From: a virus
Lineage: Duplodnaviria > Heunggongvirae > Uroviricota > Caudoviricetes
Length of the DNA stretch: 64,000 bases
Virus record (IMG/VR): IMGVR_UViG_3300028914_000001
Span: 285,489 to 349,488 of that record
Reading direction: 5' to 3' (one strand)
The notes below the pieces were generated by a model, which saw nothing but the letters and a program-made list of their open reading frames with translations, did not search any database and was not told the origin of the DNA. The position numbers and the translations under genes were made by a program. Below, piece after piece: positions 1 through 64,000 of the stretch (within the stretch, counting starts at the first letter, position 1; each line of letters begins with the position of its first letter).

Positions 1-173
1 CCAAGGACGATTCCGCCATATTCTTGTCAGAACTCGCAAAATGTTCGTTCAGGACAAAGACGATGGTGGCTCATACGTGCCCGAACTGCGGAGGTGTGAC
101 GGTGACCCCGTTCCCCTTTCGGTATTCTACATTCATTTCCTCGGTACAAATTAGAAAGTCTGCGGAAACGTAA
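1..173 (+). CDS. 3' end of a CxxC-containing protein, possibly T4 gp26-like baseplate/tail assembly chaperone (partial)
   Basis: Frame 3 is open from the window edge: ...TMVAHTCPNCGGVTVTPFPFRYSTF...SAET*. C-terminal CPNCG followed by aromatic residues; lies near the neck gene. Confidence 0.45.
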   Translation, partial: KDDSAIFLSELAKCSFRTKTMVAHTCPNCGGVTVTPFPFRYSTFISSVQIRKSAET

Positions 174-310
174 GATTTATGTAACGGCGGAAACATCCAC
201 GTCTGCACTGGAATGCGACCGAATGTTCTTCCCGGAGTTCATCGAGTTGAGCGATTACGTCATAGACAAGATGAAATCCCGTCGAAAAGTGAATAAAAGC
301 AATGAAGTGA

Positions 311-340
311 CCTACGGCTGATGCCGTAGGCTTTCTTTTT
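311..340 (+). terminator. Rho-independent terminator
   Basis: CCTACGGC-tgat-GCCGTAGG followed by CTTTCTTTTT. Confidence 0.75.
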
Positions 341-351
341 GACCGTCGAGG

Positions 352-359
352 TATAAACT
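352..359 (+). promoter_or_regulatory. putative late promoter TATAAACT
   Basis: Recurrent motif resembling T4 late TATAAATA, 28 nt upstream of ATG 387. Confidence 0.65.
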
Positions 360-386
360 ATTGTTAGTTCATTACTGAGGAGTAAT

Positions 387-1136
387 ATGAATCCGTACAA
401 AATCTTTGTTGAATCCATGCAGGATGCAGGCATTGATTCGACTACTATTGATGCGGTTGCTGCTATCCACAAAGCCATCTATGAGGCTGCCGAAGACGAC
501 TCTGATGACGATAAGAAGAAAGGCAAAAAGCCAGAAAAGGACGAAAAGGAAGAAAAGGACGAAAAGGAAGAAAAGGAAGGCCCCGACGAGAATGAATTTG
601 AAGGACCAGAGGATGACCCTCCTTCTGAAGACGATAAGTCCGATGATGTAGACGGAGCTCCTGACGAAGACCCGCCTGATTTCGAACCCGATGAAAGCCC
701 GGAAACCGCAGCTAACGAACCGAACGCCGACGAAGGCGCCAAGGCTATCATGTACAATATCCTTACCCTCATGAATGCCAAGCAGAACGCATACCAGCAA
801 TACCACTGGAATGCCGAAGGCAAAGCTCTCCACGAGAAGGCTCAGGAATGCTATGAGCTCTATCAGGAAACGAAGGACAAGGTGGCGGAAACATTGCAGG
901 CTACCTACAACGAAAACATTGATTTCAAGGTATGGTCGGGCAAGATTCCTAACCTTACGGACAAGGGTGCATTCCTCGCATCAGTCGATGAAGACCTTGA
1001 CCAGATTTCCGAGTTCCGTTCCCAGCTCGAACACTTCGAGACGTTTGGCTTGAATGGAACGCTTGATGGATTCATTGATGAATTGACTGGAATCAAGTAT
1101 CACCTTATCAGGTTCTTTGAAAACAAGGACGCTTAA
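387..1136 (+). CDS. Dps/ferritin-like domain protein with long acidic N-terminal region
   Basis: YHWNAEGKALHEKAQECYE...DKVAE matches the Dps HWNxxG...LH...Y...D.xAE pattern; GAGGAG RBS; D/E/K low-complexity linker. Confidence 0.7.
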   Translation: MNPYKIFVESMQDAGIDSTTIDAVAAIHKAIYEAAEDDSDDDKKKGKKPEKDEKEEKDEKEEKEGPDENEFEGPEDDPPSEDDKSDDVDGAPDEDPPDFEPDESPETAANEPNADEGAKAIMYNILTLMNAKQNAYQQYHWNAEGKALHEKAQECYELYQETKDKVAETLQATYNENIDFKVWSGKIPNLTDKGAFLASVDEDLDQISEFRSQLEHFETFGLNGTLDGFIDELTGIKYHLIRFFENKDA

Positions 1137-1150
1137 CTAATGGTTCTATA

Positions 1151-1951
1151 ATGCGTAGAAATCCCGACATATTCGCCTTGCCGCCAGACCCGCTGCCAAC
1201 CATGCTGATGACTCGTGACGATATCACCGAGTACATCAAGGCTAGGCTTGGCTATCCTGCGACAGAGATAGAAATGGAAGTGGAAAACCGAAACGGTCTT
1301 GGGCACATTGCCATGGCAATTCAAGACTCGCTCGACTACTTCTACCGTTATATGCAGTCTGAGGCCACTTACAGCGACTACATGATTATCCAGTTGAAAC
1401 AGGGAATCATGGAGTATAGGGTTCCAGACAATGTGTACCAGCTTGTTGACTTGAACCCGAGCTACGGCAATACGTTCAGCCCGATGATGGCGTGGGATGT
1501 TGGCCCAGGCGAATCCCTTATGGGTGTTGGCGGCGCAGGTCTCGGCGGATTGGGACAGTTCGACCTTATCACCTATGCAGGCGCCCTCAGGTATCTGCAA
1601 GATGTTAAGAAATTGGTCGGAACCCAGTACAGCGTGAAGTTGCACCCGGTCGAGCACCGTATGCGTGTCTACCCGACACCGAAGACGGACAGGTTCGCAA
1701 TCGCCCGTGTCTACTTGAAGGCAAAGCAGGCGGAAGTGTTCGCAAACCCGCTGTTCAGGGACTTCGTCGTGTCCCGTGCTGGTATGCAGCTCGGTATCAT
1801 CCTCATGAAGGATACGGTCTCGCTCCCAGGTGGCGGAACGGTGAACGGGCAGACGATTTACACCACTTGGAAGGAAATCAACGACAAGAAACTCGAAGAA
1901 ATCAAGAACGAGGCTGCAAGGCCGTGCATGATGACTGACTTGTCTAACTAA
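1151..1951 (+). CDS. T4 gp13-like neck protein
   Basis: YIKARLGYPATEIEM, AIQDSLDYF and C-terminal LPGGGTVNGQ.IY typical of gp13-family neck proteins. Confidence 0.8.
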   Translation: MRRNPDIFALPPDPLPTMLMTRDDITEYIKARLGYPATEIEMEVENRNGLGHIAMAIQDSLDYFYRYMQSEATYSDYMIIQLKQGIMEYRVPDNVYQLVDLNPSYGNTFSPMMAWDVGPGESLMGVGGAGLGGLGQFDLITYAGALRYLQDVKKLVGTQYSVKLHPVEHRMRVYPTPKTDRFAIARVYLKAKQAEVFANPLFRDFVVSRAGMQLGIILMKDTVSLPGGGTVNGQTIYTTWKEINDKKLEEIKNEAARPCMMTDLSN

Positions 1952-1994
1952 CCCTTGACGGTCGTGATTGAATTATCTAAATTAGGAGGACGAC

Positions 1995-2231
1995 ATGACA
2001 AGAAAAAATAGGAATACGGAAGCTACTTCCATACAGGGCGATAGCCTCCTTGAAAAGGCAGCACCCGTCATCGTAGAACCGCCAAAGCCGACGGTCGCCG
2101 ATGGAAAGGAAGCTAAGGCCGTTCCCGTGAAGAAGAAGCGTATCAGGCACCGCCAGACGGTGAAGCTCCACAACAAGAAGCTCTCTGTCTCGGTCATCTG
2201 CTCGAATCCGTATCTGAGACAGTTCTTGTAA
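1995..2231 (+). CDS. hypothetical basic protein
   Basis: AGGAGG RBS, 78 aa ORF. Confidence 0.55.
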   Translation: MTRKNRNTEATSIQGDSLLEKAAPVIVEPPKPTVADGKEAKAVPVKKKRIRHRQTVKLHNKKLSVSVICSNPYLRQFL

Positions 2232-2240
2232 GGAAGTGGT

Positions 2241-2726
2241 ATGACTGACGAAACAAAGAATAAGCTCGCTGCTAGGTTGAAGGAATACTTTACATTCCTG
2301 TTTTGGGCCGATGCCGACCAAGTGAAAATCATGATGAAAGTCCTTAACGAGACTGCTGTCATGGTAAGGGTTCTTATGCCATACATGGGCTGGAACACTG
2401 AAATAAGGACGACAATTAACGGAGACCTCAATCATCTTCTCAGTGATGAATACCGTGGTAGCGAGGACCTGGGTGGGGCGTTCGACATCGTCCCGTTCAT
2501 GAGTGAAACCAAGATACTGGTGTCTACGGCGACCACATACAATGGAAAGCCGATTTCCGCCGAGTATACTATCAAGCCATTGGATGGGGCTGGTATGAGC
2601 AAGCTTGTTAACCAGACTTTCAAACAGTTTGAGGACAAGGTTCGTCGGGACATCTACGATATGAAGAAAGCGGGAACCTTTGTTGACGATGCTGTTGCAT
2701 CGGAAGATTCTTGGGAAACAGTATAA
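2241..2726 (+). CDS. hypothetical protein
   Basis: 161 aa ORF with AAGGA RBS. Confidence 0.65.
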   Translation: MTDETKNKLAARLKEYFTFLFWADADQVKIMMKVLNETAVMVRVLMPYMGWNTEIRTTINGDLNHLLSDEYRGSEDLGGAFDIVPFMSETKILVSTATTYNGKPISAEYTIKPLDGAGMSKLVNQTFKQFEDKVRRDIYDMKKAGTFVDDAVASEDSWETV

Positions 2727-2729
2727 ACT
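2722..2729 (+). promoter_or_regulatory. putative late promoter TATAAACT
   Basis: Exact motif upstream of the 2750/2804 starts. Confidence 0.55.
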
Positions 2730-2803
2730 AAATTTGATTAAGGTATCTTATGGGAAGCGAAGTTTAGGGTGAGACTATGGGAACCGACATGTAGGATGAG
2801 ATT

Positions 2804-3196
2804 ATGGGAGTTGAGAGTGCATTGCCGAGTATGATTGTGGGTGGTAACGTTATTGGTTACAGCGACCACAATGAGAACCTCTATAATGAACGTGATGTCA
2901 TAGGGGAGTTTAACCGTCGTGCAATCAACGCTCCTGGCTACGGATACAACGACATTCTTGCAACAATCGAGAAATTCAAGCAGAATCATGGATATGAGTT
3001 CCAGCCGCTAACCGAAGTGGATAAAAAGGAGCTTTATTCGTCAAGCGTTAGCACACCTGCCGGAAGCCTCTCGACTGTTGTCGATAAGGGCCCGTGCGGC
3101 ACTTCCGTAACTACTGTGCAAAATCCTCCACAACCGATGGATTCCGATGTGGCGAATGCAATGGCAATGCTCAAAGACTGCATCCTTCAAGGGTAA
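2804..3196 (+). CDS. hypothetical protein
   Basis: 130 aa ORF preceded by two in-frame mini-ORFs. Confidence 0.6.
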   Translation: MGVESALPSMIVGGNVIGYSDHNENLYNERDVIGEFNRRAINAPGYGYNDILATIEKFKQNHGYEFQPLTEVDKKELYSSSVSTPAGSLSTVVDKGPCGTSVTTVQNPPQPMDSDVANAMAMLKDCILQG

Positions 3197-3364
3197 AATC
3201 ATGAAACGAATATACATAAATAAAAACGAGGCCAAGGAAACGCCTTATGCGAGAAAATTGCGGATAGCGGAAACCGAAAATGGTAGAAAGCTGCGATGCC
3301 GTGTGGTTGAAAACAAGAAAAAGTATAAGAGAAGTCGGGAAATTCCCGACTTTAATTTTTTGTC

Positions 3365-3393
3365 TTGCAATTCATATTTTTTGGTGCTATATT
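3365..3393 (+). promoter_or_regulatory. sigma70-type early promoter
   Basis: TTGCAA-17 nt-TATATT. Confidence 0.65.
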
Positions 3394-3525
3394 TATAATA
3401 GTATTAAACCTGTTCATTTGGACAACAGGGTTAATACCGTTTAATAGCAAGATGACGGCACAATATAATCAAATTGTTAATCGTGAATAAAGCAACCAGT
3501 GGCCGTACCTCTTGTATGAGGAGAT

Positions 3526-4269
3526 ATGATAAAAAAGGAAGTGGTGTATGTAGATAAAAAAGTATTATCCGAATCATATAACAAATCACAGACATATCTA
3601 AGCGCATTAAAGACAAAACTGAATATGGAGAATACTGGCGATATAATAAATGCAATCGTAAGGATGTGCAAGAAGCTGTTGTCGAACGACAATGCAAACA
3701 ACAGGCGCCTGTATAATACATATCGAGACATCGTAATCGGCAATTACTCGCTTTATCTTATCAGAGTTTACAACAATTATGCAAAACAGTATTTACTGAA
3801 CGCAAATGACCTTGTGCATCTGCCGTATGTTTATTTCAGGTCGTTGGTAAACAATTTCGACCCTGAATGCGGCGTGTCGTTCAATTCCTATATGGTGCTA
3901 TGTCTCCACGGCTACATCAAGAAGTTCATATCGGATGAGTCCTTGGTGCATGTTAACCCGGCAAAGAAAGTAACATTGACTTATGTCGGCACGACTATGC
4001 AGGGGAAGGATGGGGATGAAATAGAATACCTACGCTCGATAGACCCTTTTGACGCCGACTCGCAGGGAAAACTGCAGTTTGCATCGAAGTTTCTTGACTC
4101 GCTATCACCAGAGATGCAGGAACTATACGGATACCTTGTGGCGATGGAATCATCCAAGGAAGCCACAGAAGTATATGCAGAATGCCATCATTGCAGCAAG
4201 GAGAAGGTTTCATTTCTCCTGAATCGAATGCGAAGGAAAATACGGATGGCATGGAGTGCCAACAAGTAA
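3526..4269 (+). CDS. sigma70-family-like transcription factor
   Basis: NFDPECGVSFNSYMVLCLHGYIKKFI resembles sigma region 2.3-2.4; C-terminal region-4-like HTH (SKEKVSFLLNRMRRKIR). Confidence 0.65.
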   Translation: MIKKEVVYVDKKVLSESYNKSQTYLSALKTKLNMENTGDIINAIVRMCKKLLSNDNANNRRLYNTYRDIVIGNYSLYLIRVYNNYAKQYLLNANDLVHLPYVYFRSLVNNFDPECGVSFNSYMVLCLHGYIKKFISDESLVHVNPAKKVTLTYVGTTMQGKDGDEIEYLRSIDPFDADSQGKLQFASKFLDSLSPEMQELYGYLVAMESSKEATEVYAECHHCSKEKVSFLLNRMRRKIRMAWSANK

Positions 4270-4284
4270 TAACAGGAGGAGCAA

Positions 4285-5091
4285 ATGTCTTTATTCGGTA
4301 ACAAGAAGCTTCCGAACCCGCCTACATACCAGATACAGGATATGGTGGATGACGCAATCAACATGATAATGGCGTCTGGCTATATTTCAAGAAACAGGGC
4401 GTACCTTGAAAAGATGGAAAGGGTGTCGTTTGAATATACCCCAGAGTTGATAGCCAACTCGTTCGCCAACTATGGCGGAAACAACAGGTATCACGTTTAT
4501 ACATTCGCCGGGTTAAGTCTCCTGATATGTACTTGTGCTTCTATCTTCACGGTATACACGAAGACTCACAAGACGAATCAGGTTAAAAGGGCACTTAAAT
4601 GGTTGTTTAGCCATGCGTTGGTTGAAGACGAGGCGTACGGACAGACATGGGACTTTGTCGATGAGGTTAAGATTGAGCTATTCTACAAGAAGTTCCCCGA
4701 ATATCTTGTCAAGGAATACTATCCGCAGTATACAGAACTCGCCCGCAAGATGATTGTCTTTGTCCTTGGACATGAAATCGGTCACATCATGCTTGGGCAC
4801 TTGGACCGCACGAACCATATTCCGAACAATGTGTCCCGCAACAACGAACGCTCCTGCGACCTGTTCTCGTGCTCAATCCTGCAAGGCACTGGCGTTGGCA
4901 GCTCGTTTGTTGGAGGCCCCGTGTTCCTGACGCTCATATTCTTCTTCATGGACGACTCGAAATACCGCAACCATCAGTATGGAACCCACCCCGGCCACCG
5001 GGACAGGGTTATGAACATGGTACAGTCCTTCAAGAACGAACTCCTGTATGCAAACATATCCGAAGCGGATATTCTAAATTTGATGAGGTAA
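4285..5091 (+). CDS. zinc metallopeptidase (M48/Lit-like)
   Basis: FVLGHEIGHIMLGH (HExxH), ERSCD, THPGHRDR. Confidence 0.75.
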   Translation: MSLFGNKKLPNPPTYQIQDMVDDAINMIMASGYISRNRAYLEKMERVSFEYTPELIANSFANYGGNNRYHVYTFAGLSLLICTCASIFTVYTKTHKTNQVKRALKWLFSHALVEDEAYGQTWDFVDEVKIELFYKKFPEYLVKEYYPQYTELARKMIVFVLGHEIGHIMLGHLDRTNHIPNNVSRNNERSCDLFSCSILQGTGVGSSFVGGPVFLTLIFFFMDDSKYRNHQYGTHPGHRDRVMNMVQSFKNELLYANISEADILNLMR

Positions 5092-5095
5092 TAGG

Positions 5096-6115
5096 ATGAA
5101 CAAATTCCTATACATTTACACGTTTTATTCGACAGCCCCTTGCCGCCTCCGAAATTTCACTGCATCAATCGAACAGCTTAAAACCGTAGACCCGGAAGCC
5201 GATATTTGTGTAGTCGAACAGAATGGTCTCACCGAAATCCCCGAGACCACTTTCCATCACAAGGTCGATATCGACGATACGAAATTCCACAAGACGGAAC
5301 TCCTTAACTATGCGGTCAAGAATCATCCTGAATACACGCATTATGTCATGATTGATGCCGACTCTTGGATTGATGCGGGAGTTGTTGACAATATCCATGA
5401 GCACTGCGACGACGCACCGCTTGTATTCCCTTACGAAACCTGCGTGTATCTTACCGAGGCGCAGACCCGTCGTAAATGCCGTCATGACATGGTTGATATC
5501 CCGTTGCAATACAATAGTTCCATACCAATAACCAGGCAAACAGGTCTAATCAACTGTTTTAGCCGGGAAACGTACAATCGTGTCGGTGGGTTCGACAACG
5601 AGTTTGTCGGATGGGGTGCCGAAGACGATGCCTTCGTATATAAAATCCGCCGAGTTACGGGAACCAAGGAAATGCGTTGCAAGGGAGGAGTTGTATTCCA
5701 TCTGTGGCATCCGAAGGTCAACGACCGTTCTTATCTTGACGGGCTGCAATATAAGAAGAATAGGGCATATTGCTCATTGATTCGTCGTATGACTGATGAC
5801 GAGTTCAGACAATATTTGAACAAGGAAACTACCCTTGACACGATTTACACGAGTTTCGTGGAGCGTGGAGGTATCGAGGGCGATGCCAAGCTGAGTATTA
5901 GTCCTGACACAAGGCTTAACATAAACACGTCGATTTACTACGTTCCTAGCCTTAGGCCTACAATGACAGAATTTCTCACCGAGGTGCTTTATGAGGATGG
6001 TCCAGACTATGTAAAACATTTTGTTGACAAATATGTCAAGAAAGAAAGTGCCTACCCCGAAGTGTTGAAAGCGGTCGAAGATTTCTACGCAAAGAACGGT
6101 ATCACGGATGATTAG
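5096..6115 (+). CDS. GT-A fold glycosyltransferase (GT2/GT7-like)
   Basis: VVEQ, DAD motif, GGFDNEFVGWGAEDD, HLWH. Confidence 0.85.
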   Translation: MNKFLYIYTFYSTAPCRLRNFTASIEQLKTVDPEADICVVEQNGLTEIPETTFHHKVDIDDTKFHKTELLNYAVKNHPEYTHYVMIDADSWIDAGVVDNIHEHCDDAPLVFPYETCVYLTEAQTRRKCRHDMVDIPLQYNSSIPITRQTGLINCFSRETYNRVGGFDNEFVGWGAEDDAFVYKIRRVTGTKEMRCKGGVVFHLWHPKVNDRSYLDGLQYKKNRAYCSLIRRMTDDEFRQYLNKETTLDTIYTSFVERGGIEGDAKLSISPDTRLNINTSIYYVPSLRPTMTEFLTEVLYEDGPDYVKHFVDKYVKKESAYPEVLKAVEDFYAKNGITDD

Positions 6116-6794
6116 TCAATTTCAAGAGAATCTAGCATTGGGGGAGCAATCGGCACACAACCAGCTTGCCCTCTCGATTGCATCGGTTCGGCACGACGTT
6201 AGGTTTCACGAAGATGACTTTGCGGGCCGACTCTATGGTTTCTGTGAGGGAGGAACCCTTAGTACGCCATCATCGATGATGCGTTCTTACCGCAGGGTCT
6301 ACATCAAGTATGACTCGGAGGCGGAATACGATATTCCGTCTGGTTATCGCATAATCGAGTTTGGTGAAGGTAAAAAATATTTGACATATCCCCTTGCCGG
6401 GAACTACCACAGGTTGTTCCCCAAAGTTGACCAGACGGTCGCTTACGGAAAGCTCCGCACGTTGGAACAGGCGGAACAGTATATCGACACTTTGTGCAAG
6501 ATTGGTGGCAAAATAGTCCTTGCCAATATCGGGGAAAAAGACTATATTTACAGGATAAAGGACGCACTGGATGCAAAGGGCATCTCTGTCGTCGTCCCAC
6601 AGAACCATTCGTTCCATGTGCTTGACACTTACCTGCGTTCGTCGGCAAGGCTGGTACATTTCGGGAACGGGAACCACGGGATGATGTTCGCCAAGGGATG
6701 CTTGTATGCACAGGACGGCGTCGATTTTATCACGGACTGCGACAAGGTTGTTCCAACCGACTTGTCAGAGTTCATCAAGGAAGAACGGTTATGA
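6108..6794 (+). CDS. hypothetical protein
   Basis: 228 aa ORF overlapping both neighbours (translational coupling). Confidence 0.6.
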   Translation: MISQFQENLALGEQSAHNQLALSIASVRHDVRFHEDDFAGRLYGFCEGGTLSTPSSMMRSYRRVYIKYDSEAEYDIPSGYRIIEFGEGKKYLTYPLAGNYHRLFPKVDQTVAYGKLRTLEQAEQYIDTLCKIGGKIVLANIGEKDYIYRIKDALDAKGISVVVPQNHSFHVLDTYLRSSARLVHFGNGNHGMMFAKGCLYAQDGVDFITDCDKVVPTDLSEFIKEERL

Positions 6795-7051
6795 GCGAAA
6801 AGTGCGACAAGGGTCTAATCCTGAAGATTCATATGGCAGGAATTGAACCAATCGAGTTCAGGAATGTCGGCATAGAAGTGTACGAAGGCCTGAAACGTGA
6901 CCTTGCGTCTGGACGCCCTTTCATAGAGTTCTCTGCGCTCATCCAGAAGGGTTCCGAGAGCTGTAACCAAATGTCCCTCATACCGACAGTCCATATTAAG
7001 AAAATTACGTTGGAAGAACCATCAACCGCCGAAAAGGAAGGGAGAGAGTAA
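6791..7051 (+). CDS. hypothetical protein
   Basis: ATGA overlap start at 6791. Confidence 0.55.
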   Translation: MSEKCDKGLILKIHMAGIEPIEFRNVGIEVYEGLKRDLASGRPFIEFSALIQKGSESCNQMSLIPTVHIKKITLEEPSTAEKEGRE

Positions 7052-7052
7052 A

Positions 7053-8105
7053 ATGGATGAAGTCGATTTGCTGGCAGGAACTATTCCTGAACCAGAAGAT
7101 GTAAAGAAGAGTGTGCCCGTAGCCAAGGGCGGCTATGAAATGTGGGTGGTTAAGCACCAGCCGCACACAGTAAGCGAAATGATTCTCCCGGACAATATCA
7201 GGAACAAGGTCGAGACGGCATTGCAGCTCAATGCTTTCGGCCATTACGTGTTCTATTCTAGCGCATCTGGTACTGGCAAGACTACGCTTTCCATGGCTAT
7301 CCCTAACACGCTCGGGACATCGTTCAAGTTCTTCTCCGCAAGAGAGCAGTCCGATGTTTTCACTGACATCGAAAGCTATGCCGCACAGGCCTGTGTGAAT
7401 GGTCTTCCCCGTTTTGTCGTTCTTGACGAGGCTGACCACCCGAATAAACCCGATGAATTCTACCGTAAGTTGCAGGGGCTTATCGAAGACAGCCAGAGCA
7501 CCATCCGTTTTATACTTACCTGTAACGAGTTCCATCGTCTCCCTAACGCAATTTCGTCGAGATGTTTCCCTGTATCTTTCGACTATCCTCGTGATGACCG
7601 TAACTTGAAGAATGCGATGTACACGAAGATGATGGAAATCGCCAGGGAGGAAACCGCCCCGTATTCTGGTACGGTTGACTCGACCACGGTAGCGGAAATT
7701 GTGTCCAAGTGCTATCCCGACATGCGATTGATGACCTCCACGATGTTCAACAACTTCCTGGAAAACCGTTGCTCCATCAAGGGCGAAGTCAAGGTGGTCT
7801 GCATGGAGTATACGAACAAGCTGGTTGACTTTGTCCTTGCTGGTGATGACCTCGGGGCACGCAAATTCGTGCTTGAAAACTATGTGGATTTCGACAGCTT
7901 GTTCCATCGTTTTGCCGAAACCATTATCGAAAAGAATGTTTTGCCGCCGATGGGAAGGCTTGAATTTTGCGTGATTACGGGCCAGTACGAGCAGATGAGC
8001 GAGTTCCAGGTAAGCCCGCACACGGTTGTAAACGCCTATATCTCCAAGGTAATCCTGTTGCTCTATAAGTACGGCGTTCTGAAAATGCCGCAAGCCGTAA
8101 GGTAA
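7053..8105 (+). CDS. clamp loader large subunit (T4 gp44/RFC-like AAA+)
   Basis: WVVKHQP, SGTGKTT Walker A, VVLDEAD Walker B, FILTCN, SRC motif. Confidence 0.92.
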   Translation: MDEVDLLAGTIPEPEDVKKSVPVAKGGYEMWVVKHQPHTVSEMILPDNIRNKVETALQLNAFGHYVFYSSASGTGKTTLSMAIPNTLGTSFKFFSAREQSDVFTDIESYAAQACVNGLPRFVVLDEADHPNKPDEFYRKLQGLIEDSQSTIRFILTCNEFHRLPNAISSRCFPVSFDYPRDDRNLKNAMYTKMMEIAREETAPYSGTVDSTTVAEIVSKCYPDMRLMTSTMFNNFLENRCSIKGEVKVVCMEYTNKLVDFVLAGDDLGARKFVLENYVDFDSLFHRFAETIIEKNVLPPMGRLEFCVITGQYEQMSEFQVSPHTVVNAYISKVILLLYKYGVLKMPQAVR

Positions 8106-8111
8106 TTCAAT

Positions 8112-8468
8112 ATGAAGTTCAGTGTTTCACAGTTTCTCAGAAACCGTATGGCGGGAGTTCCTGTTTCTGTTGAGGAGGAGGAAGTGTTCGAGCCGTTCCT
8201 TGTACAGGTGGCTCTCGAACGTGACCCGTCCGTGAACGATATCCTTCTCCAAACCAATACGAGGAGCTTCTTCCATCTAACGAAGAAGCTGCAGGCACAC
8301 GCTTTCGACTGCTTGCAGGGAATGCGGCTAAACATGCAGTATAACCCGACCAGGGGTAAGCGTGTTGCCGATATCAAGGAAGAGATTAGGGCCTACATGA
8401 AGGAATTTGGATTAGATTACAATTCGGCCAAGGCTATTGTGCTTGAAAAAGTGGGTATGAAATTATGA
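8112..8468 (+). CDS. probable clamp loader small subunit (gp62-like)
   Basis: Directly follows the gp44-like gene; FEPFLVQVAL resembles gp62 Y.PF....L; size fits. Confidence 0.55.
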   Translation: MKFSVSQFLRNRMAGVPVSVEEEEVFEPFLVQVALERDPSVNDILLQTNTRSFFHLTKKLQAHAFDCLQGMRLNMQYNPTRGKRVADIKEEIRAYMKEFGLDYNSAKAIVLEKVGMKL

Positions 8469-9952
8469 TTAACAACGCATTGAAAGAAGAAGGCAAGATT
8501 TTTACACCATTGTATATTGTGAACATCCTCCTCGATGTGGCGAAGTACACGACAGCCGAAAGTATCCTCGAAAAGCATTTCATGGACAACAGCGCAGGTG
8601 ATGGAAACATCGTCGTTGCCGCCGTTTCCAGATATTGCGTCGAACATATCCGTCACAACAGCACCAAGGACGGGTTGAAGCATGCTCTCGAAACCTATAT
8701 CCACGCCATCGAACTCAACAAGGCTAACTTCCGCCAGTTGAAACGCAGACTGGACGAGGCAGCCTCAATGTATGGCATCACGGATGTCAAATGGGATATC
8801 AGAGTCGCCGACGCCCTCTCCGTCCATGACTACGACGGCAAGATGGACTATGTCGTCGGCAACCCGCCCTATGTCCGTGTTCACAATCTCGGCAAGCTCT
8901 ACAAGGAAGTCAAGAACTACAAGTTCGCCGACAAGGGTATGTGCGACTTGTACCTTGCATTCTTCGAGCTTGGTATCAGGATGCTCAACGATACGGGTAA
9001 ACTCTCTTACATTACCCCGTCGTCGTGGATGCATTCCACGTCTGGCACAGGTTTCAGGAAATACCTCCTTGATAACGGCAACCTCTCGTGCCTTATCGAC
9101 TTCGGTCACAAGCAAGTGTTCAAGGGAATCACGACCTACTCGATGATTACCTGTATCGACAAGAACCTTAAAGACTCGTATGTCAATGTGGCCAACATCA
9201 ACGAGCTTGACCAGCTCCTTAACGGAAGGTGCAGGCGACTGTCCCTCCAAGACATGAATATCGAAGGAAAGTTCTACATCGGCGATTACAGCGACCTCAA
9301 AGAACTCCGTGAAATCAGGACAGGAAACTACGAAAAGAAGGTTGTCGTCAAGAACGGCTTTGCCACACTCAACGACAAGGTTTTCATTGATGCCGATGAC
9401 CTCCCGAGGATGTACTGCATTCCCGTCTTGAAGGCTTCTACGGGCAAGTGGGGAACATGTTTCTACCCGTATGATGCGACTGGCCATGCTATCGCCCAGG
9501 AAGACCTGTTGAAACCTCATCGTTTCGGCGACTCGATGGACGACTCCGTCGAGGCATTCCTTATCCACCACAAGGCCGAACTCTTGAAGGGCAGGAAGGA
9601 AAAGCCTGGGCTGGACTGGACCCACTTTGGTAGAACACAGGCTATCGGCGACGTGTACAAGGGAAAGCTTGCCGTGAATACGGTAATCAAGGACCCGGAC
9701 ACGGTAAAGGTGAACCACGTTGAGCCGGGAAAGGGCGTTTACTCCGGCCTGTATATCATGGGTAACGAATGCCGAGTCCCAGTGCCGACCCTGACAGCAT
9801 TGTTGACGGAAAAGAGATTTACCGACTACGTGGCTCTGTTGAAGAACTACAAGAGCGGCGGTTACTACACATTTAGCTCCCACGACTTGGAATGCTACCT
9901 AAATTACAGGTTGAGCCTTGTTAAGGAGAAACAAATTATCTATATTGGATAA
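8465..9952 (+). CDS. N6-adenine DNA methyltransferase (Eco57I/TaqI-like gamma class), orphan
   Basis: IFTP, DNSAGDGN motif I, VGNPPY motif IV, DLYLAFFE, YITPSSW. Confidence 0.9.
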   Translation: MINNALKEEGKIFTPLYIVNILLDVAKYTTAESILEKHFMDNSAGDGNIVVAAVSRYCVEHIRHNSTKDGLKHALETYIHAIELNKANFRQLKRRLDEAASMYGITDVKWDIRVADALSVHDYDGKMDYVVGNPPYVRVHNLGKLYKEVKNYKFADKGMCDLYLAFFELGIRMLNDTGKLSYITPSSWMHSTSGTGFRKYLLDNGNLSCLIDFGHKQVFKGITTYSMITCIDKNLKDSYVNVANINELDQLLNGRCRRLSLQDMNIEGKFYIGDYSDLKELREIRTGNYEKKVVVKNGFATLNDKVFIDADDLPRMYCIPVLKASTGKWGTCFYPYDATGHAIAQEDLLKPHRFGDSMDDSVEAFLIHHKAELLKGRKEKPGLDWTHFGRTQAIGDVYKGKLAVNTVIKDPDTVKVNHVEPGKGVYSGLYIMGNECRVPVPTLTALLTEKRFTDYVALLKNYKSGGYYTFSSHDLECYLNYRLSLVKEKQIIYIG

Positions 9953-9958
9953 TGAAAT

Positions 9959-10357
9959 ATGACTACGCCTAACAACCCAGAGTATTTTTGCAGCCTAGCC
10001 AAACGGTTAGTATTAACCGAAGCTAAACTGAAATCCGTCGTCAGGACGCTCGTAAAGAAGTCCATGCCCGCAGGGTATGAACTTCGTTCTATTATCGAAA
10101 TGGACAGGGTATTCTTGTCCTATCGGGCGGAACTCTGCAACAGGCGCAAGCCTGACAAGCGGATGCTTTGCGATTTCGAGTATAAGGATGAAAAGCTGGA
10201 AATTTGCGCATCGTGCGTAAACAGGTACAGCCAGTACTATGTCTATCCAGACAAGCCGTACGGTTTGAAATGCAGCAACGCCACGGAGACTTTCCCGTAC
10301 GATGAAGGAAAGCTTACGGAAACCCTTAAAATCTTTGATACCTTGGAGAAAATATGA
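9959..10357 (+). CDS. hypothetical protein
   Basis: 132 aa ORF in operon. Confidence 0.55.
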   Translation: MTTPNNPEYFCSLAKRLVLTEAKLKSVVRTLVKKSMPAGYELRSIIEMDRVFLSYRAELCNRRKPDKRMLCDFEYKDEKLEICASCVNRYSQYYVYPDKPYGLKCSNATETFPYDEGKLTETLKIFDTLEKI

Positions 10358-10506
10358 AAAGACCATATGTGAAGCCAAACATGGAAATCATCGAAAGTGA
10401 TGTAAAGACCCAGTTGCTTGCTGGTTCGGGTGAAGACTCTGGAAACCCGTATTGGGACCCTCCTCCAGACAAGGAAGGATGTGAAACGCCGTGGTGGTGC
10501 CCGTAA
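10354..10506 (+). CDS. 50 aa peptide with RiPP-leader-like N-terminus (not in ORF track)
   Basis: MKRPYVKPNMEIIESDVKTQLLAGSGEDSGNPYWDPPPDKEGCETPWWCP; GGAG RBS, ATGA overlap. Confidence 0.7.
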   Translation: MKRPYVKPNMEIIESDVKTQLLAGSGEDSGNPYWDPPPDKEGCETPWWCP

Positions 10507-10521
10507 CAGGAGGACAGGAAC

Positions 10522-10707
10522 ATGTGTAACGATGAACAGGAAAAGGTAATGCACCTCCAATGCAGTGACGGAGTCTTGAACTTCGCTATTCGGGCATACA
10601 TTGAATCCGAACTTGTACGGGACTTAATCGATAAGAAGCCTGGATGGATTGCTTCTCATACGATGCGTGATGTAGCCGACGAACTCGAAGAACTCTACAT
10701 GAAGTAG
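10522..10707 (+). CDS. hypothetical protein
   Basis: AGGAGG RBS, 61 aa. Confidence 0.55.
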   Translation: MCNDEQEKVMHLQCSDGVLNFAIRAYIESELVRDLIDKKPGWIASHTMRDVADELEELYMK

Positions 10708-10895
10708 GAGGCATGGGAAAATGAAACCGCTTAAATTTCAGCATTTTTATGGAACGTATGAGTCCAGGACTAGCGCTGCGGCGAAATGCTGCGAGTTTGT
10801 AAATGAGAATAAAATAGAGGTTGTATCTATCTCTCATTGCGAGTACGATGTCTTCCTTTACTATCGGGAAAAATAATAACCTGAAAGAGGCCTAT

Positions 10896-11345
10896 ATGTC
10901 ATTGAGATGCCAAATGGAAATCAACTGGTACGAAGTGGGAAAGGAAACTCCCCGTGAAGGAATGCTTCTATTCCTCGTAAGCGAAAAGGAAACCGACCTC
11001 ATCTATACGGGATACAGTACTGGCGGTCAGTTCCGAATAACGGGTCAGCTCGGCGGTATCTTGCCGCTCAAAGAGACGAAATTTACCCATTTCGCCTATG
11101 TTAACAACAATATGCTCCCGAAGAACTGCAAGCCGGGTTGTCTCGGTAGCGGTTGGCATCTTGCCAAGGACGAACTTCCTCCAGACGATGAACCTGTCGC
11201 CATCTGGCCTCCGTTCCAGAGTCAGCGCTTCGCCGTGTGGAACAAGGAATGCGACTGCTGGGATAGCGAGGACGGCGACGATTACATGTGCGACAAGGAT
11301 GTCGTCGAAATGTGGTATCCTATCAACTGGGGAGGCGTACAATGA
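10896..11345 (+). CDS. DUF551-like phage protein with two tandem units
   Basis: WYEVGKETP and WHLAKDELP repeats; GAGG RBS before ATG 10896. Confidence 0.55.
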   Translation: MSLRCQMEINWYEVGKETPREGMLLFLVSEKETDLIYTGYSTGGQFRITGQLGGILPLKETKFTHFAYVNNNMLPKNCKPGCLGSGWHLAKDELPPDDEPVAIWPPFQSQRFAVWNKECDCWDSEDGDDYMCDKDVVEMWYPINWGGVQ

Positions 11346-11536
11346 TAGACCATGAACGAGAAGCCGAACTTCTAGGCATTGCCGCTGCCAATCTCTCTAA
11401 TGCGAAGGAAGCCATGGTAGCTGTGTCCAGGATGCACTGGGGTTCTGACAAGGCCCTAGTTAACATGGCCCAGAATATAGGCAGCATTCTTGAAGATGTC
11501 CTAACTTACGGAAAACCAAACGAATAAAGGAAATAT

Positions 11537-12076
11537 ATGATTACCCCATCGAGTTTCAAGAAAACCTGTACAGAAGTTTTTGGTGAAGCCAACTGTGAGT
11601 TCAAGGAATACCGTGATACCATAGTTTACCACTATATCGACTGCGTCGTGGACGGTGCGAAGGTGGCTAAGCTAACCATCCGTGATGATGACCTCAGCAC
11701 ATCCTGCTGGGTATCGATTAAGAATGTGTGTATCGACGTACACTACAATTTCACATTAAAACGCCGTCTTAAACAGGCGGCCAAGCTGAGTTCGTCTACT
11801 CGTAAGAAACTGTTCGATATCTATTACGATATCACGAAAAAATTTCCTGACCTTAATAGCAGAGCCTGCGTTATTTTGGTTACCCACTATCTGGCTAACG
11901 TGGAGTTTTCCAGCTATGATGATATAAGGTCGTTCTATAGGGGCCTGTTTGTGAGTATTACTAAGAACAGCCCGGAAATTTTTCATCAGCTTGCTACCGA
12001 TATGGAAGACTATTTCCATTCTATGCTTGCTGAGGAGATGAAAAACCGTTTACAGTCTAGTACGCCAAGTAAGTAA
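11537..12076 (+). CDS. hypothetical protein (N-terminus paralogous to 48268..48777)
   Basis: MITPSSFKKTCTEVFGEANCEF vs MITIEYFKKVCKDTLGENNCRF. Confidence 0.6.
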   Translation: MITPSSFKKTCTEVFGEANCEFKEYRDTIVYHYIDCVVDGAKVAKLTIRDDDLSTSCWVSIKNVCIDVHYNFTLKRRLKQAAKLSSSTRKKLFDIYYDITKKFPDLNSRACVILVTHYLANVEFSSYDDIRSFYRGLFVSITKNSPEIFHQLATDMEDYFHSMLAEEMKNRLQSSTPSK

Positions 12077-12099
12077 ATGAGGGATAAGGAAGGATAACG

Positions 12100-12333
12100 A
12101 TGATTAGTGAAGACCAGAAAAAAGAAATCAATGAGCTTGTCGAACAGATGAAGTCGGAGGTCAAGGAAGACCATACGATTAGTGATGTTCTTCAAGATTG
12201 GGCCGAGTACTCTCTGACTGCGACATGGCGCCAATGTGAAAATGTCATATTGGCCGCATATCAAATCGGTAAAGAACATGGAAGAAATGAGACGCTTGAC
12301 AATCAACAAAAGGAGGTAACCCATGGTAACTAG
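12100..12333 (+). CDS. hypothetical protein
   Basis: AAGGA RBS, 77 aa. Confidence 0.55.
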   Translation: MISEDQKKEINELVEQMKSEVKEDHTISDVLQDWAEYSLTATWRQCENVILAAYQIGKEHGRNETLDNQQKEVTHGN

Positions 12334-12592
12334 AAAAGAACTTGCCGAGGCAATGCTTAAAAACGACAAACTCAAACTGGGTGTGACCGAAAAGTTTTAC
12401 GACCGTGAGTACCAATGTGCCTACTGCGGCGACAAGGGTCAGGTTATTTTCGACCAAGATAATCAGGAACTTGACCGCTATGAAAACGACTTCTGTGTTG
12501 CGGCCCTTCCTGTCGAGTCAGTGAAACAAGCCATTACCGCTCTGGAAGCGTACGTTGATACCGGGGAGCTTCCCGATGAGGAATATGTCTAA
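12323..12592 (+). CDS. hypothetical protein, tandem paralog 1
   Basis: 89 aa, AGGAGGT RBS, QCAYC motif. Confidence 0.7.
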   Translation: MVTRKELAEAMLKNDKLKLGVTEKFYDREYQCAYCGDKGQVIFDQDNQELDRYENDFCVAALPVESVKQAITALEAYVDTGELPDEEYV

Positions 12593-12637
12593 TGGACTTA
12601 ATAACGATGTTTAACAATGAACAAAAGGTGGTAAACT

Positions 12638-12907
12638 ATGATAACTAGACAAGAACTTGCTAATGCAATGCTCAGAAGTTACAAACTCAAAATGGGAGTG
12701 GTAGAAAAGTACAACGGCAGCGACGACCAATGTGCATACTGTGACAATAACGGTCAGGTAGTCTTCGACCAGACCACCCAGACGATTGAACGATACGAAA
12801 ACGGTTCCGCCGTTGCTCGTGTTACTGTCGGGGCCATAGAACCAGCTGTCGTAGCGATGGAAGAGTATGCGACTACGGGTCACCTTACCGCAGAAATTTA
12901 TCTCTAA
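12638..12907 (+). CDS. hypothetical protein, tandem paralog 2
   Basis: 89 aa, colinear with 12323..12592. Confidence 0.7.
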   Translation: MITRQELANAMLRSYKLKMGVVEKYNGSDDQCAYCDNNGQVVFDQTTQTIERYENGSAVARVTVGAIEPAVVAMEEYATTGHLTAEIYL

Positions 12908-13107
12908 TGGGCATTTGATAATGACATCCAGAAACAAGCACGAGAAACTGAACGGGAGAAAACTGACTAGGTCGACTCCCCGAGATTGCAGGAGCAGCCA
13001 GAGGAACGAGCATGCAAAGCGTGGAGCGTTCTATGACCAGAGCATACGGCAGCGCTTGAATATGGAAGCAAAGGTTGAAATCGTAGATGCTGCACAGGAG
13101 TAACGTT

Positions 13108-13326
13108 ATGGCAAAGCTTGAAGTTACTGACGTTATTGAAAAGGAAGGGCGTACTTGCTTCTACTGCAAAGATACCCTGATTTTCAGTTCTCCTACACAG
13201 GTTCCCGAGAAGTTCCAGGTATCTCAGGAGGCATGGGACAATGCTCGTCAAATGTGTGTGGATGCCCGCATAAGGGGCAACTGGGTTGGTGAGGATATTA
13301 CCAATCCGATTCCGTTTGAAGGTTAA
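13108..13326 (+). CDS. hypothetical protein
   Basis: AGGAG RBS before ATG 13108; CFYC. Confidence 0.5.
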   Translation: MAKLEVTDVIEKEGRTCFYCKDTLIFSSPTQVPEKFQVSQEAWDNARQMCVDARIRGNWVGEDITNPIPFEG

Positions 13327-13349
13327 CAATAAAATGAGGAATAGGTGAT

Positions 13350-14174
13350 ATGAACCCAAGTTCAAAACTAGAAGCGGCCCTCGACTCGATGGTCTTGAAT
13401 CAAGAACAGAAAGACAAGATTCGTGATGCTTACACGGAAGATTTGCGTAGGCAGACCGACAATATCGGCGACATGATTGATGCGTTCAAGGAAAAGCTGA
13501 ACAAGAACAATACCGAGGCGCTCAACAGGACCCGCAAGGAAGTTACCAAGCAGATGTGGAATAATAACCGCATTGACTTGGAGAATGAAAAGGAAAAGCT
13601 AGAAGCGGAGTTCAAGAAGAAGCACGAGGCTGACGAAAAGCTTGAACAGAAGATGCTTGAAACGGTTAACGTCGCCGCCGAACGCTATGCCAATTACAGG
13701 CTTGGTGAAAAATGTACGGAAGGTGATGTCGAGGCGTTGAAGGCGTTGGCGAAGGACATCTTTGAACACCTGAAGGCCGAGATGCAGGTCCCGCTGTTCA
13801 TTGTCACGGTGACCTATCAGCACGACATGGATGTCGAAGACCGTAAAATCTACATCGGTCGTGACCCAGTAAAGGCAAAGCGTGCATTCATGAACTACCA
13901 GGAACTTTGGCACAAGGACAGCAAGCGTAAGTTCCCGAACCCGTTCAAGTATAAGGAGAGCAACGGTTATTTCGAGGGAGCCAAGTATCTGGACGACGAA
14001 ATTACTGGCAAGCAGGCCGACGAAATGTTGTCCGACGCCCTTGACGAGGCCATTGCGAACAAGCATGACTACACAATCAGGCCAGACGATATTGGCGAGG
14101 ACCTGGACTTCAATAATTCCCCATGCTCTCTGGAAGTGATTGTAGGCGACTATGAAACCTACGGCGGGGTATAA
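13350..14174 (+). CDS. coiled-coil hypothetical protein
   Basis: 274 aa, E/K-rich helical N-terminal half. Confidence 0.65.
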   Translation: MNPSSKLEAALDSMVLNQEQKDKIRDAYTEDLRRQTDNIGDMIDAFKEKLNKNNTEALNRTRKEVTKQMWNNNRIDLENEKEKLEAEFKKKHEADEKLEQKMLETVNVAAERYANYRLGEKCTEGDVEALKALAKDIFEHLKAEMQVPLFIVTVTYQHDMDVEDRKIYIGRDPVKAKRAFMNYQELWHKDSKRKFPNPFKYKESNGYFEGAKYLDDEITGKQADEMLSDALDEAIANKHDYTIRPDDIGEDLDFNNSPCSLEVIVGDYETYGGV

Positions 14175-14260
14175 TGAAAACCTTCACCTACGGCTTTGCC
14201 GCAATAATGGGCGGTGTAATCATCGGTTATATCGCTTTGCATTTAATACTCCCGGCCTAG
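14174..14260 (+). CDS. 28 aa single-TM peptide (not in ORF track)
   Basis: MKTFTYGFAAIMGGVIIGYIALHLILPA, TAATG coupling to the upstream stop. Confidence 0.45.
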   Translation: MKTFTYGFAAIMGGVIIGYIALHLILPA

Positions 14261-14275
14261 TTTCAGGCAAAAAGA

Positions 14276-14300
14276 AAAGGGCAAGCATTGCTTGCCCTTT
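14276..14300. terminator. bidirectional terminator between convergent units
   Basis: AAAGGGCAAGC-att-GCTTGCCCTTT with A-tract on the left. Confidence 0.8.
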
Positions 14301-14315
14301 GTTAATTCCCGTCTA

Positions 14316-15041
14316 TTAGACGTACTTGTATCCAGGCGGAATCCAGATGGTGAACCTGTCGTACTGGAAGGTCGCCCTCCATTCACCGAGGTCGGCTACA
14401 CCGTAGGTTCCCGGCTTTGGCAATTCGACCTTTTTCGGCCATGCGTTGATATACGTGATGGAGAAGATACAGTCACCATACATCCAGTCGTAGTATTCGA
14501 GCGTAACCGTCTGGTTACGGAGAAGCTGTACGGTCGGGTTAGACCAGTTGGCTTGCTGGCCCAAACCGAGGTGGATGTGGTTGGATGAATCCTGTGCGAT
14601 ACGGTTCGTCTGCCAGTTGGCGTCAGAACGGTTTGCCAAGGTGAGCTCACCTGTGTTGTAGATGAGGTTTCTCCATTCCATCATGGCTTCGTACGGAGCC
14701 ATATCTTCCGTACAAACACCACCGATAGAGAACTCGCCATCAAGGCCAGTCTGTCCAACGGGGTAGTGCTTGTTGAAGCCCATGTATTGGAAAGACTTTT
14801 CTTGCAGGGCGACAGCAGGGATGGTAGGCGGCTGCTGCACATAGAGTGCAAAGGACGCTTCGCCATCCTGAATGTCGAACTGGTCGTGGTTTTGAAGGTC
14901 CATTCCGAAGGCGTGGAAGATTTCCGTAGAAATCAACATCCTCCAACGGCTGGTCCTATACGGGTCTGCGAGGGTGTCGATGGCAGCGCCAAAGAACACC
15001 TTTTTCTTCAATTCGTCGTCTATTGTCTGGTTGATACCCAT
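14316..15041 (-). CDS. tail tube protein (T4 gp19-like)
   Basis: Directly downstream of the sheath; DPYRTSRW, MEWRNLI, YINAWP, F.YD motifs. Confidence 0.85.
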   Translation of the reverse strand: MGINQTIDDELKKKVFFGAAIDTLADPYRTSRWRMLISTEIFHAFGMDLQNHDQFDIQDGEASFALYVQQPPTIPAVALQEKSFQYMGFNKHYPVGQTGLDGEFSIGGVCTEDMAPYEAMMEWRNLIYNTGELTLANRSDANWQTNRIAQDSSNHIHLGLGQQANWSNPTVQLLRNQTVTLEYYDWMYGDCIFSITYINAWPKKVELPKPGTYGVADLGEWRATFQYDRFTIWIPPGYKYV

Positions 15042-15054
15042 AGTTTACCTCCCA

Positions 15055-18000
15055 TTACACATAAAGTGAAGTGGTCTGAGTGTTGCTAGAACCATTGGAC
15101 TCAACAATAGTTCTCAGTGTAATCCAGCGAGAGGTCTTGGTCGGCTTCAAGCGGAGGTCAACGTGCAACTCGTTCCTGTCGATAACGTCAGGGGTGTTGT
15201 TCGTGTCGTCGCAGATAGCCGTACCTGAGTACAAACCAGCCGGGTTAGAGTTCATGATTGCATCCAACTGAGCCTGCAAATCGGACTGAATGTTCGTACG
15301 CAGGTTGGTCGTATTCAACTGGAAGACCTTCCTATCGAGGTAGTGATAGAACATCTTGTGAATACCAGCCAAGAGCATAGCGACATGAATCTGGTCGAAT
15401 GCAGAGCTTTCCTTCTGCATCGTGAAGTCGCCCCAGATGAACATTCCACGGCTGTTGAAACGAGTCGGGTTGACCCTGATTTCAGTCAAACGGGCAATGT
15501 TGGAATCCGTGTCTTCAGGATACTTGAAGGTTCTCGGATACTTTTCGGTTACACCCCATTCAGTCGGGATGACAGCGTTGATTTCACCAGCAGGCGGCAA
15601 CCACCAGATACCGTTGGCAGCGTTTGCCGTGATGATGGAAGCGAGCTGTACGGACTTCACCACTTCCACATTCATGAGCGTGTAGTAGCTGTCGAAGAAT
15701 ACGCCACGACCATCATAGATAGCACCCCAGCGTCCCTTCACTCCGAAGCCTTGTGCGCCAATCATCTTCTTGAGGGTTGTCTCGATGTTGGCTTCGCCTA
15801 CGCCGTCAAGGATAGCGAAGCAGTCCTTACGGAGTTCGCAAACATTGAGGATTGCGGAAATGACCGTACCATCGAGAACCTCACGGTTCTTCTTGAACAG
15901 GTTCTTGACACCAGTACCAGCACCGATGAGCATCGACACGTCCGTGCCGTCCTTGTCAAGGAACAGGTTCCATGCGTTGGACAGGGTTGCCGAGTCGCTG
16001 TTGTTGGCTGGCGTGTATTCCCAGATTGCGTCGTTGATGATGGCCGGGTCACGTTCATCGTAGGAAAGCATCGTGGAGACAGAGTCGAGATGACCGTTCT
16101 CAACGCTCTGAGACAAGTCGTAAGCGTTGTTCGTGAGGAAGTTGTCGAGGATGCCGCTGTCGTTGATGAGGAGCCTTGCACCGCTGTCCGTGAGAACAGA
16201 GTCGGCCACGTCACCAATGTAGAGGTTTCCGTCATCATGCACGTAAGGCACGATGGTTCCTTCCATCTCGTAGGTCTTGCCGTTGAAGTGGTAGGTGATG
16301 TAGAGGTACATCCTTGCGATGGCCTCGCCTTCCGCAGAAAGCACATACACCTGCTTTGCAACGCCGTTGAAGTTCACATCTTCATACTTGACGGATGCAA
16401 GACCCATTGCGTTGAACGAAGCACCGATTTCGTCGCTCACGAGGAGCTTGTCGGTACGCTGGACAACACCGTCGTTGTATGTCGTGTAATCAAACGTGAG
16501 TATTCCGTCATCGTTTGCGAGGAACTTGTTTTCCTGTACGCTTGCCGGAACCGTCAGGTCGTATGCCCCGAGCATGTTGAACGTAAGCCCGTCCTTACCA
16601 GATGTCCAGATGTTGGCATTGGATGCCGTCAGGTCGACGAGCTTCCATGTGCTGTTTGTACCGAACTTCTTGATATTGAGCTCATCGTCATATTCGACTG
16701 TGTTGGCGTGGCTCAGGATAACGATGTCCTTGAATGTATTTATGTTCTGAACGACATAAACATCGTTCTTGTCGAAGTATTTCGGGTCGGCTGGCTTGTT
16801 GGACTTCTGCCTTACGAATGCTACAAGGTCGCCAATGTTGTACTGCGTAGCAGTTCCAAACGGGACTTGCACACCGAATGTTGATGTCGTGTTGTACTTT
16901 GTCCTGTCGGCAATGTCAGAGAGTTGAGTAACATTGTTTCCAAGGTAGGTGTTGATTGCGAATCCTTCCTTGTTGAATGCAGCGAGAATATTATTCGTCG
17001 TTGCAGTGAGGTTGATTATCTTACCTCCAAGAGAGGTGTTGTCGGCAACTTCCTCACCGTTCTTTCCAGTGATAGTTATTGCACCAGAACCAGTCACTGC
17101 GGTGACGTAATATTCCTTCTTACCGTCGGTGTCTAGCTGGATGATGTCGTCGGCAGATACCGTACCTACTTCAACCATTCCACGAGTCTGCAATTCGGAA
17201 GGCTTGCCCGTTAGGTCCTCTGGGAACACGAGCGTAACGACGTACTGGGTCGTTGTCGTTGTCACCTTGTAAGTAACTGACTTGGTGACCGTAGCGCCTT
17301 GCTGTGGAGCACTTTCAGCAGCAACCTGGTAGGTCAATACCCATTTGTTGTTGGTGGTGTCGACGGATATTTCTGCACCAGACACTACTGGATTGCTTGC
17401 GTTTTCGGGGATAGTTGCGCTTGCCGTAACTGTTCTAGGGTCTCCTGTCTCACTCACCGAATCAACAGTAAATTCTACATCATGAGGAGTTGTGTTTTCT
17501 ACAGTATTGCTCTCGACCTCTGGTCCAGATACTTTAACGCCAACGTATTCTTTGGTCGTTTCTTCAGTACCATCAGTGAAGGTTGCTACAACGGAGTCAT
17601 CAGCATTAATTGACTTCATGAAGTTTTTGGCTTCATTCTCAGTATCAAACGATGCGATGAGTTCGTTATCGAATTCTTCGGACGCTTCGACGTTATCGAG
17701 TACCACGGTGTTCAATATCTTCGGTCGATTGGTATTGACATTCAACGTAACAATCTTTGCAGATGCGTCGCATGTTTCCGTTCCAATAGAAGATATTTCG
17801 TAAGCACTGAATTGCTCCACTTCGCTCTCTACGGTAGCGTCCAAGGTGACTCTTGCTACACCTTCGAGCGTAACCGATTCGACCGTACCTGTAACCGTCT
17901 TCGTGATGGTTTCCTCATCAACAGTAACTTGGTATGTAAACGTGATGATATCACCCGCTTCGATGACAGCTTCTTCTGGCGTAAATGTAAGAACCTTGCC

Positions 18001-19143
18001 TTCGATTCCGCTGGTATTAACTGTTTCCTTGGTTTTAAGTCCAAAGATACGGGTAACCTTGATGTTGCCATCTGGTTCCCTCAACAGGATTTCGGAGCCC
18101 ATCTTGACATTAGCAAAATCGACTTCGCCAGTTTCCGTCTTGATGTAGTTCATCTCGCCGTACTTCTTTACAGCACGGTTAGCAACAGCTGTCTTGACTT
18201 CGAGGTAGTCTACACCAGTTGTCGCATCGTCGTTATTGCAGAAGAATGTTGCCGTAGTGTTGGTTAGTGACGGGATGTTCTCCTGCTCGGTCTCGTACTC
18301 GGCGACAACCTGTGTATCCAGAATCTTGTTGACGGTTGCGTACACACCCTTCTCGCTATCAACGAAGTTTGAAGCAGGGAAGTAGATTACGTCGCCAACG
18401 CTGAATGCAGGAACGGAGTCGCAAACGAGTGTTACAAGCTTCTTGTTTTCTCCGCCGATGTCTTTTCGTACGGTTGCCGTGTAACGGTCTGCTGCACGCT
18501 TTGCCGCAGTCGGGTCGCTGTTGACGAGAGCGAAGAGCACCACGTTGGTGTCGGAACGCACATCAGACGGCTTGCCTTCCTCGTTGAACTCTTCACCAGC
18601 GGTAAGCTGGAAGTCCACATTGGAGTTCTCTGCTATGGTTTCCTGAATGGTGTTAATCTTGCGCTTACCGCCAAAACCAGCGAATCCGTCAGCGATATAA
18701 CGAGTAGCGGCGAAGTGACGGATATCGAAGGATGTGTGAATCACTTCGGTCTTGTTCTCAGCCCTGCTACGAGAATTGTCGTAGTAGTCATCTTTCGCAG
18801 CGTTGCGGTCGAAAGCCACGACGAAAGCGTCGGACTTCAAGTCGGACTTGCGAACGTCGGTCTTTTCCACCTGTTCGCCGTATGGACGAACGAAGTGTAC
18901 GTGGCCGCCGTTGTTAAGCACGGCACGGGTAGCGTACATACCCATGTTCCACTTGGCCTGGTTAAAGCCGAGGCCGAGGATTGAATCCTGGTTCGCCGTA
19001 TTGGTGATTTTCAGGATTTTGTTAAATTCGCCCTTGGGTGAGTAGCCGACAACACCGCCGATTAGAGCCGGATTGTCAATGAAAGAATAACCTGAACGGT
19101 CTTCAATCTTGATGGCCACGCCTGGACTTCCTTTTCTAGCCAT
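15055..19143 (-). CDS. tail sheath protein (T4 gp18-like), about 1362 aa with a large central insertion
   Basis: SPGVAIKIEDRS N-terminus; RKDCFAILD, WWLPPAG, VNP, IWGDFT, ICDDTNNTPDVIDRNEL...LKPTK C-terminus; GAGGG RBS before ATG 19143. Confidence 0.93.
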   Translation of the reverse strand: MARKGSPGVAIKIEDRSGYSFIDNPALIGGVVGYSPKGEFNKILKITNTANQDSILGLGFNQAKWNMGMYATRAVLNNGGHVHFVRPYGEQVEKTDVRKSDLKSDAFVVAFDRNAAKDDYYDNSRSRAENKTEVIHTSFDIRHFAATRYIADGFAGFGGKRKINTIQETIAENSNVDFQLTAGEEFNEEGKPSDVRSDTNVVLFALVNSDPTAAKRAADRYTATVRKDIGGENKKLVTLVCDSVPAFSVGDVIYFPASNFVDSEKGVYATVNKILDTQVVAEYETEQENIPSLTNTTATFFCNNDDATTGVDYLEVKTAVANRAVKKYGEMNYIKTETGEVDFANVKMGSEILLREPDGNIKVTRIFGLKTKETVNTSGIEGKVLTFTPEEAVIEAGDIITFTYQVTVDEETITKTVTGTVESVTLEGVARVTLDATVESEVEQFSAYEISSIGTETCDASAKIVTLNVNTNRPKILNTVVLDNVEASEEFDNELIASFDTENEAKNFMKSINADDSVVATFTDGTEETTKEYVGVKVSGPEVESNTVENTTPHDVEFTVDSVSETGDPRTVTASATIPENASNPVVSGAEISVDTTNNKWVLTYQVAAESAPQQGATVTKSVTYKVTTTTTQYVVTLVFPEDLTGKPSELQTRGMVEVGTVSADDIIQLDTDGKKEYYVTAVTGSGAITITGKNGEEVADNTSLGGKIINLTATTNNILAAFNKEGFAINTYLGNNVTQLSDIADRTKYNTTSTFGVQVPFGTATQYNIGDLVAFVRQKSNKPADPKYFDKNDVYVVQNINTFKDIVILSHANTVEYDDELNIKKFGTNSTWKLVDLTASNANIWTSGKDGLTFNMLGAYDLTVPASVQENKFLANDDGILTFDYTTYNDGVVQRTDKLLVSDEIGASFNAMGLASVKYEDVNFNGVAKQVYVLSAEGEAIARMYLYITYHFNGKTYEMEGTIVPYVHDDGNLYIGDVADSVLTDSGARLLINDSGILDNFLTNNAYDLSQSVENGHLDSVSTMLSYDERDPAIINDAIWEYTPANNSDSATLSNAWNLFLDKDGTDVSMLIGAGTGVKNLFKKNREVLDGTVISAILNVCELRKDCFAILDGVGEANIETTLKKMIGAQGFGVKGRWGAIYDGRGVFFDSYYTLMNVEVVKSVQLASIITANAANGIWWLPPAGEINAVIPTEWGVTEKYPRTFKYPEDTDSNIARLTEIRVNPTRFNSRGMFIWGDFTMQKESSAFDQIHVAMLLAGIHKMFYHYLDRKVFQLNTTNLRTNIQSDLQAQLDAIMNSNPAGLYSGTAICDDTNNTPDVIDRNELHVDLRLKPTKTSRWITLRTIVESNGSSNTQTTSLYV

Positions 19144-19175
19144 AATACCCTCTATTTGGTCATTACTCATCATAA

Positions 19176-19183
19176 AGTTTATG
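19176..19183 (-). promoter_or_regulatory. putative late promoter CATAAACT
   Basis: One-mismatch copy of TATAAACT upstream of the sheath. Confidence 0.55.
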
Positions 19184-19275
19184 TAGTGGCCACAATTTTG
19201 AAAAAAAATCCGAAAATTGACCCTTGCCGAGGGTGGGTTGCAAAATGTATTTTAATGGTAAAATATGGGTGCAAT

Positions 19276-19563
19276 ATGCAGAGAATCACTACACAGTTAT
19301 ACAGGATAGCCAAATTTATAGGCATTTTGGGCATATTCAAGGACTTCTTCGGCGATGAAGTCAAGCTGTCTAAACTCTACCGTGTTCTTATGGGCGCTTT
19401 GATAGCGTATATCGTGGGCAGGACTGCCTACATGTCGTACCGGGTGTTCAAGAACGGGTATGTAAAGGAGATTCAGCGTCGTGTGGACGACGATGACGAA
19501 GGTGGCGATTATGGAAATTACGGAGACAATGAAGGCGATGCTCCGTTCCCCGAAGAAGAGTAA
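19276..19563 (+). CDS. putative membrane protein with acidic tail (start uncertain)
   Basis: Hydrophobic VLMGALIAYIVG segment. Confidence 0.45.
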   Translation: MQRITTQLYRIAKFIGILGIFKDFFGDEVKLSKLYRVLMGALIAYIVGRTAYMSYRVFKNGYVKEIQRRVDDDDEGGDYGNYGDNEGDAPFPEEE

Positions 19564-19572
19564 GGTGCAAGT

Positions 19573-21159
19573 ATGAGTAGTAACAACGAGACTCCAAAAC
19601 CACTGATTAAAGTAGATTTTAAGACTCTTGACGAATGGAAGAAGTTCGGATGGAAGGAAAAGCTTGGCTGGGTACGTCATGTATTCCGTGACAATGTCGG
19701 TAACATCAAGGGCATAATCAGCGACAACCTGAATGACCTGTTTGATGTCCTTCATGCGGCATCCAGCCGTGGCACGATATACAGGAAGATGGTGGACCTG
19801 GGCAAAATCACTATGTCTTCGACCAAGTTCCTGTCTGGCCTTGAGGAAATCCTTACGAAGGAAACCCGTATCGCAAGTACGCAGTACGACTATATCCTTA
19901 AATGGGTCCATTGCCAGTCTATTGACGACTTGTTCATCAACGATGCCAGCATCAACTCGGATATCGTGAGAACATTCGCTGAGAACATCAAGAAGATTTC
20001 CGAGAGCGGGGCGTTTAAAATCAAGAAGATGGAGTACGACCCGAAGTCGAAAAGCAATGGGCACGACGTGTCTGTGAACTACCTCCTCGAATACACTGGT
20101 GACGTTCGGGATGCTGTGGGCATGGAAATTTTCGTCCACTGTGCATACTTCAATACTACGGACAATGCGGCAAAGTCGGTCAACCTTTCTTCGAAGGGTT
20201 CGTTCCTGGTTGCAGTCAACATGGTCGGAAGCAACGCCCCGTATATTGACAAGATTGAAAACAACGGTGACGGGCTGTTTATTGTCTACCATTCTATGCT
20301 CATGGTGGCGCTGCAGAACTATGTCAAGAGCCTTGATGTCAGCAACAATTATGTGAAGCTCGACCCGTACGGAGACCTTAGGGCCACGTCCAGACGCCTC
20401 GTCCCGTTCAATATCGACAACTTCGACAAGGACTCCATCATCACCGAGATGAAGAGGTGTCTCGAACAGGGTAAGCGCCGTGGATACATGTTCATGGGTG
20501 ACCCCGGCACTGGCAAGACCGAGTCAATCCAGAAGCTGCTTGAACAGTTTACCGACATTCCTGTGTTCTGGGTGGACAGCTCGTCGCTAAGTTCCTATAC
20601 GGCGATTCATGACGTGTTCAAGACACTGCATTACTTCCCGAAGTCAATCTGTGTTTTTGACGATATCGACGCCTTGGACCTCACGGCCAAGTCTGACAAG
20701 ACTACCGCCTTTATCGAATGCATGGATTGCAAGGATGACAGCCTTGCCTACAACGGAATTGTCATCATGACGGTCAACGAGCCGACCCGAGTCCATTCTT
20801 CAATCAAGTCTAGGCCGGGTCGTATCGACAAGATTATATACATCAAGAACCCTGAGTCCATCGACAGCGTATTCGATGTCATCACTCAGAGGTATGTCAG
20901 GGCGGACCACGAGATGCCGTCCAAGTTCAGCATGAAGAACAAGAAGTTCGTGGCATGCATGCAGAAATGCATCGACGCCAACTTCACTCACGCCCACATC
21001 GCCGGAATCATCGATGACATCATCTATCTTTCCGAGACGAAGGGCGACGCTCTCATCAAGGAACTTTCAAAGAGAATCGACGACCGCATCATGTCCATCA
21101 AGTACGCCAACATGAAGACTAAGAACGGTTATTTCGAGAAGGGGAGCCTTTCGGACTAA
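19573..21159 (+). CDS. AAA+ ATPase with long N-terminal domain
   Basis: RRGYMFMGDPGTGKT, VFDDID, TVN, RPGRID. Confidence 0.85.
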   Translation: MSSNNETPKPLIKVDFKTLDEWKKFGWKEKLGWVRHVFRDNVGNIKGIISDNLNDLFDVLHAASSRGTIYRKMVDLGKITMSSTKFLSGLEEILTKETRIASTQYDYILKWVHCQSIDDLFINDASINSDIVRTFAENIKKISESGAFKIKKMEYDPKSKSNGHDVSVNYLLEYTGDVRDAVGMEIFVHCAYFNTTDNAAKSVNLSSKGSFLVAVNMVGSNAPYIDKIENNGDGLFIVYHSMLMVALQNYVKSLDVSNNYVKLDPYGDLRATSRRLVPFNIDNFDKDSIITEMKRCLEQGKRRGYMFMGDPGTGKTESIQKLLEQFTDIPVFWVDSSSLSSYTAIHDVFKTLHYFPKSICVFDDIDALDLTAKSDKTTAFIECMDCKDDSLAYNGIVIMTVNEPTRVHSSIKSRPGRIDKIIYIKNPESIDSVFDVITQRYVRADHEMPSKFSMKNKKFVACMQKCIDANFTHAHIAGIIDDIIYLSETKGDALIKELSKRIDDRIMSIKYANMKTKNGYFEKGSLSD

Positions 21160-21166
21160 AACATAG

Positions 21167-21190
21167 AACCTAGTTATTTAACTAGGTTTT
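21167..21190 (+). terminator. probable terminator
   Basis: AACCTAGTT-attt-AACTAGGTT followed by T tract. Confidence 0.55.
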
Positions 21191-21251
21191 TGCTATGTTC
21201 TGACGGCATTAAACATTCATCAAAAAATGTGGATACTTGTGGGAAAAGGTC

Positions 21252-21259
21252 TATAAACT
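21252..21259 (+). promoter_or_regulatory. TATAAACT motif upstream of nrdD
   Basis: Exact motif. Confidence 0.55.
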
Positions 21260-21283
21260 ACAAGCACACATTAAGGAATCTGT

Positions 21284-24046
21284 ATGATTAAGTACGTAAT
21301 TAAAAGAGATGGCCGACGTGCCAAATTTAATCCAGTTAAAATTTCTGACGCAATCACGAGTGCTTTCCTCGACAAGGAGATGCAGGTCGGGAAGAGGGAA
21401 CTAGAAAATCTGACCGACAAGGTCTGTGACAAGATTGAAGCCTCTACGGACAAGCCGACGGTTAGCGTCGAGACTATCCAGGACATCGTTGAAGATGTAC
21501 TCATGTCCAAGGACAAGTACAAGGAAGTTGCCAAGGCTTACATCCTTTACCGGGCGGAAAGAACCCGCAAGCGTGAATCCAAGAGCAAGATTATCAGCAC
21601 CATTCAGGAAATCAAGGCTGCCGACCTCAAAAGTTCCAACATCCTCCGTGACAACGCAAATGAATCTGGTTGCACTCCCGCAGGAGCATACGGAAAAATC
21701 GCATCAGAGACCAACAAGACTTACAACTTGCTCAATGTCGTGGACCGTAACATCGCCGAGCTCCATTCCAAGGGCTACATGCACATCCATGACCTGAACC
21801 TTTACGACCTCACTTTCAACTGTCTTTTTGCCCCAATCGGGAAGCTGCTGGAAAAGGGCTTCGACTCTGGTACGGGCTTCATCCGTGCCCCCAAGTCAAT
21901 CCAGTCTGCCGCATCTATCACCGCCGTAATCCTGCAGCTTCAATCTAACCAGCAGTTCGGTGGCATCGCTTCCGCAAACCTCGACTTCGAACTCGCCCCC
22001 TATGTGGACATGTCCTTCAAGAAGAATCTTGCGTGGATTATCGCTTCCGAAAAGGTGTTGGGCGAAAGAAGTCTCGGTTTCGAGTCCTTCGATGACATCG
22101 ACAATGCAGAAATCGAGAAGGAAATCAAGAAGGAAGCTCACGCTATCCGCAGCCAGATGGCTAAGGACGGCCTCAGCCTCGACCAGCCGTTCAAGGATGT
22201 CGTCGCAAAGTACGACCGCAAGGCTGTCGTTCAGGCTTACATCAAGACCAAGGACGATACCTACCAGGCGATGGAAGGTCTCGTACACAACCTCAACTCA
22301 TTGCAGTCCCGCTCTGGCAACCAGGTTCCGTTCAGCAGCTTGAACTTTGGCCTTGACACTTCCCGTTGCGGTCGTCTCGTTTCGAGCAACCTTATCGCAG
22401 CACAGATGGCAGGCCTCGGCGACGGACTTACAGCAATCTTCCCGATTCTTATCTTCAAGTACATGAAGGGTGTCACCTATCTCCCGGACGACCCGAACTA
22501 CGATTTGAGGAAGTCTGGTATCGCATGTCTCGCCCGCCGCTTCTACCCGAACGGTGTCGCAGTTGACAACGAGTTCAACGCCCCGTACATCCGCTACGAA
22601 TACAACGACGATTTCAAGCTTACCGATGACACCATTGTCAAGAAGATTGGTAGCGACCGTGTTGCCAAGTATAGTGAAGTCGCTTCCGAAAACGATGTCT
22701 ATCCTCGCTGGGAAGTCCTTGTTGACGGCAAGTACTGGCAGATTTGTAAGGGCCGTCTCCAACGCATCATTCCTGAAAGCACGGTTTCCACGATGGGCTG
22801 CCGCACCCGTGTTATCGGCAACGTGAATGGCCCGGAACAGACTGTTGGCCGTGGCAACCTTGCGTTCCACACACTTAACCTCCCGAAGCTCGCAGTCGAG
22901 GCTCATATCGAGGCTACGACGGAAGCTGACCGCATCAAGCTCTTCAACGAGAAGCTTGACCGTATGCTCGTTGTCGCAAAGAAGTCCCTTGAAGACCGTT
23001 TCGAAGTTATCGCAAAGAAGACGTACGAGAACTTCCCGTTCACGATGCAACAGGGCCTGTATCTCACGTCCGACGACAAGGTTCACGACATTCATGACAC
23101 CATCGCAGAAGTTCTCCGTCAGGGTACTCTCTCCATCGGTTACATCGGCGTTTACGAAGCTGTTCTCGCACTCACGGGCAAGACCTGGGGCAAGGACGAG
23201 GAAGTGTTCGATGTCGGTTACAACATGATTAAGCGTATCCGTGACTTCTGTGACAAGACCCAGAAGGAAACCCACATGAACTGGAGCTGCTTTGCAACTC
23301 CTGCAGAAGCCGTCTGTGGAAGGTTCTGCAACATCGACATGCATCAGTTCATGAGGAACGCCGCACTCGAAGGTGAATTGTTCACGAAGGAAAGTTACGA
23401 TATTGAGGATGCAAATGCTTGCATTTCCGTAAGGAATGTCGCTACGAAGAACAAGGTGTCGATTCCTTATCCTGAACTTCTCGAAAACAAGTCTGCCTAT
23501 GTTGACAAGTACGAATATTGTCATGATGGAAAGTGGGGTATCATCGACTCCATCAGCAAGCAGAAGATTGGCGTCAAGTATTGGACCGACTTCGGTTACC
23601 ACATGTGGGGCAAGGGCTACCTGACCAACTCCCATATGCTTCCGTTCAGCTTGAAGACCACGCTTGCAAACAAAATCAAGTGGGAAGCTCCGTTCCACAA
23701 GATTACCAACGCTGGGCACATCTTCTACCACAAGATGGATGGCGACCTCAGCAAGAACCTCGAAGGTGTCGAACAGGCGATGAACGCAATGTACGAGGGA
23801 GGCATGGGTTACTTCACGGTGACCATGGATTCCGATACGTGCATCGCTCCGCAGCCTAATGGAAAACCGTGCGGATTCCACGGTGTAATCAATGGCCGTT
23901 GCCCGAAGTGCGGTAATATGTTGGAAAAATATATCATTCGTGTAAGAAGAATAACAGGTTATCTTACGGGCGCCCCGCAGAAGTCGATATTTGACGCCTG
24001 GAACCAGGGTAAGATAAATGAATGGGGTGACCGAGTGAACATTTAA
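21284..24046 (+). CDS. nrdD: class III anaerobic ribonucleotide reductase
   Basis: ATP-cone VIKRDG, HIHDL, MGCRT, TPAE, YLTNS, Zn site CPKCG, glycyl-radical loop RRITGYL. Confidence 0.96.
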   Translation: MIKYVIKRDGRRAKFNPVKISDAITSAFLDKEMQVGKRELENLTDKVCDKIEASTDKPTVSVETIQDIVEDVLMSKDKYKEVAKAYILYRAERTRKRESKSKIISTIQEIKAADLKSSNILRDNANESGCTPAGAYGKIASETNKTYNLLNVVDRNIAELHSKGYMHIHDLNLYDLTFNCLFAPIGKLLEKGFDSGTGFIRAPKSIQSAASITAVILQLQSNQQFGGIASANLDFELAPYVDMSFKKNLAWIIASEKVLGERSLGFESFDDIDNAEIEKEIKKEAHAIRSQMAKDGLSLDQPFKDVVAKYDRKAVVQAYIKTKDDTYQAMEGLVHNLNSLQSRSGNQVPFSSLNFGLDTSRCGRLVSSNLIAAQMAGLGDGLTAIFPILIFKYMKGVTYLPDDPNYDLRKSGIACLARRFYPNGVAVDNEFNAPYIRYEYNDDFKLTDDTIVKKIGSDRVAKYSEVASENDVYPRWEVLVDGKYWQICKGRLQRIIPESTVSTMGCRTRVIGNVNGPEQTVGRGNLAFHTLNLPKLAVEAHIEATTEADRIKLFNEKLDRMLVVAKKSLEDRFEVIAKKTYENFPFTMQQGLYLTSDDKVHDIHDTIAEVLRQGTLSIGYIGVYEAVLALTGKTWGKDEEVFDVGYNMIKRIRDFCDKTQKETHMNWSCFATPAEAVCGRFCNIDMHQFMRNAALEGELFTKESYDIEDANACISVRNVATKNKVSIPYPELLENKSAYVDKYEYCHDGKWGIIDSISKQKIGVKYWTDFGYHMWGKGYLTNSHMLPFSLKTTLANKIKWEAPFHKITNAGHIFYHKMDGDLSKNLEGVEQAMNAMYEGGMGYFTVTMDSDTCIAPQPNGKPCGFHGVINGRCPKCGNMLEKYIIRVRRITGYLTGAPQKSIFDAWNQGKINEWGDRVNI

Positions 24047-24065
24047 TGTATAACTCAATAATAAC

Positions 24066-24098
24066 AAAGCCGTTTGAACTTAGTTTCAAACGGCTTTT
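24066..24098. terminator. bidirectional terminator
   Basis: AAAGCCGTTTGAA-cttagt-TTCAAACGGCTTT between convergent genes. Confidence 0.8.
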
Positions 24099-24117
24099 CT
24101 GTATATTCTAGTAAACT

Positions 24118-24885
24118 TTATTTGCTAGTATATGGAAGGTCATCGTTTTTCCATTCAGTTTTAAACCTATGCACATCACGCATGATTCTCCAGGCACATT
24201 GCTCTGGTTCGATTACGCTATCCATTCCAGCATTGTTATCTTCTTGACCCTCCGTGCCGTAGAAAACAGCTTTTACGTCTGCTGCGTCAGGGCCGTTCAT
24301 TGGGTCAAAACTGTACAGGACTTCCTCTTTCTCTTCTGGGCTCACATCATCAAGGAAGTCGATTAAAGATGCGTAGCGTATTCCGCTGAGATGTGTTGAA
24401 TAATTGTCATCAGGGGGCTCGTCCATTCCATGGTTTGGATAAATGAAGCCCAAGCAGACGGTCTTGTACCATACAGTGCATTCGTGTTTTTCATCGTCAT
24501 ATTCCACCGTTACGTCATCATTTCCGCTACGGGATGCGAGTAACTGGTTTATGTGTCTGGCCAAGTTGGATAGTGACCTGTCTCGTACTTCATTGCTGTC
24601 AGCGTCCCAGTCTCCGTTCTTAAACAACCACTCGTTTCTTTGTTTCATGATATGCGGGTGGTCATGATACTCCATCGTCTTTTTAAAGAGAGGGTCTTCA
24701 TGAAACGGCTTGCTATCTAATGGAAAGAATGCATAGCCAGCACCAGTTCCTTCCATAATGGATTTTTCGCTCGCTTCGCACAATACATTGAAACCTTCTT
24801 TTAGTGCAGGCAGTGCGTTCATGCAGTTGAACTTTCGGCATACTCCTTCAAGGAACGCATTCATGGTCTTCTGATATTCTTTCAT
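24118..24885 (-). CDS. hypothetical late protein (candidate internal head protein)
   Basis: TATAAACT upstream on the minus strand; acidic; LCEA/IMEG motifs. Confidence 0.6.
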   Translation of the reverse strand: MKEYQKTMNAFLEGVCRKFNCMNALPALKEGFNVLCEASEKSIMEGTGAGYAFFPLDSKPFHEDPLFKKTMEYHDHPHIMKQRNEWLFKNGDWDADSNEVRDRSLSNLARHINQLLASRSGNDDVTVEYDDEKHECTVWYKTVCLGFIYPNHGMDEPPDDNYSTHLSGIRYASLIDFLDDVSPEEKEEVLYSFDPMNGPDAADVKAVFYGTEGQEDNNAGMDSVIEPEQCAWRIMRDVHRFKTEWKNDDLPYTSK

Positions 24886-24919
24886 AACACTTACTCCGAG
24901 TGTTTGACTTTATACCAGT

Positions 24920-24927
24920 AGTTTATA
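24920..24927 (-). promoter_or_regulatory. putative late promoter TATAAACT
   Basis: AGTTTATA on the plus strand. Confidence 0.6.
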
Positions 24928-25606
24928 CATCCCTGATTTCCATAAGGGTTTCCACCAGGCTTCCATATTTCTTGCTGGTGGAAAATTCGAGGAGGCCCTT
25001 GGTGGTAGCGTCCAGTTCGTAACCACGGTCGTACATGATGTGGCACCTGAGGACTTCGCAAAGCCAGAATGCGTCGGCGATATCGTTCACAGGGGAGTCG
25101 TAGTTTCCCTTGAACTCCTCGGGGAACCATTGCGGATACATTTCCTCCCAGGCTTGGCACATTGCTGGCTTGCCCGCCTTGCCGTTACCCGTTGCGAAAT
25201 TCTTGTTCTGGTCGATGTTGTACGCTATGACTCCTATGCCCCGGTCGAATGCGGAGACTTTGAGGGAACCCGCAATCTGGGCGAGCTGCAGGATGGAGTT
25301 GGTGTCGCATGACTTTTGTTTAAGTTTACCGTAAGCTAAGTCTTCCATCGACATGTACTTAACACCTTCGGTATCTTCCATGAGGTAGTTCGTAATCCAC
25401 GACAGGCGGTGGATGAGGCCTATCTTTGTCCAGTTCTTCGGCAGATGCCTGATGTGTATATTGTCAGTCTCGAAACAGCGTTTCTTTACCTGGTGGTAGC
25501 CATAGAACTGTATGTCCACGATGTCCAGATTCTTGTCCTCGTCGAGAGTCATGATGACCTTGCCGCTCGAATTCAGCGACTGGTCTATTCCCATTATTTT
25601 AAACAT
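24923..25606 (-). CDS. RuvC-like Holliday junction resolvase
   Basis: IMGIDQSLNSSG, MEDLAY, KNFATGNGKAGK, NDIADAF. Confidence 0.8.
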   Translation of the reverse strand: MFKIMGIDQSLNSSGKVIMTLDEDKNLDIVDIQFYGYHQVKKRCFETDNIHIRHLPKNWTKIGLIHRLSWITNYLMEDTEGVKYMSMEDLAYGKLKQKSCDTNSILQLAQIAGSLKVSAFDRGIGVIAYNIDQNKNFATGNGKAGKPAMCQAWEEMYPQWFPEEFKGNYDSPVNDIADAFWLCEVLRCHIMYDRGYELDATTKGLLEFSTSKKYGSLVETLMEIRDV

Positions 25607-25632
25607 TTGCAATCCATTAGGTTCATCTATGG

Positions 25633-25640
25633 TATAAACT
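25633..25640 (+). promoter_or_regulatory. putative late promoter TATAAACT
   Basis: Exact motif upstream of 25671. Confidence 0.6.
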
Positions 25641-25670
25641 ATATTTAATTGGAATCCATAGGATATCAAC

Positions 25671-26018
25671 ATGAAAGTAAAAGCAAACGATTTGTTTGAA
25701 AGCTATCTGAAAACGATTTGTAATTCCCAGGCACAGTTCGAGGCAATCAACAACCTGCACAAGCTCTATTTCGAGTCCGATATGGGTAAGGAAGTGGAAT
25801 GCGGTGATGATGCCGACTGCTGCAAAGGTGAATGCAAGGACGGAAAGTGTGAATGCAAAGACGGCAAATGCGACTGCAAGGATGACAAGTGCGAAGGCAA
25901 GAAGGGTATCAACGAAGCCGTAGGTGAAGATGGCATTGATATCCAGGAAGAAGCAAGAAGGAACGGTCTCAGCGTGCCCGAATATCAGAAAGCGTTGGAG
26001 ATGTTTACCAGCAACTAA
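25671..26018 (+). CDS. small protein with Cys-rich C(E/D)CKDGK repeats
   Basis: CCKGECKDGKCECKDGKCDCKDDKCEG. Confidence 0.65.
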   Translation: MKVKANDLFESYLKTICNSQAQFEAINNLHKLYFESDMGKEVECGDDADCCKGECKDGKCECKDGKCDCKDDKCEGKKGINEAVGEDGIDIQEEARRNGLSVPEYQKALEMFTSN

Positions 26019-26029
26019 GGGGCTTTGTT

Positions 26030-27400
26030 ATGGATAAGAGAGGGTTTAACATTGGGCTGAACGGTCTCAAGGACAAATTCCCCGACAAGTTGATACTTAT
26101 CGAGGGTTTGCAGCGTGCATTTAACCGTGAAGTCCCGTCGATTTCGAGGGAGAACCTTGTCGCCCTGTATCAGAACCCTGCCCAGTTCATGGTGAAGAAG
26201 ATACTTGCGGACGGCCTTTGGACGACTCAGCTCCATGAATGGGCGGATAATGGCCTTGAAGACCTGCTTTACATCAATCCGATTTATCTGGGTGCCAAGA
26301 ACGCCTATGGTGATACCGTGTTGATGAACCTTGTCGAGTACGCTATCGGAAAGACGACGGAGCAAATCAATTTCGATTTCCTTAAAAAGCTACTTGAAAA
26401 CCCGATGGTATTCGAGTACAAGATTAACGAGGACGGGGAAACATGTCAGGAAAGCGTTTGGGATATCAAGGATGTGACCGGGCGCACTCCGATAGACTAC
26501 CTTAGCGATATGGCTAGCGGAACGGGCACTTGTGCTGGATGCGAACCTATCGTTGAACTTGCCCCTCTCATCGCTGAGTGGTCATCCATCATGCAGCAGG
26601 CACTTCCCGCTGAAGATGAAGGTGACATGACCGAAGAACCCGTTGAAGAAGAACAACCTGAGGAACAAGCACCTCCGACGGAAGATGAAATTCTTGCATC
26701 GATTTCTGAATACGAACTTTGCGATGGCGAGTGTAACCCTGGAGAAGATGAACCTCTTGCTGACATGGATGCCGCCGATGGAAGTAATCCAGACACGGGC
26801 ATTGTCGATGAGGCTCCCGCAGATAACGGCGTTGATGAGGAACCCATTCCCGAAGAAGCCCGTGCCATGATTCACGATGAGGTCGGAAAGGACCCGTTCA
26901 TCCGTGACACTGGAAATGTGGAAAGAATCGCTAGGGCTAAGCCGACGGTTACCGAATCTGTATCTGGGGACGCCCCGGAGTACCGTACCCCGACTTATGA
27001 CGAGCTTAAAAGCTTGATTCACAAGTCTTCCGAGAATGAACACCAGAAGTACCGCAACGACTGGGAACAGAACAAGGATGCCATCATTGCCGAAGACGAG
27101 CAGTTTGCCGATGATATCATGTCGGGTTCAGCCGTCGCATTGACCAAGACGGGTGACGACATCGTCATCTACACGCCGCAGGATGGTGGATACTTCATCT
27201 GCGACCTGTACGTGGATGAACCATTGAGGGGTCAGGGCATCGGTTCGGAACTGGTTCAGGAAGTGATTGACCGTGCGGGAGACAGTCCAGTATGCCTTTG
27301 CGTTGCGAAGGGCAATACGGATGCGCAGAACCTGTACGAAAAGTTCGGTTTCAGAAAATGCGGGGAAACCCCTGAGCAATACAAGATGATACGAGCCTGA
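26030..27400 (+). CDS. multidomain protein: ankyrin-like N-terminus, acidic linker, C-terminal GNAT acetyltransferase
   Basis: AKNAYGDTVLM and DIKDVTGRTPIDY (ankyrin-like); LYVDEPLRGQGIGSELV and NTDAQNLYEKFGF (GNAT). Confidence 0.75.
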   Translation: MDKRGFNIGLNGLKDKFPDKLILIEGLQRAFNREVPSISRENLVALYQNPAQFMVKKILADGLWTTQLHEWADNGLEDLLYINPIYLGAKNAYGDTVLMNLVEYAIGKTTEQINFDFLKKLLENPMVFEYKINEDGETCQESVWDIKDVTGRTPIDYLSDMASGTGTCAGCEPIVELAPLIAEWSSIMQQALPAEDEGDMTEEPVEEEQPEEQAPPTEDEILASISEYELCDGECNPGEDEPLADMDAADGSNPDTGIVDEAPADNGVDEEPIPEEARAMIHDEVGKDPFIRDTGNVERIARAKPTVTESVSGDAPEYRTPTYDELKSLIHKSSENEHQKYRNDWEQNKDAIIAEDEQFADDIMSGSAVALTKTGDDIVIYTPQDGGYFICDLYVDEPLRGQGIGSELVQEVIDRAGDSPVCLCVAKGNTDAQNLYEKFGFRKCGETPEQYKMIRA

Positions 27401-27401
27401 T

Positions 27402-27668
27402 TTACTTGACCGTGGTTACATCGGTTCCATCAGGAAGGGTCTGAGTCATTTTCAGGCCCTCTTCTGTTATACGGATGTTGTTGTCCTTGTGTTCGTCGAG
27501 GGTTTCAAACTCGGCAAGGGACGGGGGTTCCTCGTCGGCCATGTCAACGAGGTTTGCGTCGGGGGTGTTTTCCCCGTATACGGTGTTGTACAGGTCGCTT
27601 ACCGTCTGTTTGTCAATGTCGTTGAGTTCTTCCGAACCTTCGATTGCTTCTAAAAAACTGCGTTTCAT
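27402..27668 (-). CDS. acidic hypothetical protein
   Basis: 88 aa, AGGAG RBS, coupled to the upstream gene. Confidence 0.6.
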   Translation of the reverse strand: MKRSFLEAIEGSEELNDIDKQTVSDLYNTVYGENTPDANLVDMADEEPPSLAEFETLDEHKDNNIRITEEGLKMTQTLPDGTDVTTVK

Positions 27669-28489
27669 TTTGTTGTCTCCTTGGGGAACCCTTTCATGGT
27701 TATGACCCCGTTCTCGCTCAGCCTAAGCAGTTTGCTGTAATCTCCTACCTGCCAATCTCCCGAATCGACGCCAGAGTGTCTAGGGTCTTCCCAGAACGAC
27801 TTGGTGTAACCCTTTATGTTCGGACCCGGCTTAAATATAGAAAATACATGCGACCGGGTGTAGTTCTTCATTACATGGAGGATGGATTTTCCGCACAAGT
27901 CCTTGTTCTTGAATATCTTGTACCAGACAAGGTACTTGTCGTCGGGGTCGGTCACGTTCGGCTTGATGACGAGTGCGAACTCTCCACGGTTGAACTTCAT
28001 CGTCCTGAGGTAGTCATCGTCGGTGAACCTGTGTCTCGGGAATCCTCCCTCGTTACAGTACACTGACACGACATACTTGCCGTTGCTCATTTCCTTGATT
28101 CGTTCAATCCATTCGGAGAAGGTGTACCCGTGGCAACCTCGTATTCCGCTCCCGTTCCACTCGCTGAACTTTATGCGTGAGAACTGGTATATGTGAATCA
28201 TCTCGTGAAGGAGGAGCTGTTCAGCCTCGTGCTGGGTGATGTTGTTGTAGAATGTGGAGAGCCTTATCCTGAATGTCCCGACGTACCACTCGTGGTTTTT
28301 CATCGTGCATTCCTTCGTGCGGCGTTCGTTTTTCCAGTATCTTGCGTCTCCACCGAAGGTTTTTGCGTTTACGAGCTTGAACTCAATATTGGCAGGGAGC
28401 TTTCCCTTGAAGAACATGGCGTTAAACTTGTCGTATGACTCCCTCATCCATTCGATTGTCGGAACAAACATAACCCTTCCGTTCTTCAT
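27665..28489 (-). CDS. SprT-like zinc metalloprotease
   Basis: YDKFNAMFFKGKLP, IRLS, LLHEMIH, HGYTF. Confidence 0.85.
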   Translation of the reverse strand: MKNGRVMFVPTIEWMRESYDKFNAMFFKGKLPANIEFKLVNAKTFGGDARYWKNERRTKECTMKNHEWYVGTFRIRLSTFYNNITQHEAEQLLLHEMIHIYQFSRIKFSEWNGSGIRGCHGYTFSEWIERIKEMSNGKYVVSVYCNEGGFPRHRFTDDDYLRTMKFNRGEFALVIKPNVTDPDDKYLVWYKIFKNKDLCGKSILHVMKNYTRSHVFSIFKPGPNIKGYTKSFWEDPRHSGVDSGDWQVGDYSKLLRLSENGVITMKGFPKETTK

Positions 28490-28512
28490 ATTTCCCCCAG
28501 TGCGTACCTTAA

Positions 28513-28540
28513 AGTTTATAGGGCGGCGACCCGATAAACT
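28513..28540. promoter_or_regulatory. divergent pair of putative late promoters
   Basis: TATAAACT on minus (28513-28520) and GATAAACT on plus (28533-28540). Confidence 0.55.
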
Positions 28541-28563
28541 ATTATAAAAAACGAGGAGTTATT

Positions 28564-29427
28564 ATGGCTAAATTTGCTATTAGCGTCAATGGTGGTGGCG
28601 CACTTGGTATTGGTCCCCTGCATTTCATGAGAAGGCTCGAATCGGCTCTTGGAAAGCCGCTTACCGAGATGGCCGTTGCCTATGCTGGCACATCCACGGG
28701 CGCAATCATCGCAGCATGCCTGTCCGAGGGCATCAACGCTACCAACCTGTTCGACCTGTACGACAAGAACCTTTCCAAGATATTCACCAAGTATTCGTGG
28801 TACAAGAGGTTGCAGCCTAGCTGTCCGACCTATGACAACAGCAACCTGAAGAAGCTGTTGCAGGAGAAGTTGAAGGGAAAGTGCAAGGACTGGAAAAAGC
28901 CTACCTACATCACGACAACTTTCATGAACGGAAAGTCCGTTGAAAAGGTATGGGATAACAAGGACGACCAAGACAAGTGGTTTGCGGTACTTTCTTCTAC
29001 GGCGGCCCCGACATATTTCGATGTCCTCTCGAAGGACGGAAACTATTACTGTGACGGAGGCATGTGGTCAAACTCTCCGATTATGGTGCTTGAATCTGGT
29101 TTGAAGCGTGACTATCCTAACTGGAAGAATGTCAAGCTGCTCTCGTTCAACACGGGCATGGATACCCCGAACGATGACACCAAGGGAAACCGCAACTTGC
29201 TCCAATGGGGCGAGTACATCCTTGACAACTGGGTTGCAAGGGCTGGCAAGAGCGACCTCTTCGAAGCTCAGGCAAACCTCGGCAAGGAAAACGTGTACGA
29301 AGTGTCTCCTACGGTCAAGAAGAAATATAAAATGGATAACCTGTCTTTGAAGAACGAGGTTATCCAGATTTGGGACAATGAATTCAACCGCATCGGTGAC
29401 GAAGTGGTCAAGTTCATCAAGGGTTAA
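28564..29427 (+). CDS. patatin-like phospholipase
   Basis: GGGALG oxyanion loop, GTSTG nucleophile, AAPTYF, DGG. Confidence 0.92.
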   Translation: MAKFAISVNGGGALGIGPLHFMRRLESALGKPLTEMAVAYAGTSTGAIIAACLSEGINATNLFDLYDKNLSKIFTKYSWYKRLQPSCPTYDNSNLKKLLQEKLKGKCKDWKKPTYITTTFMNGKSVEKVWDNKDDQDKWFAVLSSTAAPTYFDVLSKDGNYYCDGGMWSNSPIMVLESGLKRDYPNWKNVKLLSFNTGMDTPNDDTKGNRNLLQWGEYILDNWVARAGKSDLFEAQANLGKENVYEVSPTVKKKYKMDNLSLKNEVIQIWDNEFNRIGDEVVKFIKG

Positions 29428-30101
29428 CGCTTTGGCTGGGGATAGGTCACCTTCGAGTTCGAATGGATGTCGTATCCCCTCCATTCCATCCAGTAACCCA
29501 TAATGTATTCTGAAAGATACCCGTAAAGGCGGGGTTCCAGTTTACCGTGCATCACGTCAACGGTGAACTTTTCCAGCATTGGGAAAAGGAACCTGGAGTA
29601 GTCGTCGACTACCCTCTTGTTTCCGATGAACATGTTGCATCCGTAGTATCCACGTTCGGTAAGCATGCGGTTCATCATGTAGTCCACAAATTCGCTGGAA
29701 TATCTGTCCCTAAGGTACATGAACCACTTGAACATCATTTCCTTCACGATGGTATCGGTGCTTGCGTTAGGGTTGTGCTTTTCCCTTGCAATCCATGACA
29801 TGACGTTCGGCGAATACAGGTGGTTTGGGGACATGATGATGTCGTGGCTGGACAATATGTTTTTGATTGTGTCTTCCTGGAGTAGACGGTCTGGCGTCTT
29901 GACATCTTCCGTGAAAAAGCGGCGATAATGTTCAAGGCCGACGATGTCGGTGTTTACCTGTTTCCACAGCTTGTATAGACCTCCAAGCTCGCAGAAGTAA
30001 TGGTGGTCAAGGTAGCAGTTGGTCAAGTTGTAGAAGGCACGGGGACGGCCTACGCTGACAGGCACCAGTGTCGGGTCGAGTCCGCAAATAAGGATAAGCA
30101 T
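29424..30101 (-). CDS. DUF4422-family glycosyltransferase-like protein
   Basis: FCELGGLYKLWK, VGLEHYRRFF, CNMFI, RLYGYLSE; likely start ATG at 30101. Confidence 0.75.
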   Translation of the reverse strand: MLILICGLDPTLVPVSVGRPRAFYNLTNCYLDHHYFCELGGLYKLWKQVNTDIVGLEHYRRFFTEDVKTPDRLLQEDTIKNILSSHDIIMSPNHLYSPNVMSWIAREKHNPNASTDTIVKEMMFKWFMYLRDRYSSEFVDYMMNRMLTERGYYGCNMFIGNKRVVDDYSRFLFPMLEKFTVDVMHGKLEPRLYGYLSEYIMGYWMEWRGYDIHSNSKVTYPQPKR

Positions 30102-31579
30102 TAGAGTTCCTCCCTGCAAATAACGGTTCTTTCGGTTTCTTCCAGGTCGCTGAGGTCCTTGTTGAAACGGATGTGGGGTTGCAGTTTCAATTTGTACTTG
30201 TTGAACAGGAGCCATGAGCCGAAGGTAAATTCGCCTAGGTAACCGATGTGACGGAATTTCTTTTCCGAAACCGGGTACTTCTTCATGAATTTTCTGGTGT
30301 TCGGGAACAGCCATTCGCAATACTTGTCTATCAGCTCCTTCTTGGCGATAAACATGTTGCAGCAAATGAGCATGTCGTGATGCAGCCTGTCAAGGCAGAA
30401 CTGCTTGAAACCGGGGGTTCCTTCCTCGACGATATCCAGCCATGCGTTGAACATCTTCGTATAGTGGGATACTTCGAGGAAGCTGTATGCGCTCCTTCCT
30501 TTGGTGTGCTGGTGGAATGCGACGATGGCGTCGTATTTTTCGAGAATTTCGAGGGCATCGCTTTTCGGGAGGATGTTGTACGAGCTATTTACATCGTAAC
30601 TTCCGTTGTCCTGCATGACGAAGCATCTGCGGTAATGTTCGAGGCCGACATACTTTGCCTTACTGTGCTTGTGCAGGTAATACAGGGCCGTCAGCTCGCA
30701 GAACCACGGGTTGAACTTGTCGATGTTCGGCTCGTCGTGTTCCTCGTCAACAAAGAAGAATTTGCGGCACGGGTCGTTCTCGATGATTCTGGCAACACGG
30801 TTCTTCGTGGACGATACTACATAGACTTCCATTTCTTCGTCAGGGTCACCTTCTTTCTTCAACGGCAGTGCGTGTGAAATAGGAGGGAAGAGTTTGTCGT
30901 AATACTTTTGCACCGCCTCGATGATTGCTTCCTTGTTCTGTGGTTCTGGAAGTTCTAATGCGGGTGAGAGGTGCCTGATGTCCAGTTCGTAGTCGGCACA
31001 TACAATCGCCATGAAAATGTAGGCGGTATCTTCGTTCATCGGAACCGTGTCGAAATCGAACTCGTGCATGAATGTGAACATCGTCGAGTCGGATGGCGGA
31101 TACAGAGTGTCCTGCGGGCACACGATTTCGTAATACTTGTTAGACAGGTTCGTATCTTTCCTCTTCTCGGCAAGAGAGGAGAAGGTCGCAACTGGCTTGT
31201 CATCGTTCCGTGACACCTTGACCAGGTTGAAAGCTGCGGTGCAGATGCTTCTCGGGAATTTCTCGTGCATCCTGTACAGTCCTTCGAGGCAGTTCGAATC
31301 GTAGTTGATTCCCGACTTTACCGAAATTATAGGAAGTGATGGGTATTCGTCCATCCCGTATACGATTGCCGCCAACGGGTCGTCCGTGGGTGCCATCAGA
31401 TGGGTGCTTACCCTGTTCATTTCCTTGATTGCCTCGGGGACGGTAAACCCTTCCGTTTCGGTCTGGATGCACAGAAGTACGTTGATTTCTGGATTCTTGT
31501 TCAGGATTGAGCATACTGTCTTGCGGCATTGGCCCAATTCATGTTCTTTAACTTGCAAAACGGCGATAGCTTTTGTCAT
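30101..31579 (-). CDS. degenerate GT-A-like N-terminal domain fused to DUF4422
   Basis: NPWFCELTALYY, YVGLEHYRR, CNMFIAK, RHIGYLGE. Confidence 0.75.
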   Translation of the reverse strand: MTKAIAVLQVKEHELGQCRKTVCSILNKNPEINVLLCIQTETEGFTVPEAIKEMNRVSTHLMAPTDDPLAAIVYGMDEYPSLPIISVKSGINYDSNCLEGLYRMHEKFPRSICTAAFNLVKVSRNDDKPVATFSSLAEKRKDTNLSNKYYEIVCPQDTLYPPSDSTMFTFMHEFDFDTVPMNEDTAYIFMAIVCADYELDIRHLSPALELPEPQNKEAIIEAVQKYYDKLFPPISHALPLKKEGDPDEEMEVYVVSSTKNRVARIIENDPCRKFFFVDEEHDEPNIDKFNPWFCELTALYYLHKHSKAKYVGLEHYRRCFVMQDNGSYDVNSSYNILPKSDALEILEKYDAIVAFHQHTKGRSAYSFLEVSHYTKMFNAWLDIVEEGTPGFKQFCLDRLHHDMLICCNMFIAKKELIDKYCEWLFPNTRKFMKKYPVSEKKFRHIGYLGEFTFGSWLLFNKYKLKLQPHIRFNKDLSDLEETERTVICREEL

Positions 31580-31626
31580 TGTCGCTCCTTTAATCGCAAT
31601 TAAAATATATTTTTGAAGTCAAACTC

Positions 31627-31655
31627 TTGCCAACCGTTTTTAAATAATCTATATT
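31627..31655 (+). promoter_or_regulatory. sigma70-type early promoter
   Basis: TTGCCA-17 nt-TATATT. Confidence 0.7.
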
Positions 31656-31662
31656 GCATGAC

Positions 31663-32475
31663 ATGAAACAATATCTCGATTTACTCCAAGACATTATGAC
31701 GAACGGCGTTGACCGTTCCGACCGCACGGGTACAGGTACCCGTTCCGTTTTTGGCCGTCAGTGCCGTTATGACCTCACCGCAGGATTCCCGTGCCTCACC
31801 ACGAAGAAGCTGCACCTCCGTTCAATCATTCATGAACTCCTTTGGTTCCTTGCAGGCGATACCAATATCAAGTATCTCCATGACAACAAGGTGACCATCT
31901 GGGATGAATGGGCTGATGAAAACGGTGACTTGGGCCCTGTTTATGGTCACCAGTGGCGTTCATGGCCGACACCAGACGGAGGCCATATCGACCAGATTAA
32001 GAACCTTGTCGTAAGCCTCAGAAATAACCCAGATTCCCGTCGCCATGTCGTATGCGCATGGAATGTGGCCGAAGTTGACAAGATGGCATTGCCGCCTTGC
32101 CATTGCCTGTTCCAGTTCTATGTCGGTGGCGTTGGCGATTCTGGAAAGCGCAAGCTGAGCTGTCAGCTCTATCAGCGTAGCGCCGACACCTTCCTTGGCG
32201 TTCCGTTCAACATCGCTTCCTATGCCCTTCTGACGATGATGCTGGCTCAGGTCTGCGACTACGAACCGTGCGAGTTCGTTCACACCTTGGGTGACACCCA
32301 CATCTACCACAACCATTTCGAGCAGGTTCATGAACAACTGTCACGAACCCCGAAGGCGTTGCCGACAATGAAGATTAACCCGGATGTAAAGGACATCTTC
32401 GCATTCCGCTACGAAGACTTCGAGCTGGTAAACTATGACCCGTATCCTTCAATCAAGGCGCCGATAGCAGTATGA
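31663..32475 (+). CDS. thyA: thymidylate synthase
   Basis: [38 protein letters not shown]. Confidence 0.97.
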
Positions 32476-33095
32476 TTATCTCGATGATTGTAGCAATGAC
32501 CCCCGATATGATTATCGGGAACAACGGTCACCTTCCTTGGCATATCGGCTCGGACCTGAGACGGTTCAGGCGGATTACGTCGGGACACCACATCCTTATG
32601 GGCCGTGTGAACTACGAGGATATCGGCAGACCGTTGCCTGGACGAACCAACCTCATCCTTACCCGTGACAAGGATTTCAAGGCAGATGGGTGCTTCACGG
32701 TGTCTTCCATCGAGGAAGCCATCAAGATGGCCGAGGCTGCTGGCGAGACCGAACTTTTCGTCATCGGAGGCGCCTCCGCTTACAGGGCGGCCATGCCGTA
32801 TGCCGACAAGCTGTACCTCACAATCGTGTGTGCCAAGGTCGAAGGCACGGTAAAGTTCCCGCAGGAATGCTGGACTACCGAATGGAAGCAGGTCGGCAAC
32901 AACGCCCACGGTCAAAGATACGAAATCCCCGTTGTCTATCCTGACTCTAACGACGACTTCAATACGCTGTATTGCACGTTCGTAAAGGATTCGTATTTCG
33001 ACAAGACCGGGTTAGAACCTAATTACCTTCCGGCGTACGTTCCTGATTTTAAGGATTTGTACGCCGCAACAATTATGAATATGGAGACAAAATGA
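32472..33095 (+). CDS. folA: dihydrofolate reductase with C-terminal extension
   Basis: [27 protein letters not shown]. Confidence 0.93.
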
Positions 33096-33481
33096 ATCTA
33101 ATTTACGTTTTCTTTATGATGCTGTTCCTTCACGTCCTTGACGACTTTCACTTCCAGGGATGTCTCGCCAATTTGAAGCAGAAGTCTTGGTGGGAAACAC
33201 ACGCCCCGGACCCGATGTACAAGTATGACTGGATTCCGGCCCTTGCTGCCCATGTCATCACTTGGACCATGTTCATTATGCTTCCCTGCGTAATCTTCAT
33301 GGATGTACCTGTCTGGCTTGTCGTTGTGCTGTTCGTCGCTAACTGCGCTTTCCATTTCTGGATTGACGACTTGAAGTGCAACCGCATGGCGTTGAACCTT
33401 ATCGAGGACCAGCTTTTCCACCTTTCCCAAATAACCCTCACCTTCCTCGTCTGCTGGAAGATTCCCGCAATGTTCGTCTAA
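33092..33481 (+). CDS. DUF3307-family membrane protein
   Basis: HVLDDFHFQ, HFWIDDLK, DQLFH, TM segments. Confidence 0.75.
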   Translation: MNLIYVFFMMLFLHVLDDFHFQGCLANLKQKSWWETHAPDPMYKYDWIPALAAHVITWTMFIMLPCVIFMDVPVWLVVVLFVANCAFHFWIDDLKCNRMALNLIEDQLFHLSQITLTFLVCWKIPAMFV

Positions 33482-33492
33482 AAGGAGATAAC

Positions 33493-34368
33493 ATGAGCCA
33501 CTACACCACATACGTTGTCACGAAGACAAACGACAAAGAAGAACTTGACAAGCTGATGCTGCCGTATCATGAATACGAATGCACGGGCATGACCGCTTAT
33601 TGCGTCTATGTAGACAAGACTTCCGAATTCCACACTGATTATGATAAGAATAAAGAGGATTATGAGTCTCCCGAAGAGTTCTTGGAGTCGTGGTATGGTA
33701 TTAAATCTGACCGTATCTATGAAGATGAACCTGCGGAAAAGCCAGAAGACTCGTATGCTGTCGTCAATAACGGCGAGGTCAAGAAGGTCTACACCTTTAC
33801 AAATCCGAACCATAAGTGGGATTACTATACCCCGTTTGACTGGGCTGGCTGCACTTTTGTTAAAGCCGGGGTTAACGTTGAAGGTGTGAAGGCTATTCAA
33901 AAATCTCAACTTGACATCGACACTTTCATGGATGCCAGAAAGAAGTATTTCAGTGAAGTGTACAACAAGTTGAAACCTTATTTCAAACCAGATTTCATTA
34001 GCTGGGAAGACGCACGTAAACAAAATGGAGATGACATTCCCAAGGCAAGAGAAGTCTACAACAATCAGCAGAGCGTCAAGGATATGATGGCTGGCATCGG
34101 CTCGACCGAACTGTTCCATATCAGATGGTCAATCAGTGTTGATGACATCGCTGTGATGACCGAAGAACAGTTTGTCGATAACAACATGCGTGAAGCAGCC
34201 CCGTTCTGGGCTATTGTCCTTCCGACGGGCGAATGGGTAGAACACGGCCACATGGGCTGGTGGGCTGTCAGCTGGGATGAAGACAAGGATTTCAGCAAGA
34301 CCTGGACGGAAATCTGGAAAAAACTTCCTGACGACTGCTATGTCTGGCGCTGTGATTGCCATACCTAG
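33493..34368 (+). CDS. conserved phage hypothetical protein
   Basis: MSHY..YV, NPNHKWDYY, GEW...G.MGWW, DCH C-terminus; AAGGAG RBS. Confidence 0.7.
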   Translation: MSHYTTYVVTKTNDKEELDKLMLPYHEYECTGMTAYCVYVDKTSEFHTDYDKNKEDYESPEEFLESWYGIKSDRIYEDEPAEKPEDSYAVVNNGEVKKVYTFTNPNHKWDYYTPFDWAGCTFVKAGVNVEGVKAIQKSQLDIDTFMDARKKYFSEVYNKLKPYFKPDFISWEDARKQNGDDIPKAREVYNNQQSVKDMMAGIGSTELFHIRWSISVDDIAVMTEEQFVDNNMREAAPFWAIVLPTGEWVEHGHMGWWAVSWDEDKDFSKTWTEIWKKLPDDCYVWRCDCHT

Positions 34369-34383
34369 TTTGAGGAACTGTAT

Positions 34384-34659
34384 ATGGAAAAGAGAAAAAT
34401 CAAGCTGCTTGTCAGCGTAGAGTATCAGCCAGAACTTCTGCACAACATTAGAGATGAATCCAATAAACTGATTGACCAGGTTAATGAAGAGCCGACTTCC
34501 GCCGATATTGCTTTGATGGATGAAAAAATCAAGGACAGTATCGAATGTGCGTTGGATAACCTGTTCGACGATGGATTTGATTATCCAGGCCGCAAGGATT
34601 ATTTACTGAACCACGGCGACGCCAGATATAAAGTTGTTACGTTTGTGAGGATTAACTAA
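34384..34659 (+). CDS. hypothetical protein
   Basis: GAGGA RBS, 91 aa. Confidence 0.55.
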   Translation: MEKRKIKLLVSVEYQPELLHNIRDESNKLIDQVNEEPTSADIALMDEKIKDSIECALDNLFDDGFDYPGRKDYLLNHGDARYKVVTFVRIN

Positions 34660-34672
34660 ATTCAATCGGAGG

Positions 34673-34951
34673 ATGAATATGAATACTGACAAGGGAACTA
34701 TTATTGGTGAAAACCGAACATACCGTCTTCTCGACCTGTTCGCAGACCTTGCTGGCAGGGTGCATACCTACGGCCCCAACGCCGTAATCAGATTCACAGG
34801 TAAGGGATGGCAGGTGGAAGCCCGCAAGGCGACTCCTCCTGAACGCCGTCTGATTGGAATGGTGTCCGACCTAGTGGACGCATTGAAGCAATATCATCCA
34901 GACACGAAAGTCACTATCGTGGACGGACAGGGAACGATGCGTTTCGGGTAA
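34673..34951 (+). CDS. hypothetical protein
   Basis: GGAGG RBS, 92 aa. Confidence 0.55.
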   Translation: MNMNTDKGTIIGENRTYRLLDLFADLAGRVHTYGPNAVIRFTGKGWQVEARKATPPERRLIGMVSDLVDALKQYHPDTKVTIVDGQGTMRFG

Positions 34952-34954
34952 TGT

Positions 34955-35569
34955 ATGGCTAAGTATAACGAAAAGTGGAACGAGCATTGCGACCGTCTGA
35001 TTAAGATTGCCGACTCAATCGAGTTGCACAAGCTTACCATCCTTACGGGAAGCAACGCTTCTGGCAAGTCTGTGATACGCAAGATTCTGCCGAAGTACAT
35101 CGCACAGAAGCTGAATCTCGACTCCCCAGAGCATTGCGTGTCGTCCCTTTCGTTCATGACGAGAGCAGGACTGAACTACGCATGCGGCATCAACTTTCTA
35201 CGAGACAACGACTGGACTGCGACAAGCACGAACAGCGTGGACAAGGCCAAGAATGTTCTGGGTTTCAGCGACAGGTTCCTTGTTCTTGACGAGGTTGAGC
35301 TTGGCATGGGGGAGGAACTGCAGCTTGCGTTCGCCCAGTACATCAACTCGGTAAAGGAAAAGGTTCTGAAAGACAGTTACGGCCTCCTGGTCATAACCCA
35401 TTCGAGAATCGTCGCAAGCACCCTGAACGAGGATGCCTTCTTCAACATTGACGGCTACGAGACGAAACAGGAGTGGCTTGACCGAAAGATTGAGCCTACC
35501 GACTTGGAGCAGTTCGAAAAGGATGCTATGGACCTTTTCTGTTGCATCCGTGACCGTTCAAAGTCTTGA
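34955..35569 (+). CDS. standalone ABC-like P-loop ATPase
   Basis: LTGSNASGKS, LVLDEVELG, VITHS. Confidence 0.8.
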   Translation: MAKYNEKWNEHCDRLIKIADSIELHKLTILTGSNASGKSVIRKILPKYIAQKLNLDSPEHCVSSLSFMTRAGLNYACGINFLRDNDWTATSTNSVDKAKNVLGFSDRFLVLDEVELGMGEELQLAFAQYINSVKEKVLKDSYGLLVITHSRIVASTLNEDAFFNIDGYETKQEWLDRKIEPTDLEQFEKDAMDLFCCIRDRSKS

Positions 35570-35594
35570 CAAGTTCTGCATTAGTAACTATATT
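35566..35594 (+). promoter_or_regulatory. sigma70-type early promoter
   Basis: TTGACA-17 nt-TATATT. Confidence 0.8.
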
Positions 35595-35626
35595 ATCCTT
35601 CGGACCTAAACCGAAGGATTTTTTAT

Positions 35627-36028
35627 ATGGCAGTTATCGCAGTAGATTTTGACGGAACCCTTGCTCTCGGGGAAAGCTTTCCCGACGTGAACAAGTCCAT
35701 CCCGAACCGGGTTCTCATCGATGCTTTAAAAAAGTTACAGAACCTTGGCCATAAGCTAATCATGTGGACCTGCCGTGAAAACTACGGTGGCCGCCACTAC
35801 GAGGACGGTACTTACCTAGACGATGCCGTCCATTACTGTGAACAGCTCGGACTGAAGTTCGACTCCATAAACAACAATATCGGCGAGAAGGCTGGAGACC
35901 AGGGTATATATTTTGGCCGTAAAATCATGGCCGATATCTACATTGATGACAAGAGCATGGTGGTTGAGCCGATAAACTGGGAATGGTATGTTGAGCATCT
36001 TTTGATGCGTTTTGGAAACACGCTGTAA
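35627..36028 (+). CDS. small HAD-superfamily hydrolase
   Basis: IAVDFDGTL, WTCR, KIMADIYIDDK. Confidence 0.85.
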   Translation: MAVIAVDFDGTLALGESFPDVNKSIPNRVLIDALKKLQNLGHKLIMWTCRENYGGRHYEDGTYLDDAVHYCEQLGLKFDSINNNIGEKAGDQGIYFGRKIMADIYIDDKSMVVEPINWEWYVEHLLMRFGNTL

Positions 36029-36041
36029 CACGGGGGTTCCT

Positions 36042-36611
36042 ATGTACATGAGCGAAGACACTGAACTGAGAATAGCTGGGATTGAGGAAGAGTCGTTCGT
36101 TGACGGCCCTGGCATTCGTTTTGCCGTCTTCACCCAGGGTTGCAGCCACCATTGTCCCGAGTGTCATAACCCGGAGACCCACGCTTTCGGCAAGGGCAAA
36201 GTCGAGACTGCAGAATCCCTGCTGAAAATGATTGATTCGAACCCGTTGCTGACAGGGGTTACACTCAGCGGTGGCGACCCGATGGAACAGGCTGTCCAGC
36301 TTCTCCCGTTCGCACACGGGGTTAAGCTAAGGGGTTTGAACCTTATCATATACACGGGCTACTGCTACGAGATGCTCGTGTCCAAGTTTGCACATCCGGC
36401 GATGACGGAACTTCTTTCCTATGCTGACATCCTCGTGGACGGCCCTTACATGAAGGACCTCCGTGACCTGTCGCTGACGTTCAGGGGTTCGTCAAACCAG
36501 CGTATCATTGATGTCCAGAAGAGCCTTGTAGAAGGGGAAGTCGTGCTTCATAAGATGCAGGTCGAGGAAATGAAGCTGAAGATGGGAGATTTAGGTAGAT
36601 GGGGGGTTTAG
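36042..36611 (+). CDS. nrdG: anaerobic RNR activating radical SAM enzyme
   Basis: VDGPGIR, CSHHCPECHN, GVTLSGGDP, FRGSSNQR. Confidence 0.95.
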   Translation: MYMSEDTELRIAGIEEESFVDGPGIRFAVFTQGCSHHCPECHNPETHAFGKGKVETAESLLKMIDSNPLLTGVTLSGGDPMEQAVQLLPFAHGVKLRGLNLIIYTGYCYEMLVSKFAHPAMTELLSYADILVDGPYMKDLRDLSLTFRGSSNQRIIDVQKSLVEGEVVLHKMQVEEMKLKMGDLGRWGV

Positions 36612-36961
36612 GTGGTAGTGTCGGTTAGCGGATTGCTGTTTTCTATTGTTTTGGGTGTTATCGGAGCCATCATAGTGCTTTTGGTAACGGCAGGGCTGAG
36701 CCTTCTGTTCAAGACGCTCTGCAAGTTTTGCTCTTGGTTAAAAGAAAAATTTACAAAGGAAGTTTAATATATGCGTACACCACGAAAAGACATGTTTGTT
36801 TCCATATACGCCCTCGTCTGGGGTGTAACCGATATGGTTCTGTACTTTGTGTATGGCATGGATACGACGATGGTTTCAAATTGTGTGTTTATCATTCTGC
36901 TGATTGCTGTATTGATGTGCAGCCCTCTTATGCGATGGTTGAATAAAAAATAAAACACCCC

Positions 36962-36990
36962 TTGACAAGACTTTTTTAATGTTCTATATT
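36962..36990 (+). promoter_or_regulatory. sigma70-type early promoter of the NAD operon
   Basis: TTGACA-17 nt-TATATT with upstream A-tract. Confidence 0.85.
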
Positions 36991-37021
36991 TTCTCCTGTA
37001 CAACCACAGGAGATTTCTTTT

Positions 37022-37567
37022 ATGAAAAATAAAAACCTTATCATCGTCGACATGCAAGTTGACTTCATCACTGGCGCCCTCGCCAATCCCAACCAAGAAT
37101 GGGCACATACGGTAATCAAGAACATCTTCGAGCTACTCAAGAAATTTGATGGCAGGGTCTGGTTCACCCGTGACACTCATTCCATGAACTATCTTGAAAC
37201 CCAGGAAGGCAAGAATCTTAAGGTTCCGCACTGCATCAAGGGCACTCCTGGATGGGAAATCATCTCTGAATTCCGCCCGTGGGTCAACGAACATAATGTC
37301 ATCGATAAGAACACTTTTGGGTTCCCGTACTGGGGTGTTGTCCTCGGCGACCACGATACCTATTCTGGTATCGAAATTCCGCCGACCGAGGTCTACCTCG
37401 CTGGTACTGTAACTAGCATCTGCGTGGACAGCAATGCAAACGGTGTCAAGACGGCGTTCCCCGAAGCTATCGTCGGCGTGTACAAGGACTGCTGCCTCGA
37501 CGTCGACAAGAAACATCACGAAGCCGCATTGTTGGCAATGTCGGCAAAGCAAATCCAGATTCTCTAA
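37022..37567 (+). CDS. pncA: nicotinamidase (isochorismatase family)
   Basis: VDMQVDF, TRDTH, HCIKGTPG, DKNTF, TSICV (Asp-Lys-Cys triad and metal ligands). Confidence 0.88.
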   Translation: MKNKNLIIVDMQVDFITGALANPNQEWAHTVIKNIFELLKKFDGRVWFTRDTHSMNYLETQEGKNLKVPHCIKGTPGWEIISEFRPWVNEHNVIDKNTFGFPYWGVVLGDHDTYSGIEIPPTEVYLAGTVTSICVDSNANGVKTAFPEAIVGVYKDCCLDVDKKHHEAALLAMSAKQIQIL

Positions 37568-37579
37568 AAAGGAAACATC

Positions 37580-38035
37580 ATGCTCTTAGATACATTAAAC
37601 GACAAAATCAAGGAATTCATGAAAGCTCACGACACGGTAGGCCTGACTGCCCTCCGTACGCTCGTGTCCGACATCAAGAATGCGGCCATCGCTGCTCAGA
37701 AACCTGTTGACGACGCTATGTGTATCGCCGTTCTCGACAAGGCTATCAAGCAGAAGAACGAAACCATCGAAGGTTATGCCAAGGCTGGCAAGACCGAGCG
37801 AGCTGATGAAGAAAAGAAGACTCTCGAACTCTACAAGCAGTACATGCCTGCCCAGATGTCCGAAGACGAAGTTGTCGCTGAAATTGCAAAGGCTATCGAA
37901 TCTACTGGCGCCTGTGAACAGAAGGATATGGGCAAGGTCATGAAGATTCTTACGCCCATCATCAAGGGTCGTTTCGACGGCAAGGCTGCAAGCCAGTTGG
38001 TGGTCAAGGCGTTGCTTGCAAAGGCTGGTAAGTAA
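37580..38035 (+). CDS. GatB/YqeY domain protein
   Basis: IKEFMKA..D, LR...SDIKN, YMPAQMSEDE, DMGKVMK, GRFDGK. Confidence 0.9.
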   Translation: MLLDTLNDKIKEFMKAHDTVGLTALRTLVSDIKNAAIAAQKPVDDAMCIAVLDKAIKQKNETIEGYAKAGKTERADEEKKTLELYKQYMPAQMSEDEVVAEIAKAIESTGACEQKDMGKVMKILTPIIKGRFDGKAASQLVVKALLAKAGK

Positions 38036-39090
38036 TGAAGAATTGGGTTTACATCGGCAGGTTCCAACCGTTCCACAACGGCCATCTTGACGTTCTGCAC
38101 CAGATTATTGACAAGATGGACAAGAATGTGGACACTATTACCCTTATCCTCGGGTCTTCCGATTCTGGAAGCCCTAGGAATCCTCTTGACTCGATTACCC
38201 GTTACGAAATGATTCAGTCTATCCTTGACAATGACTCGTACATTGCCGAGAATAGGGTACGCTGTCGTATTCTCGTAGAGAGCATCCATGATTCTCCGTA
38301 CAACTGGACCATGTTCGGAAAATGGCTTCAGTCGCAGCTTCGCCTTCATATGACTCTATGTGACAACATCCTTTGTGGCATGGAGTACATCAAGGAATAT
38401 GCAAACCTTGTCGGAGTGCCCTATTGGCAGGCAACGGAAAACGTACATATCCATGCGACGCAAATCCGTCAGGCCTTTGTCGAGAACGACACCGAGTACC
38501 TTAAAGCGAAACTTCCCGCAGGAGTTTTCGCCGACGAGGAACTCTATGCACGAATCAAGGAACAAATCGTCAATGCCCGCAACTTGCAGCTCAAATACAT
38601 CAAGGATTTGAACCCGAAGTACGCATCTGTCTACAAGACGGTTGACAACGTCGTCCTTTGCGGTGGTCATATCCTGTTTGTCGTCCGCAAGGATAACGGA
38701 AAGTACGCCCTCCCTGGCGGATTCCAGGACCCGACGGACCTTTCCGCACAGAAAGCTGCAGAGCGTGAACTGATGGAGGAAACCGGGTTGGATTCTTCCG
38801 ATTGGACCCCGTCCGCATCGAAGAATTTCGACGCCCCGTTCCGTGACCCCCGTTCGAGCGAAAAGGTAAACGCAGAGACTACGGCGTTCCTTTACCGTAT
38901 CAACCCGAAGTACCTGCTTAGCCCAAACGGCGTGATGGTTCCTCAGCTTCCGAAGGTGGTAGGCCAGGACGATGCAGCCGACGCTGTATGGCTCAGTCTG
39001 AATGAAGTTTGTGGATATCCTGAAAACAGGTTCCATGCAGACCACAAGAAAATTATCTTAAACATGCTCGGGCTTGAACCGAGATTCTAA
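38035..39090 (+). CDS. bifunctional NMN/NaMN adenylyltransferase - Nudix ADP-ribose pyrophosphatase (NadM-Nudix)
   Basis: IGRFQPFHNGH, GSS, RNP, HATQIR; Nudix box ALPGGF...AAERELMEETGL, RDPR, DDAADAVW, DH. Confidence 0.92.
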   Translation: MKNWVYIGRFQPFHNGHLDVLHQIIDKMDKNVDTITLILGSSDSGSPRNPLDSITRYEMIQSILDNDSYIAENRVRCRILVESIHDSPYNWTMFGKWLQSQLRLHMTLCDNILCGMEYIKEYANLVGVPYWQATENVHIHATQIRQAFVENDTEYLKAKLPAGVFADEELYARIKEQIVNARNLQLKYIKDLNPKYASVYKTVDNVVLCGGHILFVVRKDNGKYALPGGFQDPTDLSAQKAAERELMEETGLDSSDWTPSASKNFDAPFRDPRSSEKVNAETTAFLYRINPKYLLSPNGVMVPQLPKVVGQDDAADAVWLSLNEVCGYPENRFHADHKKIILNMLGLEPRF

Positions 39091-39110
39091 CTCAAAAGGA
39101 TGGTAATCAA

Positions 39111-40373
39111 ATGCTAGACCATTGGTGTATAGAAAGTCTGCTTGAGACAGACCTCTACAAGTTCAATATGGATAACCTGTACTTTACCCAGTACAGCGAC
39201 TACACAGGAAAATGGGCATACAAGTGCCGCAACCGCAAGGATGGAAGCGTCGTTGTCTTCACTAAGGAAGACGTTGCCGAAATCAACCGCCAGATTGACC
39301 ACCTTTGCACCCTCATGTTTACCCAGAGAGAACTTAGCATGCTCTTCGGTGAAGCTACCTGGCTTACCCCGTCGTTCAGGCATTTCCTGAGCATGTTCCA
39401 TCTTGACCGTGACGAAATCCGTGTCGTGTACGACGAAAGCATCGAGTCCAAGATGGCAATCGAAGCTGGTGGCGACCTCGACCCGTTGATGCGAAACACT
39501 TACTTCGAAATCTACGTTCTCGCCATTGTGAACGAAGTTTACTTCTACCATCACAACAAGAACTACGCCGAACTCGAAGAGGAAGCAATCCGTCGTATCG
39601 ACAAGAAGATTGCACAGCTTGCAAAGGGCGAATACGTTATCGGCCCGTTCTCCGAATTTGGCCTCCGTCGTCGTTTCTCCCGCAAGGTTCAGGATTACCT
39701 CGTCCGTGCTTTCGCCAATGCCCAGAAGGCTGGTATTCTCGGTAAGTCCATCTTCCTCGGTACTTCCAATGTGTACCTCGCATTGAAGTACGGTGTGAAG
39801 CTTATCGGAACAATCGCCCATGAAGCTGTCGAAGCTATCGGCCAGGGCGACCCGATGTTCAACCCTGCCTACTCCAACCGTCTCATGATGGACGCATGGC
39901 AGAGACAGTACAAGGGCTGCAACGGTATCTACCTCACCGACTGTGTCCGTACCGATACATTCCTCATGGACCTCACCCGTAACGATGTCCGTGTCTGGGA
40001 TGGTTTCAGACACGATTCGGGCGACCCGTATGCTTGGGGCGAAAAGATGATTGATGCAATCCAGCGTCTCGGTGGCGACCCGATGCAGAAGACTTTGCTC
40101 TTCTCCGACTCCCTCGACTTCGAACGTGCAAGCAAGCTCTACGCCCATTTCAGCCCTCGTGCCAAGGTAGGCTTCGGTATCGGAACCTTCCTGTCCAACG
40201 ACTGCGGAGTGGAACCGCTCAACCAGGTCATGAAGCTCATCGAATGCAATGGCCGTCCTGTCGCAAAGATTTCCGACACCGAAGGAAAGCTTATGTGCCG
40301 TGATGCCGGATATGTCGATTGGCTGAAGCGTACGCTTGACTGGCGTCTTACCCACGAAGTTAAAAAATTCTAA
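39111..40373 (+). CDS. pncB: nicotinate phosphoribosyltransferase
   Basis: SLLETDLYK, EFGLRRRFS, GTSNV, GTIAHE, RHDSGDP, FSDSLD, FGIGT, VAKISDTEGK (PncB-type, not NadV/Nampt). Confidence 0.93.
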   Translation: MLDHWCIESLLETDLYKFNMDNLYFTQYSDYTGKWAYKCRNRKDGSVVVFTKEDVAEINRQIDHLCTLMFTQRELSMLFGEATWLTPSFRHFLSMFHLDRDEIRVVYDESIESKMAIEAGGDLDPLMRNTYFEIYVLAIVNEVYFYHHNKNYAELEEEAIRRIDKKIAQLAKGEYVIGPFSEFGLRRRFSRKVQDYLVRAFANAQKAGILGKSIFLGTSNVYLALKYGVKLIGTIAHEAVEAIGQGDPMFNPAYSNRLMMDAWQRQYKGCNGIYLTDCVRTDTFLMDLTRNDVRVWDGFRHDSGDPYAWGEKMIDAIQRLGGDPMQKTLLFSDSLDFERASKLYAHFSPRAKVGFGIGTFLSNDCGVEPLNQVMKLIECNGRPVAKISDTEGKLMCRDAGYVDWLKRTLDWRLTHEVKKF

Positions 40374-40382
40374 GATAATCCC

Positions 40383-40411
40383 TTGACAGGAGTCTTTTAA
40401 TTAGTTATATT
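40383..40411 (+). promoter_or_regulatory. sigma70-type early promoter
   Basis: TTGACA-17 nt-TATATT. Confidence 0.85.
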
Positions 40412-40453
40412 AAGTGACGGAAACATCCGTCACTTTTTTATTAGGAGTAAATC

Positions 40454-41065
40454 ATGATTCAACACGTTGTTGGCGACATGCTCGATTTCAGTAAGGATAC
40501 ACCCGATATCATCATCCACCAGACCAACTGCGAAGGCAAGATGGGTGGCGGTGTAGCCAAGGTCATCAAGGAAAAGTTCCCTAAGGTCTATGTGGAATAT
40601 CTCGAATTTATCGCACACAATCTGTTCGAACAGCGGGATACCATAGCTCTGCCGATAAAGTGCAGCAACCTGCTTGGAAGATTTTTTTACAGCGATGTTA
40701 CTGTCGGTGACAAGAGCGTACTTTTTGTCGACCTGTTTGCTCAGGATAGTTGCTCGGAAGGAACAAGCTCGTTTAGCGAAAAGCGCTTTACCAGCTACGA
40801 TGCGATGCACGAGGGACTGATTGATATCAGAAACATGCTTGTGTTTTCGTATCATGTTCAGAAGTTGCATGGCACCCGTCCTGTCAAAATCTGGATGCCA
40901 GAAAAGATTGGTTGTGTCAAGGGCGGCGGTAAGTATGAAATCGTCAAGGCAATCGTCGAAAGCGTGTTCGACAATCCTAGCTTCAGCAATATGATTGACC
41001 TTACCCTGTTCACCTTGCCTGAAAAGAATTCTAACTTGCCTAAGGGACCTTTCGATGCGATGTAA
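40454..41065 (+). CDS. macrodomain ADP-ribose-binding/hydrolase protein
   Basis: GDML, IIHQTNCEGKMGGGVAK.I...FP, LFAQ, MPEKIGCVKGGG. Confidence 0.88.
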   Translation: MIQHVVGDMLDFSKDTPDIIIHQTNCEGKMGGGVAKVIKEKFPKVYVEYLEFIAHNLFEQRDTIALPIKCSNLLGRFFYSDVTVGDKSVLFVDLFAQDSCSEGTSSFSEKRFTSYDAMHEGLIDIRNMLVFSYHVQKLHGTRPVKIWMPEKIGCVKGGGKYEIVKAIVESVFDNPSFSNMIDLTLFTLPEKNSNLPKGPFDAM

Positions 41066-41339
41066 GAATTGTCCCTACGAAGATTACGACTACCAGGAGA
41101 ATTATCCGTGTTGTCAGCTCTTCGGCGATAACGAGGACTTTATCTATGAAAACTCCAAGGGCGAACTCGGATGCAAATACAACATGCGTAGTCTGCAGAA
41201 GTTCGTCCGGGAGCGAGAAGAGGACGAAAAGGTTATCGTGCAACAGATGGGAGATTTCGTGAAATGGTGCGAAGAGCACCCGAACCCTCCCTATGACGAC
41301 CCAGAACCCGAGGTGAAAAATGATACGAGAAAAGAGTGA
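41055..41339 (+). CDS. Cys-rich hypothetical protein
   Basis: MRCKNCPY...CC...GC. Confidence 0.55.
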   Translation: MRCKNCPYEDYDYQENYPCCQLFGDNEDFIYENSKGELGCKYNMRSLQKFVREREEDEKVIVQQMGDFVKWCEEHPNPPYDDPEPEVKNDTRKE

Positions 41340-41504
41340 CTTCAAGTGCCGCCACGACCTGCTTGAAATCTGGGAGTGGATGGAAGGGACGTTCATCAGG
41401 GAGTGCCTCAACAAGGGTATCGACCCAGACGATTTTGGCGAAATCGACGTGTCTTTCTCCGTCGCAGTAAAGCAAACAAGAAAACCTGAACCGTAACTAA
41501 AAAT

Positions 41505-41825
41505 ATGGCATTCCATCATCATTTCGGAACACATTACAGCACGTTGAACCCAGTTCACCCGCTGAACCAATTTAATCCGGCAAGCCCGTACTATCACTTG
41601 TACCACAGCAAGAATGATGTGCTCGTCCAGCCACACCAGGCAGTATCGTTTGAAGCACAGGAATTTCTCGTCATGGGCGGTTGCTTCCTGACGGCAGTGT
41701 TAATCGTTGCCGCCATCGGAACCATTATCAGGCACAGAAGCAACAAGAAATTTGATGCTAAACTGAAACAGATTGAGAAACGCTGGAAGAACTCCCCGTT
41801 GAAACCCAAAATTGAAAGGGAATGA
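41505..41825 (+). CDS. putative membrane protein
   Basis: His/Pro/Asn-rich N-terminus, one TM helix, basic tail. Confidence 0.55.
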   Translation: MAFHHHFGTHYSTLNPVHPLNQFNPASPYYHLYHSKNDVLVQPHQAVSFEAQEFLVMGGCFLTAVLIVAAIGTIIRHRSNKKFDAKLKQIEKRWKNSPLKPKIERE

Positions 41826-42118
41826 GTATGCACCCGTACAAGATTAGAGTGTTCCTTGACCATAGCGGTGTCGTAACGGATTTCGTCATGGCGGACACCG
41901 AGTTCGAGACAATCGAGGCTGCCCGCCTGTACATCAAGAAGCAGTTCGACGATACCATCACAAATCTCGAAAATACGAACACGTCCTATACCGTGTCCTG
42001 TATTGCCAACAAGGACAGCATTGATATCCCACGGGGTTATCAACAGGATTACGAATCCGTCTTTTACAAAAAGCTATTTACGGATAATTTCACGATGATT
42101 ATGGAAATCATCCGATAG
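41822..42118 (+). CDS. hypothetical protein
   Basis: 98 aa coupled ORF. Confidence 0.55.
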   Translation: MSMHPYKIRVFLDHSGVVTDFVMADTEFETIEAARLYIKKQFDDTITNLENTNTSYTVSCIANKDSIDIPRGYQQDYESVFYKKLFTDNFTMIMEIIR

Positions 42119-42130
42119 GAGACATGGACT

Positions 42131-42517
42131 ATGAATTACAACTACAAAAAGAACATTGACAAGCAAATCATAAAGCTTCGCTTTGTTCATTCATACAAGG
42201 AGTATTATTCCTTGCAGTTCAAAACTACTGGATGGTTTGCCAAGTGGATTACCGTAGAAGAATACAATCCTACGATAAGCGCTGCCGATAAACCATGCGG
42301 AATAACATCGTATGGCAACTGGGAAAATCGTTGGTGGAAAATCGAATCTAACGAGTACGGGAAGAAACTTCTGGACGAACTTAGGGCCAAGCTGAAAACA
42401 GTCGGCGACATTTACAGTACCTATATCGAGCCTGAAGAAAAACGCATGGCAGCCGACTATAAAAGATACGAGGAGTACTGGGATAAAATAAATTCAGTTA
42501 GCGCTATTATCAAATAG
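42131..42517 (+). CDS. hypothetical protein
   Basis: 128 aa, AGGAG RBS. Confidence 0.55.
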   Translation: MNYNYKKNIDKQIIKLRFVHSYKEYYSLQFKTTGWFAKWITVEEYNPTISAADKPCGITSYGNWENRWWKIESNEYGKKLLDELRAKLKTVGDIYSTYIEPEEKRMAADYKRYEEYWDKINSVSAIIK

Positions 42518-42520
42518 TGG

Positions 42521-42549
42521 TTGACAACCTTTTCGTATTTATCTATATT
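42521..42549 (+). promoter_or_regulatory. sigma70-type early promoter of nadE
   Basis: TTGACA-17 nt-TATATT. Confidence 0.85.
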
Positions 42550-42580
42550 TCCATTGAAAATATCAAAAACGAGGTATGAT

Positions 42581-43405
42581 ATGAATATGGCCGATACGGC
42601 GTATAAGAAACTCTTTGATGTTGCTAAAGAGTGCGACTTGATGAAAGCTCACATGTTTAAATGGTTTGCCGAACACGGGTTTACCAAGGCTGTCGTCGGG
42701 GTTTCTGGCGGGGCTGACTCGACCGTTACTTGCAAGGTTGCTTGCGACGTGCTTGGCCCAAAGAATGTGTACGCAGTGAAGATGCCGAACGGAGTCCAGG
42801 CTGACATCGCCGACTCCAACAGTGTCGTTGAATTTTGCGACTGCAATGAATCCACGATTAACATTTCCGATGCGTTCAAGGGCTTGAACGAACAGTTCAT
42901 CAAGAGCGGTTTCGAACTCAACAGTGTCTACTCGACGAACACTCCCGCACGCCTCCGTATGGCTACTCTCTATGGTGTTTCCGCCATTGTAGGTGGCGTT
43001 GTCCTCAATACCTGCAACCTTTCCGAAGACTGTGCATGGGGCAACTTCTCCACGCTCTATGGTGACAACGCTGGTTCCTATGCATGTCTCCAGGGCTTTA
43101 CCAAGACCGAAGTGCGTATGCTTGGCGAATATCTCGGCATCCCGAGCAAACTCGTGTGGAAGACTCCTAGCGACGGCATGTGCGGCAAGTCCGACGAAGC
43201 TAGAATTGCCGAACTGTCTGGGGTGAGCAAATTTACTTATGCCGAGTTCGACAAGTTCATCCGTGGATTGGAAACCTCTTTCAGCCGTAGCGACATGCAG
43301 CGTCTCATCTGGGGTTACAAGAAGGGCACGTTCAAGAATGAACTCGTGAACATCCCGCATTATACTCCCAAGCTTCCCAACGTATTTATCGACAACAAGT
43401 GGTAA
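42581..43405 (+). CDS. nadE: NH3-dependent NAD+ synthetase
   Basis: VVGVSGGADS, N..ARLRMATLY, TCNLSE, TLYGD, KTEVR, KTPSDG; no glutaminase domain; GAGGT RBS. Confidence 0.93.
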   Translation: MNMADTAYKKLFDVAKECDLMKAHMFKWFAEHGFTKAVVGVSGGADSTVTCKVACDVLGPKNVYAVKMPNGVQADIADSNSVVEFCDCNESTINISDAFKGLNEQFIKSGFELNSVYSTNTPARLRMATLYGVSAIVGGVVLNTCNLSEDCAWGNFSTLYGDNAGSYACLQGFTKTEVRMLGEYLGIPSKLVWKTPSDGMCGKSDEARIAELSGVSKFTYAEFDKFIRGLETSFSRSDMQRLIWGYKKGTFKNELVNIPHYTPKLPNVFIDNKW

Positions 43406-43408
43406 ATC

Positions 43409-43861
43409 ATGAGCAGTCTTTATGTAGGAGAGATATCTCTCGACACGTTCAAGGAGGTGTGCGAACGCCACCATCTTGAAACCGAGACGCCATCAGAAGA
43501 CGGAATGGGGTTGTTCTGTGCTGTCCTCAACGTGACGGAAGACGTGTTCATGCTTATCACGTACTCGGACGAGGCCGATGGCCGCAAGTACGTGAGCCTG
43601 TTCGCATCTAACCGCAAGACGGGTTCCACGCAGAAGATAAGTCACGTCCCTGCGTACCACAACAACCTCATCAGCGCAATCAGGACGGCAAACCGTTTTT
43701 ACGACGACACCAAGGCAAGGGGGCTTGCAGTAGTCCCCCGCAAAATAAAGAAGGATGACAATGAAGGTAATGGTAACGGGCCACAGGCCAGAGAGAATAA
43801 CGGGCAGGGAACAGGAAATCAAGGAATGGCTGACGAAGAAGGTCGAGGAACTGAAACCTAG
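43409..43861 (+). CDS. hypothetical protein
   Basis: 150 aa ORF, C-terminus overlaps the SLOG gene. Confidence 0.5.
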   Translation: MSSLYVGEISLDTFKEVCERHHLETETPSEDGMGLFCAVLNVTEDVFMLITYSDEADGRKYVSLFASNRKTGSTQKISHVPAYHNNLISAIRTANRFYDDTKARGLAVVPRKIKKDDNEGNGNGPQARENNGQGTGNQGMADEEGRGTET

Positions 43862-44255
43862 CGACTGCATCTCCGGGATGGCCCAGGGTGCCGACCAGAT
43901 TTATGCGGAGGTCGCTTATGAAAAGGGTATTCCTCTTATTTGTGCTTGGCCTTATGAGCGCAAGCTTCATCCTGTTGAGCAGAAGTATCACGACTATGCG
44001 GAAGTGAACCATGTTGCCTTCCACAAGTTCCAGCCAAGCTGCTATGCCACCCGTGACAAGTGGATGGTGGACAACTGCGACATCGTCCTTGCCGTATGGG
44101 ACGGAAACCCTGTCGGCGGCACTTACGACACGATTGAGTACGCCAAGCAGAAGCACAAGCACATCTACCTCTTCCCTTGGACTGCGGAATCAATCACTGA
44201 GATTATCCCGATGAACCCTCCGCAGAAAACACCCGACGGTTGGACCCTCTACTAG
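43755..44255 (+). CDS. YspA-like SLOG family protein
   Basis: VTGHRP, SGMAQGAD, RDKWMVD..D..LAVWDG...GGT..TI.YA. Confidence 0.88.
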   Translation: MTMKVMVTGHRPERITGREQEIKEWLTKKVEELKPSDCISGMAQGADQIYAEVAYEKGIPLICAWPYERKLHPVEQKYHDYAEVNHVAFHKFQPSCYATRDKWMVDNCDIVLAVWDGNPVGGTYDTIEYAKQKHKHIYLFPWTAESITEIIPMNPPQKTPDGWTLY

Positions 44256-44484
44256 GAGCGAAACATGTCCAAGTTCAGCAAGAAGGAAAGGGCCAACATC
44301 GCCAGAGTCCGCAAGGAAATGAAGCAGACTCGGGAATACAAGGATTTGCTCGTGTTGAAGGAAAAGTTCAACCGAAAGGAAATAACCGAAACCGAGTATA
44401 TCGAAGAAATGGGGAAACTCCTGAAAGGAATCCAGGAAGCCCCGCAACCAATAAATCTTAAAACATCAACTTAATGGAGTAACC

Positions 44485-44955
44485 ATGAACAACCTCAGTC
44501 AACTCGAACAGGCAATCGCCATCCCCACCGCTATCGTAGCCGACCTCAACAAGGCGAAGGAATATATCGACGCCGACAAGAAGGATGAAGCAAAGCAGCT
44601 TATCGACAAGGTGGCAAAATTCATGCAGTCGCAGGCCGACATGGCAAAGCAGCAGTATGACGCAATCATGAAGAAGCACGAAGAGGCGATGGAAGTCATG
44701 AAGAAGGACAAGCACGTTGACATCAATGACCCGTTCATCATGATGCTCAATGAAAGCACCTACACTTTCAAGCGCAAGGAATGGGATGCTGGCATCCGCT
44801 ACATCCGTGACCAGGACAAGAAGACTGTCTGCCGTGCCCGCAACGTCGGTGGCCTCCTCACCGATATTGAAAAGACTGACCTCCAAGACCCGTTCGCTAG
44901 CCTCCAGATGCAGGCTCCCGCACAGCAGGCAGCAAGCCCAATCATCAAGGGTTAG
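44485..44955 (+). CDS. hypothetical helical protein
   Basis: 156 aa, GGAG RBS. Confidence 0.6.
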   Translation: MNNLSQLEQAIAIPTAIVADLNKAKEYIDADKKDEAKQLIDKVAKFMQSQADMAKQQYDAIMKKHEEAMEVMKKDKHVDINDPFIMMLNESTYTFKRKEWDAGIRYIRDQDKKTVCRARNVGGLLTDIEKTDLQDPFASLQMQAPAQQAASPIIKG

Positions 44956-45477
44956 TCCATGACCAAGAACGAGTTCGTAAAGGCTTGCGAAAAGGTCGGA
45001 TGCACAGTTTCCGAAGGGAGGGTGATGCTCGGGGATATCCAACTCGGCTACTACTGGAACGACAGTTTCGATATAGTGGCCGACCCCAAGATTTTCAACC
45101 TTAGGGCAACCTGGAAGTACACCCAAGTCGACCTCAACACTTTCAAGGTTCTCCTTAAAGACGTGGTCGACGGAATCAAGAAATCAAAGGAAGTCAAAGA
45201 TGCTTCGAGAAATTAACAAAGACTATGTCAACCTCAATCTAGTCGAGGTTGTGCGCCCGATTGAAACTGACAAGATAGTGACAGGCTACCAAATCATTTT
45301 GATATCGGGACGCAATTACACGGTAAGCAAGAAAGTAGGAGATTCTATCCGTCTCGCAATGAATGCCAGCAGTACCACGGTAGTAGGAAACGCTGCCAAG
45401 AAGAAATCAGATAAAAGCCTTCAGGAAGTCCTCCAAATGGCAAAAGCTGTTAACAACCCGTTGAAAGGTAAGTTGAA

Positions 45478-46104
45478 ATGAGTGATTGGCTTAACAACAT
45501 CAAGGCGTTCGGTGACACTAAGCTGGAACTCCGTGCAGTAACCTTGTTCGAGGAGTTCAAGAAGGTTGTCATCAAGGCTGGGGTTGAAAATCCAGACGAG
45601 TATGCGGAAAACATGTTCGACCGCATTATGCACATCTTCAAGACCACCGAAAGGACATACTGCGTCGGTCCGCATGACGGCGTAATCGACTCGTTCTTCG
45701 GGCCGTACCGATTCCTTAGCAACTTCGAACCGTGTACCGTGGAATACGAGGGGATGACCTACAACTGTTCCGAAGCTGCATACCAGGCAGCTAAGACGAC
45801 GGATGTTTCCCTCCGTATCGCCTTCGCTACGATGAACGGTTCCAAGGCGAAGTTTGCTGGCCAGAAACTCCCGATTCGAGCAGACTGGAACGATGTCAAG
45901 GTCGATGTTATGTACCAAATCGTGAAGGACAAGTTCTCCCGCAATCCAGAGTTGAAAGAGAAGCTCCTCAGTACGGGAACTCTCCAGCTCATAGAGGGCA
46001 ACTACTGGGGCGACAAGTTCTGGGGTATCTGCAACGGGGAAGGCGAAAACCATCTCGGCAAGATTCTCATGAGGGTCCGCAGGGAACTGTCCAAACAAAT
46101 TTAG
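45478..46104 (+). CDS. NADAR (YbiA-like) family protein with N-terminal extension
   Basis: FLSNF, SEAAYQAAK, W...KVDVM....DKF, LLSTG...LIEG...D.FWG, GENHLGKILMRVR. Confidence 0.92.
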   Translation: MSDWLNNIKAFGDTKLELRAVTLFEEFKKVVIKAGVENPDEYAENMFDRIMHIFKTTERTYCVGPHDGVIDSFFGPYRFLSNFEPCTVEYEGMTYNCSEAAYQAAKTTDVSLRIAFATMNGSKAKFAGQKLPIRADWNDVKVDVMYQIVKDKFSRNPELKEKLLSTGTLQLIEGNYWGDKFWGICNGEGENHLGKILMRVRRELSKQI

Positions 46105-46631
46105 TTGGAGAATGTTATGACCTACATTTATTGGGAAGATGAATTCAAATGGGGCATGTACGGCGCCCATGGCAAGGATGGAACACCAGGAACTGGAATC
46201 CTCGTTAATCCGACCGCTCCGTTCAAGGGCGTATGCCAGCGTTGCGGTAAGCTAACCAAGGTTCGCCACTATCCGTATTCCCCCGCAGATAACAGCTTCG
46301 GCGTATATTGTGAACGCTGCATGAAGGTAATCGACGAGGAAATGTCGGCCCCAGACGAGTTTCCAGAAGAAGAACTTTAACCATCAACAAGGAGAAATAC
46401 CATGGCAAAGGAATTTGAAGTTACATACACGGTCAAGCGTAAGTTTACCATCCCCGATACGGCAACGGATGAAGAATACGATGCCATGAAGGATATGGTG
46501 GTCGCTGCCATTGCTAAGGACGGTGTCCAGGGTGATATCAAGGTAAAGCTCACCGATGCGCCTGACGAAATCAGGCAGAAGTACATCATCAACAAGGACT
46601 GTCAGGATTAACTCTAAAAGGAAATATCTTT

Positions 46632-47270
46632 ATGGGAAAGCTACCCTACAGTAAAAAAGAAATCGAGGGAAGAATCGCCTCGTTCAGGTCCAATTTTGAA
46701 AAGATGTACAGGATTTTGTACGAGACGCAGTTTGTTCCTCCTAATAGTCACTCAAGGGACATGTTGTATGATGCGTTGGACCATGTGGAACGCTGGCTTC
46801 AATGGCATGCGAACGAGTTTGAACGTGAAGATATCTTCAATGGAATCCGTAAAGCAATCAAGCGAGATGCTGAAAAATTTGGGTTTCCCGCCTATGTTAA
46901 CAAGACTACATTTTGTGCATTACTGTACATTGATGAGCTTTCCTCCAAGTTGATTGACGGAACATACCACCTTGTTCCTATTCCTACAACATATGAAGAA
47001 TTTCGTTGGTGTACTGGATATGAACCCGAGGATGGCATGGTATGTTTCAAGCTTGTTGTCAAAGACAATGACGGCAATCAGGTTGGCAATTATTCTTGGA
47101 CGGAATGCCACAACAAGGAAAAGGCTGCAGAATGTAGGGAACCTTGGATGATAATCAAGGATTGCCCGCCTAGTCGGAAACGCAATCTCCCGCCTACCGA
47201 TGACATAAAGCCAGGAGATAAATTTTCTGACTATGACAAACGGAAGCCGAATTATACTGACCTGTTCTAA
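46632..47270 (+). CDS. hypothetical protein
   Basis: 212 aa ORF. Confidence 0.6.
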   Translation: MGKLPYSKKEIEGRIASFRSNFEKMYRILYETQFVPPNSHSRDMLYDALDHVERWLQWHANEFEREDIFNGIRKAIKRDAEKFGFPAYVNKTTFCALLYIDELSSKLIDGTYHLVPIPTTYEEFRWCTGYEPEDGMVCFKLVVKDNDGNQVGNYSWTECHNKEKAAECREPWMIIKDCPPSRKRNLPPTDDIKPGDKFSDYDKRKPNYTDLF

Positions 47271-47295
47271 AATACTGCTTTTGTAAATCTTTAAT

Positions 47296-47325
47296 CCGCA
47301 TCACTCCGATGCGGGTTTTCTTTTT
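47296..47325 (+). terminator. Rho-independent terminator
   Basis: CCGCATC-actcc-GATGCGG followed by T tracts. Confidence 0.7.
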
Positions 47326-47339
47326 ATTTCTTGACCCCC

Positions 47340-47368
47340 TTGCAGCGACGGGAAAAATTATGTATATT
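47340..47368 (+). promoter_or_regulatory. sigma70-type early promoter
   Basis: TTGCAG-17 nt-TATATT. Confidence 0.6.
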
Positions 47369-47400
47369 TCATAAAAAATCTTTATAAAGGAGCGTTCGAA

Positions 47401-47814
47401 ATGAGAATCGTTAAAGTCTGTGCCGAAGTCCGCTACAAGCAGGATGCACATATCAAAACACCAGAGATGGATGGCTTCTACGAGGATTCCAACGGGGAGA
47501 TGCCGTGCATGGAAGGCTCCTGCTGGCGCCCCGAAATCGACGTAGACCGTGGCGTCATCCTCAACTGGACTCCCGGTACGGAAGCCCGGTTGAATTACAA
47601 GGTATGTGACTGCTTCTCGGCGGACGTCTTGGATGACGGCAATGTTATCGCCAATGTTGAGAACGAGTATGTCCCGAGCTTCATGAGCCCGAGAGAAGAA
47701 GGCTACGGCGACTACATCTGCATGAACATCAAGGCTGATGGAACCATCGAAGACTGGAACAAGTTGTCGTTCGACAAGTGGCTTAAACGTATTGGCAAGG
47801 ATGAGGATGAATAA
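47401..47814 (+). CDS. conserved phage hypothetical protein
   Basis: WRPEID...G.ILNW, YKVCD, YVP, GYGDYI. Confidence 0.65.
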   Translation: MRIVKVCAEVRYKQDAHIKTPEMDGFYEDSNGEMPCMEGSCWRPEIDVDRGVILNWTPGTEARLNYKVCDCFSADVLDDGNVIANVENEYVPSFMSPREEGYGDYICMNIKADGTIEDWNKLSFDKWLKRIGKDEDE

Positions 47815-48266
47815 TGTCGCTTGATATCATACTTAAATGGGGAAAGGGCCGTGGCCGGAAGTCCGACAGCCGCAACATCACCCACAATGCGGGCAAGATT
47901 GCACAGCATGTCGTTCTCTATGATTTTCAGGGCGAAGGCGAGGTTACACTCTATGACGTGCTGTGGAATCATGCCGACAAGAAAATGAAAGCGAGGGAAC
48001 TCATCGAGGACCTCAGCAACGGGTTACGCCTTCTTTCCGAAAATGCCAAGCGTCTGAAACGGTACGAGACTATCGTCAAGAAGGAACCCGAGATTATTAA
48101 CGGAAAGGTTACAATCAAGGAACTCCCTCAGTCCAAGTGGTACAAGTGGGGCAGCCTTGAAGAGACTGACCAGTACGGGAGAAGGTTCGGCTTAATCCCG
48201 TTCGTTGAAGACATCCTGCTTCTCTGCATCAAACATCCCGAAGCCGACGTTGAATGGAGCCGCTAA
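47814..48266 (+). CDS. conserved phage hypothetical protein
   Basis: MSLDI, NITHN.GK.A, WG, C..HP.A. Confidence 0.6.
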   Translation: MSLDIILKWGKGRGRKSDSRNITHNAGKIAQHVVLYDFQGEGEVTLYDVLWNHADKKMKARELIEDLSNGLRLLSENAKRLKRYETIVKKEPEIINGKVTIKELPQSKWYKWGSLEETDQYGRRFGLIPFVEDILLLCIKHPEADVEWSR

Positions 48267-48267
48267 C

Positions 48268-48777
48268 ATGATTACTATAGAATATTTCAAGAAGGTCTGC
48301 AAAGACACCCTCGGGGAAAATAACTGCCGTTTCGAATATGTCAAGGACCCGCCTGATGGGGACATCTATATTGTTTCCGTTCAGTGCTGGTACAAGGACG
48401 AAAACACGCAGTTTCTCCGTGAAGAACGCAAGGTTGCTTCCATCTTCGTATACGAGGACGGTTCGTCTCTTGTTTGTGTCAAGCCGTATGGCAAGCACGA
48501 TTCGTATGGAACCGAATGGCGTTTCAAGTTCAAGCGTCTCATGAAGAAGCATACACTCGTGTATCGCAAGTACGACAGGCTTATGGAAGAGATGGCGATG
48601 GACTTCAAGAACATCTTTGCCAACACGGAAGAAAGCATCTATTTCCTCTTCAAGACGATTTATGGAACCGAATGGGGGCCAGCTGCCTATCAGATGGCGT
48701 CGAACCTGCTCGAAACGATGCGCTTGCGTGACAGGAAAGCAACAATAGAAGGAGGCGACAATGCGCAATCTACCTAA
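48268..48777 (+). CDS. hypothetical protein (paralog of 11537..12076)
   Basis: Shared N-terminal motif. Confidence 0.6.
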   Translation: MITIEYFKKVCKDTLGENNCRFEYVKDPPDGDIYIVSVQCWYKDENTQFLREERKVASIFVYEDGSSLVCVKPYGKHDSYGTEWRFKFKRLMKKHTLVYRKYDRLMEEMAMDFKNIFANTEESIYFLFKTIYGTEWGPAAYQMASNLLETMRLRDRKATIEGGDNAQST

Positions 48778-49246
48778 ATTCTATTACAGAGACCTCAAAG
48801 TCCGTGGAACCTGCTACCAGGCGTTGCCTGAAGTCGACCTCTTCGTCCGCAAGTATGTTGGAAGGGATGGATTCGAACGTGAAAAGTGGGTACGCCGACA
48901 TCCGAAGACTGATGCCAAGTGGCGTTACCACCACATGGTAGAAGATGTTTTGACAACGGGAGGGGCGCCGACCCATCCTCTCATGATGAGACGCTATTTC
49001 TTCAAGCGCTGGTTCACTACCATGCAGAGTGAGTTCTGGCATCACTTCCTAACTGAGTTCAAGCTAGGTATTTTGAAAGAGCTGATGCGTATGGTAAACC
49101 AATATGTGAATACGGGTAAGGTAGGCGATACGATGGCTCAAAAGGGAACCAAACTCGATACCGTATTTTCTGTCTTTATGCACTCAGCACAGAACGTTGC
49201 CTTAAAGAAAATGAAAAAGAACGTAGATTCAATTCCAGTTGTGTAG
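48761..49246 (+). CDS. hypothetical protein, possible major-capsid-derived fragment
   Basis: GGAGG RBS; LPEVDL, DAKW, SEF...LTEFKLGILKELMRMVN recall T4 gp23 central motifs. Confidence 0.45.
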   Translation: MRNLPKFYYRDLKVRGTCYQALPEVDLFVRKYVGRDGFEREKWVRRHPKTDAKWRYHHMVEDVLTTGGAPTHPLMMRRYFFKRWFTTMQSEFWHHFLTEFKLGILKELMRMVNQYVNTGKVGDTMAQKGTKLDTVFSVFMHSAQNVALKKMKKNVDSIPVV

Positions 49247-49281
49247 AAGCTCACCGTAATCGAATACCGCAAGGACTCTAA

Positions 49282-49893
49282 ATGAAAATCTATTTCGTTA
49301 GACACGCCCCCACTTCCGCAAACAGTACTGGCACGATGGCTGTCGGCTACGAGAATGCCGACATCACGCTACTGGACAAGCCGGACGACTGGGAAGATAC
49401 TGTTGGTTGTCACATCCCCGCAGAAGCCCGCAGGGTTATCCTCAGTTCTCCTACGAAGCGCTGCGTCAGCACCGCAAAGATGCTGTTTGACACATATCCG
49501 ACCGAGCTGACCGAACTTCTCGGTGAGTTCGACTGCAAGGCGCTCGGGAAGCTTAAATTCTGGGAGATATCCGAGACGGAGTTCACCCAGAAGGTGTTCC
49601 TGCCCGCAGCCACTATGGAAAGCCGTGCGAGGGCCATCCTGAGAGAACTCGTGAACAATGTACGGCACGAGGAACAGGTGGATTCTTTTGTCGCCATATC
49701 CCACGGTATGGTGATACGCTACCTGTACCATTTTCTGAACGGCAACCCAGGCATTTCCGCCTACAAAGTAATCAACTCGGTCGGATTCCGCTTTTCAAAC
49801 CTCGACCTGCTCGTGGTTGACACCGACAAGATGAAAACCGAGGATTACCACTGGAATAAGCCCATCGACCATGCCGGGGTAGTTGAACACTGA
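49282..49893 (+). CDS. histidine phosphatase superfamily protein
   Basis: YFVRHAPT, SSPTKRC..TA, L.E, ISHGMVIR. Confidence 0.85.
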   Translation: MKIYFVRHAPTSANSTGTMAVGYENADITLLDKPDDWEDTVGCHIPAEARRVILSSPTKRCVSTAKMLFDTYPTELTELLGEFDCKALGKLKFWEISETEFTQKVFLPAATMESRARAILRELVNNVRHEEQVDSFVAISHGMVIRYLYHFLNGNPGISAYKVINSVGFRFSNLDLLVVDTDKMKTEDYHWNKPIDHAGVVEH

Positions 49894-50136
49894 AAATGGA
49901 GGCAATATGGCCGCAACTGTATTTTGGATAGTGTTGGGCATTGCTGGCGTTACTGGTATCGTCTGCGGCACCATGGTCACTATCAAAAAACTATCTTTCC
50001 GTTGCAAGCATCAATGGAAAACAGTCAAAGAAATCGACATTGTTGCTCAGGGCTCCGTAATCGGCTACCGCTATATCCAGCAGTGTGTACATTGCGGGGC
50101 AATCCAGCATGTCGATTGCGACTAACGGAGGTAAGA

Positions 50137-50439
50137 ATGAGTAACTACAAAACTACGCTCGAAATCGTCGGCCAGCCAAACCGCAACGGTCGCATATACT
50201 CTGACGAGCTTCTTGCAAAGTACAACGAGTCCTGCCCGAAGGAAATGCGTTACGGCGACAGGGTGGTTGGCCACCTGGACCATGTGTCCTATGATGGAGA
50301 ACGCTACATTGCCGCAATGACCCTCAACGAGAACATCGGAAATCCGCCAATAGGCATCCGAGGCGTTGCCGACATCTCCGAAGACGGAGAATGCCGTGCA
50401 TTGAGCATCGAGTCGATAGATTTTATCAAGGAGAGGTAA
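50137..50439 (+). CDS. truncated, degenerate T4 gp21 prohead-protease-like protein
   Basis: NRNGRIYS, GHLDH, IGIRG in place of VSSRG, C-terminal IDF; GGAGGT RBS; only 100 aa. Confidence 0.6.
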   Translation: MSNYKTTLEIVGQPNRNGRIYSDELLAKYNESCPKEMRYGDRVVGHLDHVSYDGERYIAAMTLNENIGNPPIGIRGVADISEDGECRALSIESIDFIKER

Positions 50440-50712
50440 CATGGTGCATACCCCAGAAGAAGAGAAACTTTTAAAATACTGTGAAGCCAACAAGATTGAT
50501 TTTGACGGAGGGTTTCACCGTTCGATGGTAATCCTTGCAGAAGACTGCTTCAATGAAATGAAGAAGCTGGGTGACAAGGCGAAAGTCCGTGATATACACA
50601 AGTATCTCGCAGCTGTCCATCTTGTGACCGTCGAACGGATGGAAGCGGGTTTTAGGAAACATCTCGCCGAACTGGAACGATTGAACAAGGACTCCTAATT
50701 GGAGGAAACCTC

Positions 50713-51474
50713 ATGAAAGATGACGACGATTATGTATTGGATGAAACCGTCCAGATGTTCTGGCCCGTTTGTATTGAACCCTTAGATGAAGACAAGTGGT
50801 TCGACGATGACTACGACGGCCCTACCTACGATACCCCCGATGAACAGATTCCGCTGCTTCCTGACCTGTTCGACAAATTCTCGACTTCGTGGCAGTCGAT
50901 GCACAGCCCGTATGCCCCCGAGGATATCCCTAAGGGAGTGAAGGTGCATGGCATATTCTTCACGTTCGATAAGGAGCTTGGCGTGTGCGTATGTGCGAAC
51001 TACAAGTTCTCGTACAAGCTTCTCCGTAGTTCGGAAGGGTTCAAGAAGGTAATCAAGAAGCTCGCCGAGGACATTGAAACGGGTTTCGACTCGTGGCTGA
51101 ATACCCATTTCACATTCACGCATGAGGGCAAACGGTTCGACGTAACATCTGGACCATCTGCAAAGCGTATCGTGGCCCCAGTGGAATGCCATGACCAGCT
51201 GTACTTCAAGTGGGACGATGTCGATGATGTAGGCGACGTGGAGATGGCCCTTTCCCACGATAACGACTGTTTCAACATCATCTGGCGACCGAAGGAACAC
51301 AAGAAGACTCTCGACAGGGTTAAGAGGCGTCTCGAAACATTCACTAAACTAGCGGTCGCCCGTGGTGTAAATCCCGACGAGGAGTATTGCATCATCGAGG
51401 ACAAGAAGACCCTCGAAGCTTTCAAGTTCGTCAAGCAGCACAAGAAACAGTATTTTTTCGGACATTTCCATTAA
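50713..51474 (+). CDS. acidic hypothetical protein
   Basis: 253 aa, GGAGG RBS. Confidence 0.65.
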   Translation: MKDDDDYVLDETVQMFWPVCIEPLDEDKWFDDDYDGPTYDTPDEQIPLLPDLFDKFSTSWQSMHSPYAPEDIPKGVKVHGIFFTFDKELGVCVCANYKFSYKLLRSSEGFKKVIKKLAEDIETGFDSWLNTHFTFTHEGKRFDVTSGPSAKRIVAPVECHDQLYFKWDDVDDVGDVEMALSHDNDCFNIIWRPKEHKKTLDRVKRRLETFTKLAVARGVNPDEEYCIIEDKKTLEAFKFVKQHKKQYFFGHFH

Positions 51475-51484
51475 CGGAGTAAAC

Positions 51485-51949
51485 ATGAACATTTTTAAGG
51501 AATTTATCATCTATCTTGCAAACAAGTTCCAGGAACAGCCAAGCAAGGAAGTCATCGATTTGCGTAATCAGATTAAAGAAGCGAACAGCCTGTATTACAC
51601 CTCCGCCGAGGAAAATACAAAGCTCCGCAACAAGCTTAGCCGACTGTCGTTCAAGACCACATGGTATGACCGTGACCATTACCCCATGCCATTAAACCGC
51701 CGCCTGATTGTACAGGGTAAAGATGGCAAGTATTATGTCGGAAGAACTATGAAGGATGTCCAAGGACGGACGGAATTCCATATCGAATACGAACTGACTC
51801 CTGTCAATCCGAAACTAATAGGCTCTGTCATGTTGGAAATCCTTGGGATGTCTTCATGGGCGAAGCAATGGAAGGTCTTCGAGTTTCCTGAAGACAAGGA
51901 GTCAGAACCGAAGAAATCAGCCGAGGATTGCAAGATAGGTGCCCGATAG
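51485..51949 (+). CDS. hypothetical protein
   Basis: 154 aa, GGAG RBS. Confidence 0.6.
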   Translation: MNIFKEFIIYLANKFQEQPSKEVIDLRNQIKEANSLYYTSAEENTKLRNKLSRLSFKTTWYDRDHYPMPLNRRLIVQGKDGKYYVGRTMKDVQGRTEFHIEYELTPVNPKLIGSVMLEILGMSSWAKQWKVFEFPEDKESEPKKSAEDCKIGAR

Positions 51950-51957
51950 TATAAACT
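51950..51957 (+). promoter_or_regulatory. putative late promoter TATAAACT
   Basis: Exact motif 6 nt before ATG 51964. Confidence 0.55.
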
Positions 51958-51963
51958 GTTTGC

Positions 51964-52785
51964 ATGAACAGGAAGGCACTTTTTGAAGAACAGCTCGTGA
52001 AAATGGGTCTCCCCCCGAAGACGAAGGACATGGTCATGAAACTCAATGACGCATGTTTCAAGGAGCGGGATGACAAGAACCCGTGTATCGACGAATACGG
52101 GTTCTATAAGGACCCGATGTCTTGTGACATCGAGACGTTGAAACGGGCGTGGGACGAACCCATCAGGGAGGACAAGAACCCGTTTGAAATCAAGGAAGTC
52201 GACGGGCCTACCCACGACAAGCCAATCGGCGGTTACATCCCGATTAAATCACAGCAGGAAAAGGACGACGAGGAATACGCCGACGACCCGCTGTACCAGT
52301 TCTCCAAGCGTATCCGCCACGAGTTCGACCGAAAGAGCCGATACAGACTTCCGTTCAGCGGCAAGTATCAAATGAATTACATCGTCGGCCCTGAGGTTGA
52401 CGACCCCGAGAACCACATGTTCGACGGATTCCCTAAGACGCTTGATTTCATGAAGGAACACAGGGGATGGCTCTGCGGCCAGATTTCATCACACAGCATG
52501 CCTGAATACATGGGCGGCATGGTCAAGATGCTGATAGGCAGTTGGTATATCACCCTGCTCGTCGTGAAGGACCCAGATTCTTCTAGGGTGGACTACTGTG
52601 TGTACGGTGGGCCCATGCTCTACATGAAGCACGGGACGATGTATGACGGAGACTGCCTTGCGACCAGCAATACAGACGACGTGGAAGAAATCAAGATGAT
52701 TTGCCACAAGATTCTGCACGAGGCGTACGACAATGCGGTCAAGGCACAGTTCCAGTCCATCCGCAAGACCAGTCTCGACGTTTAA
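51964..52785 (+). CDS. hypothetical late protein
   Basis: 273 aa; N-terminal helix similar to other TATAAACT genes. Confidence 0.6.
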   Translation: MNRKALFEEQLVKMGLPPKTKDMVMKLNDACFKERDDKNPCIDEYGFYKDPMSCDIETLKRAWDEPIREDKNPFEIKEVDGPTHDKPIGGYIPIKSQQEKDDEEYADDPLYQFSKRIRHEFDRKSRYRLPFSGKYQMNYIVGPEVDDPENHMFDGFPKTLDFMKEHRGWLCGQISSHSMPEYMGGMVKMLIGSWYITLLVVKDPDSSRVDYCVYGGPMLYMKHGTMYDGDCLATSNTDDVEEIKMICHKILHEAYDNAVKAQFQSIRKTSLDV

Positions 52786-52818
52786 TCGACATTTTACTCA
52801 AAATCTCAGTGGAACCAC

Positions 52819-52847
52819 TTGCCAAAGTGGTACAAAATAGGTATATT
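52819..52847 (+). promoter_or_regulatory. sigma70-type early promoter
   Basis: TTGCCA-17 nt-TATATT; the -35 lies at the centre of palindrome ACCACTT-gcca-AAGTGGT. Confidence 0.75.
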
Positions 52848-52879
52848 TATAAAAAAAGTTTCATTACAAGGAGAAACCT

Positions 52880-53164
52880 ATGTTCGGTATCGAACCTAAT
52901 CTTGACAAAGTGTTCGGCGGAATGTTGAAGCCGAAGCAGCAGAAACTCGTTGATTACACCCAGTATCGCATGGAACGTGATTCCGTCCGTTACGACATTT
53001 TTGGCCGTAGGGTGTGCAACTCCGCTCTTATGTGGCACGAAAGCGCCCGTTTCTGGTTTGACCGTAAGGAAAGAGTAATCATTCCTGAACTGAGCCCGTA
53101 CATGGATGTCCTCGGGGCAAAGCTGTTCCCGGATACGTTGGTCCGTTTCGGAATCCATCCTTAA
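52880..53164 (+). CDS. hypothetical protein
   Basis: AAGGAG RBS. Confidence 0.6.
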   Translation: MFGIEPNLDKVFGGMLKPKQQKLVDYTQYRMERDSVRYDIFGRRVCNSALMWHESARFWFDRKERVIIPELSPYMDVLGAKLFPDTLVRFGIHP

Positions 53165-53181
53165 TCCGTTCGGAGGAACCC

Positions 53182-53919
53182 ATGGGTACAATCCACGAAT
53201 ACATGAGTGCATATCCTTACTACGACGAGAACAAGTGGAGTTGGTCCATCGAGAATCCGAATAAGGATAATGCCCTGTTCATGCGTTACCGTGCCAGGAA
53301 GGGTAAGGATTATCGCAACATGGACAAGCTTCCGTTCTTCGACTCAATCGAGAAGGATGCAAACCAGTTCGGTATGCGGTCGTGTACCTTTACCGACATC
53401 TTTGGCATTACCTGGAAGGGAACGAAGGGTTGCCACATGGTTTCCGATGACCCTGACTACGAACAGCACCTTTACTACTACGACGAGGAAAGCGACGGAT
53501 ACCTTGTCTCTGACGAGTACACGCAGGATAATCCGCCCGCTGATTTCGTTAAGTTGAGAAACCCTAGATGGGATATGTGGGTTGATGTCAAGGGTATCAA
53601 GACGCTCTACTACAAATGGGTTCAGAACAATAACCACCTGTTCAAGGATTCCGTGTTCTATGCGGAATACGATGACGGTACTAAGCTTTCGTTCTACGAC
53701 GTTATAGGTCTGATGTACGGACTGAAACGTCTTCGTCCAGACCTCTACGATGATGTCCTTCCAGAAATTGAACGTCATTTCGAGAACCTGCGTGATAACG
53801 AACGTCTTGAAGTCAAGGAGTTCTGGCCTGGGATGACCGCCCGTGAGTATTTCGAGAAATGGAACGAGGCCAAAGATTACTCTGAAAAGACTGGCGAGCC
53901 TATCGCTACGGACGCCTAA
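53182..53919 (+). CDS. hypothetical protein
   Basis: 245 aa, GGAGG RBS. Confidence 0.65.
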   Translation: MGTIHEYMSAYPYYDENKWSWSIENPNKDNALFMRYRARKGKDYRNMDKLPFFDSIEKDANQFGMRSCTFTDIFGITWKGTKGCHMVSDDPDYEQHLYYYDEESDGYLVSDEYTQDNPPADFVKLRNPRWDMWVDVKGIKTLYYKWVQNNNHLFKDSVFYAEYDDGTKLSFYDVIGLMYGLKRLRPDLYDDVLPEIERHFENLRDNERLEVKEFWPGMTAREYFEKWNEAKDYSEKTGEPIATDA

Positions 53920-53939
53920 TTACACTTAAAGGAAACACA

Positions 53940-54449
53940 ATGAAAACAATTCGTCACTCGGTTTTTGAAACCAATTCCAGTTCTTGCCATGTAGTCACCT
54001 TGCTGAACTCATACGAAATGGAACAGTTCAATAATGGTGAACTGCTCGTCGAGTTCGGCAGAAGCCAAGGCGCAAAGATTGTCGCAAACTTCGTTGAGAA
54101 GTTCCGTTTTGGCTATGACCTCGAACACCTGCAATTCGGCTACGATTACAAGGAAGAAAAACCCACCTATTACGACCTTCCGAGGGAAAGCTTGGAGAAA
54201 CTGAGAGATGCCTTGTGGGATTTGCTTCAGGAAGGCATGAAGACTCATATCGAGCATTTTGATGACAAGGTCGCCTCGATATTCTCTGATGCTGGCGTAA
54301 CGGATGAATTGTACATCGAACGGGTTAAAAACTACATTGAAGACTTTGCTGGTGTATCTACCGTTAATCACCTCATGGAAGACATGACGACATACACGAT
54401 GCCTAACGGCGAGGTCATGCATTTCAGTTGTCATGAGTTCGAGTGTTAA
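53940..54449 (+). CDS. conserved phage protein with IRxxVFETNSSSxH motif
   Basis: MKTIRHSVFETNSSSCH. Confidence 0.7.
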   Translation: MKTIRHSVFETNSSSCHVVTLLNSYEMEQFNNGELLVEFGRSQGAKIVANFVEKFRFGYDLEHLQFGYDYKEEKPTYYDLPRESLEKLRDALWDLLQEGMKTHIEHFDDKVASIFSDAGVTDELYIERVKNYIEDFAGVSTVNHLMEDMTTYTMPNGEVMHFSCHEFEC

Positions 54450-54450
54450 T

Positions 54451-54894
54451 ATGAGAACGTGGCTCCAACTAAGTATTCTCAGGAGTGCTGCTGACAACGG
54501 TTACCGTTTGGCTATAAATGGTACACTGATTGACCAGAAGCCTCCTTTTGGTTCGTCTGAGATTGAACTGAGCACCCATAAGCTGGCCGACCTTTTCGAT
54601 ATCGACACCCTCGTTGACATGCTTGATTACAAGAAGGAATGCGAACGGTTGAAAACGCTCTTCTTCGTCTCCAACAGGGAGCTGTCCGACTGGGTTGACG
54701 CCAAGAAAGGACGCCGGATTCATGTGGTCAAGCCGAACCAGATGATTAACCAAGGAATATCCTACGAGAATTGGCCGTATTCGGAGGACACTGCGGAACT
54801 GAACGCCAGGAACGCTGGTGACATCTTCGTGGTTGAGGCAGGGTCCAGCACCCTGGAGCACCTGACCCGACGGGCGATTGGCCTGGATGTCTAA
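54451..54894 (+). CDS. hypothetical protein
   Basis: ORF in operon. Confidence 0.5.
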   Translation: MRTWLQLSILRSAADNGYRLAINGTLIDQKPPFGSSEIELSTHKLADLFDIDTLVDMLDYKKECERLKTLFFVSNRELSDWVDAKKGRRIHVVKPNQMINQGISYENWPYSEDTAELNARNAGDIFVVEAGSSTLEHLTRRAIGLDV

Positions 54895-54922
54895 GGTGAC
54901 GCTTACTAAATATGGAGAAAAA

Positions 54923-55192
54923 ATGAAAAAGGTAATTCTATTTATCATGGCTTTTGCCATGGCGGCATTTGCCGATATTAAACTGGACTTCCAGGTCTCG
55001 GTTAACCGCATGGGCTGTTCCCTCATCCAGTGGGTCGAAAACGGCTATGAATCTGGGGTGAAGTGGAAGCACTACGGCAAGTTCGCCTGCAAGGAGGAAA
55101 TCAAGGCTCCCGTCAAGATTGTCGGCCTGAAATTCCTGTATGTCGGCGAGAACTTGAAGGGCGAGTACATTTACGTCTATGGCGAGGACTAG
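54923..55192 (+). CDS. small secreted protein
   Basis: Sec signal peptide MKKVILFIMAFAMAAFA-D; GGAG RBS. Confidence 0.65.
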   Translation: MKKVILFIMAFAMAAFADIKLDFQVSVNRMGCSLIQWVENGYESGVKWKHYGKFACKEEIKAPVKIVGLKFLYVGENLKGEYIYVYGED

Positions 55193-55531
55193 ATGGCCAC
55201 GATGATTCCAGACATAGCCTTGGAAACCACTCTTGAATGGCTGGCGAAGTTCAACCGCCACGAGTACTTCACCAAGGGACTCTACAAGAAGCTTCCTAAG
55301 TACAAGGAATGCGGTGTTCGCCGTGAAAAGACTGAAATCCAGGTGGCTTTCATCTGCAAGGCGTTGCAACTGAAAGGCATCTATACGACACCTTGCGGAG
55401 TCGCCTGGTCAAAGATATGGGACGATTCCAAGACGGTCGATGATTACCTGAAACCATATCAGGATATCATCGACGGCTATGTGAAATGGTGTGAAGAGCA
55501 GAACAATAAGATAAGGGCTAATCATGGCTGA
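55193..55531 (+). CDS. hypothetical protein
   Basis: 112 aa coupled ORF. Confidence 0.55.
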   Translation: MATMIPDIALETTLEWLAKFNRHEYFTKGLYKKLPKYKECGVRREKTEIQVAFICKALQLKGIYTTPCGVAWSKIWDDSKTVDDYLKPYQDIIDGYVKWCEEQNNKIRANHG

Positions 55532-55736
55532 AACATGGCTTGGAACATCGAAGATGGAACAGGAGGCGAACTACTTCGCACACTGCCTGCTCATGCCCGA
55601 GGAGATGCTGATACCAGACTGGGAGAAGTCATCCAAGGATTCCGCAGCGGTAGACAAGCTCGCCGATGAATACCATGTCACACGTACGACCATGCTGGTA
55701 CGACTGAGTGGACTCGGCCTATACAAGGAGGACTAA
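55524..55736 (+). CDS. ImmA/IrrE C-terminal fragment lacking HExxH
   Basis: EQEANYFAHCLLMPE...LADEYHVT.....RL. Confidence 0.7.
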   Translation: MAETWLGTSKMEQEANYFAHCLLMPEEMLIPDWEKSSKDSAAVDKLADEYHVTRTTMLVRLSGLGLYKED

Positions 55737-56230
55737 AATGTCTGACGTAATTAAAGGATTGACAAACGACCTGCTTTGGAAGAATATCTACAAGTTCTCA
55801 TCCAAGTGGAATCTGGCCATAATCTGCGTTGCAATCCCAGAACCCGTCGTCGAGCAGCTGAGACGGGATTTTTCAGCGGCCTATCCCGACAAGGATTTCG
55901 ACACCGAGTGGGAAACCTGTATAAAGGAATAATATTATGGCAGAGTCGATGGATACCAAGATTGCTAAATACAACATACGTTCCCGTTATACATTCGCCA
56001 TGCGCAACCTGATGATTGCTCAATCGGTTAACGAGAAGGTAAAGAATTTGAGGCATACAATAACAGGATTGCCTGTTCCAGACACGTTCGATACGAAACT
56101 TACGTTGCATACACCTAAGGATTGGATTGTCATTTGGTCTAAGGTCCACGTCAGGGTTAGTATCTATCTTGCCAACCTTCGGTATAATGCGTGTCTAAAC
56201 AATGAAAACCGTCAATGACGAATAAATCAC

Positions 56231-56304
56231 TGTCCCGTAGTTTAACTGGAAAAATGTGGCCCTCCGAAGGCCAAGACGTGCGTGTTCGAATCACGTCGGG
56301 ACAA
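56231..56304 (+). tRNA. tRNA-Arg(CCG)
   Basis: Acceptor TGTCCCG/CGGGACA, anticodon arm TGGCC-CTCCGAA-GGCCA, T arm GCGTG-TTCGAAT-CACGT; CCA not encoded. Confidence 0.9.
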
Positions 56305-56325
56305 CTTTAATACTTAGGTAGAATC

Positions 56326-56586
56326 ATGAAACCATCCGATATTCCTGTTTCCGCATCCGTGGTGCGACTTGCTCCAAGCATGAAGATGATTGGACAGAAG
56401 GTTGCGGAAAGACGCAAAAAGCTGATGATAACCCAGAAGGACCTTGCCGAGATGGCCGGGGTTTCGTCAAGGATGGTAAGCATGGTTGAACGAGGGCTGG
56501 CGAACCCTACTGTAACAGAACTTAGCGACATGATTAAACCTATCGGGTTTGTAATCACGTTGCAGGAACGAGTGATTAACCCGTGA
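56326..56586 (+). CDS. XRE-family HTH regulator
   Basis: IGQKVAERRKKLMITQKDLAEMAGVS...VS.VERG.ANPT. Confidence 0.9.
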   Translation: MKPSDIPVSASVVRLAPSMKMIGQKVAERRKKLMITQKDLAEMAGVSSRMVSMVERGLANPTVTELSDMIKPIGFVITLQERVINP

Positions 56587-56969
56587 GGCAATTATGTGTG
56601 AATTTCTATCGTACCTCTACAATGAACAGTCATGGATACTCTGGATGGCAGCGTTCTGGGTTATCGGAGTGCTGATGGTTGTCATCGACTATTTTCAGAA
56701 TAAAAACAAACCACCCAAGCCAAAGGAAACCCGCTGGCACAAGGAATTGTGGGGTTAGAAACACTTATGGATGAACTGACTGATGAAGAAATCGAGAAGT
56801 ATATCCCGTACAGAAAGGAAATACAGGATATTCTCGAAGAAGACGGCTTGGTTATAACCCGTATAGATGACAACGGGTCTGAAAACCTATGCCAATGTGC
56901 GACGGCTGAGGAAGTTTTTACTGCGGGTTGCCGATATGTAATCGGGCGCATGAAACAGGAGGGATTGTT

Positions 56970-57245
56970 ATGAGACCTGCAAACTGGATTGAATTGGGGC
57001 AGAACGACACCGTGGAATTCGATGTCCACTGCGTGATGAAAAAGTGCTGGGCAAACGAGTTCCTGTCCATGCTGGCAGACATGCAGCGTCTCGGCGAGAT
57101 GGGCTGCAGCAGGATGAGGGGCATGTATTGCGACGGCGATGGCGACTTCCGTCCGAAGTTCCACCACAACCTTGAAGGGTTCACCGAGACCGAGCACAGG
57201 GTAAGCAAGGAAGACCCGGCCATTTGGTTCTGGGATGCTGGGTAA
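56970..57245 (+). CDS. conserved phage hypothetical protein
   Basis: LG..G.SR......DGDGDFRPKF motif. Confidence 0.6.
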   Translation: MRPANWIELGQNDTVEFDVHCVMKKCWANEFLSMLADMQRLGEMGCSRMRGMYCDGDGDFRPKFHHNLEGFTETEHRVSKEDPAIWFWDAG

Positions 57246-57264
57246 TTAAAATAGGAGACTGACA

Positions 57265-57825
57265 ATGGCGACGAAATCAAAAGAAGACTGGGAAGCCCAG
57301 ATGGAAGCTCGACGGAAAGAACGTGAGGAGTATGACTTCAAAGAATGGGGATACCATGAAACTAAACTTGGCGAATTCCTTATAGACAGGTTGGCCCACA
57401 AGGAAAAGCCGAAAGACTTGTTCGATATGTGGAATGACCGTTCCACGGAGCAATTCAATCACCTTGCTTCTTTCGCAAGGCGTGTAGTATGCGGATTGAA
57501 AGCTGACGAAAGTGTGAAGGAAGAACCTGACGGCAAGACGACTTACCAGTATTCATACAAGGATAAAGTTCTGTTGGCCGTGGTAATTTACAACGGGAAT
57601 TACACCCTTCTATTCCCTTGCATGAACGACATCGTTGACGGCGACATAAGACGATATGCGGATAACCCGTTGTTCCCGTTCCTTAACTTCTTCCAGTGGT
57701 TCGACACCACCATATACGGACCACAACAGGGTCTGTATAGCCTATATTTCCGAATGCTCATGGGCTACCTTGTTTACAAGTTCCCTGAAACAAGAACCCG
57801 TTTCCTGCATGCACCAAAGGGGTGA
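57265..57825 (+). CDS. hypothetical protein
   Basis: AGGAG RBS, 186 aa. Confidence 0.6.
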   Translation: MATKSKEDWEAQMEARRKEREEYDFKEWGYHETKLGEFLIDRLAHKEKPKDLFDMWNDRSTEQFNHLASFARRVVCGLKADESVKEEPDGKTTYQYSYKDKVLLAVVIYNGNYTLLFPCMNDIVDGDIRRYADNPLFPFLNFFQWFDTTIYGPQQGLYSLYFRMLMGYLVYKFPETRTRFLHAPKG

Positions 57826-58346
57826 TTATGAACGATAAATACCAGGAATTTCTACAAAAGCGCCATCCTGAACTCATAGCGGAGGCGGAATCTTTCATCA
57901 ATGCCGATACGGAGGAGCCTAAGTCAAAGCCGAAGAAACGTACGAAAATGGACCGTAGCAGCTGGGAGTACATCTGCCGTTTGATGCCGAAGTTGAAGAA
58001 CTTGGCACATGTCCGTATACCTGGTGGCGGAATGGGAAGAATGGATGGGTGGTATGTATATACCGTAGCTACCGTCGGATGCCGTAAGGAGAAAGTGGGC
58101 ATCAGTATCTGGGCGCACGATTACAAGTGTGGCAAGCATTTCACTGAAAGGATTCCTCTTACGGGCAAGGAGCATTTTCTCGAATTTTATACGAGGTTCG
58201 GCAACGCCTCCACATCGTGCTACCAGAGCATGACCAACCTGCCTGGTCATAAATGCATGGATGGGCACGGTAACGTATATCCTACTGACATACCTCACAA
58301 GAGAAAAGAAATCTACCGATATCTTGGAATAGAGACAAAGGAGTAA
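57822..58346 (+). CDS. hypothetical protein
   Basis: 174 aa coupled ORF. Confidence 0.6.
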   Translation: MIMNDKYQEFLQKRHPELIAEAESFINADTEEPKSKPKKRTKMDRSSWEYICRLMPKLKNLAHVRIPGGGMGRMDGWYVYTVATVGCRKEKVGISIWAHDYKCGKHFTERIPLTGKEHFLEFYTRFGNASTSCYQSMTNLPGHKCMDGHGNVYPTDIPHKRKEIYRYLGIETKE

Positions 58347-58348
58347 AT

Positions 58349-58666
58349 ATGGGTGTAGATTACAAATGGGGCGGAAGCGCTGGCGGAATGCGTTTTGGAC
58401 AGGAAATCGACCAGGTCGCCAAGGTATTTGGCGGCAAACGAATCGAGGGAAGCAAGGGACCCAATAGGTACGGGCTTCCAGACGGGACAAACCCGTGCGT
58501 CGTGAAATTCTTCGACCACCTGTACGGACCGCTGAGCGTTGAAGAGACAAAGGAAGTATGGAAGGAGTTCCAGACGCATCCCGAAATCGAGCAGATAATG
58601 CCCGAGATGTGGAACGAGTTCAAGTGCGACGCAATGTACGACGAAGAGTTCGAGTTGAGTTACTAG
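58349..58666 (+). CDS. hypothetical protein
   Basis: AAGGAG RBS, 105 aa. Confidence 0.6.
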   Translation: MGVDYKWGGSAGGMRFGQEIDQVAKVFGGKRIEGSKGPNRYGLPDGTNPCVVKFFDHLYGPLSVEETKEVWKEFQTHPEIEQIMPEMWNEFKCDAMYDEEFELSY

Positions 58667-58693
58667 ACAGAGAAGATTTAACAAAAGGCAATT

Positions 58694-59437
58694 ATGAGCA
58701 ATTTCAACCATCCGTATATATACGAAGGCGGCGAATACAATCATCTGACTAGCCAGAACGAATGCCGTGTTGTGACCGCTACAAGGAAGCTTGGAGCCCG
58801 TTTCTACAACCCTATGCGTTACGACATGCTGAAACAGTGGCTTCCACACAATTACGAATGCCCTGACAAGGAGTGCATGATTCATGTCATCGCCTGCCCG
58901 TGCATCATGTGGAATGACCTCGGTGAAGACAAGATGAACGAAAAGTTCAAGTTCTGTGCCTGTATCGAACCTGAAATCGACATGACCAAGTTCAGCCCGT
59001 TGTGGCATCGTGTCGGCAGGAAAACATTGTTGTTCATATTTGGTTCCCCGATGTATGAAATCGCCCAATGCTCTGCACCTAACGGAAAGTGTTTCTACTC
59101 GATGATATTCCAGGTGGACGAGGAGGCATACGAGCATCTCGAAACCCGTGCAGGCTCGTTCGCAAACCTCCCGATAGGCTCGTCCATCAATGCCTTCATG
59201 GCTGCTGTCAGGCGGAACCCGTTAAGGCCCCATCCGTTCAAGAATGCAGTCCCGCCCGTTGAAGTCAAGACGCTAGCGGAGTTCATCGAAGCGAAGTACC
59301 CGGATATCATGAAGGAATACAAGGAAGAGCTGAAACGGATAACCAAGCTTTCATACGAGAGCCTTCCAGGGGAAATCACCAGTTTCAAACAAGGAAATGA
59401 AAATGCAAGTAACATCGACGATACAGTTCAAGTTTGA
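58694..59437 (+). CDS. hypothetical Cys-rich protein
   Basis: 247 aa ORF. Confidence 0.6.
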   Translation: MSNFNHPYIYEGGEYNHLTSQNECRVVTATRKLGARFYNPMRYDMLKQWLPHNYECPDKECMIHVIACPCIMWNDLGEDKMNEKFKFCACIEPEIDMTKFSPLWHRVGRKTLLFIFGSPMYEIAQCSAPNGKCFYSMIFQVDEEAYEHLETRAGSFANLPIGSSINAFMAAVRRNPLRPHPFKNAVPPVEVKTLAEFIEAKYPDIMKEYKEELKRITKLSYESLPGEITSFKQGNENASNIDDTVQV

Positions 59438-59828
59438 CCCAAACAAGGAATACAAATGTCCCAAGGACAAGATTGATGCCTTGGTCGAGTTCATTACAAA
59501 TCATGTGCAGGAATGTCCAGCGCACTGGATTATCATGTCTCCAGAATTAGTGTCCGTGCTGATGACGGCGAACGTGTTGGCTCCGAAGCCCGTTGTTTCC
59601 AATACCAGTGACACGGGTAGGGAATTTATGTTCCATCCAACGAACTCGGCGGTTACACTTAATCTTTACGCATGTCAAGGAGAAATGAACGCAGTGGTGT
59701 TCCCCGACTATTCAGACAGCCTTTACATCCTGAACTGTGGACATCCGAAGGATTTCATCGGCGACATGGACGCTGGGTCAGGCTGGGAAAGCAATGATTC
59801 AATCAAACTCGCAAGGAGAATAATATGA
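59397..59828 (+). CDS. hypothetical protein, possible major-capsid P-domain-derived fragment
   Basis: PAHWIIMSPELVSVL resembles the gp23-family (G/P)ANWIV.SP.VA.IL motif. Confidence 0.45.
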   Translation: MKMQVTSTIQFKFDPNKEYKCPKDKIDALVEFITNHVQECPAHWIIMSPELVSVLMTANVLAPKPVVSNTSDTGREFMFHPTNSAVTLNLYACQGEMNAVVFPDYSDSLYILNCGHPKDFIGDMDAGSGWESNDSIKLARRII

Positions 59829-60172
59829 TTGAAGAAGCCAAGGATATTTTTCGTGACGAAACCTGCTTCTATGTAATTGCCGCAATCAAGAATGGCGATG
59901 GCGGGTTCATTAAGTTCTGGAAGTCCAAGGCGTCTGGTGGAGAATGGGTTGACGATATTGCCAAGTCCAAGCACTATACGACGCTCGGTGTCGCTGCAAG
60001 GGAACTCCGTAATGAAAACGGCTATCTCAGATACTGGGGAAAAGTTCCGATGATACAGACGCACGGAGATTCCGTCCGTTTCTCCGTATGCCATGCAAGG
60101 GCTAATGTAGTGGTCGTGAAGGAAGAAAAGTTTAACGTAGACCGTGCAAATGCACAGGAAAGGGGAACATAA
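59825..60172 (+). CDS. hypothetical protein
   Basis: AAGGAG RBS. Confidence 0.55.
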   Translation: MIEEAKDIFRDETCFYVIAAIKNGDGGFIKFWKSKASGGEWVDDIAKSKHYTTLGVAARELRNENGYLRYWGKVPMIQTHGDSVRFSVCHARANVVVVKEEKFNVDRANAQERGT

Positions 60173-60173
60173 T

Positions 60174-60500
60174 ATGATTGAAAACAAGGAAGAATACAGG
60201 TGTAAACGGTCAGAACTTTCATCCAAGAAGGACGAGCTTAGTGAAAGTATCGATATGGTCGATGCCGTCAGGGAAATGCTGAAAACGTACAATGTTCGGC
60301 GGTTGTCCGCATTGAAGGCGAAGCTTGAACAGGACTATGATGCGGTCGCAGATGAGTACTACAAGTTCATCAAGGAAGAAAATGAAGTCTTTGACGAAAT
60401 CTGCAAGAAGTTCAGCGCCAACCAGATTGAATGCTGGTTTGTACAGGGGCGTGACGTTGTTGACCTTGTAAATTCATACCTGTCCGGCGAACTGAAATGA
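60174..60500 (+). CDS. hypothetical helical protein
   Basis: ORF in operon. Confidence 0.55.
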   Translation: MIENKEEYRCKRSELSSKKDELSESIDMVDAVREMLKTYNVRRLSALKAKLEQDYDAVADEYYKFIKEENEVFDEICKKFSANQIECWFVQGRDVVDLVNSYLSGELK

Positions 60501-60635
60501 GAGAAGCCATGTCGGAAGAACTGGAAGAGGAACGCTACCGTGAGCAGCGGATGCGTGAAGAAGCCGAGGCGGAGGAACAGTTCTGGCGTGAAGCCATGCT
60601 GAACTACGACTATGAGCGTGGTGACTGGAAATACT

Positions 60636-60668
60636 AAAAAGCTCTCCGATTTGGAGAGCCTTTCCTTT
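60636..60668. terminator. bidirectional terminator
   Basis: AAAAA-GCTCTCC-gattt-GGAGAGC-CTTTCCTTT between convergent genes. Confidence 0.7.
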
Positions 60669-61464
60669 ATTCATCGTAGTCGTCGAAGAACAGTCCGTAC
60701 TCCCTCATCCATGCACGGGCCCCGATTTGGTCGGCCCGTTTTTTCATTTCCTTCACGTTGAAGTTGTACACGTCCCACCAAGGGATTTCAACAAGGAGGA
60801 ACGGCGATTTTGCACCCATAGCTTCTACGCAGAGCTTGTAGAAGGCGTTGTCGGTCCCGTTGGTAGCGGACGATATGATTATCTTGTTGAATACCCCGCA
60901 GGTAATTGTCGGGAAGAATGCCTTGACTATGTGTTCCTGTTGTTCCTTGGTTGCGAACGCAAAGTCGTCTAGGAACATGTAGTTGACACGGGGTGTTATC
61001 AAGTAGGTTTTACTGGAATCTTCTACGTTATCGAGTGTACCGTATGACTTTGCTACGATAACGGAGTCTGTTGTAGTGTTTCTAATCTCGCCCTTATTGA
61101 ACTTGATTGACAACCCGTCATTGTACCATTCCGCAGGAAGGTTTTTTAGAGAGAAGGCGATTTTACCCACTATTTCGCATGCCCTTGCCAGCTTGGTTGA
61201 AACGACCGTTATCGTAACACCTTCCTCGAACAGCAGCTTGTGCATGATGAACAGCGTCGCTTCAAGCGTGGAGCCAGACTGTCTCGGCTGTTTCAGAATC
61301 AGGTTTCTCTTGTTGCCGCAGATTGGCGGAAGCTGCATAAGGGTCAGAACCTTCCGTTGGTAACCCCTCGTGGACATGCGTTCTGTCCCGTTGCAGTTCT
61401 GTACATAGGTGAATTTCGCAAGGTCGAAAATGTTGTCCTTGCAGTTAAGGAATGATTTACTCAT
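60667..61464 (-). CDS. terminase large subunit ATPase-domain paralog, nuclease-less, with degenerate Walker A/B
   Basis: RGYQ, PRQSGST (K to S), FLDDFAF (E to D), IISSATNG..NAFY, WWDV, REYGLFF then stop. Confidence 0.8.
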   Translation of the reverse strand: MSKSFLNCKDNIFDLAKFTYVQNCNGTERMSTRGYQRKVLTLMQLPPICGNKRNLILKQPRQSGSTLEATLFIMHKLLFEEGVTITVVSTKLARACEIVGKIAFSLKNLPAEWYNDGLSIKFNKGEIRNTTTDSVIVAKSYGTLDNVEDSSKTYLITPRVNYMFLDDFAFATKEQQEHIVKAFFPTITCGVFNKIIISSATNGTDNAFYKLCVEAMGAKSPFLLVEIPWWDVYNFNVKEMKKRADQIGARAWMREYGLFFDDYDE

Positions 61465-61543
61465 ATTGTACCCCGTATGTTAACCAGCAGACGGAATTGC
61501 CGACTGGCCGAAGCATAATTAAAGTATATTTTCACGATTTCCC

Positions 61544-61572
61544 TTGACAGGAACGGGTTTTTGAGCTATATT
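61544..61572 (+). promoter_or_regulatory. sigma70-type early promoter
   Basis: TTGACA-17 nt-TATATT. Confidence 0.85.
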
Positions 61573-61589
61573 GTCGAACGAGGTATATT

Positions 61590-62009
61590 ATGAGAATGCC
61601 TAGATTTTATTACATAATGAAGCACAAGTTGCATGCGTTCGTCGCCCGCAACTTCACTGGATGTGCATACTGCAACGAAAAGAAATTGTGGAAGATGTTC
61701 GGCGAAAAGTGCGTCCCGCTGGACAACTTCAATACTCTGATGGATAGCGTCCCGGTCGGAGACGGCAAGACAAAGTACGCCTGCTACTTCTACCCCAAGC
61801 AGCGCTGCATCGATGTCAACCGAGTGGACGAGAACGGGAAGTACATCACTGTCGAATCAATCTTCGTACACAACTGCCCCGAATGCGGAAGGCCATTGCC
61901 GTATATGCTCGGTAACAAGAAAAAGAAGGAAAAGGTGGTCATCGCTTCGACGCCCAAGGGCCCTAACGTGTTCTACAACATGTGGAAAAAGGCGGTTGGA
62001 ACAAGATGA
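61590..62009 (+). CDS. Zn-ribbon protein ending in a terminase coupling-motif-like peptide
   Basis: CAYC, CPECGR, C-terminal KVVIASTPKGPNVFYNMWKKA. Confidence 0.65.
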   Translation: MRMPRFYYIMKHKLHAFVARNFTGCAYCNEKKLWKMFGEKCVPLDNFNTLMDSVPVGDGKTKYACYFYPKQRCIDVNRVDENGKYITVESIFVHNCPECGRPLPYMLGNKKKKEKVVIASTPKGPNVFYNMWKKAVGTR

Positions 62010-62477
62010 AGACCAAGATTATCTATAAGGGTTCCGTCTGGCGGAGCTATTACTGCGAAGTCAACCTGAAGCAGTTGAGCAAGGAACTTGCTGACAGGCT
62101 GATGGACTCTTCCGATATTTCCACTTGCCTGAACACCCATATCATCAACAAGGAGTTGACTCCTGACGATGTGGTAAAACTTATCGACTTCCTCAAAGAG
62201 AAGGAAGTTTGGAACAATGTGGCCCGTCTGGTCGTAAATGAAGATAGTTGATTATGAAAATCATGTTGCTGTGGCTTAAAGTCGTATTATTCTGTGTAAT
62301 CCTACTGCTGCCGACGATTATCGGAGGGGTTACTGAAACTACTAGGATTCTTAGCAAGCAGATGTCTATGCTGATATTCCTTCCGATACAGTTTTTATGG
62401 GTTCCCGTGCCTTTCCTGATGTTCAGGAAATCTTCTAAGGATATTGACGAGTTGCTGAAAAGGTTTGAGGACTAAAA

Positions 62478-63011
62478 ATGAAAGAAGAACTTACATACGA
62501 AGATGTCATGCGCTATATTGAACAGCTTGTCGTTGGAGCTGACAAACGGACGATGAACAAGCTCATCGACGAAGCCCAGTCGGGACTTGGACGCATATAC
62601 GAAAACGAGTCAAAAGCAATCGAGGAGAAGAAGGAAAAGAAGTTCCTGCTCATCATCGACAGTTTCGCCCCGCTTGCCGAATGTCTCGAATCCGGCGCCG
62701 AAGTCGACGAATATTCAAGCAACATCGCCGTCCGTGAAGTCGCACGGGAATACTTCTACGGCAATGACGACCTGACCCCTCCCTTCACGGATAGAACTTT
62801 CGGGAAAGGCAAGCCAGTAGACCATGACTGCATGGTATATGCGGTAGACATTCTCCGTAAGGCCACTAAGCACCCTCGCCTATGTGCGTATTGGCAAACC
62901 AGCGTGTGCTACTCCGACGAAGGCGTCAAGCACCTTAAATCCCTCTTCGAGTACATGTACACCGTCATGGACAACGCATGCACATGTTACAGGAGAAAAA
63001 CAGCGAAATGA
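62478..63011 (+). CDS. hypothetical protein
   Basis: GAGGA RBS, 177 aa. Confidence 0.6.
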   Translation: MKEELTYEDVMRYIEQLVVGADKRTMNKLIDEAQSGLGRIYENESKAIEEKKEKKFLLIIDSFAPLAECLESGAEVDEYSSNIAVREVAREYFYGNDDLTPPFTDRTFGKGKPVDHDCMVYAVDILRKATKHPRLCAYWQTSVCYSDEGVKHLKSLFEYMYTVMDNACTCYRRKTAK

Positions 63012-63039
63012 GCATTGAAAATTTTAATGGAGGTATGTT

Positions 63040-63489
63040 ATGACCGAACTGGAAGGATGGCTGTCTCTTGTACATCCAGAGATACTTGTGGAATTTGACG
63101 AGGCAGTGCGTAATGACAAGCACTTTACCAAATTGCCCCCAAGCCCCCTGTATTTCGCAATGAAGAAATCTATCGACGAGCTTATCGGAGAATCTGGAAT
63201 CGAATTTGAGCAGCGTCCCCTTGGCCCGGAAATTAACCATTGCGTCGGATATTACTACAATGACGAGCTCGTCTTCAAGTATTGCATGCTGTGTATCAAC
63301 GGAGGTCATAACCCAAGGATGACTTACTGGGATGACTTCACGAAGCATACGAACACGGAAAAGGAAGGCATATGCTACAACAGGGGTGCTTGCCATGAAA
63401 CGACGGACACCCACAAGTTCATCGGTGCCATCAAGCTCATAATCAAGCAGATACAACAGAAAGGCAAGACAGTCGATGAAAAAGTTTAA
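63040..63489 (+). CDS. hypothetical protein
   Basis: GGAGGT RBS, 149 aa. Confidence 0.6.
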   Translation: MTELEGWLSLVHPEILVEFDEAVRNDKHFTKLPPSPLYFAMKKSIDELIGESGIEFEQRPLGPEINHCVGYYYNDELVFKYCMLCINGGHNPRMTYWDDFTKHTNTEKEGICYNRGACHETTDTHKFIGAIKLIIKQIQQKGKTVDEKV

Positions 63490-63620
63490 TCCGTATCACT
63501 ACGCATTGGCACTCATCTTGCCTGCAAGGCATAAGATGGCCGCCCCATCGTGCCGTATAGTTCCTATGCAGTACTCAATGAATCCGGGCAAACAGTATCA
63601 CCGGGTAGGATGAGGATATC

Positions 63621-64000
63621 ATGCACTTCAAGCAAGAGTTCAAGTTCAGGCTTGGCGACAGGGTTATCTACAAGGACCCGACATCTGGTGAAACCGAAGA
63701 AGTCACCATCCGTCAGCGAACCCTCAGGATAGACAAGGACGGTCAGAAGGTGTCCTATGTGTGCAGGGAAGGAAACCACAAGCATGTCTCCTACTGGGAT
63801 GAAATGGCCGAGGAGAACCTTTCCTTTGCGGGTGAAAAACACGGAACCGACGTGGTCGATGGTGACATCCTTGACGGACTCGGTGAACACCTCGAAATAG
63901 GCGACACCGTGTTCTATGACGTGTATTACTGTGCCAATGGCATCCGTGTCGAAGACCGTGTTCCGAACGTCGATTTTACCTTTGCAAAAGAGCTTGAAAT
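63621..64000 (+). CDS. hypothetical protein (runs off the window)
   Basis: GAGGA RBS, MHFKQEFKFRLGDRVIY... open to the end. Confidence 0.55.
   Translation, partial: MHFKQEFKFRLGDRVIYKDPTSGETEEVTIRQRTLRIDKDGQKVSYVCREGNHKHVSYWDEMAEENLSFAGEKHGTDVVDGDILDGLGEHLEIGDTVFYDVYYCANGIRVEDRVPNVDFTFAKELE

What the first reader, a model, noticed from the sequence alone, without database searches (positions are those of the whole stretch)
48761..62009. Truncated or dead copies of morphogenesis proteins among early genes: possible decoys against structural-protein-sensing immunity
Seen: five ORFs in the early accessory region resemble pieces of T4-type head proteins: terminase ATPase (60667), terminase motif peptide (61590), prohead protease (50137) and two capsid-like segments (48761, 59397). 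They have intact reading frames, most have clear RBSs, and none has the late TATAAACT motif directly upstream. The two enzyme-like ones lack catalytic residues. Established: Avs/STAND NTPases sense terminase and portal, CapRel and Lit sense capsid protein, and some CBASS respond to prohead protease. Inference: early non-activating mimics could occupy these sensors before the true late proteins appear, or poison assembly of competing phages. The capsid assignments rest on remembered motifs and are the weakest part.
Basis: inference. Interest (0 to 1): 0.8.

Follow-up and report, generated by a model that had tools for sequence, protein, structure and literature searches.

The report
Disabled head-protein mimics, rumen jumbo phage
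A 422-kb uncultured T4-like phage keeps a conserved but catalytically dead copy of the ATPase half of its DNA-packaging motor and a miniature head-protease look-alike without its active serine; these probably act by binding, but whether as immune decoys or as packaging regulators is untested.

Summary
The window lies in a complete 422,150-bp T4-like jumbo phage. Its real TerL, major capsid protein and prohead protease are all encoded outside the finding.

The five claimed head-protein look-alikes fared as follows:
- **60667-61464(-), solid.** A 265-aa homolog of the TerL ATPase domain only. The Walker A Lys is Ser, the catalytic Glu is Asp, and there is no nuclease domain. It is under purifying selection and occurs beside a true TerL in every large relative.
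- **50137-50439, probable.** A 100-aa miniature of T4 gp21. His85 is kept and Ser140 is Gly.
- **59397-59828, weak.** The fold model resembles an HK97 capsid A-domain, but the sequence support is marginal.
- **61590-62009, motif only.** A conserved Zn-ribbon protein; only its last 25 residues resemble TerL motif III, and only in 2 of 5 genomes.
- **48761-49246, rejected.** An all-helical protein with no capsid signal.

The genes differ in which relatives carry them, so they are not one module. The catalytically disabled ones probably work by binding. Nothing here shows decoy action. Published data cut both ways: Avs2 and Upx sense the TerL ATPase domain alone, yet T4's TerL-like vs.8 triggers Avs2, and CBASS senses protease activity rather than the protein.

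This scan had already noted dead TerL-ATPase paralogs in other phages.

The parts
60667..61464 (-). TerL pseudo-ATPase: 265 aa, ATPase domain only (N-subdomains I and II). Walker A Lys is Ser, catalytic Glu is Asp, motif III reads SSA, and there is no nuclease domain.
   Evidence: Orthologs are 49-92% identical and 255-277 aa long. omega is 0.16-0.40. The central segment is mosaic. Each large relative carries a true TerL as well as this paralog.
60641..60659 (.). G+C-rich hairpin just 3' of the pseudo-ATPase gene, between convergent genes; terminator-like.
61465..61525 (-). Near-invariant 5' leader of about 50 nt upstream of the pseudo-ATPase gene, with a TATACT -10-like box. The predicted hairpin pairs UGCUUCG with the ACGGGGU Shine-Dalgarno region.
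   Evidence: The two variable positions keep pairing (U-A to U-G), but there is no compensatory change. Folding z-score is -1.9. No Rfam match.
61544..61572 (+). Conserved sigma70-type promoter (TTGACA, 17 nt, TATATT; 11 of 12 matches) for the Zn-ribbon gene, back to back with the pseudo-ATPase promoter.
61590..62009 (+). 139-aa Zn-ribbon protein (CxxC...CPxC), divergent neighbour of the pseudo-ATPase in all four relatives. Residues 112-136 (nt 61923-61997) form a TerL motif-III-like tail found only here and in G002.
   Evidence: omega 0.24-0.38
50137..50439 (+). 100-aa miniature homolog of the gp21/S77 prohead protease. It has the NRNGRIY motif and H49 (= T4 His85), G73 replaces Ser140, and there is a deletion of about 30-40 residues between them.
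   Evidence: Only three small relatives were found in 1.8 billion representative proteins. Absent from four related phages.
59397..59828 (+). 143-aa conserved protein, a possible derivative of the A-domain of a gp23-type capsid protein (weak).
   Evidence: omega 0.37 against G005; Foldseek PDB and BFVD searches found nothing significant
48761..49246 (+). 161-aa conserved all-helical protein with no detectable relation to head proteins (the rejected 'capsid-like' ORF).
   Evidence: omega 0.24 against G002

Best explanation
This is not one system. It is a set of separately inherited accessory genes, two of which (possibly three) are non-catalytic derivatives of head-morphogenesis proteins.

The solid core is a two-gene, divergently transcribed unit: a TerL ATPase-domain-only pseudo-ATPase at 60667-61464(-) and a Zn-ribbon protein at 61590-62009(+).

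Shown:
- The pseudo-ATPase keeps the TerL fold landmarks: the adenine-binding YQ motif, the P-loop backbone with its Arg, the motif III region, and the C-terminal subdomain-II helices up to the hinge.
- It has lost the Walker A Lys and the catalytic Glu, and it has no nuclease domain.
- It is conserved under purifying selection next to a normal TerL in every large relative.
- It has a near-invariant leader that can fold over its ribosome-binding site.

Inferred mechanism: competitive mimicry. The protein occupies a site that normally receives the TerL ATPase domain, without hydrolysing ATP or translocating or cutting DNA. The most likely partner is part of the packaging machinery (portal clip, TerL ring or TerS) of this phage or of a co-infecting relative. 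In that role it would delay, tune or poison packaging during an early, translationally gated window. The 100-aa gp21-like protein, which keeps the His but lacks the Ser nucleophile, would similarly bind gp21 partners or substrates without cutting them.
For: - Homology and lost catalytic residues: for the TerL-like gene; for the gp21-like gene.
- Selection: omega is 0.16-0.40 over 36 ortholog pairs. By region it is 0.08-0.34 in the N-terminal third, 0.08-0.19 in the C-terminal third and 0.27-0.51 in the middle.
- The most conserved stretch, residues 226-263 (nearly invariant in 20 orthologs), aligns with the end of gp17 N-subdomain II next to the hinge. A T4 review places the portal-interacting helix-loop-helix in a region associated with the hinge, and a peptide of that sequence inhibits packaging (PMC9958956).
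- The gene and its Zn-ribbon neighbour are present in all four related phages examined, while the flanking genes come and go. This core-like distribution is unlike most patchy anti-defence genes.
- It is a separate minus-strand unit with its own promoter-like site, a conserved leader hairpin over the SD and a terminator-like hairpin.
- The middle third has dS of 1.1-1.4, against 0.13-0.41 in the flanks of the same pairs. It has therefore been exchanged between lineages, as expected for a surface that tracks a variable partner.
- Precedent for a diverged prohead-protease paralog lacking a catalytic residue in a giant phage: SPN3US gp117 (PMC5694885).
Against: - No binding partner is shown, and no structure of the pseudo-ATPase was predicted here.
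- The mapping of the conserved C-terminus to the portal-binding element rests on an alignment plus a low-resolution T4 model, and I could not read the primary paper.
- A dominant-negative TerL mimic would also threaten the phage's own packaging unless it is shut off. That shut-off is only suggested by the leader hairpin, which shows no covariation.
- Early sigma70-type expression precedes the appearance of any portal of the phage itself. That fits an immune or inter-phage role better than self-regulation.
- The strongly conserved P-loop without Lys could mean the protein still binds nucleotide and has a function unrelated to mimicry.
- The gp21-like ORF is nearly unique and has no predicted structure.
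Confidence: 0.35

Rival explanations
1. Immune decoys. The early-made, ATP-blind TerL ATPase mimic binds TerL-sensing receptors of the host (Avs1-3 or Upx type) without activating them, so they are blocked before the real TerL appears. The mini-gp21 and the capsid-domain look-alike would do the same for protease- or capsid-sensing systems.
For: - EcAvs2 and Upx are activated by the TerL ATPase domain alone. EcAvs2 recognition uses the terminase-bound ATP plus a bridging ATP (PMC13601566). A mimic that keeps the active-site surface (YQ motif, P-loop, Arg) but lacks the Lys needed to hold ATP could bind without completing that interface.
- The recognisable promoters are sigma70-type and no late motif is present.
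- The central segment is mosaic and deeply diverged, which looks like an arms-race signature.
- The gene lies in an accessory region about 17 kb downstream of a candidate NAD-salvage anti-defence cluster.
- Dead TerL-ATPase paralogs recur in unrelated phages according to earlier notes of this scan (not re-tested here).
Against: - The only tested TerL-ATPase-like accessory protein, T4 vs.8, is toxic together with EcAvs2. It triggers the sensor rather than blocking it (PMC13601566).
- Avs sensors fire on binding, so a binder that blocks without activating is an extra assumption.
- CBASS is activated by gp21 cleaving a CD-NTase loop (PMC12991175), so a dead protease has no sensor to occupy.
- The five ORFs are not inherited together, one is not head-related at all, and the pseudo-ATPase is core-like rather than patchy.
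- The host and its defence repertoire are unknown.
Confidence: 0.22
2. Unrelated exaptations with no common theme. In a paralog-rich jumbo genome, duplicated pieces of head genes were kept for different purposes. Examples would be a nucleotide- or DNA-binding regulator working with the Zn-ribbon protein, or a minor head or scaffold component like SPN3US gp117. The resemblance to immune targets would then be coincidence.
For: - The genome has 66 intragenomic paralog pairs at E<1e-3, most of them not head genes.
- The five ORFs are distributed differently among relatives.
- The Zn-ribbon gene is conserved beside the pseudo-ATPase and shares an invariant promoter and leader region with it.
- The conserved P-loop may still bind nucleotide.
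- A protease paralog lacking a catalytic residue is known in SPN3US (PMC5694885).
- The nearby gene at 53940 shares an N-terminal leader with several other proteins of this genome.
Against: - No DNA-binding or regulatory domain was detected in the pseudo-ATPase.
- The strongest conservation lies in TerL-specific surface elements rather than in a new domain.
- None of the five ORFs carries the shared N-terminal leader.
Confidence: 0.28
3. Neutral relics or chance. On this view the weaker items are chance resemblances or decaying fragments carried along by recombination: 59397, the 25-residue TerL-like tail and 50137.
For: - The tail occurs in only 2 of 5 genomes. It sits exactly at the edge of a roughly 1.5-kb insertion shared only with G002.
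- For 50137, Pfam S77 gives no hit, and an exhaustive phmmer search found no protease among the hits.
Against: - All of these ORFs have intact frames.
- Where orthologs exist, omega is 0.24-0.38.
- 59397 has more than 20 conserved ortholog clusters of constant length.
- 50137 beat all 200 shuffles and aligns the NGR-Y, His and S-x-R-G landmarks in order.
- This explanation cannot apply to the pseudo-ATPase.
Confidence: 0.1

Closest known systems
TerL (large terminase) ATPase domain, T4 gp17 N-domain (PDB 2o0h, 3cpe)
   Same: Same fold family by sequence, with collinear landmarks: adenine-binding YQ, the RQxG P-loop, a Walker B hydrophobic strand ending in D, motif III followed by NG..N.FY, and the terminal EY..F before the hinge.
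   Different: The Walker A Lys is Ser or Ala in all 20 orthologs. The catalytic Glu is Asp, Asn or Glu depending on the ortholog. Motif III is SSA or SST. There is no RNase H-like nuclease domain. The gene sits outside the packaging module and coexists with a normal TerL.
T4 vs.8, a TerL-ATPase-like accessory protein that is toxic with EcAvs2 (Evans et al. 2026, PMC13601566)
   Same: A stand-alone, nuclease-less TerL-ATPase-like protein of a T4-type phage, encoded among accessory genes.
   Different: It is not an ortholog: hhalign probability is 15% over 46 columns around the P-loop only. vs.8 keeps Walker A GKS and Walker B DE, whereas the protein here has lost the Lys and the Glu.
SPN3US gp117, a diverged paralog of the prohead protease gp245 (PMC5694885)
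   Same: A giant phage carrying, besides its gp21-type protease, a second diverged copy that lacks one catalytic-triad residue.
   Different: gp117 lacks the His and keeps Ser and Asp. ORF 50137 keeps the His and lacks the Ser, is only 100 aa long with an internal deletion, and is nearly unique to this phage.
Dead TerL-ATPase paralogs noted earlier in this scan (P1/D6-type phage-plasmids, Rak2-like 'truncated large terminase', another rumen phage)
   Same: The same theme: an ATPase-domain-only TerL copy with catalytic residues lost, kept by selection, function unknown.
   Different: These are different lineages and families. None shares sequence words with this protein apart from notes on this same genome. 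I did not re-test those reports.
HK97-fold major capsid proteins (T4 gp23/gp24), A-domain
   Same: For ORF 59397, the best structural matches and a collinear pair of motifs (hWIIMSPxLVSVL against NFIIASRNVVNVL, and GEMNAVVFPDY...PKDF against NEMDAGIYYAPY...PKNF) fall in gp23 residues about 329-473.
   Different: Only 143 aa, with no P-domain, spine helix or E-loop. There is no Pfam Gp23 match, and the statistics are marginal.

Membership tests
Large terminase TerL (T4 gp17 type) | Significant sequence similarity to the TerL ATPase domain | tested here: met
   phrog_5989 E=3.3e-12, phrog_2 E=5e-8; T4 gp17 PDB chains E=6e-8; own TerL E=6e-14
Large terminase TerL (T4 gp17 type) | Walker A lysine (GKT/S) | tested here: not met
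   The motif reads PRQSGST. The Lys position is Ser or Ala in all 20 orthologs, against SRQVGKS in the phage's own TerL.
Large terminase TerL (T4 gp17 type) | Catalytic glutamate after Walker B (DE) | tested here: not met
   LDDFAF here. Orthologs read DD, DN, ND, DE or EE, so the position is not conserved.
Large terminase TerL (T4 gp17 type) | C-terminal RNase H-like nuclease domain | tested here: not met
   The protein ends at the EY..F motif that closes the ATPase domain. tblastn with the phage's own TerL finds no nuclease-domain fragment in 58000-64000.
T4 vs.8-like TerL-ATPase-like proteins | Detectable orthology to vs.8 and intact Walker A/B | tested here: not met
   BLASTP E=20. hhalign probability is 15% over the P-loop region only. 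vs.8 has GKS and IIDE.
Prohead protease, MEROPS S77 / T4 gp21 (ORF 50137) | Profile similarity to the gp21 core | tested here: inconclusive
   Supporting: hhalign against T4 gp21 plus own gp21 gives E=3e-4 and 40% probability over 84 columns, with 0 of 200 shuffles reaching the score; phrog_207 E=0.002. Not supporting: Pfam PF03420 gives no hit at E<=1, the PDB profile search does not find gp21, and the exhaustive phmmer search found no protease.
Prohead protease, MEROPS S77 / T4 gp21 (ORF 50137) | Catalytic His (T4 His85) | tested here: met
   H49 aligns with His85 and is invariant in the four-member family.
Prohead protease, MEROPS S77 / T4 gp21 (ORF 50137) | Catalytic Ser nucleophile (T4 Ser140 in SSRG) | tested here: not met
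   GIRG aligns with SSRG. G73, invariant in the family, takes the place of Ser140.
HK97-fold major capsid protein, gp23 type (ORF 59397) | Sequence-profile match to Gp23 (PF07068) | tested here: not met
   No Pfam hit at E<=1. A PF07068 scan of the genome hits only 215790-216908, 413077-413361 and weakly 57317-57406. hhalign to the phage's own MCP gives 0.3% probability.
HK97-fold major capsid protein, gp23 type (ORF 59397) | HK97 A-domain fold | tested here: inconclusive
HK97-fold major capsid protein (ORF 48761) | Any sequence or fold similarity to capsid proteins | tested here: inconclusive
Phage anti-defence decoy of a protein-sensing immune receptor | Binds the sensor without activating it and protects the phage | not testable with these tools
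   The host and its sensors are unknown, and a binding or co-expression assay is needed.

The most novel reading that the evidence does not exclude
The phage makes early, non-activating look-alikes of the proteins that bacterial pattern-recognition immunity senses. An ATP-blind TerL ATPase domain would plug Avs1-3 or Upx-type sensors. A serine-less mini-gp21 would shield protease-sensitive CBASS loops or delay protease activity. A capsid A-domain fragment and capsid-peptide tails would act against capsid sensors. Together these would form the first 'decoy set' against protein-sensing defence.
Probability: 0.12. Interest if true: 0.85.

Novelty: new variant of a known kind. Interest (0 to 1): 0.55.

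Why it matters
Recent work shows that bacteria detect phages by recognising conserved core proteins directly. The TerL ATPase domain is sensed by Avs2 and Upx, capsid and portal by other Avs families, and gp21 protease activity by CBASS. No phage counter-measure based on mimicking these targets is known.

This phage offers a conserved, selected, catalytically dead TerL ATPase domain with its own regulated transcription unit and a lineage-swapped central surface. That makes it a concrete reagent for two questions: whether such mimics block, trigger or ignore those sensors, and whether they regulate or sabotage the packaging motor.

Even if the answer is 'packaging regulator', a pseudo-enzyme subunit of a viral DNA-packaging motor would be new biology. 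If it is ordinary gene debris, that sets a baseline for the many similar 'dead terminase' calls made in this scan.

Tried and rejected
- **Complex prediction.** Complex prediction of the pseudo-ATPase (alignment A8) with the Zn-ribbon neighbour (A7) gave no verdict (score 0.00). This counts neither for nor against binding.
- **Relatives of 50137.** The search for related loci found none in IMG/VR. A search of five related records also found none. The longer hits of the exhaustive phmmer search are ankyrin, dockerin or Big_9 repeat proteins and are therefore spurious.
- **Sequence searches for 48761, 50137 and 59397.** Single-sequence searches against PDB found nothing. Profile searches with A2, A3 and A4 found nothing relevant.
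- **Fold searches.** Foldseek against PDB for both models, and against BFVD for 59397, gave nothing at E<=0.001.
- **hhalign of A4 against the phage's own gp21 alone.** Only 17 columns aligned, at 3% probability. The signal appears only when T4 gp21 is added to the target profile.
- **More TerL debris near the Zn-ribbon tail.** There are no further fragments, and the tail has no nucleotide similarity to the phage's own terL. It is therefore not a recent copy.
- **Orthology with T4 vs.8.** Rejected.
- **Hit in the 642-kb uncultured phage LR756502.** This is that phage's full-length, intact TerL and not a paralog. All named-phage hits of the pseudo-ATPase fall on genes annotated as true TerL.
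- **Rfam on the conserved leader.** No match.
- **Shared N-terminal 'LP(K/R)(F/I)YY' motif of 48761 and 61590.** Only these two ORFs have it, so I treated it as coincidence.
- **TATAAACT at 51950.** It lies only 6 nt before the ATG of 51964, whereas the usual distance in this genome is 20-35 nt. I did not take it as proof of a late gene.
- **megablast of 58000-63000 against GenBank phages.** No match.
- **Primary paper on the gp17 portal-binding element (PMC3318623).** It could not be read.

Full report
**Setting.** The window is bases 285489-349488 of a single 422,150-bp virus record with direct terminal repeats, judged complete. Its TerL is 33-35% identical to those of T4-like cyanophages and pelagiphages. 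Earlier notes of this scan call it a rumen jumbo phage. The real head genes all lie outside the finding:
- TerL (554 aa, intact SRQVGKS / LDEFAF / TSTPNG) at genome 277683-279347
- a gp23-type major capsid protein at 215589-217439(-)
- an S77 prohead protease of 241 aa at about 154046-154771(-)

**ORF 60667-61464(-), the solid item.** This 265-aa protein matches terminase PHROGs (phrog_5989 E=3e-12), the crystal-structure sequences of the T4 gp17 ATPase domain (E=6e-8, gp17 residues 135-340) and the phage's own TerL (27% identity, E=6e-14). An alignment with T4 gp17 and the own TerL shows that it spans the whole ATPase domain. It stops at the EY..F motif just before the hinge to the nuclease domain.

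- Changed: Walker A reads PRQSGST (Lys replaced by Ser), Walker B reads LDDFAF (Glu replaced by Asp), and motif III reads SSA.
- Retained: the adenine-binding RGYQ motif and the P-loop Arg.
- No nuclease fragment lies nearby.

The protein has at least 37 ortholog clusters of 255-277 aa at 49-92% identity in metagenomes, some on contigs of up to 420 kb. All 20 aligned orthologs lack the Walker A Lys, and the catalytic-Glu position varies among D, N and E. Pairwise omega is 0.16-0.40. Every sizeable relative carries both a 555-562-aa TerL and this paralog. This is therefore a maintained pseudo-enzyme and not a decaying copy.

Two further features stand out:
- The N-terminal 84 and C-terminal 72 residues are highly conserved, but the middle third has dS of 1.1-1.4, against 0.13-0.41 in the flanks of the same genome pairs. 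The central segment has therefore been swapped between lineages.
- The gene is a lone minus-strand unit. It has a terminator-like hairpin at its 3' end and a roughly 50-nt leader that is almost invariant among relatives whose proteins are only 62-74% identical. The leader can fold into a hairpin over the Shine-Dalgarno region. No Rfam family matches it.

**ORF 61590-62009(+).** This is the divergent neighbour, and it is present next to the pseudo-ATPase in all four related genomes examined. It is a CxxC...CPxC Zn-ribbon protein driven by a conserved near-consensus sigma70 promoter, TTGACA-17-TATATT. In three relatives the protein ends shortly after the second Cys pair. Only this window and G002 carry a 25-residue tail, KVVIASTPKGPNVFYNMWKKAV. 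That tail resembles TerL motif III more than it resembles the pseudo-ATPase's own motif III. A motif-III regex finds only this site and the real TerL in all six frames of the genome; because I chose the pattern after seeing the match, this is supportive only. The tail sits at the edge of a roughly 1.5-kb insertion shared only with G002. It is probably a captured TerL fragment.

**ORF 50137-50439(+).** The true start is the ATG at 50137, behind a GGAGG site. Single-sequence tests were weak: phrog_207 'head maturation protease' at E=0.002-0.005 over 38 residues, no Pfam S77 hit, and no PDB hit. An exhaustive phmmer search of 1.8 billion representative proteins found only three small relatives.

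A profile of those four proteins compared with T4 gp21 plus the phage's own gp21 gave a clearer signal. hhalign returned E=3e-4 and score 29.6 over 84 columns (query 5-88 against gp21 41-155). No score among 200 column-shuffled queries reached it (mean 12.0, sd 2.4, max 22.3). The alignment places three landmarks in order:
- NRNGRIY on NRNKRLY
- GHLDH on GELNH (T4 His85 = H49, invariant in the family)
- GIRG on SSRG (T4 Ser140 = G73, invariant in the family)

About 30-40 residues between the His and the Ser are missing. I read this ORF as a miniature gp21 homolog without a nucleophile. It is absent from the four relatives.

**ORF 59397-59828(+).** It has more than 20 ortholog clusters of constant length, 141 aa, and omega of 0.37 against G005. 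No Pfam, PHROG or PDB sequence match was found. The AF2 model is of modest quality (pLDDT 62), and Foldseek found nothing.

**ORF 48761-49246(+).** This is a conserved gene (omega 0.24), but the model is seven helices with no strands. Nothing by sequence or fold points to a capsid protein. I reject this assignment.

**Timing and context.** TATAAACT(AT) is a strongly over-represented motif (65 copies against about 20 expected). It typically lies 20-35 nt before start codons in the structural half of the genome, so it is a credible late promoter. None precedes the five ORFs. The recognisable promoters in the region are sigma70-like, at 47331, 52819 and 61544. Early expression is therefore plausible but only inferred.

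The neighbourhood is mostly ORFans, with three exceptions: a histidine phosphatase, an M78-peptidase fragment and an XRE-type HTH protein. One gene in the region (53940) shares an N-terminal leader with several other proteins of this genome. The genome is rich in paralogs in general, with 66 pairs at E<1e-3.

**Mechanism.** Lost catalytic residues combined with purifying selection make action by binding the likeliest reading. For the pseudo-ATPase I favour competitive mimicry of the TerL ATPase domain at a packaging partner (confidence 0.35). The reasons are:
- Its most constrained stretch aligns with the hinge-proximal end of N-subdomain II. A T4 review places the portal-interacting helix-loop-helix in a region associated with the hinge, and a peptide of that sequence inhibits packaging (PMC9958956).
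- The gene is core-like in this clade.
- It is under separate, apparently tight expression control.

- For it: Avs2 and Upx recognise the ATPase domain alone, and EcAvs2 uses the terminase-bound ATP, which this protein probably cannot hold (PMC13601566). The swapped central segment looks like a conflict signature.
- Against it: T4's TerL-like vs.8 triggers EcAvs2 rather than blocking it (PMC13601566). vs.8 is not an ortholog of this protein. CBASS senses gp21 activity through loop cleavage, which a dead protease cannot 'occupy' (PMC12991175).

A third possibility is unrelated exaptations with no common theme (0.28). SPN3US gp117, a protease paralog lacking a catalytic residue, is a precedent (PMC5694885).

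**Novelty.** TerL-ATPase-only paralogs are barely described in the literature; vs.8 was mentioned in 2026. This scan has noted them repeatedly in other phages. The family here is a new, catalytically dead variant. It has a conserved Zn-ribbon partner gene, a conserved leader and a mosaic middle segment. The serine-less mini-gp21 appears to be undescribed.

Noticed in passing
L013:967-1635 (+) = genome 412543-413211, outside the window: The last ~54 residues of a 222-aa ORF align with the phage's own major capsid protein (residues 69-123) and with T4 gp23 103-128. From memory, that conserved segment overlaps the T4 'Gol' region sensed by Lit. Pfam Gp23 gives E=1.6e-5 here. This is a second case, after the Zn-ribbon tail, of a head-protein peptide fused to the C-terminus of an accessory protein.
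   Followed up: partly
window 61465-61525 (-) and the same place in L004-L010: The ~50-nt leader of the pseudo-ATPase gene is almost invariant among phages whose coding sequences have dS of 0.2-1.0. It can fold over its own ribosome-binding site. No Rfam match, no covariation, folding z-score -1.9.
   Followed up: partly
window 60667-61464, codons 85-193: The central third of the pseudo-ATPase gene has 3-7 times the synonymous divergence of its flanks in the same genome pairs. This points to recombinational swapping of a central cassette between lineages.
   Followed up: partly
window ~61920-63470: A ~1.5-kb block with four ORFan genes (61982, 62248, 62478, 63040) is shared only with relative G002. 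Its left edge falls inside the 3' end of the Zn-ribbon gene and creates the TerL-like tail.
   Followed up: partly
window 55193-55736 and 56326-56586: A 70-aa ORF matches only the C-terminal half of the ImmA/IrrE M78 peptidase domain (E=3e-11) and overlaps the preceding 112-aa ORF by 8 nt, so the gene may be split or frameshifted. An XRE-type HTH_3 protein is encoded 600 nt downstream.
   Followed up: no
window 53940-54449: The first ~34 residues of this 169-aa protein match the N-termini of at least three otherwise unrelated proteins elsewhere in the genome (72397-72906, 66562-67290, 74372-75085). This is the shared leader that earlier notes read as a capsid-targeting tag.
   Followed up: no
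window 50713-51474: This 253-aa ORFan, next to the mini-gp21 gene, belongs to a paralog family of at least four members in this genome (also 34560-35180, 41902-42681 and 404976-405662; E down to 1e-23). It has no Pfam match.
   Followed up: no
window 49282-49893: A histidine phosphatase (His_Phos_1, E=1e-12) lies between the rejected 'capsid-like' ORF and the mini-gp21 gene.
   Followed up: no
genome 4.6-27 kb, minus strand (outside the window): TATAAATA occurs 17 times on the minus strand within ~22 kb, while TATAAACT dominates from 90 to 390 kb. This suggests two promoter classes in different genome sectors.
   Followed up: no

Follow-up and report, generated by a model that had tools for sequence, protein, structure and literature searches.

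The ATPase domain of the large terminase subunit (TerL) is among the best-established phage patterns read by bacterial sensors, Avs1-3 and Upx being the cases in point. By itself, the TerL ATPase domain activates EcAvs2 and Upx (Evans et al. 2026, PMC13601566). A bridging ATP seals the EcAvs2 interface and contacts the terminase-bound ATP and Mg (PMC13601566). In the complex of Avs2-trypsin with terminase, ATP1 is held by G165, K166, and T167 together with R162, and ATP2 hydrogen-bonds with E256 (bioRxiv 10.64898/2026.08.25.746987). Small phage proteins that resemble this domain have also been described. T4 Vs.8 is a stand-alone TerL-ATPase-like protein from the early region of T4 that is toxic with EcAvs2; its function was left open by the authors, who mentioned anti-defense as one possibility (PMC13601566). 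Ksap1 and Ksap2, two small proteins of phages, contain a sheet like that of the TerL ATPase and trigger KpAvs2 (PMC11564622, PMC13601566). It is only very recently that stand-alone TerL-like proteins of the kind of Vs.8 came to attention, none of them with an assigned function. Literature searches found no described terminase decoy or dead TerL paralog.

Here we analyzed a 64,000-nucleotide stretch (the window) of a phage record of 422,150 bp with direct terminal repeats. We are confident that one of its genes (Table 1) is a selected, noncatalytic copy of the ATPase domain of a T4-type TerL, carried as a moron-like cassette in a clade of phages of about 420 kb that have a separate, intact TerL. 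Like T4 Vs.8, which is among the small early or nonessential genes of its phage, the paralog is a nuclease-less TerL-ATPase-like protein that exists in addition to the real terminase. Vs.8 (219 amino acids) keeps intact motifs, GGRQSGKS and IIDE, whereas the paralog has neither. Vs.8 was rejected as an ortholog of the window family because the profiles show no significant similarity (hhalign probability of 2%, over 50 columns around Walker A only), and we treat it as an analog instead. Ksap1 and Ksap2 are likewise lineage-restricted accessory proteins resembling the TerL ATPase core; their likeness is structural according to the papers and not one of sequence homology, whereas the paralog is a sequence homolog. 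What is new here is the autonomous cassette, the recombination mosaic within it, and the existence of other short, lysine-less proteins of the TerL N-terminal type (TerL-N) in huge phages, some of them fused to a ribbon-helix-helix (RHH) domain and encoded upstream of TerL.

Table 1. Features of the paralog locus, in window coordinates.
Feature	Coordinates	Strand	Basis
TerL ATPase-domain paralog, 265 aa, without the lysine and without a nuclease	60667..61464	-	ORF, PHROG, gp17 profile and fold, 37-protein family
Degenerate Walker A, PRQSGST, with Ser65 in place of K166 of T4 gp17	61267..61287	-	Translation, gp17 profile alignment
Walker B region, MFLDDFAF, with Asp167 where T4 gp17 has the catalytic Glu (E256)	60955..60978	-	Translation, gp17 profile alignment
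Hypervariable, recombinationally swapped core, residues ~81 to 200	60865..61224	-	Nucleotide identity, regional dS
50-nt 5' leader, hairpin plus outer stem	61465..61514	-	Conserved even at 49% protein identity; RNAalifold
Sigma70-like promoter of the paralog, CTGTCA-16-TATACT	61523..61550	-	Consensus scan; hexamers kept across relatives; function inferred
8-bp GC-rich hairpin, intrinsic-terminator-like, between convergent genes, usable on both strands	60641..60659	.	Scan
139-aa Zn-ribbon ORF (CxxC...CPECG), divergent	61590..62009	+	Near-consensus promoter TTGACA-17-TATATT

The identity of the protein, which starts with ATG, rests on several independent comparisons. Three PHROG families annotated as terminase large subunit match it, the best being phrog_5989 (E value of 3.3e-12), and a Pfam search with the protein gave no match. 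A profile of the whole family found T4 gp17 in the PDB with an E value of 2.8e-16. The AlphaFold2 model (mean pLDDT of 74, pTM of 0.75) had the gp17 ATPase domain, 2o0j, as its top Foldseek match in the PDB (E value of 7e-14, TM score of 0.67). On a TerL profile built from 42 full-length TerLs, the paralog spans positions 27 to 268, which is the whole ATPase domain with both of its subdomains, and it ends at the EYxxxF hinge between the ATPase and the nuclease, the latter being absent. The motifs follow one another as RGYQ (residues 33 to 36), PRQSGST (60 to 66), MFLDDFAF (163 to 170), IISSATNG (196 to 203), WW (229 and 230), and EYGLFF (255 to 260). A preliminary description of this DNA had read the gp17 landmarks as being in order, with RQSGST for Walker A, LDDFAF for Walker B, and a frame ending where the nuclease would start. 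All of this was borne out: every motif was located, gp17 was the top match by profile as well as by fold, the profile alignment places the Ser opposite K166 and the second Asp opposite residue 256, and the frame stops at the hinge of the TerL profile.

The N-terminal ATPase domain of T4 gp17 (PDB 2O0H, 2O0J, and 3CPE) shares with the paralog its fold and its motif order, comprising the Q-motif, the Walker A loop with its cis Arg, Walker B, motif III, and subdomain II. Among the characters of a T4-type large terminase, the paralog thus has an ASCE ATPase domain homologous to the gp17 N-domain, and it lacks the lysine of the Walker A G-K-[ST], the catalytic Glu of Walker B, and the RNase-H-like nuclease domain. 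It further differs from gp17 in an N terminus that is some 20 to 30 residues shorter, in being encoded away from the packaging gene, and in the presence of a separate intact TerL in the same phage. The TerLs of T4-like cyanophages are about 28% identical to it. The paralog has a basic N-terminal arm (pI of 9.8) and, at its other end, an acidic, aromatic tail (FFDDYDE). K166 and E256, which hold the ATPs read by the Avs2-trypsin sensor, are exactly the two positions altered in the paralog. Judging from mutagenesis of other terminases, the protein would not be expected to hydrolyze ATP, as the term "catalytically dead" in the preliminary description implied; in lambda TerL, E179D is lethal despite residual weak ATPase activity (PMC6379665).

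The paralog belongs to a well-delimited family. A collection of 5.8 billion proteins contained 37 homologs that are 49 to 92% identical to it, 34 of them full length (255 to 277 amino acids). When 1.84 billion cluster representatives were searched exhaustively with the profile, the family came back as a single cluster, after which the matches begin at an E value of 6.5e-30 with ordinary TerLs of 450 to 700 amino acids. Cultured phages gave no megablast match to the locus. The Walker A lysine is absent from 35 of 35 full-length members (the 34 homologs and the window copy), the residue being Ser in all but one and Ala in that one. With the lysine missing from every member, its loss is ancestral to the family. 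The Walker B pair is more varied, reading DD in 26 members, DE in 4, DN in 3, and EE and ND in 1 each. The position of the catalytic Glu is therefore relaxed among D, N, and E rather than fixed in a dead state, and the earlier claim that both catalytic residues are lost holds throughout for the lysine and only in part for the Glu, which 5 of the 35 retain. Invariant across the family are Y35 and Q36 of the adenine motif, R61, Q62, G64, T66, F168-A169-F170, S198, S199, N202, and G203, with D166 nearly so. Pairwise dN/dS values (NG86) are 0.16 to 0.33 for the paralog and, with the genomes paired in the same way, 0.04 to 0.07 for the real TerL, a constraint about 5 times weaker on the paralog. 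Its frames are intact and dN/dS stays below 0.35 down to 49% identity; over the first 80 codons, it is approximately 0.06 to 0.17 for most pairs and up to 0.29 in the comparison with L011. The proposal of selection for a pseudo-enzyme is supported by these data, namely the universal loss of the lysine, the purifying selection, and a constant co-occurrence with an intact TerL.

That intact TerL is a complete protein of 554 amino acids at G000:C1:277683-279347, with the motifs RQVGKS, LDEFAF, and TSTPNG, a C-terminal domain, and a match to Pfam Terminase_6N. The paralog is 27% identical to it over residues 56 to 219. The two genes occur together in 4 of the 4 sufficiently large genome records, G000 being that of the window phage and G001 (419 kb, with terminal repeats), G002, and G003 being related IMG/VR records. 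They lie about 67 kb apart, on opposite strands, in G000 and about 60 kb apart in the other three. The TerL of the window phage is only 33 to 35% identical to the TerLs of T4-like cyanophages, which places the phage in a deep, uncultured lineage. Among the neighbors of TerL are an amidase, a 575-amino-acid protein, and an SbcD-like gene, and no small terminase (TerS) was recognized among them. The 575-amino-acid protein, which has no recognized family, is encoded at L027:9932-11659 (G000:C1:275931-277658), ending 25 bp before TerL, and is a candidate small terminase or other packaging factor. The paralog itself is a lone minus-strand gene, as the preliminary description had stated, all other ORFs between 57.8 and 64 kb being on the plus strand; the further remark that the gene is far from the virion genes needs the caveat that the real TerL, too, is outside a tidy head module. 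PHROG and Pfam were uninformative for the nine ORFs neighboring the paralog, and the ORFs at 48761 and 59397, suggested to be capsid-like and to form a set of decoys with it, had no PHROG match. The 171-amino-acid ORF at 49924 to 50439 on the plus strand has a marginal PHROG match to a head maturation protease (E value of 0.0049 over 38 amino acids).

The gene has its own sigma70-like promoter, leader, and terminator-like hairpin and thus looks like a self-contained, translationally regulated moron. The promoter matches the consensus at 9 of 12 positions, stands back to back with that of the divergent neighbor, and, by this consensus match, suggests that the paralog may be expressed early. The leader occurs once in the genome. 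In the RNAalifold consensus, its outer stem pairs GCUUCG with a Shine-Dalgarno-like CGGGGU, with 15 pairs in all, 2 of them compensatory. The leader is thus predicted to sequester the ribosome-binding site and may act as a translational operator; an Rfam search of positions 60400 to 61800, which include the leader, gave no match. Every relative shows striking conservation of a 125-bp region 5' of the gene. This holds for L005 too, in which the paralog is only 49% identical and the surroundings are different, comprising DNA polB, DHFR, ThyA, and NrdD. The paralog is also the sole opposite-strand gene in L004 and L005. The terminator that the preliminary description had placed after the frame was found, its hairpin beginning 7 nucleotides past the stop codon, with TTTTT following the stem on the minus strand.

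The body of the divergent Zn-ribbon ORF stands beside the paralog at all of the closer loci examined, L005 being the exception. Its last 26 residues (61920-61997) correspond to a motif-III segment of TerL, at profile positions 199 to 224, with a score of 27.5 bits against a top score of 6.2 bits among 500 shuffles, and constitute the only other TerL-like piece within the window. Of 10 relatives with the Zn-ribbon body, 3 have this tail (the window, L008, and L004). Being limited to these, the tail is a variable appendage or a recombination relic and not a fixed partner.

Within the paralog, the central region evolves very differently from the arms. The window copy and that of L008 are 93 to 100% identical in nucleotide sequence over codons 1 to 80, only 47 to 76% over codons 81 to 200, and again 85 to 100% thereafter, and other pairs of relatives have different arms in common. 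Regional dS within the gene rises from 0.12 to 1.3. There are at least 3 types of core. These patterns indicate that recombination swaps the core among phages that have nearly the same TerL: in G001 to G003, the paralogs are 63 to 77% identical to that of the window over aligned positions (62 to 74% by tblastn), and the TerLs are 89 to 90% identical. That the core is swapped while TerL is nearly constant argues that the variable face of the paralog does not track or coevolve with TerL.

We tentatively favor a role in conflict, in which the TerL look-alike either blocks a sensor or serves a function that has to avoid ATP-dependent recognition. The protein probably acts by binding a partner. It would be a binding look-alike of the TerL ATPase domain, employed against the host or other phages, and not a motor. 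It retains the YQ that binds adenine, the loop R-Q-x-G-x-T, the Asp of Walker B, and the strand of motif III, with the lysine gone and the Glu position varying. In this view, the conserved arms at the two termini would maintain the fold or bind a partner that stays constant, and the recombining core would present the surface that meets a changing counterpart. The candidate outcomes are that the paralog blocks a terminase sensor, that it performs some other task without setting such a sensor off, or that it disrupts the packaging of a rival. Several observations weigh against a conflict role. Known ATPase-only TerL-like proteins trigger sensors and do not inhibit them, as seen with TerL fragments and Vs.8 for EcAvs2 and with fragments for Upx (PMC13601566); the residues kept in the nucleotide pocket could mean that nucleotide is still bound; the promoter timing depends on the 9-of-12 consensus match; and for at least the related lysine-less forms encoded upstream of TerL, some of them with an RHH domain, a packaging role is indicated. 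At stake is whether the PAMP has been made into a shield by the phages themselves or whether the packaging machines of huge phages have unrecognized parts in the form of pseudo-ATPases, a question posed by a family that keeps the fold, loses exactly the two residues holding the ATPs that the sensor reads, and combines this with a recombining core and a regulatory leader of its own.

A role in packaging, as an accessory or regulatory subunit of the terminase, is somewhat unlikely for the window family and is the strongest of the alternatives. Such a subunit would dock on TerL, the portal, or a TerS-like factor and either aid DNA recognition and motor assembly or restrain TerL until packaging. 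It is brought into consideration by other proteins of the same general kind. Among the best 150 profile matches, ten further short proteins of 251 to 385 amino acids lack the Walker A lysine, and several have DN at Walker B. P0098, P0101, P0091, P0177, P0107, P0096, and P0111 are nuclease-less proteins of 251 to 349 amino acids in which the lysine is replaced by I, V, G, M, or T and Walker B is often DN. The genes for P0111 (L022), P0096 (L023), P0098 (L024), and P0101 (L028) lie directly upstream of the real TerL in the same orientation, a count that excludes P0107, for which the following gene is cut by the contig end. Four of the proteins, P0098, P0101, P0091, and P0177, have an N-terminal Pfam RHH_1 domain, and this RHH-plus-TerL-N family occurs on contigs of up to 457 kb. 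In position and architecture, these RHH-fused forms look like a substitute for the small terminase, and the RHH-fused dead TerL-N at the TerS position may be the missing small terminase of some huge phages. The literature searched contained no description of RHH-fused or bare lysine-less TerL-N proteins upstream of TerL. That no TerS was recognized beside the TerL of the window phage also favors an accessory role for the paralog. The RHH and bare forms are, like the window family, short and nuclease-less with the lysine replaced. The window family differs from them in having no RHH domain (the alignment shows no N-terminal extension) and in not being adjacent to TerL, its gene standing far away on the other strand under a sigma70-like promoter. 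Further points against the accessory role are the exchange of the core between phages with TerLs that are about 90% identical and the weaker constraint on the paralog than on TerL.

Phylogenetic analysis bears on the same question. In free maximum-likelihood trees, the window family has a very long stem (1.18) and falls with six of the TerL-N forms (UFboot of 97, SH-aLRT of 76), which would speak for the accessory role. The likelihood is higher, however, for a tree constrained to unite the family with the TerL of its own phage (+22 lnL, AU p of 0.675). That a constrained tree beat the quick maximum-likelihood tree in likelihood makes the quick tree unreliable, and with the careful free tree set against a constrained tree of higher likelihood, the placement beside the TerL-adjacent forms is insecure. 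A duplication of the phage's own TerL and an ancestry shared with the TerL-adjacent dead forms are both candidate origins of the family.

Some of the loci with TerL-N genes have features of their own. At L024:8001-12354, the RHH_1 TerL-N gene is followed by an interrupted TerL, consisting of a 116-amino-acid N-terminal piece, an ORF of 413 amino acids, and a 603-amino-acid remainder. At L028:6001-10467, the RHH_1 TerL-N gene is upstream of a TerL of 1137 amino acids that contains a LAGLIDADG intein. Two candidates in cultured jumbo phages were rejected: ORF256 of XacN1, just upstream of the XacN1 TerL, is not homologous to TerL-N, and in the two records examined, PA5oct and XacN1, the matches of P0111 fall on the full-length TerL (there is a second match in Xoo-sp13).

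Returning to the role in conflict, its most specific form, in which the paralog is an early-made inhibitor of terminase-sensing immunity of the Avs1-3 or Upx type, we consider improbable as it stands. The paralog would fill the TerL pocket of the sensor, and without equivalents of K166 and E256, the ATP-sealed interface for oligomerization would not be completed; the recombining core would then reflect an arms race with the sensors. If this were true, the dead TerL-N paralogs found in several lineages of huge phages would represent a new class of anti-Avs proteins, widespread and derived from the PAMP itself.

It is equally doubtful that the paralog is a switch that binds nucleotide and does not hydrolyze it, serving some other DNA transaction such as replication, recombination, or transcription and concerned with neither packaging nor immunity. 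The invariance of pocket residues (Y35/Q36, R61, Q62, G64, T66, and S198/S199, with D166 close behind) is compatible with such a switch, as are the location of the distant relative in L005 among replication and nucleotide-metabolism genes and the basic arm and acidic, aromatic tail. On the other hand, loss of the P-loop lysine normally abolishes tight nucleotide binding in ASCE ATPases, and there are no conserved neighbors that point to a pathway. Finally, it is extremely improbable that the paralog is one part of a functional terminase split in two or a duplicate that has decayed recently, both named in the preliminary description as ways in which its reading could fail, for although the ORF ends exactly at a domain boundary and a TerL motif-III fragment lies next door, the genome has a complete TerL (RQVGKS, LDEFAF, and STPNG) whose nuclease domain is the only one found in the 422 kb, so that the paralog is not one half of a split enzyme, and relatives do not keep the lysine (the Glu persisting only in the 5 members noted), with intact frames under purifying selection.

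Two further observations concern the sequence around and within the gene. The motif TATAAACT is found 26 and 39 times on the two strands of the G000 genome, against about 6 expected per strand, an enrichment that fits a phage-specific, perhaps late, promoter motif. Neither the paralog nor TerL has the motif upstream, and it therefore gives no information on their timing. Its sites in the window are at 352, 2722, 21252, 25633, and 51950 on the plus strand and at 24920 and 28513 on the minus strand. Codons 241 to 260 of the paralog (60685-60744) are 96 to 100% identical in nucleotide sequence among the closer relatives compared and 71% identical in L005. For the closer relatives, this near-identity despite an overall dS of approximately 0.5 to 1 may reflect constraint at the nucleotide level or recent gene conversion.
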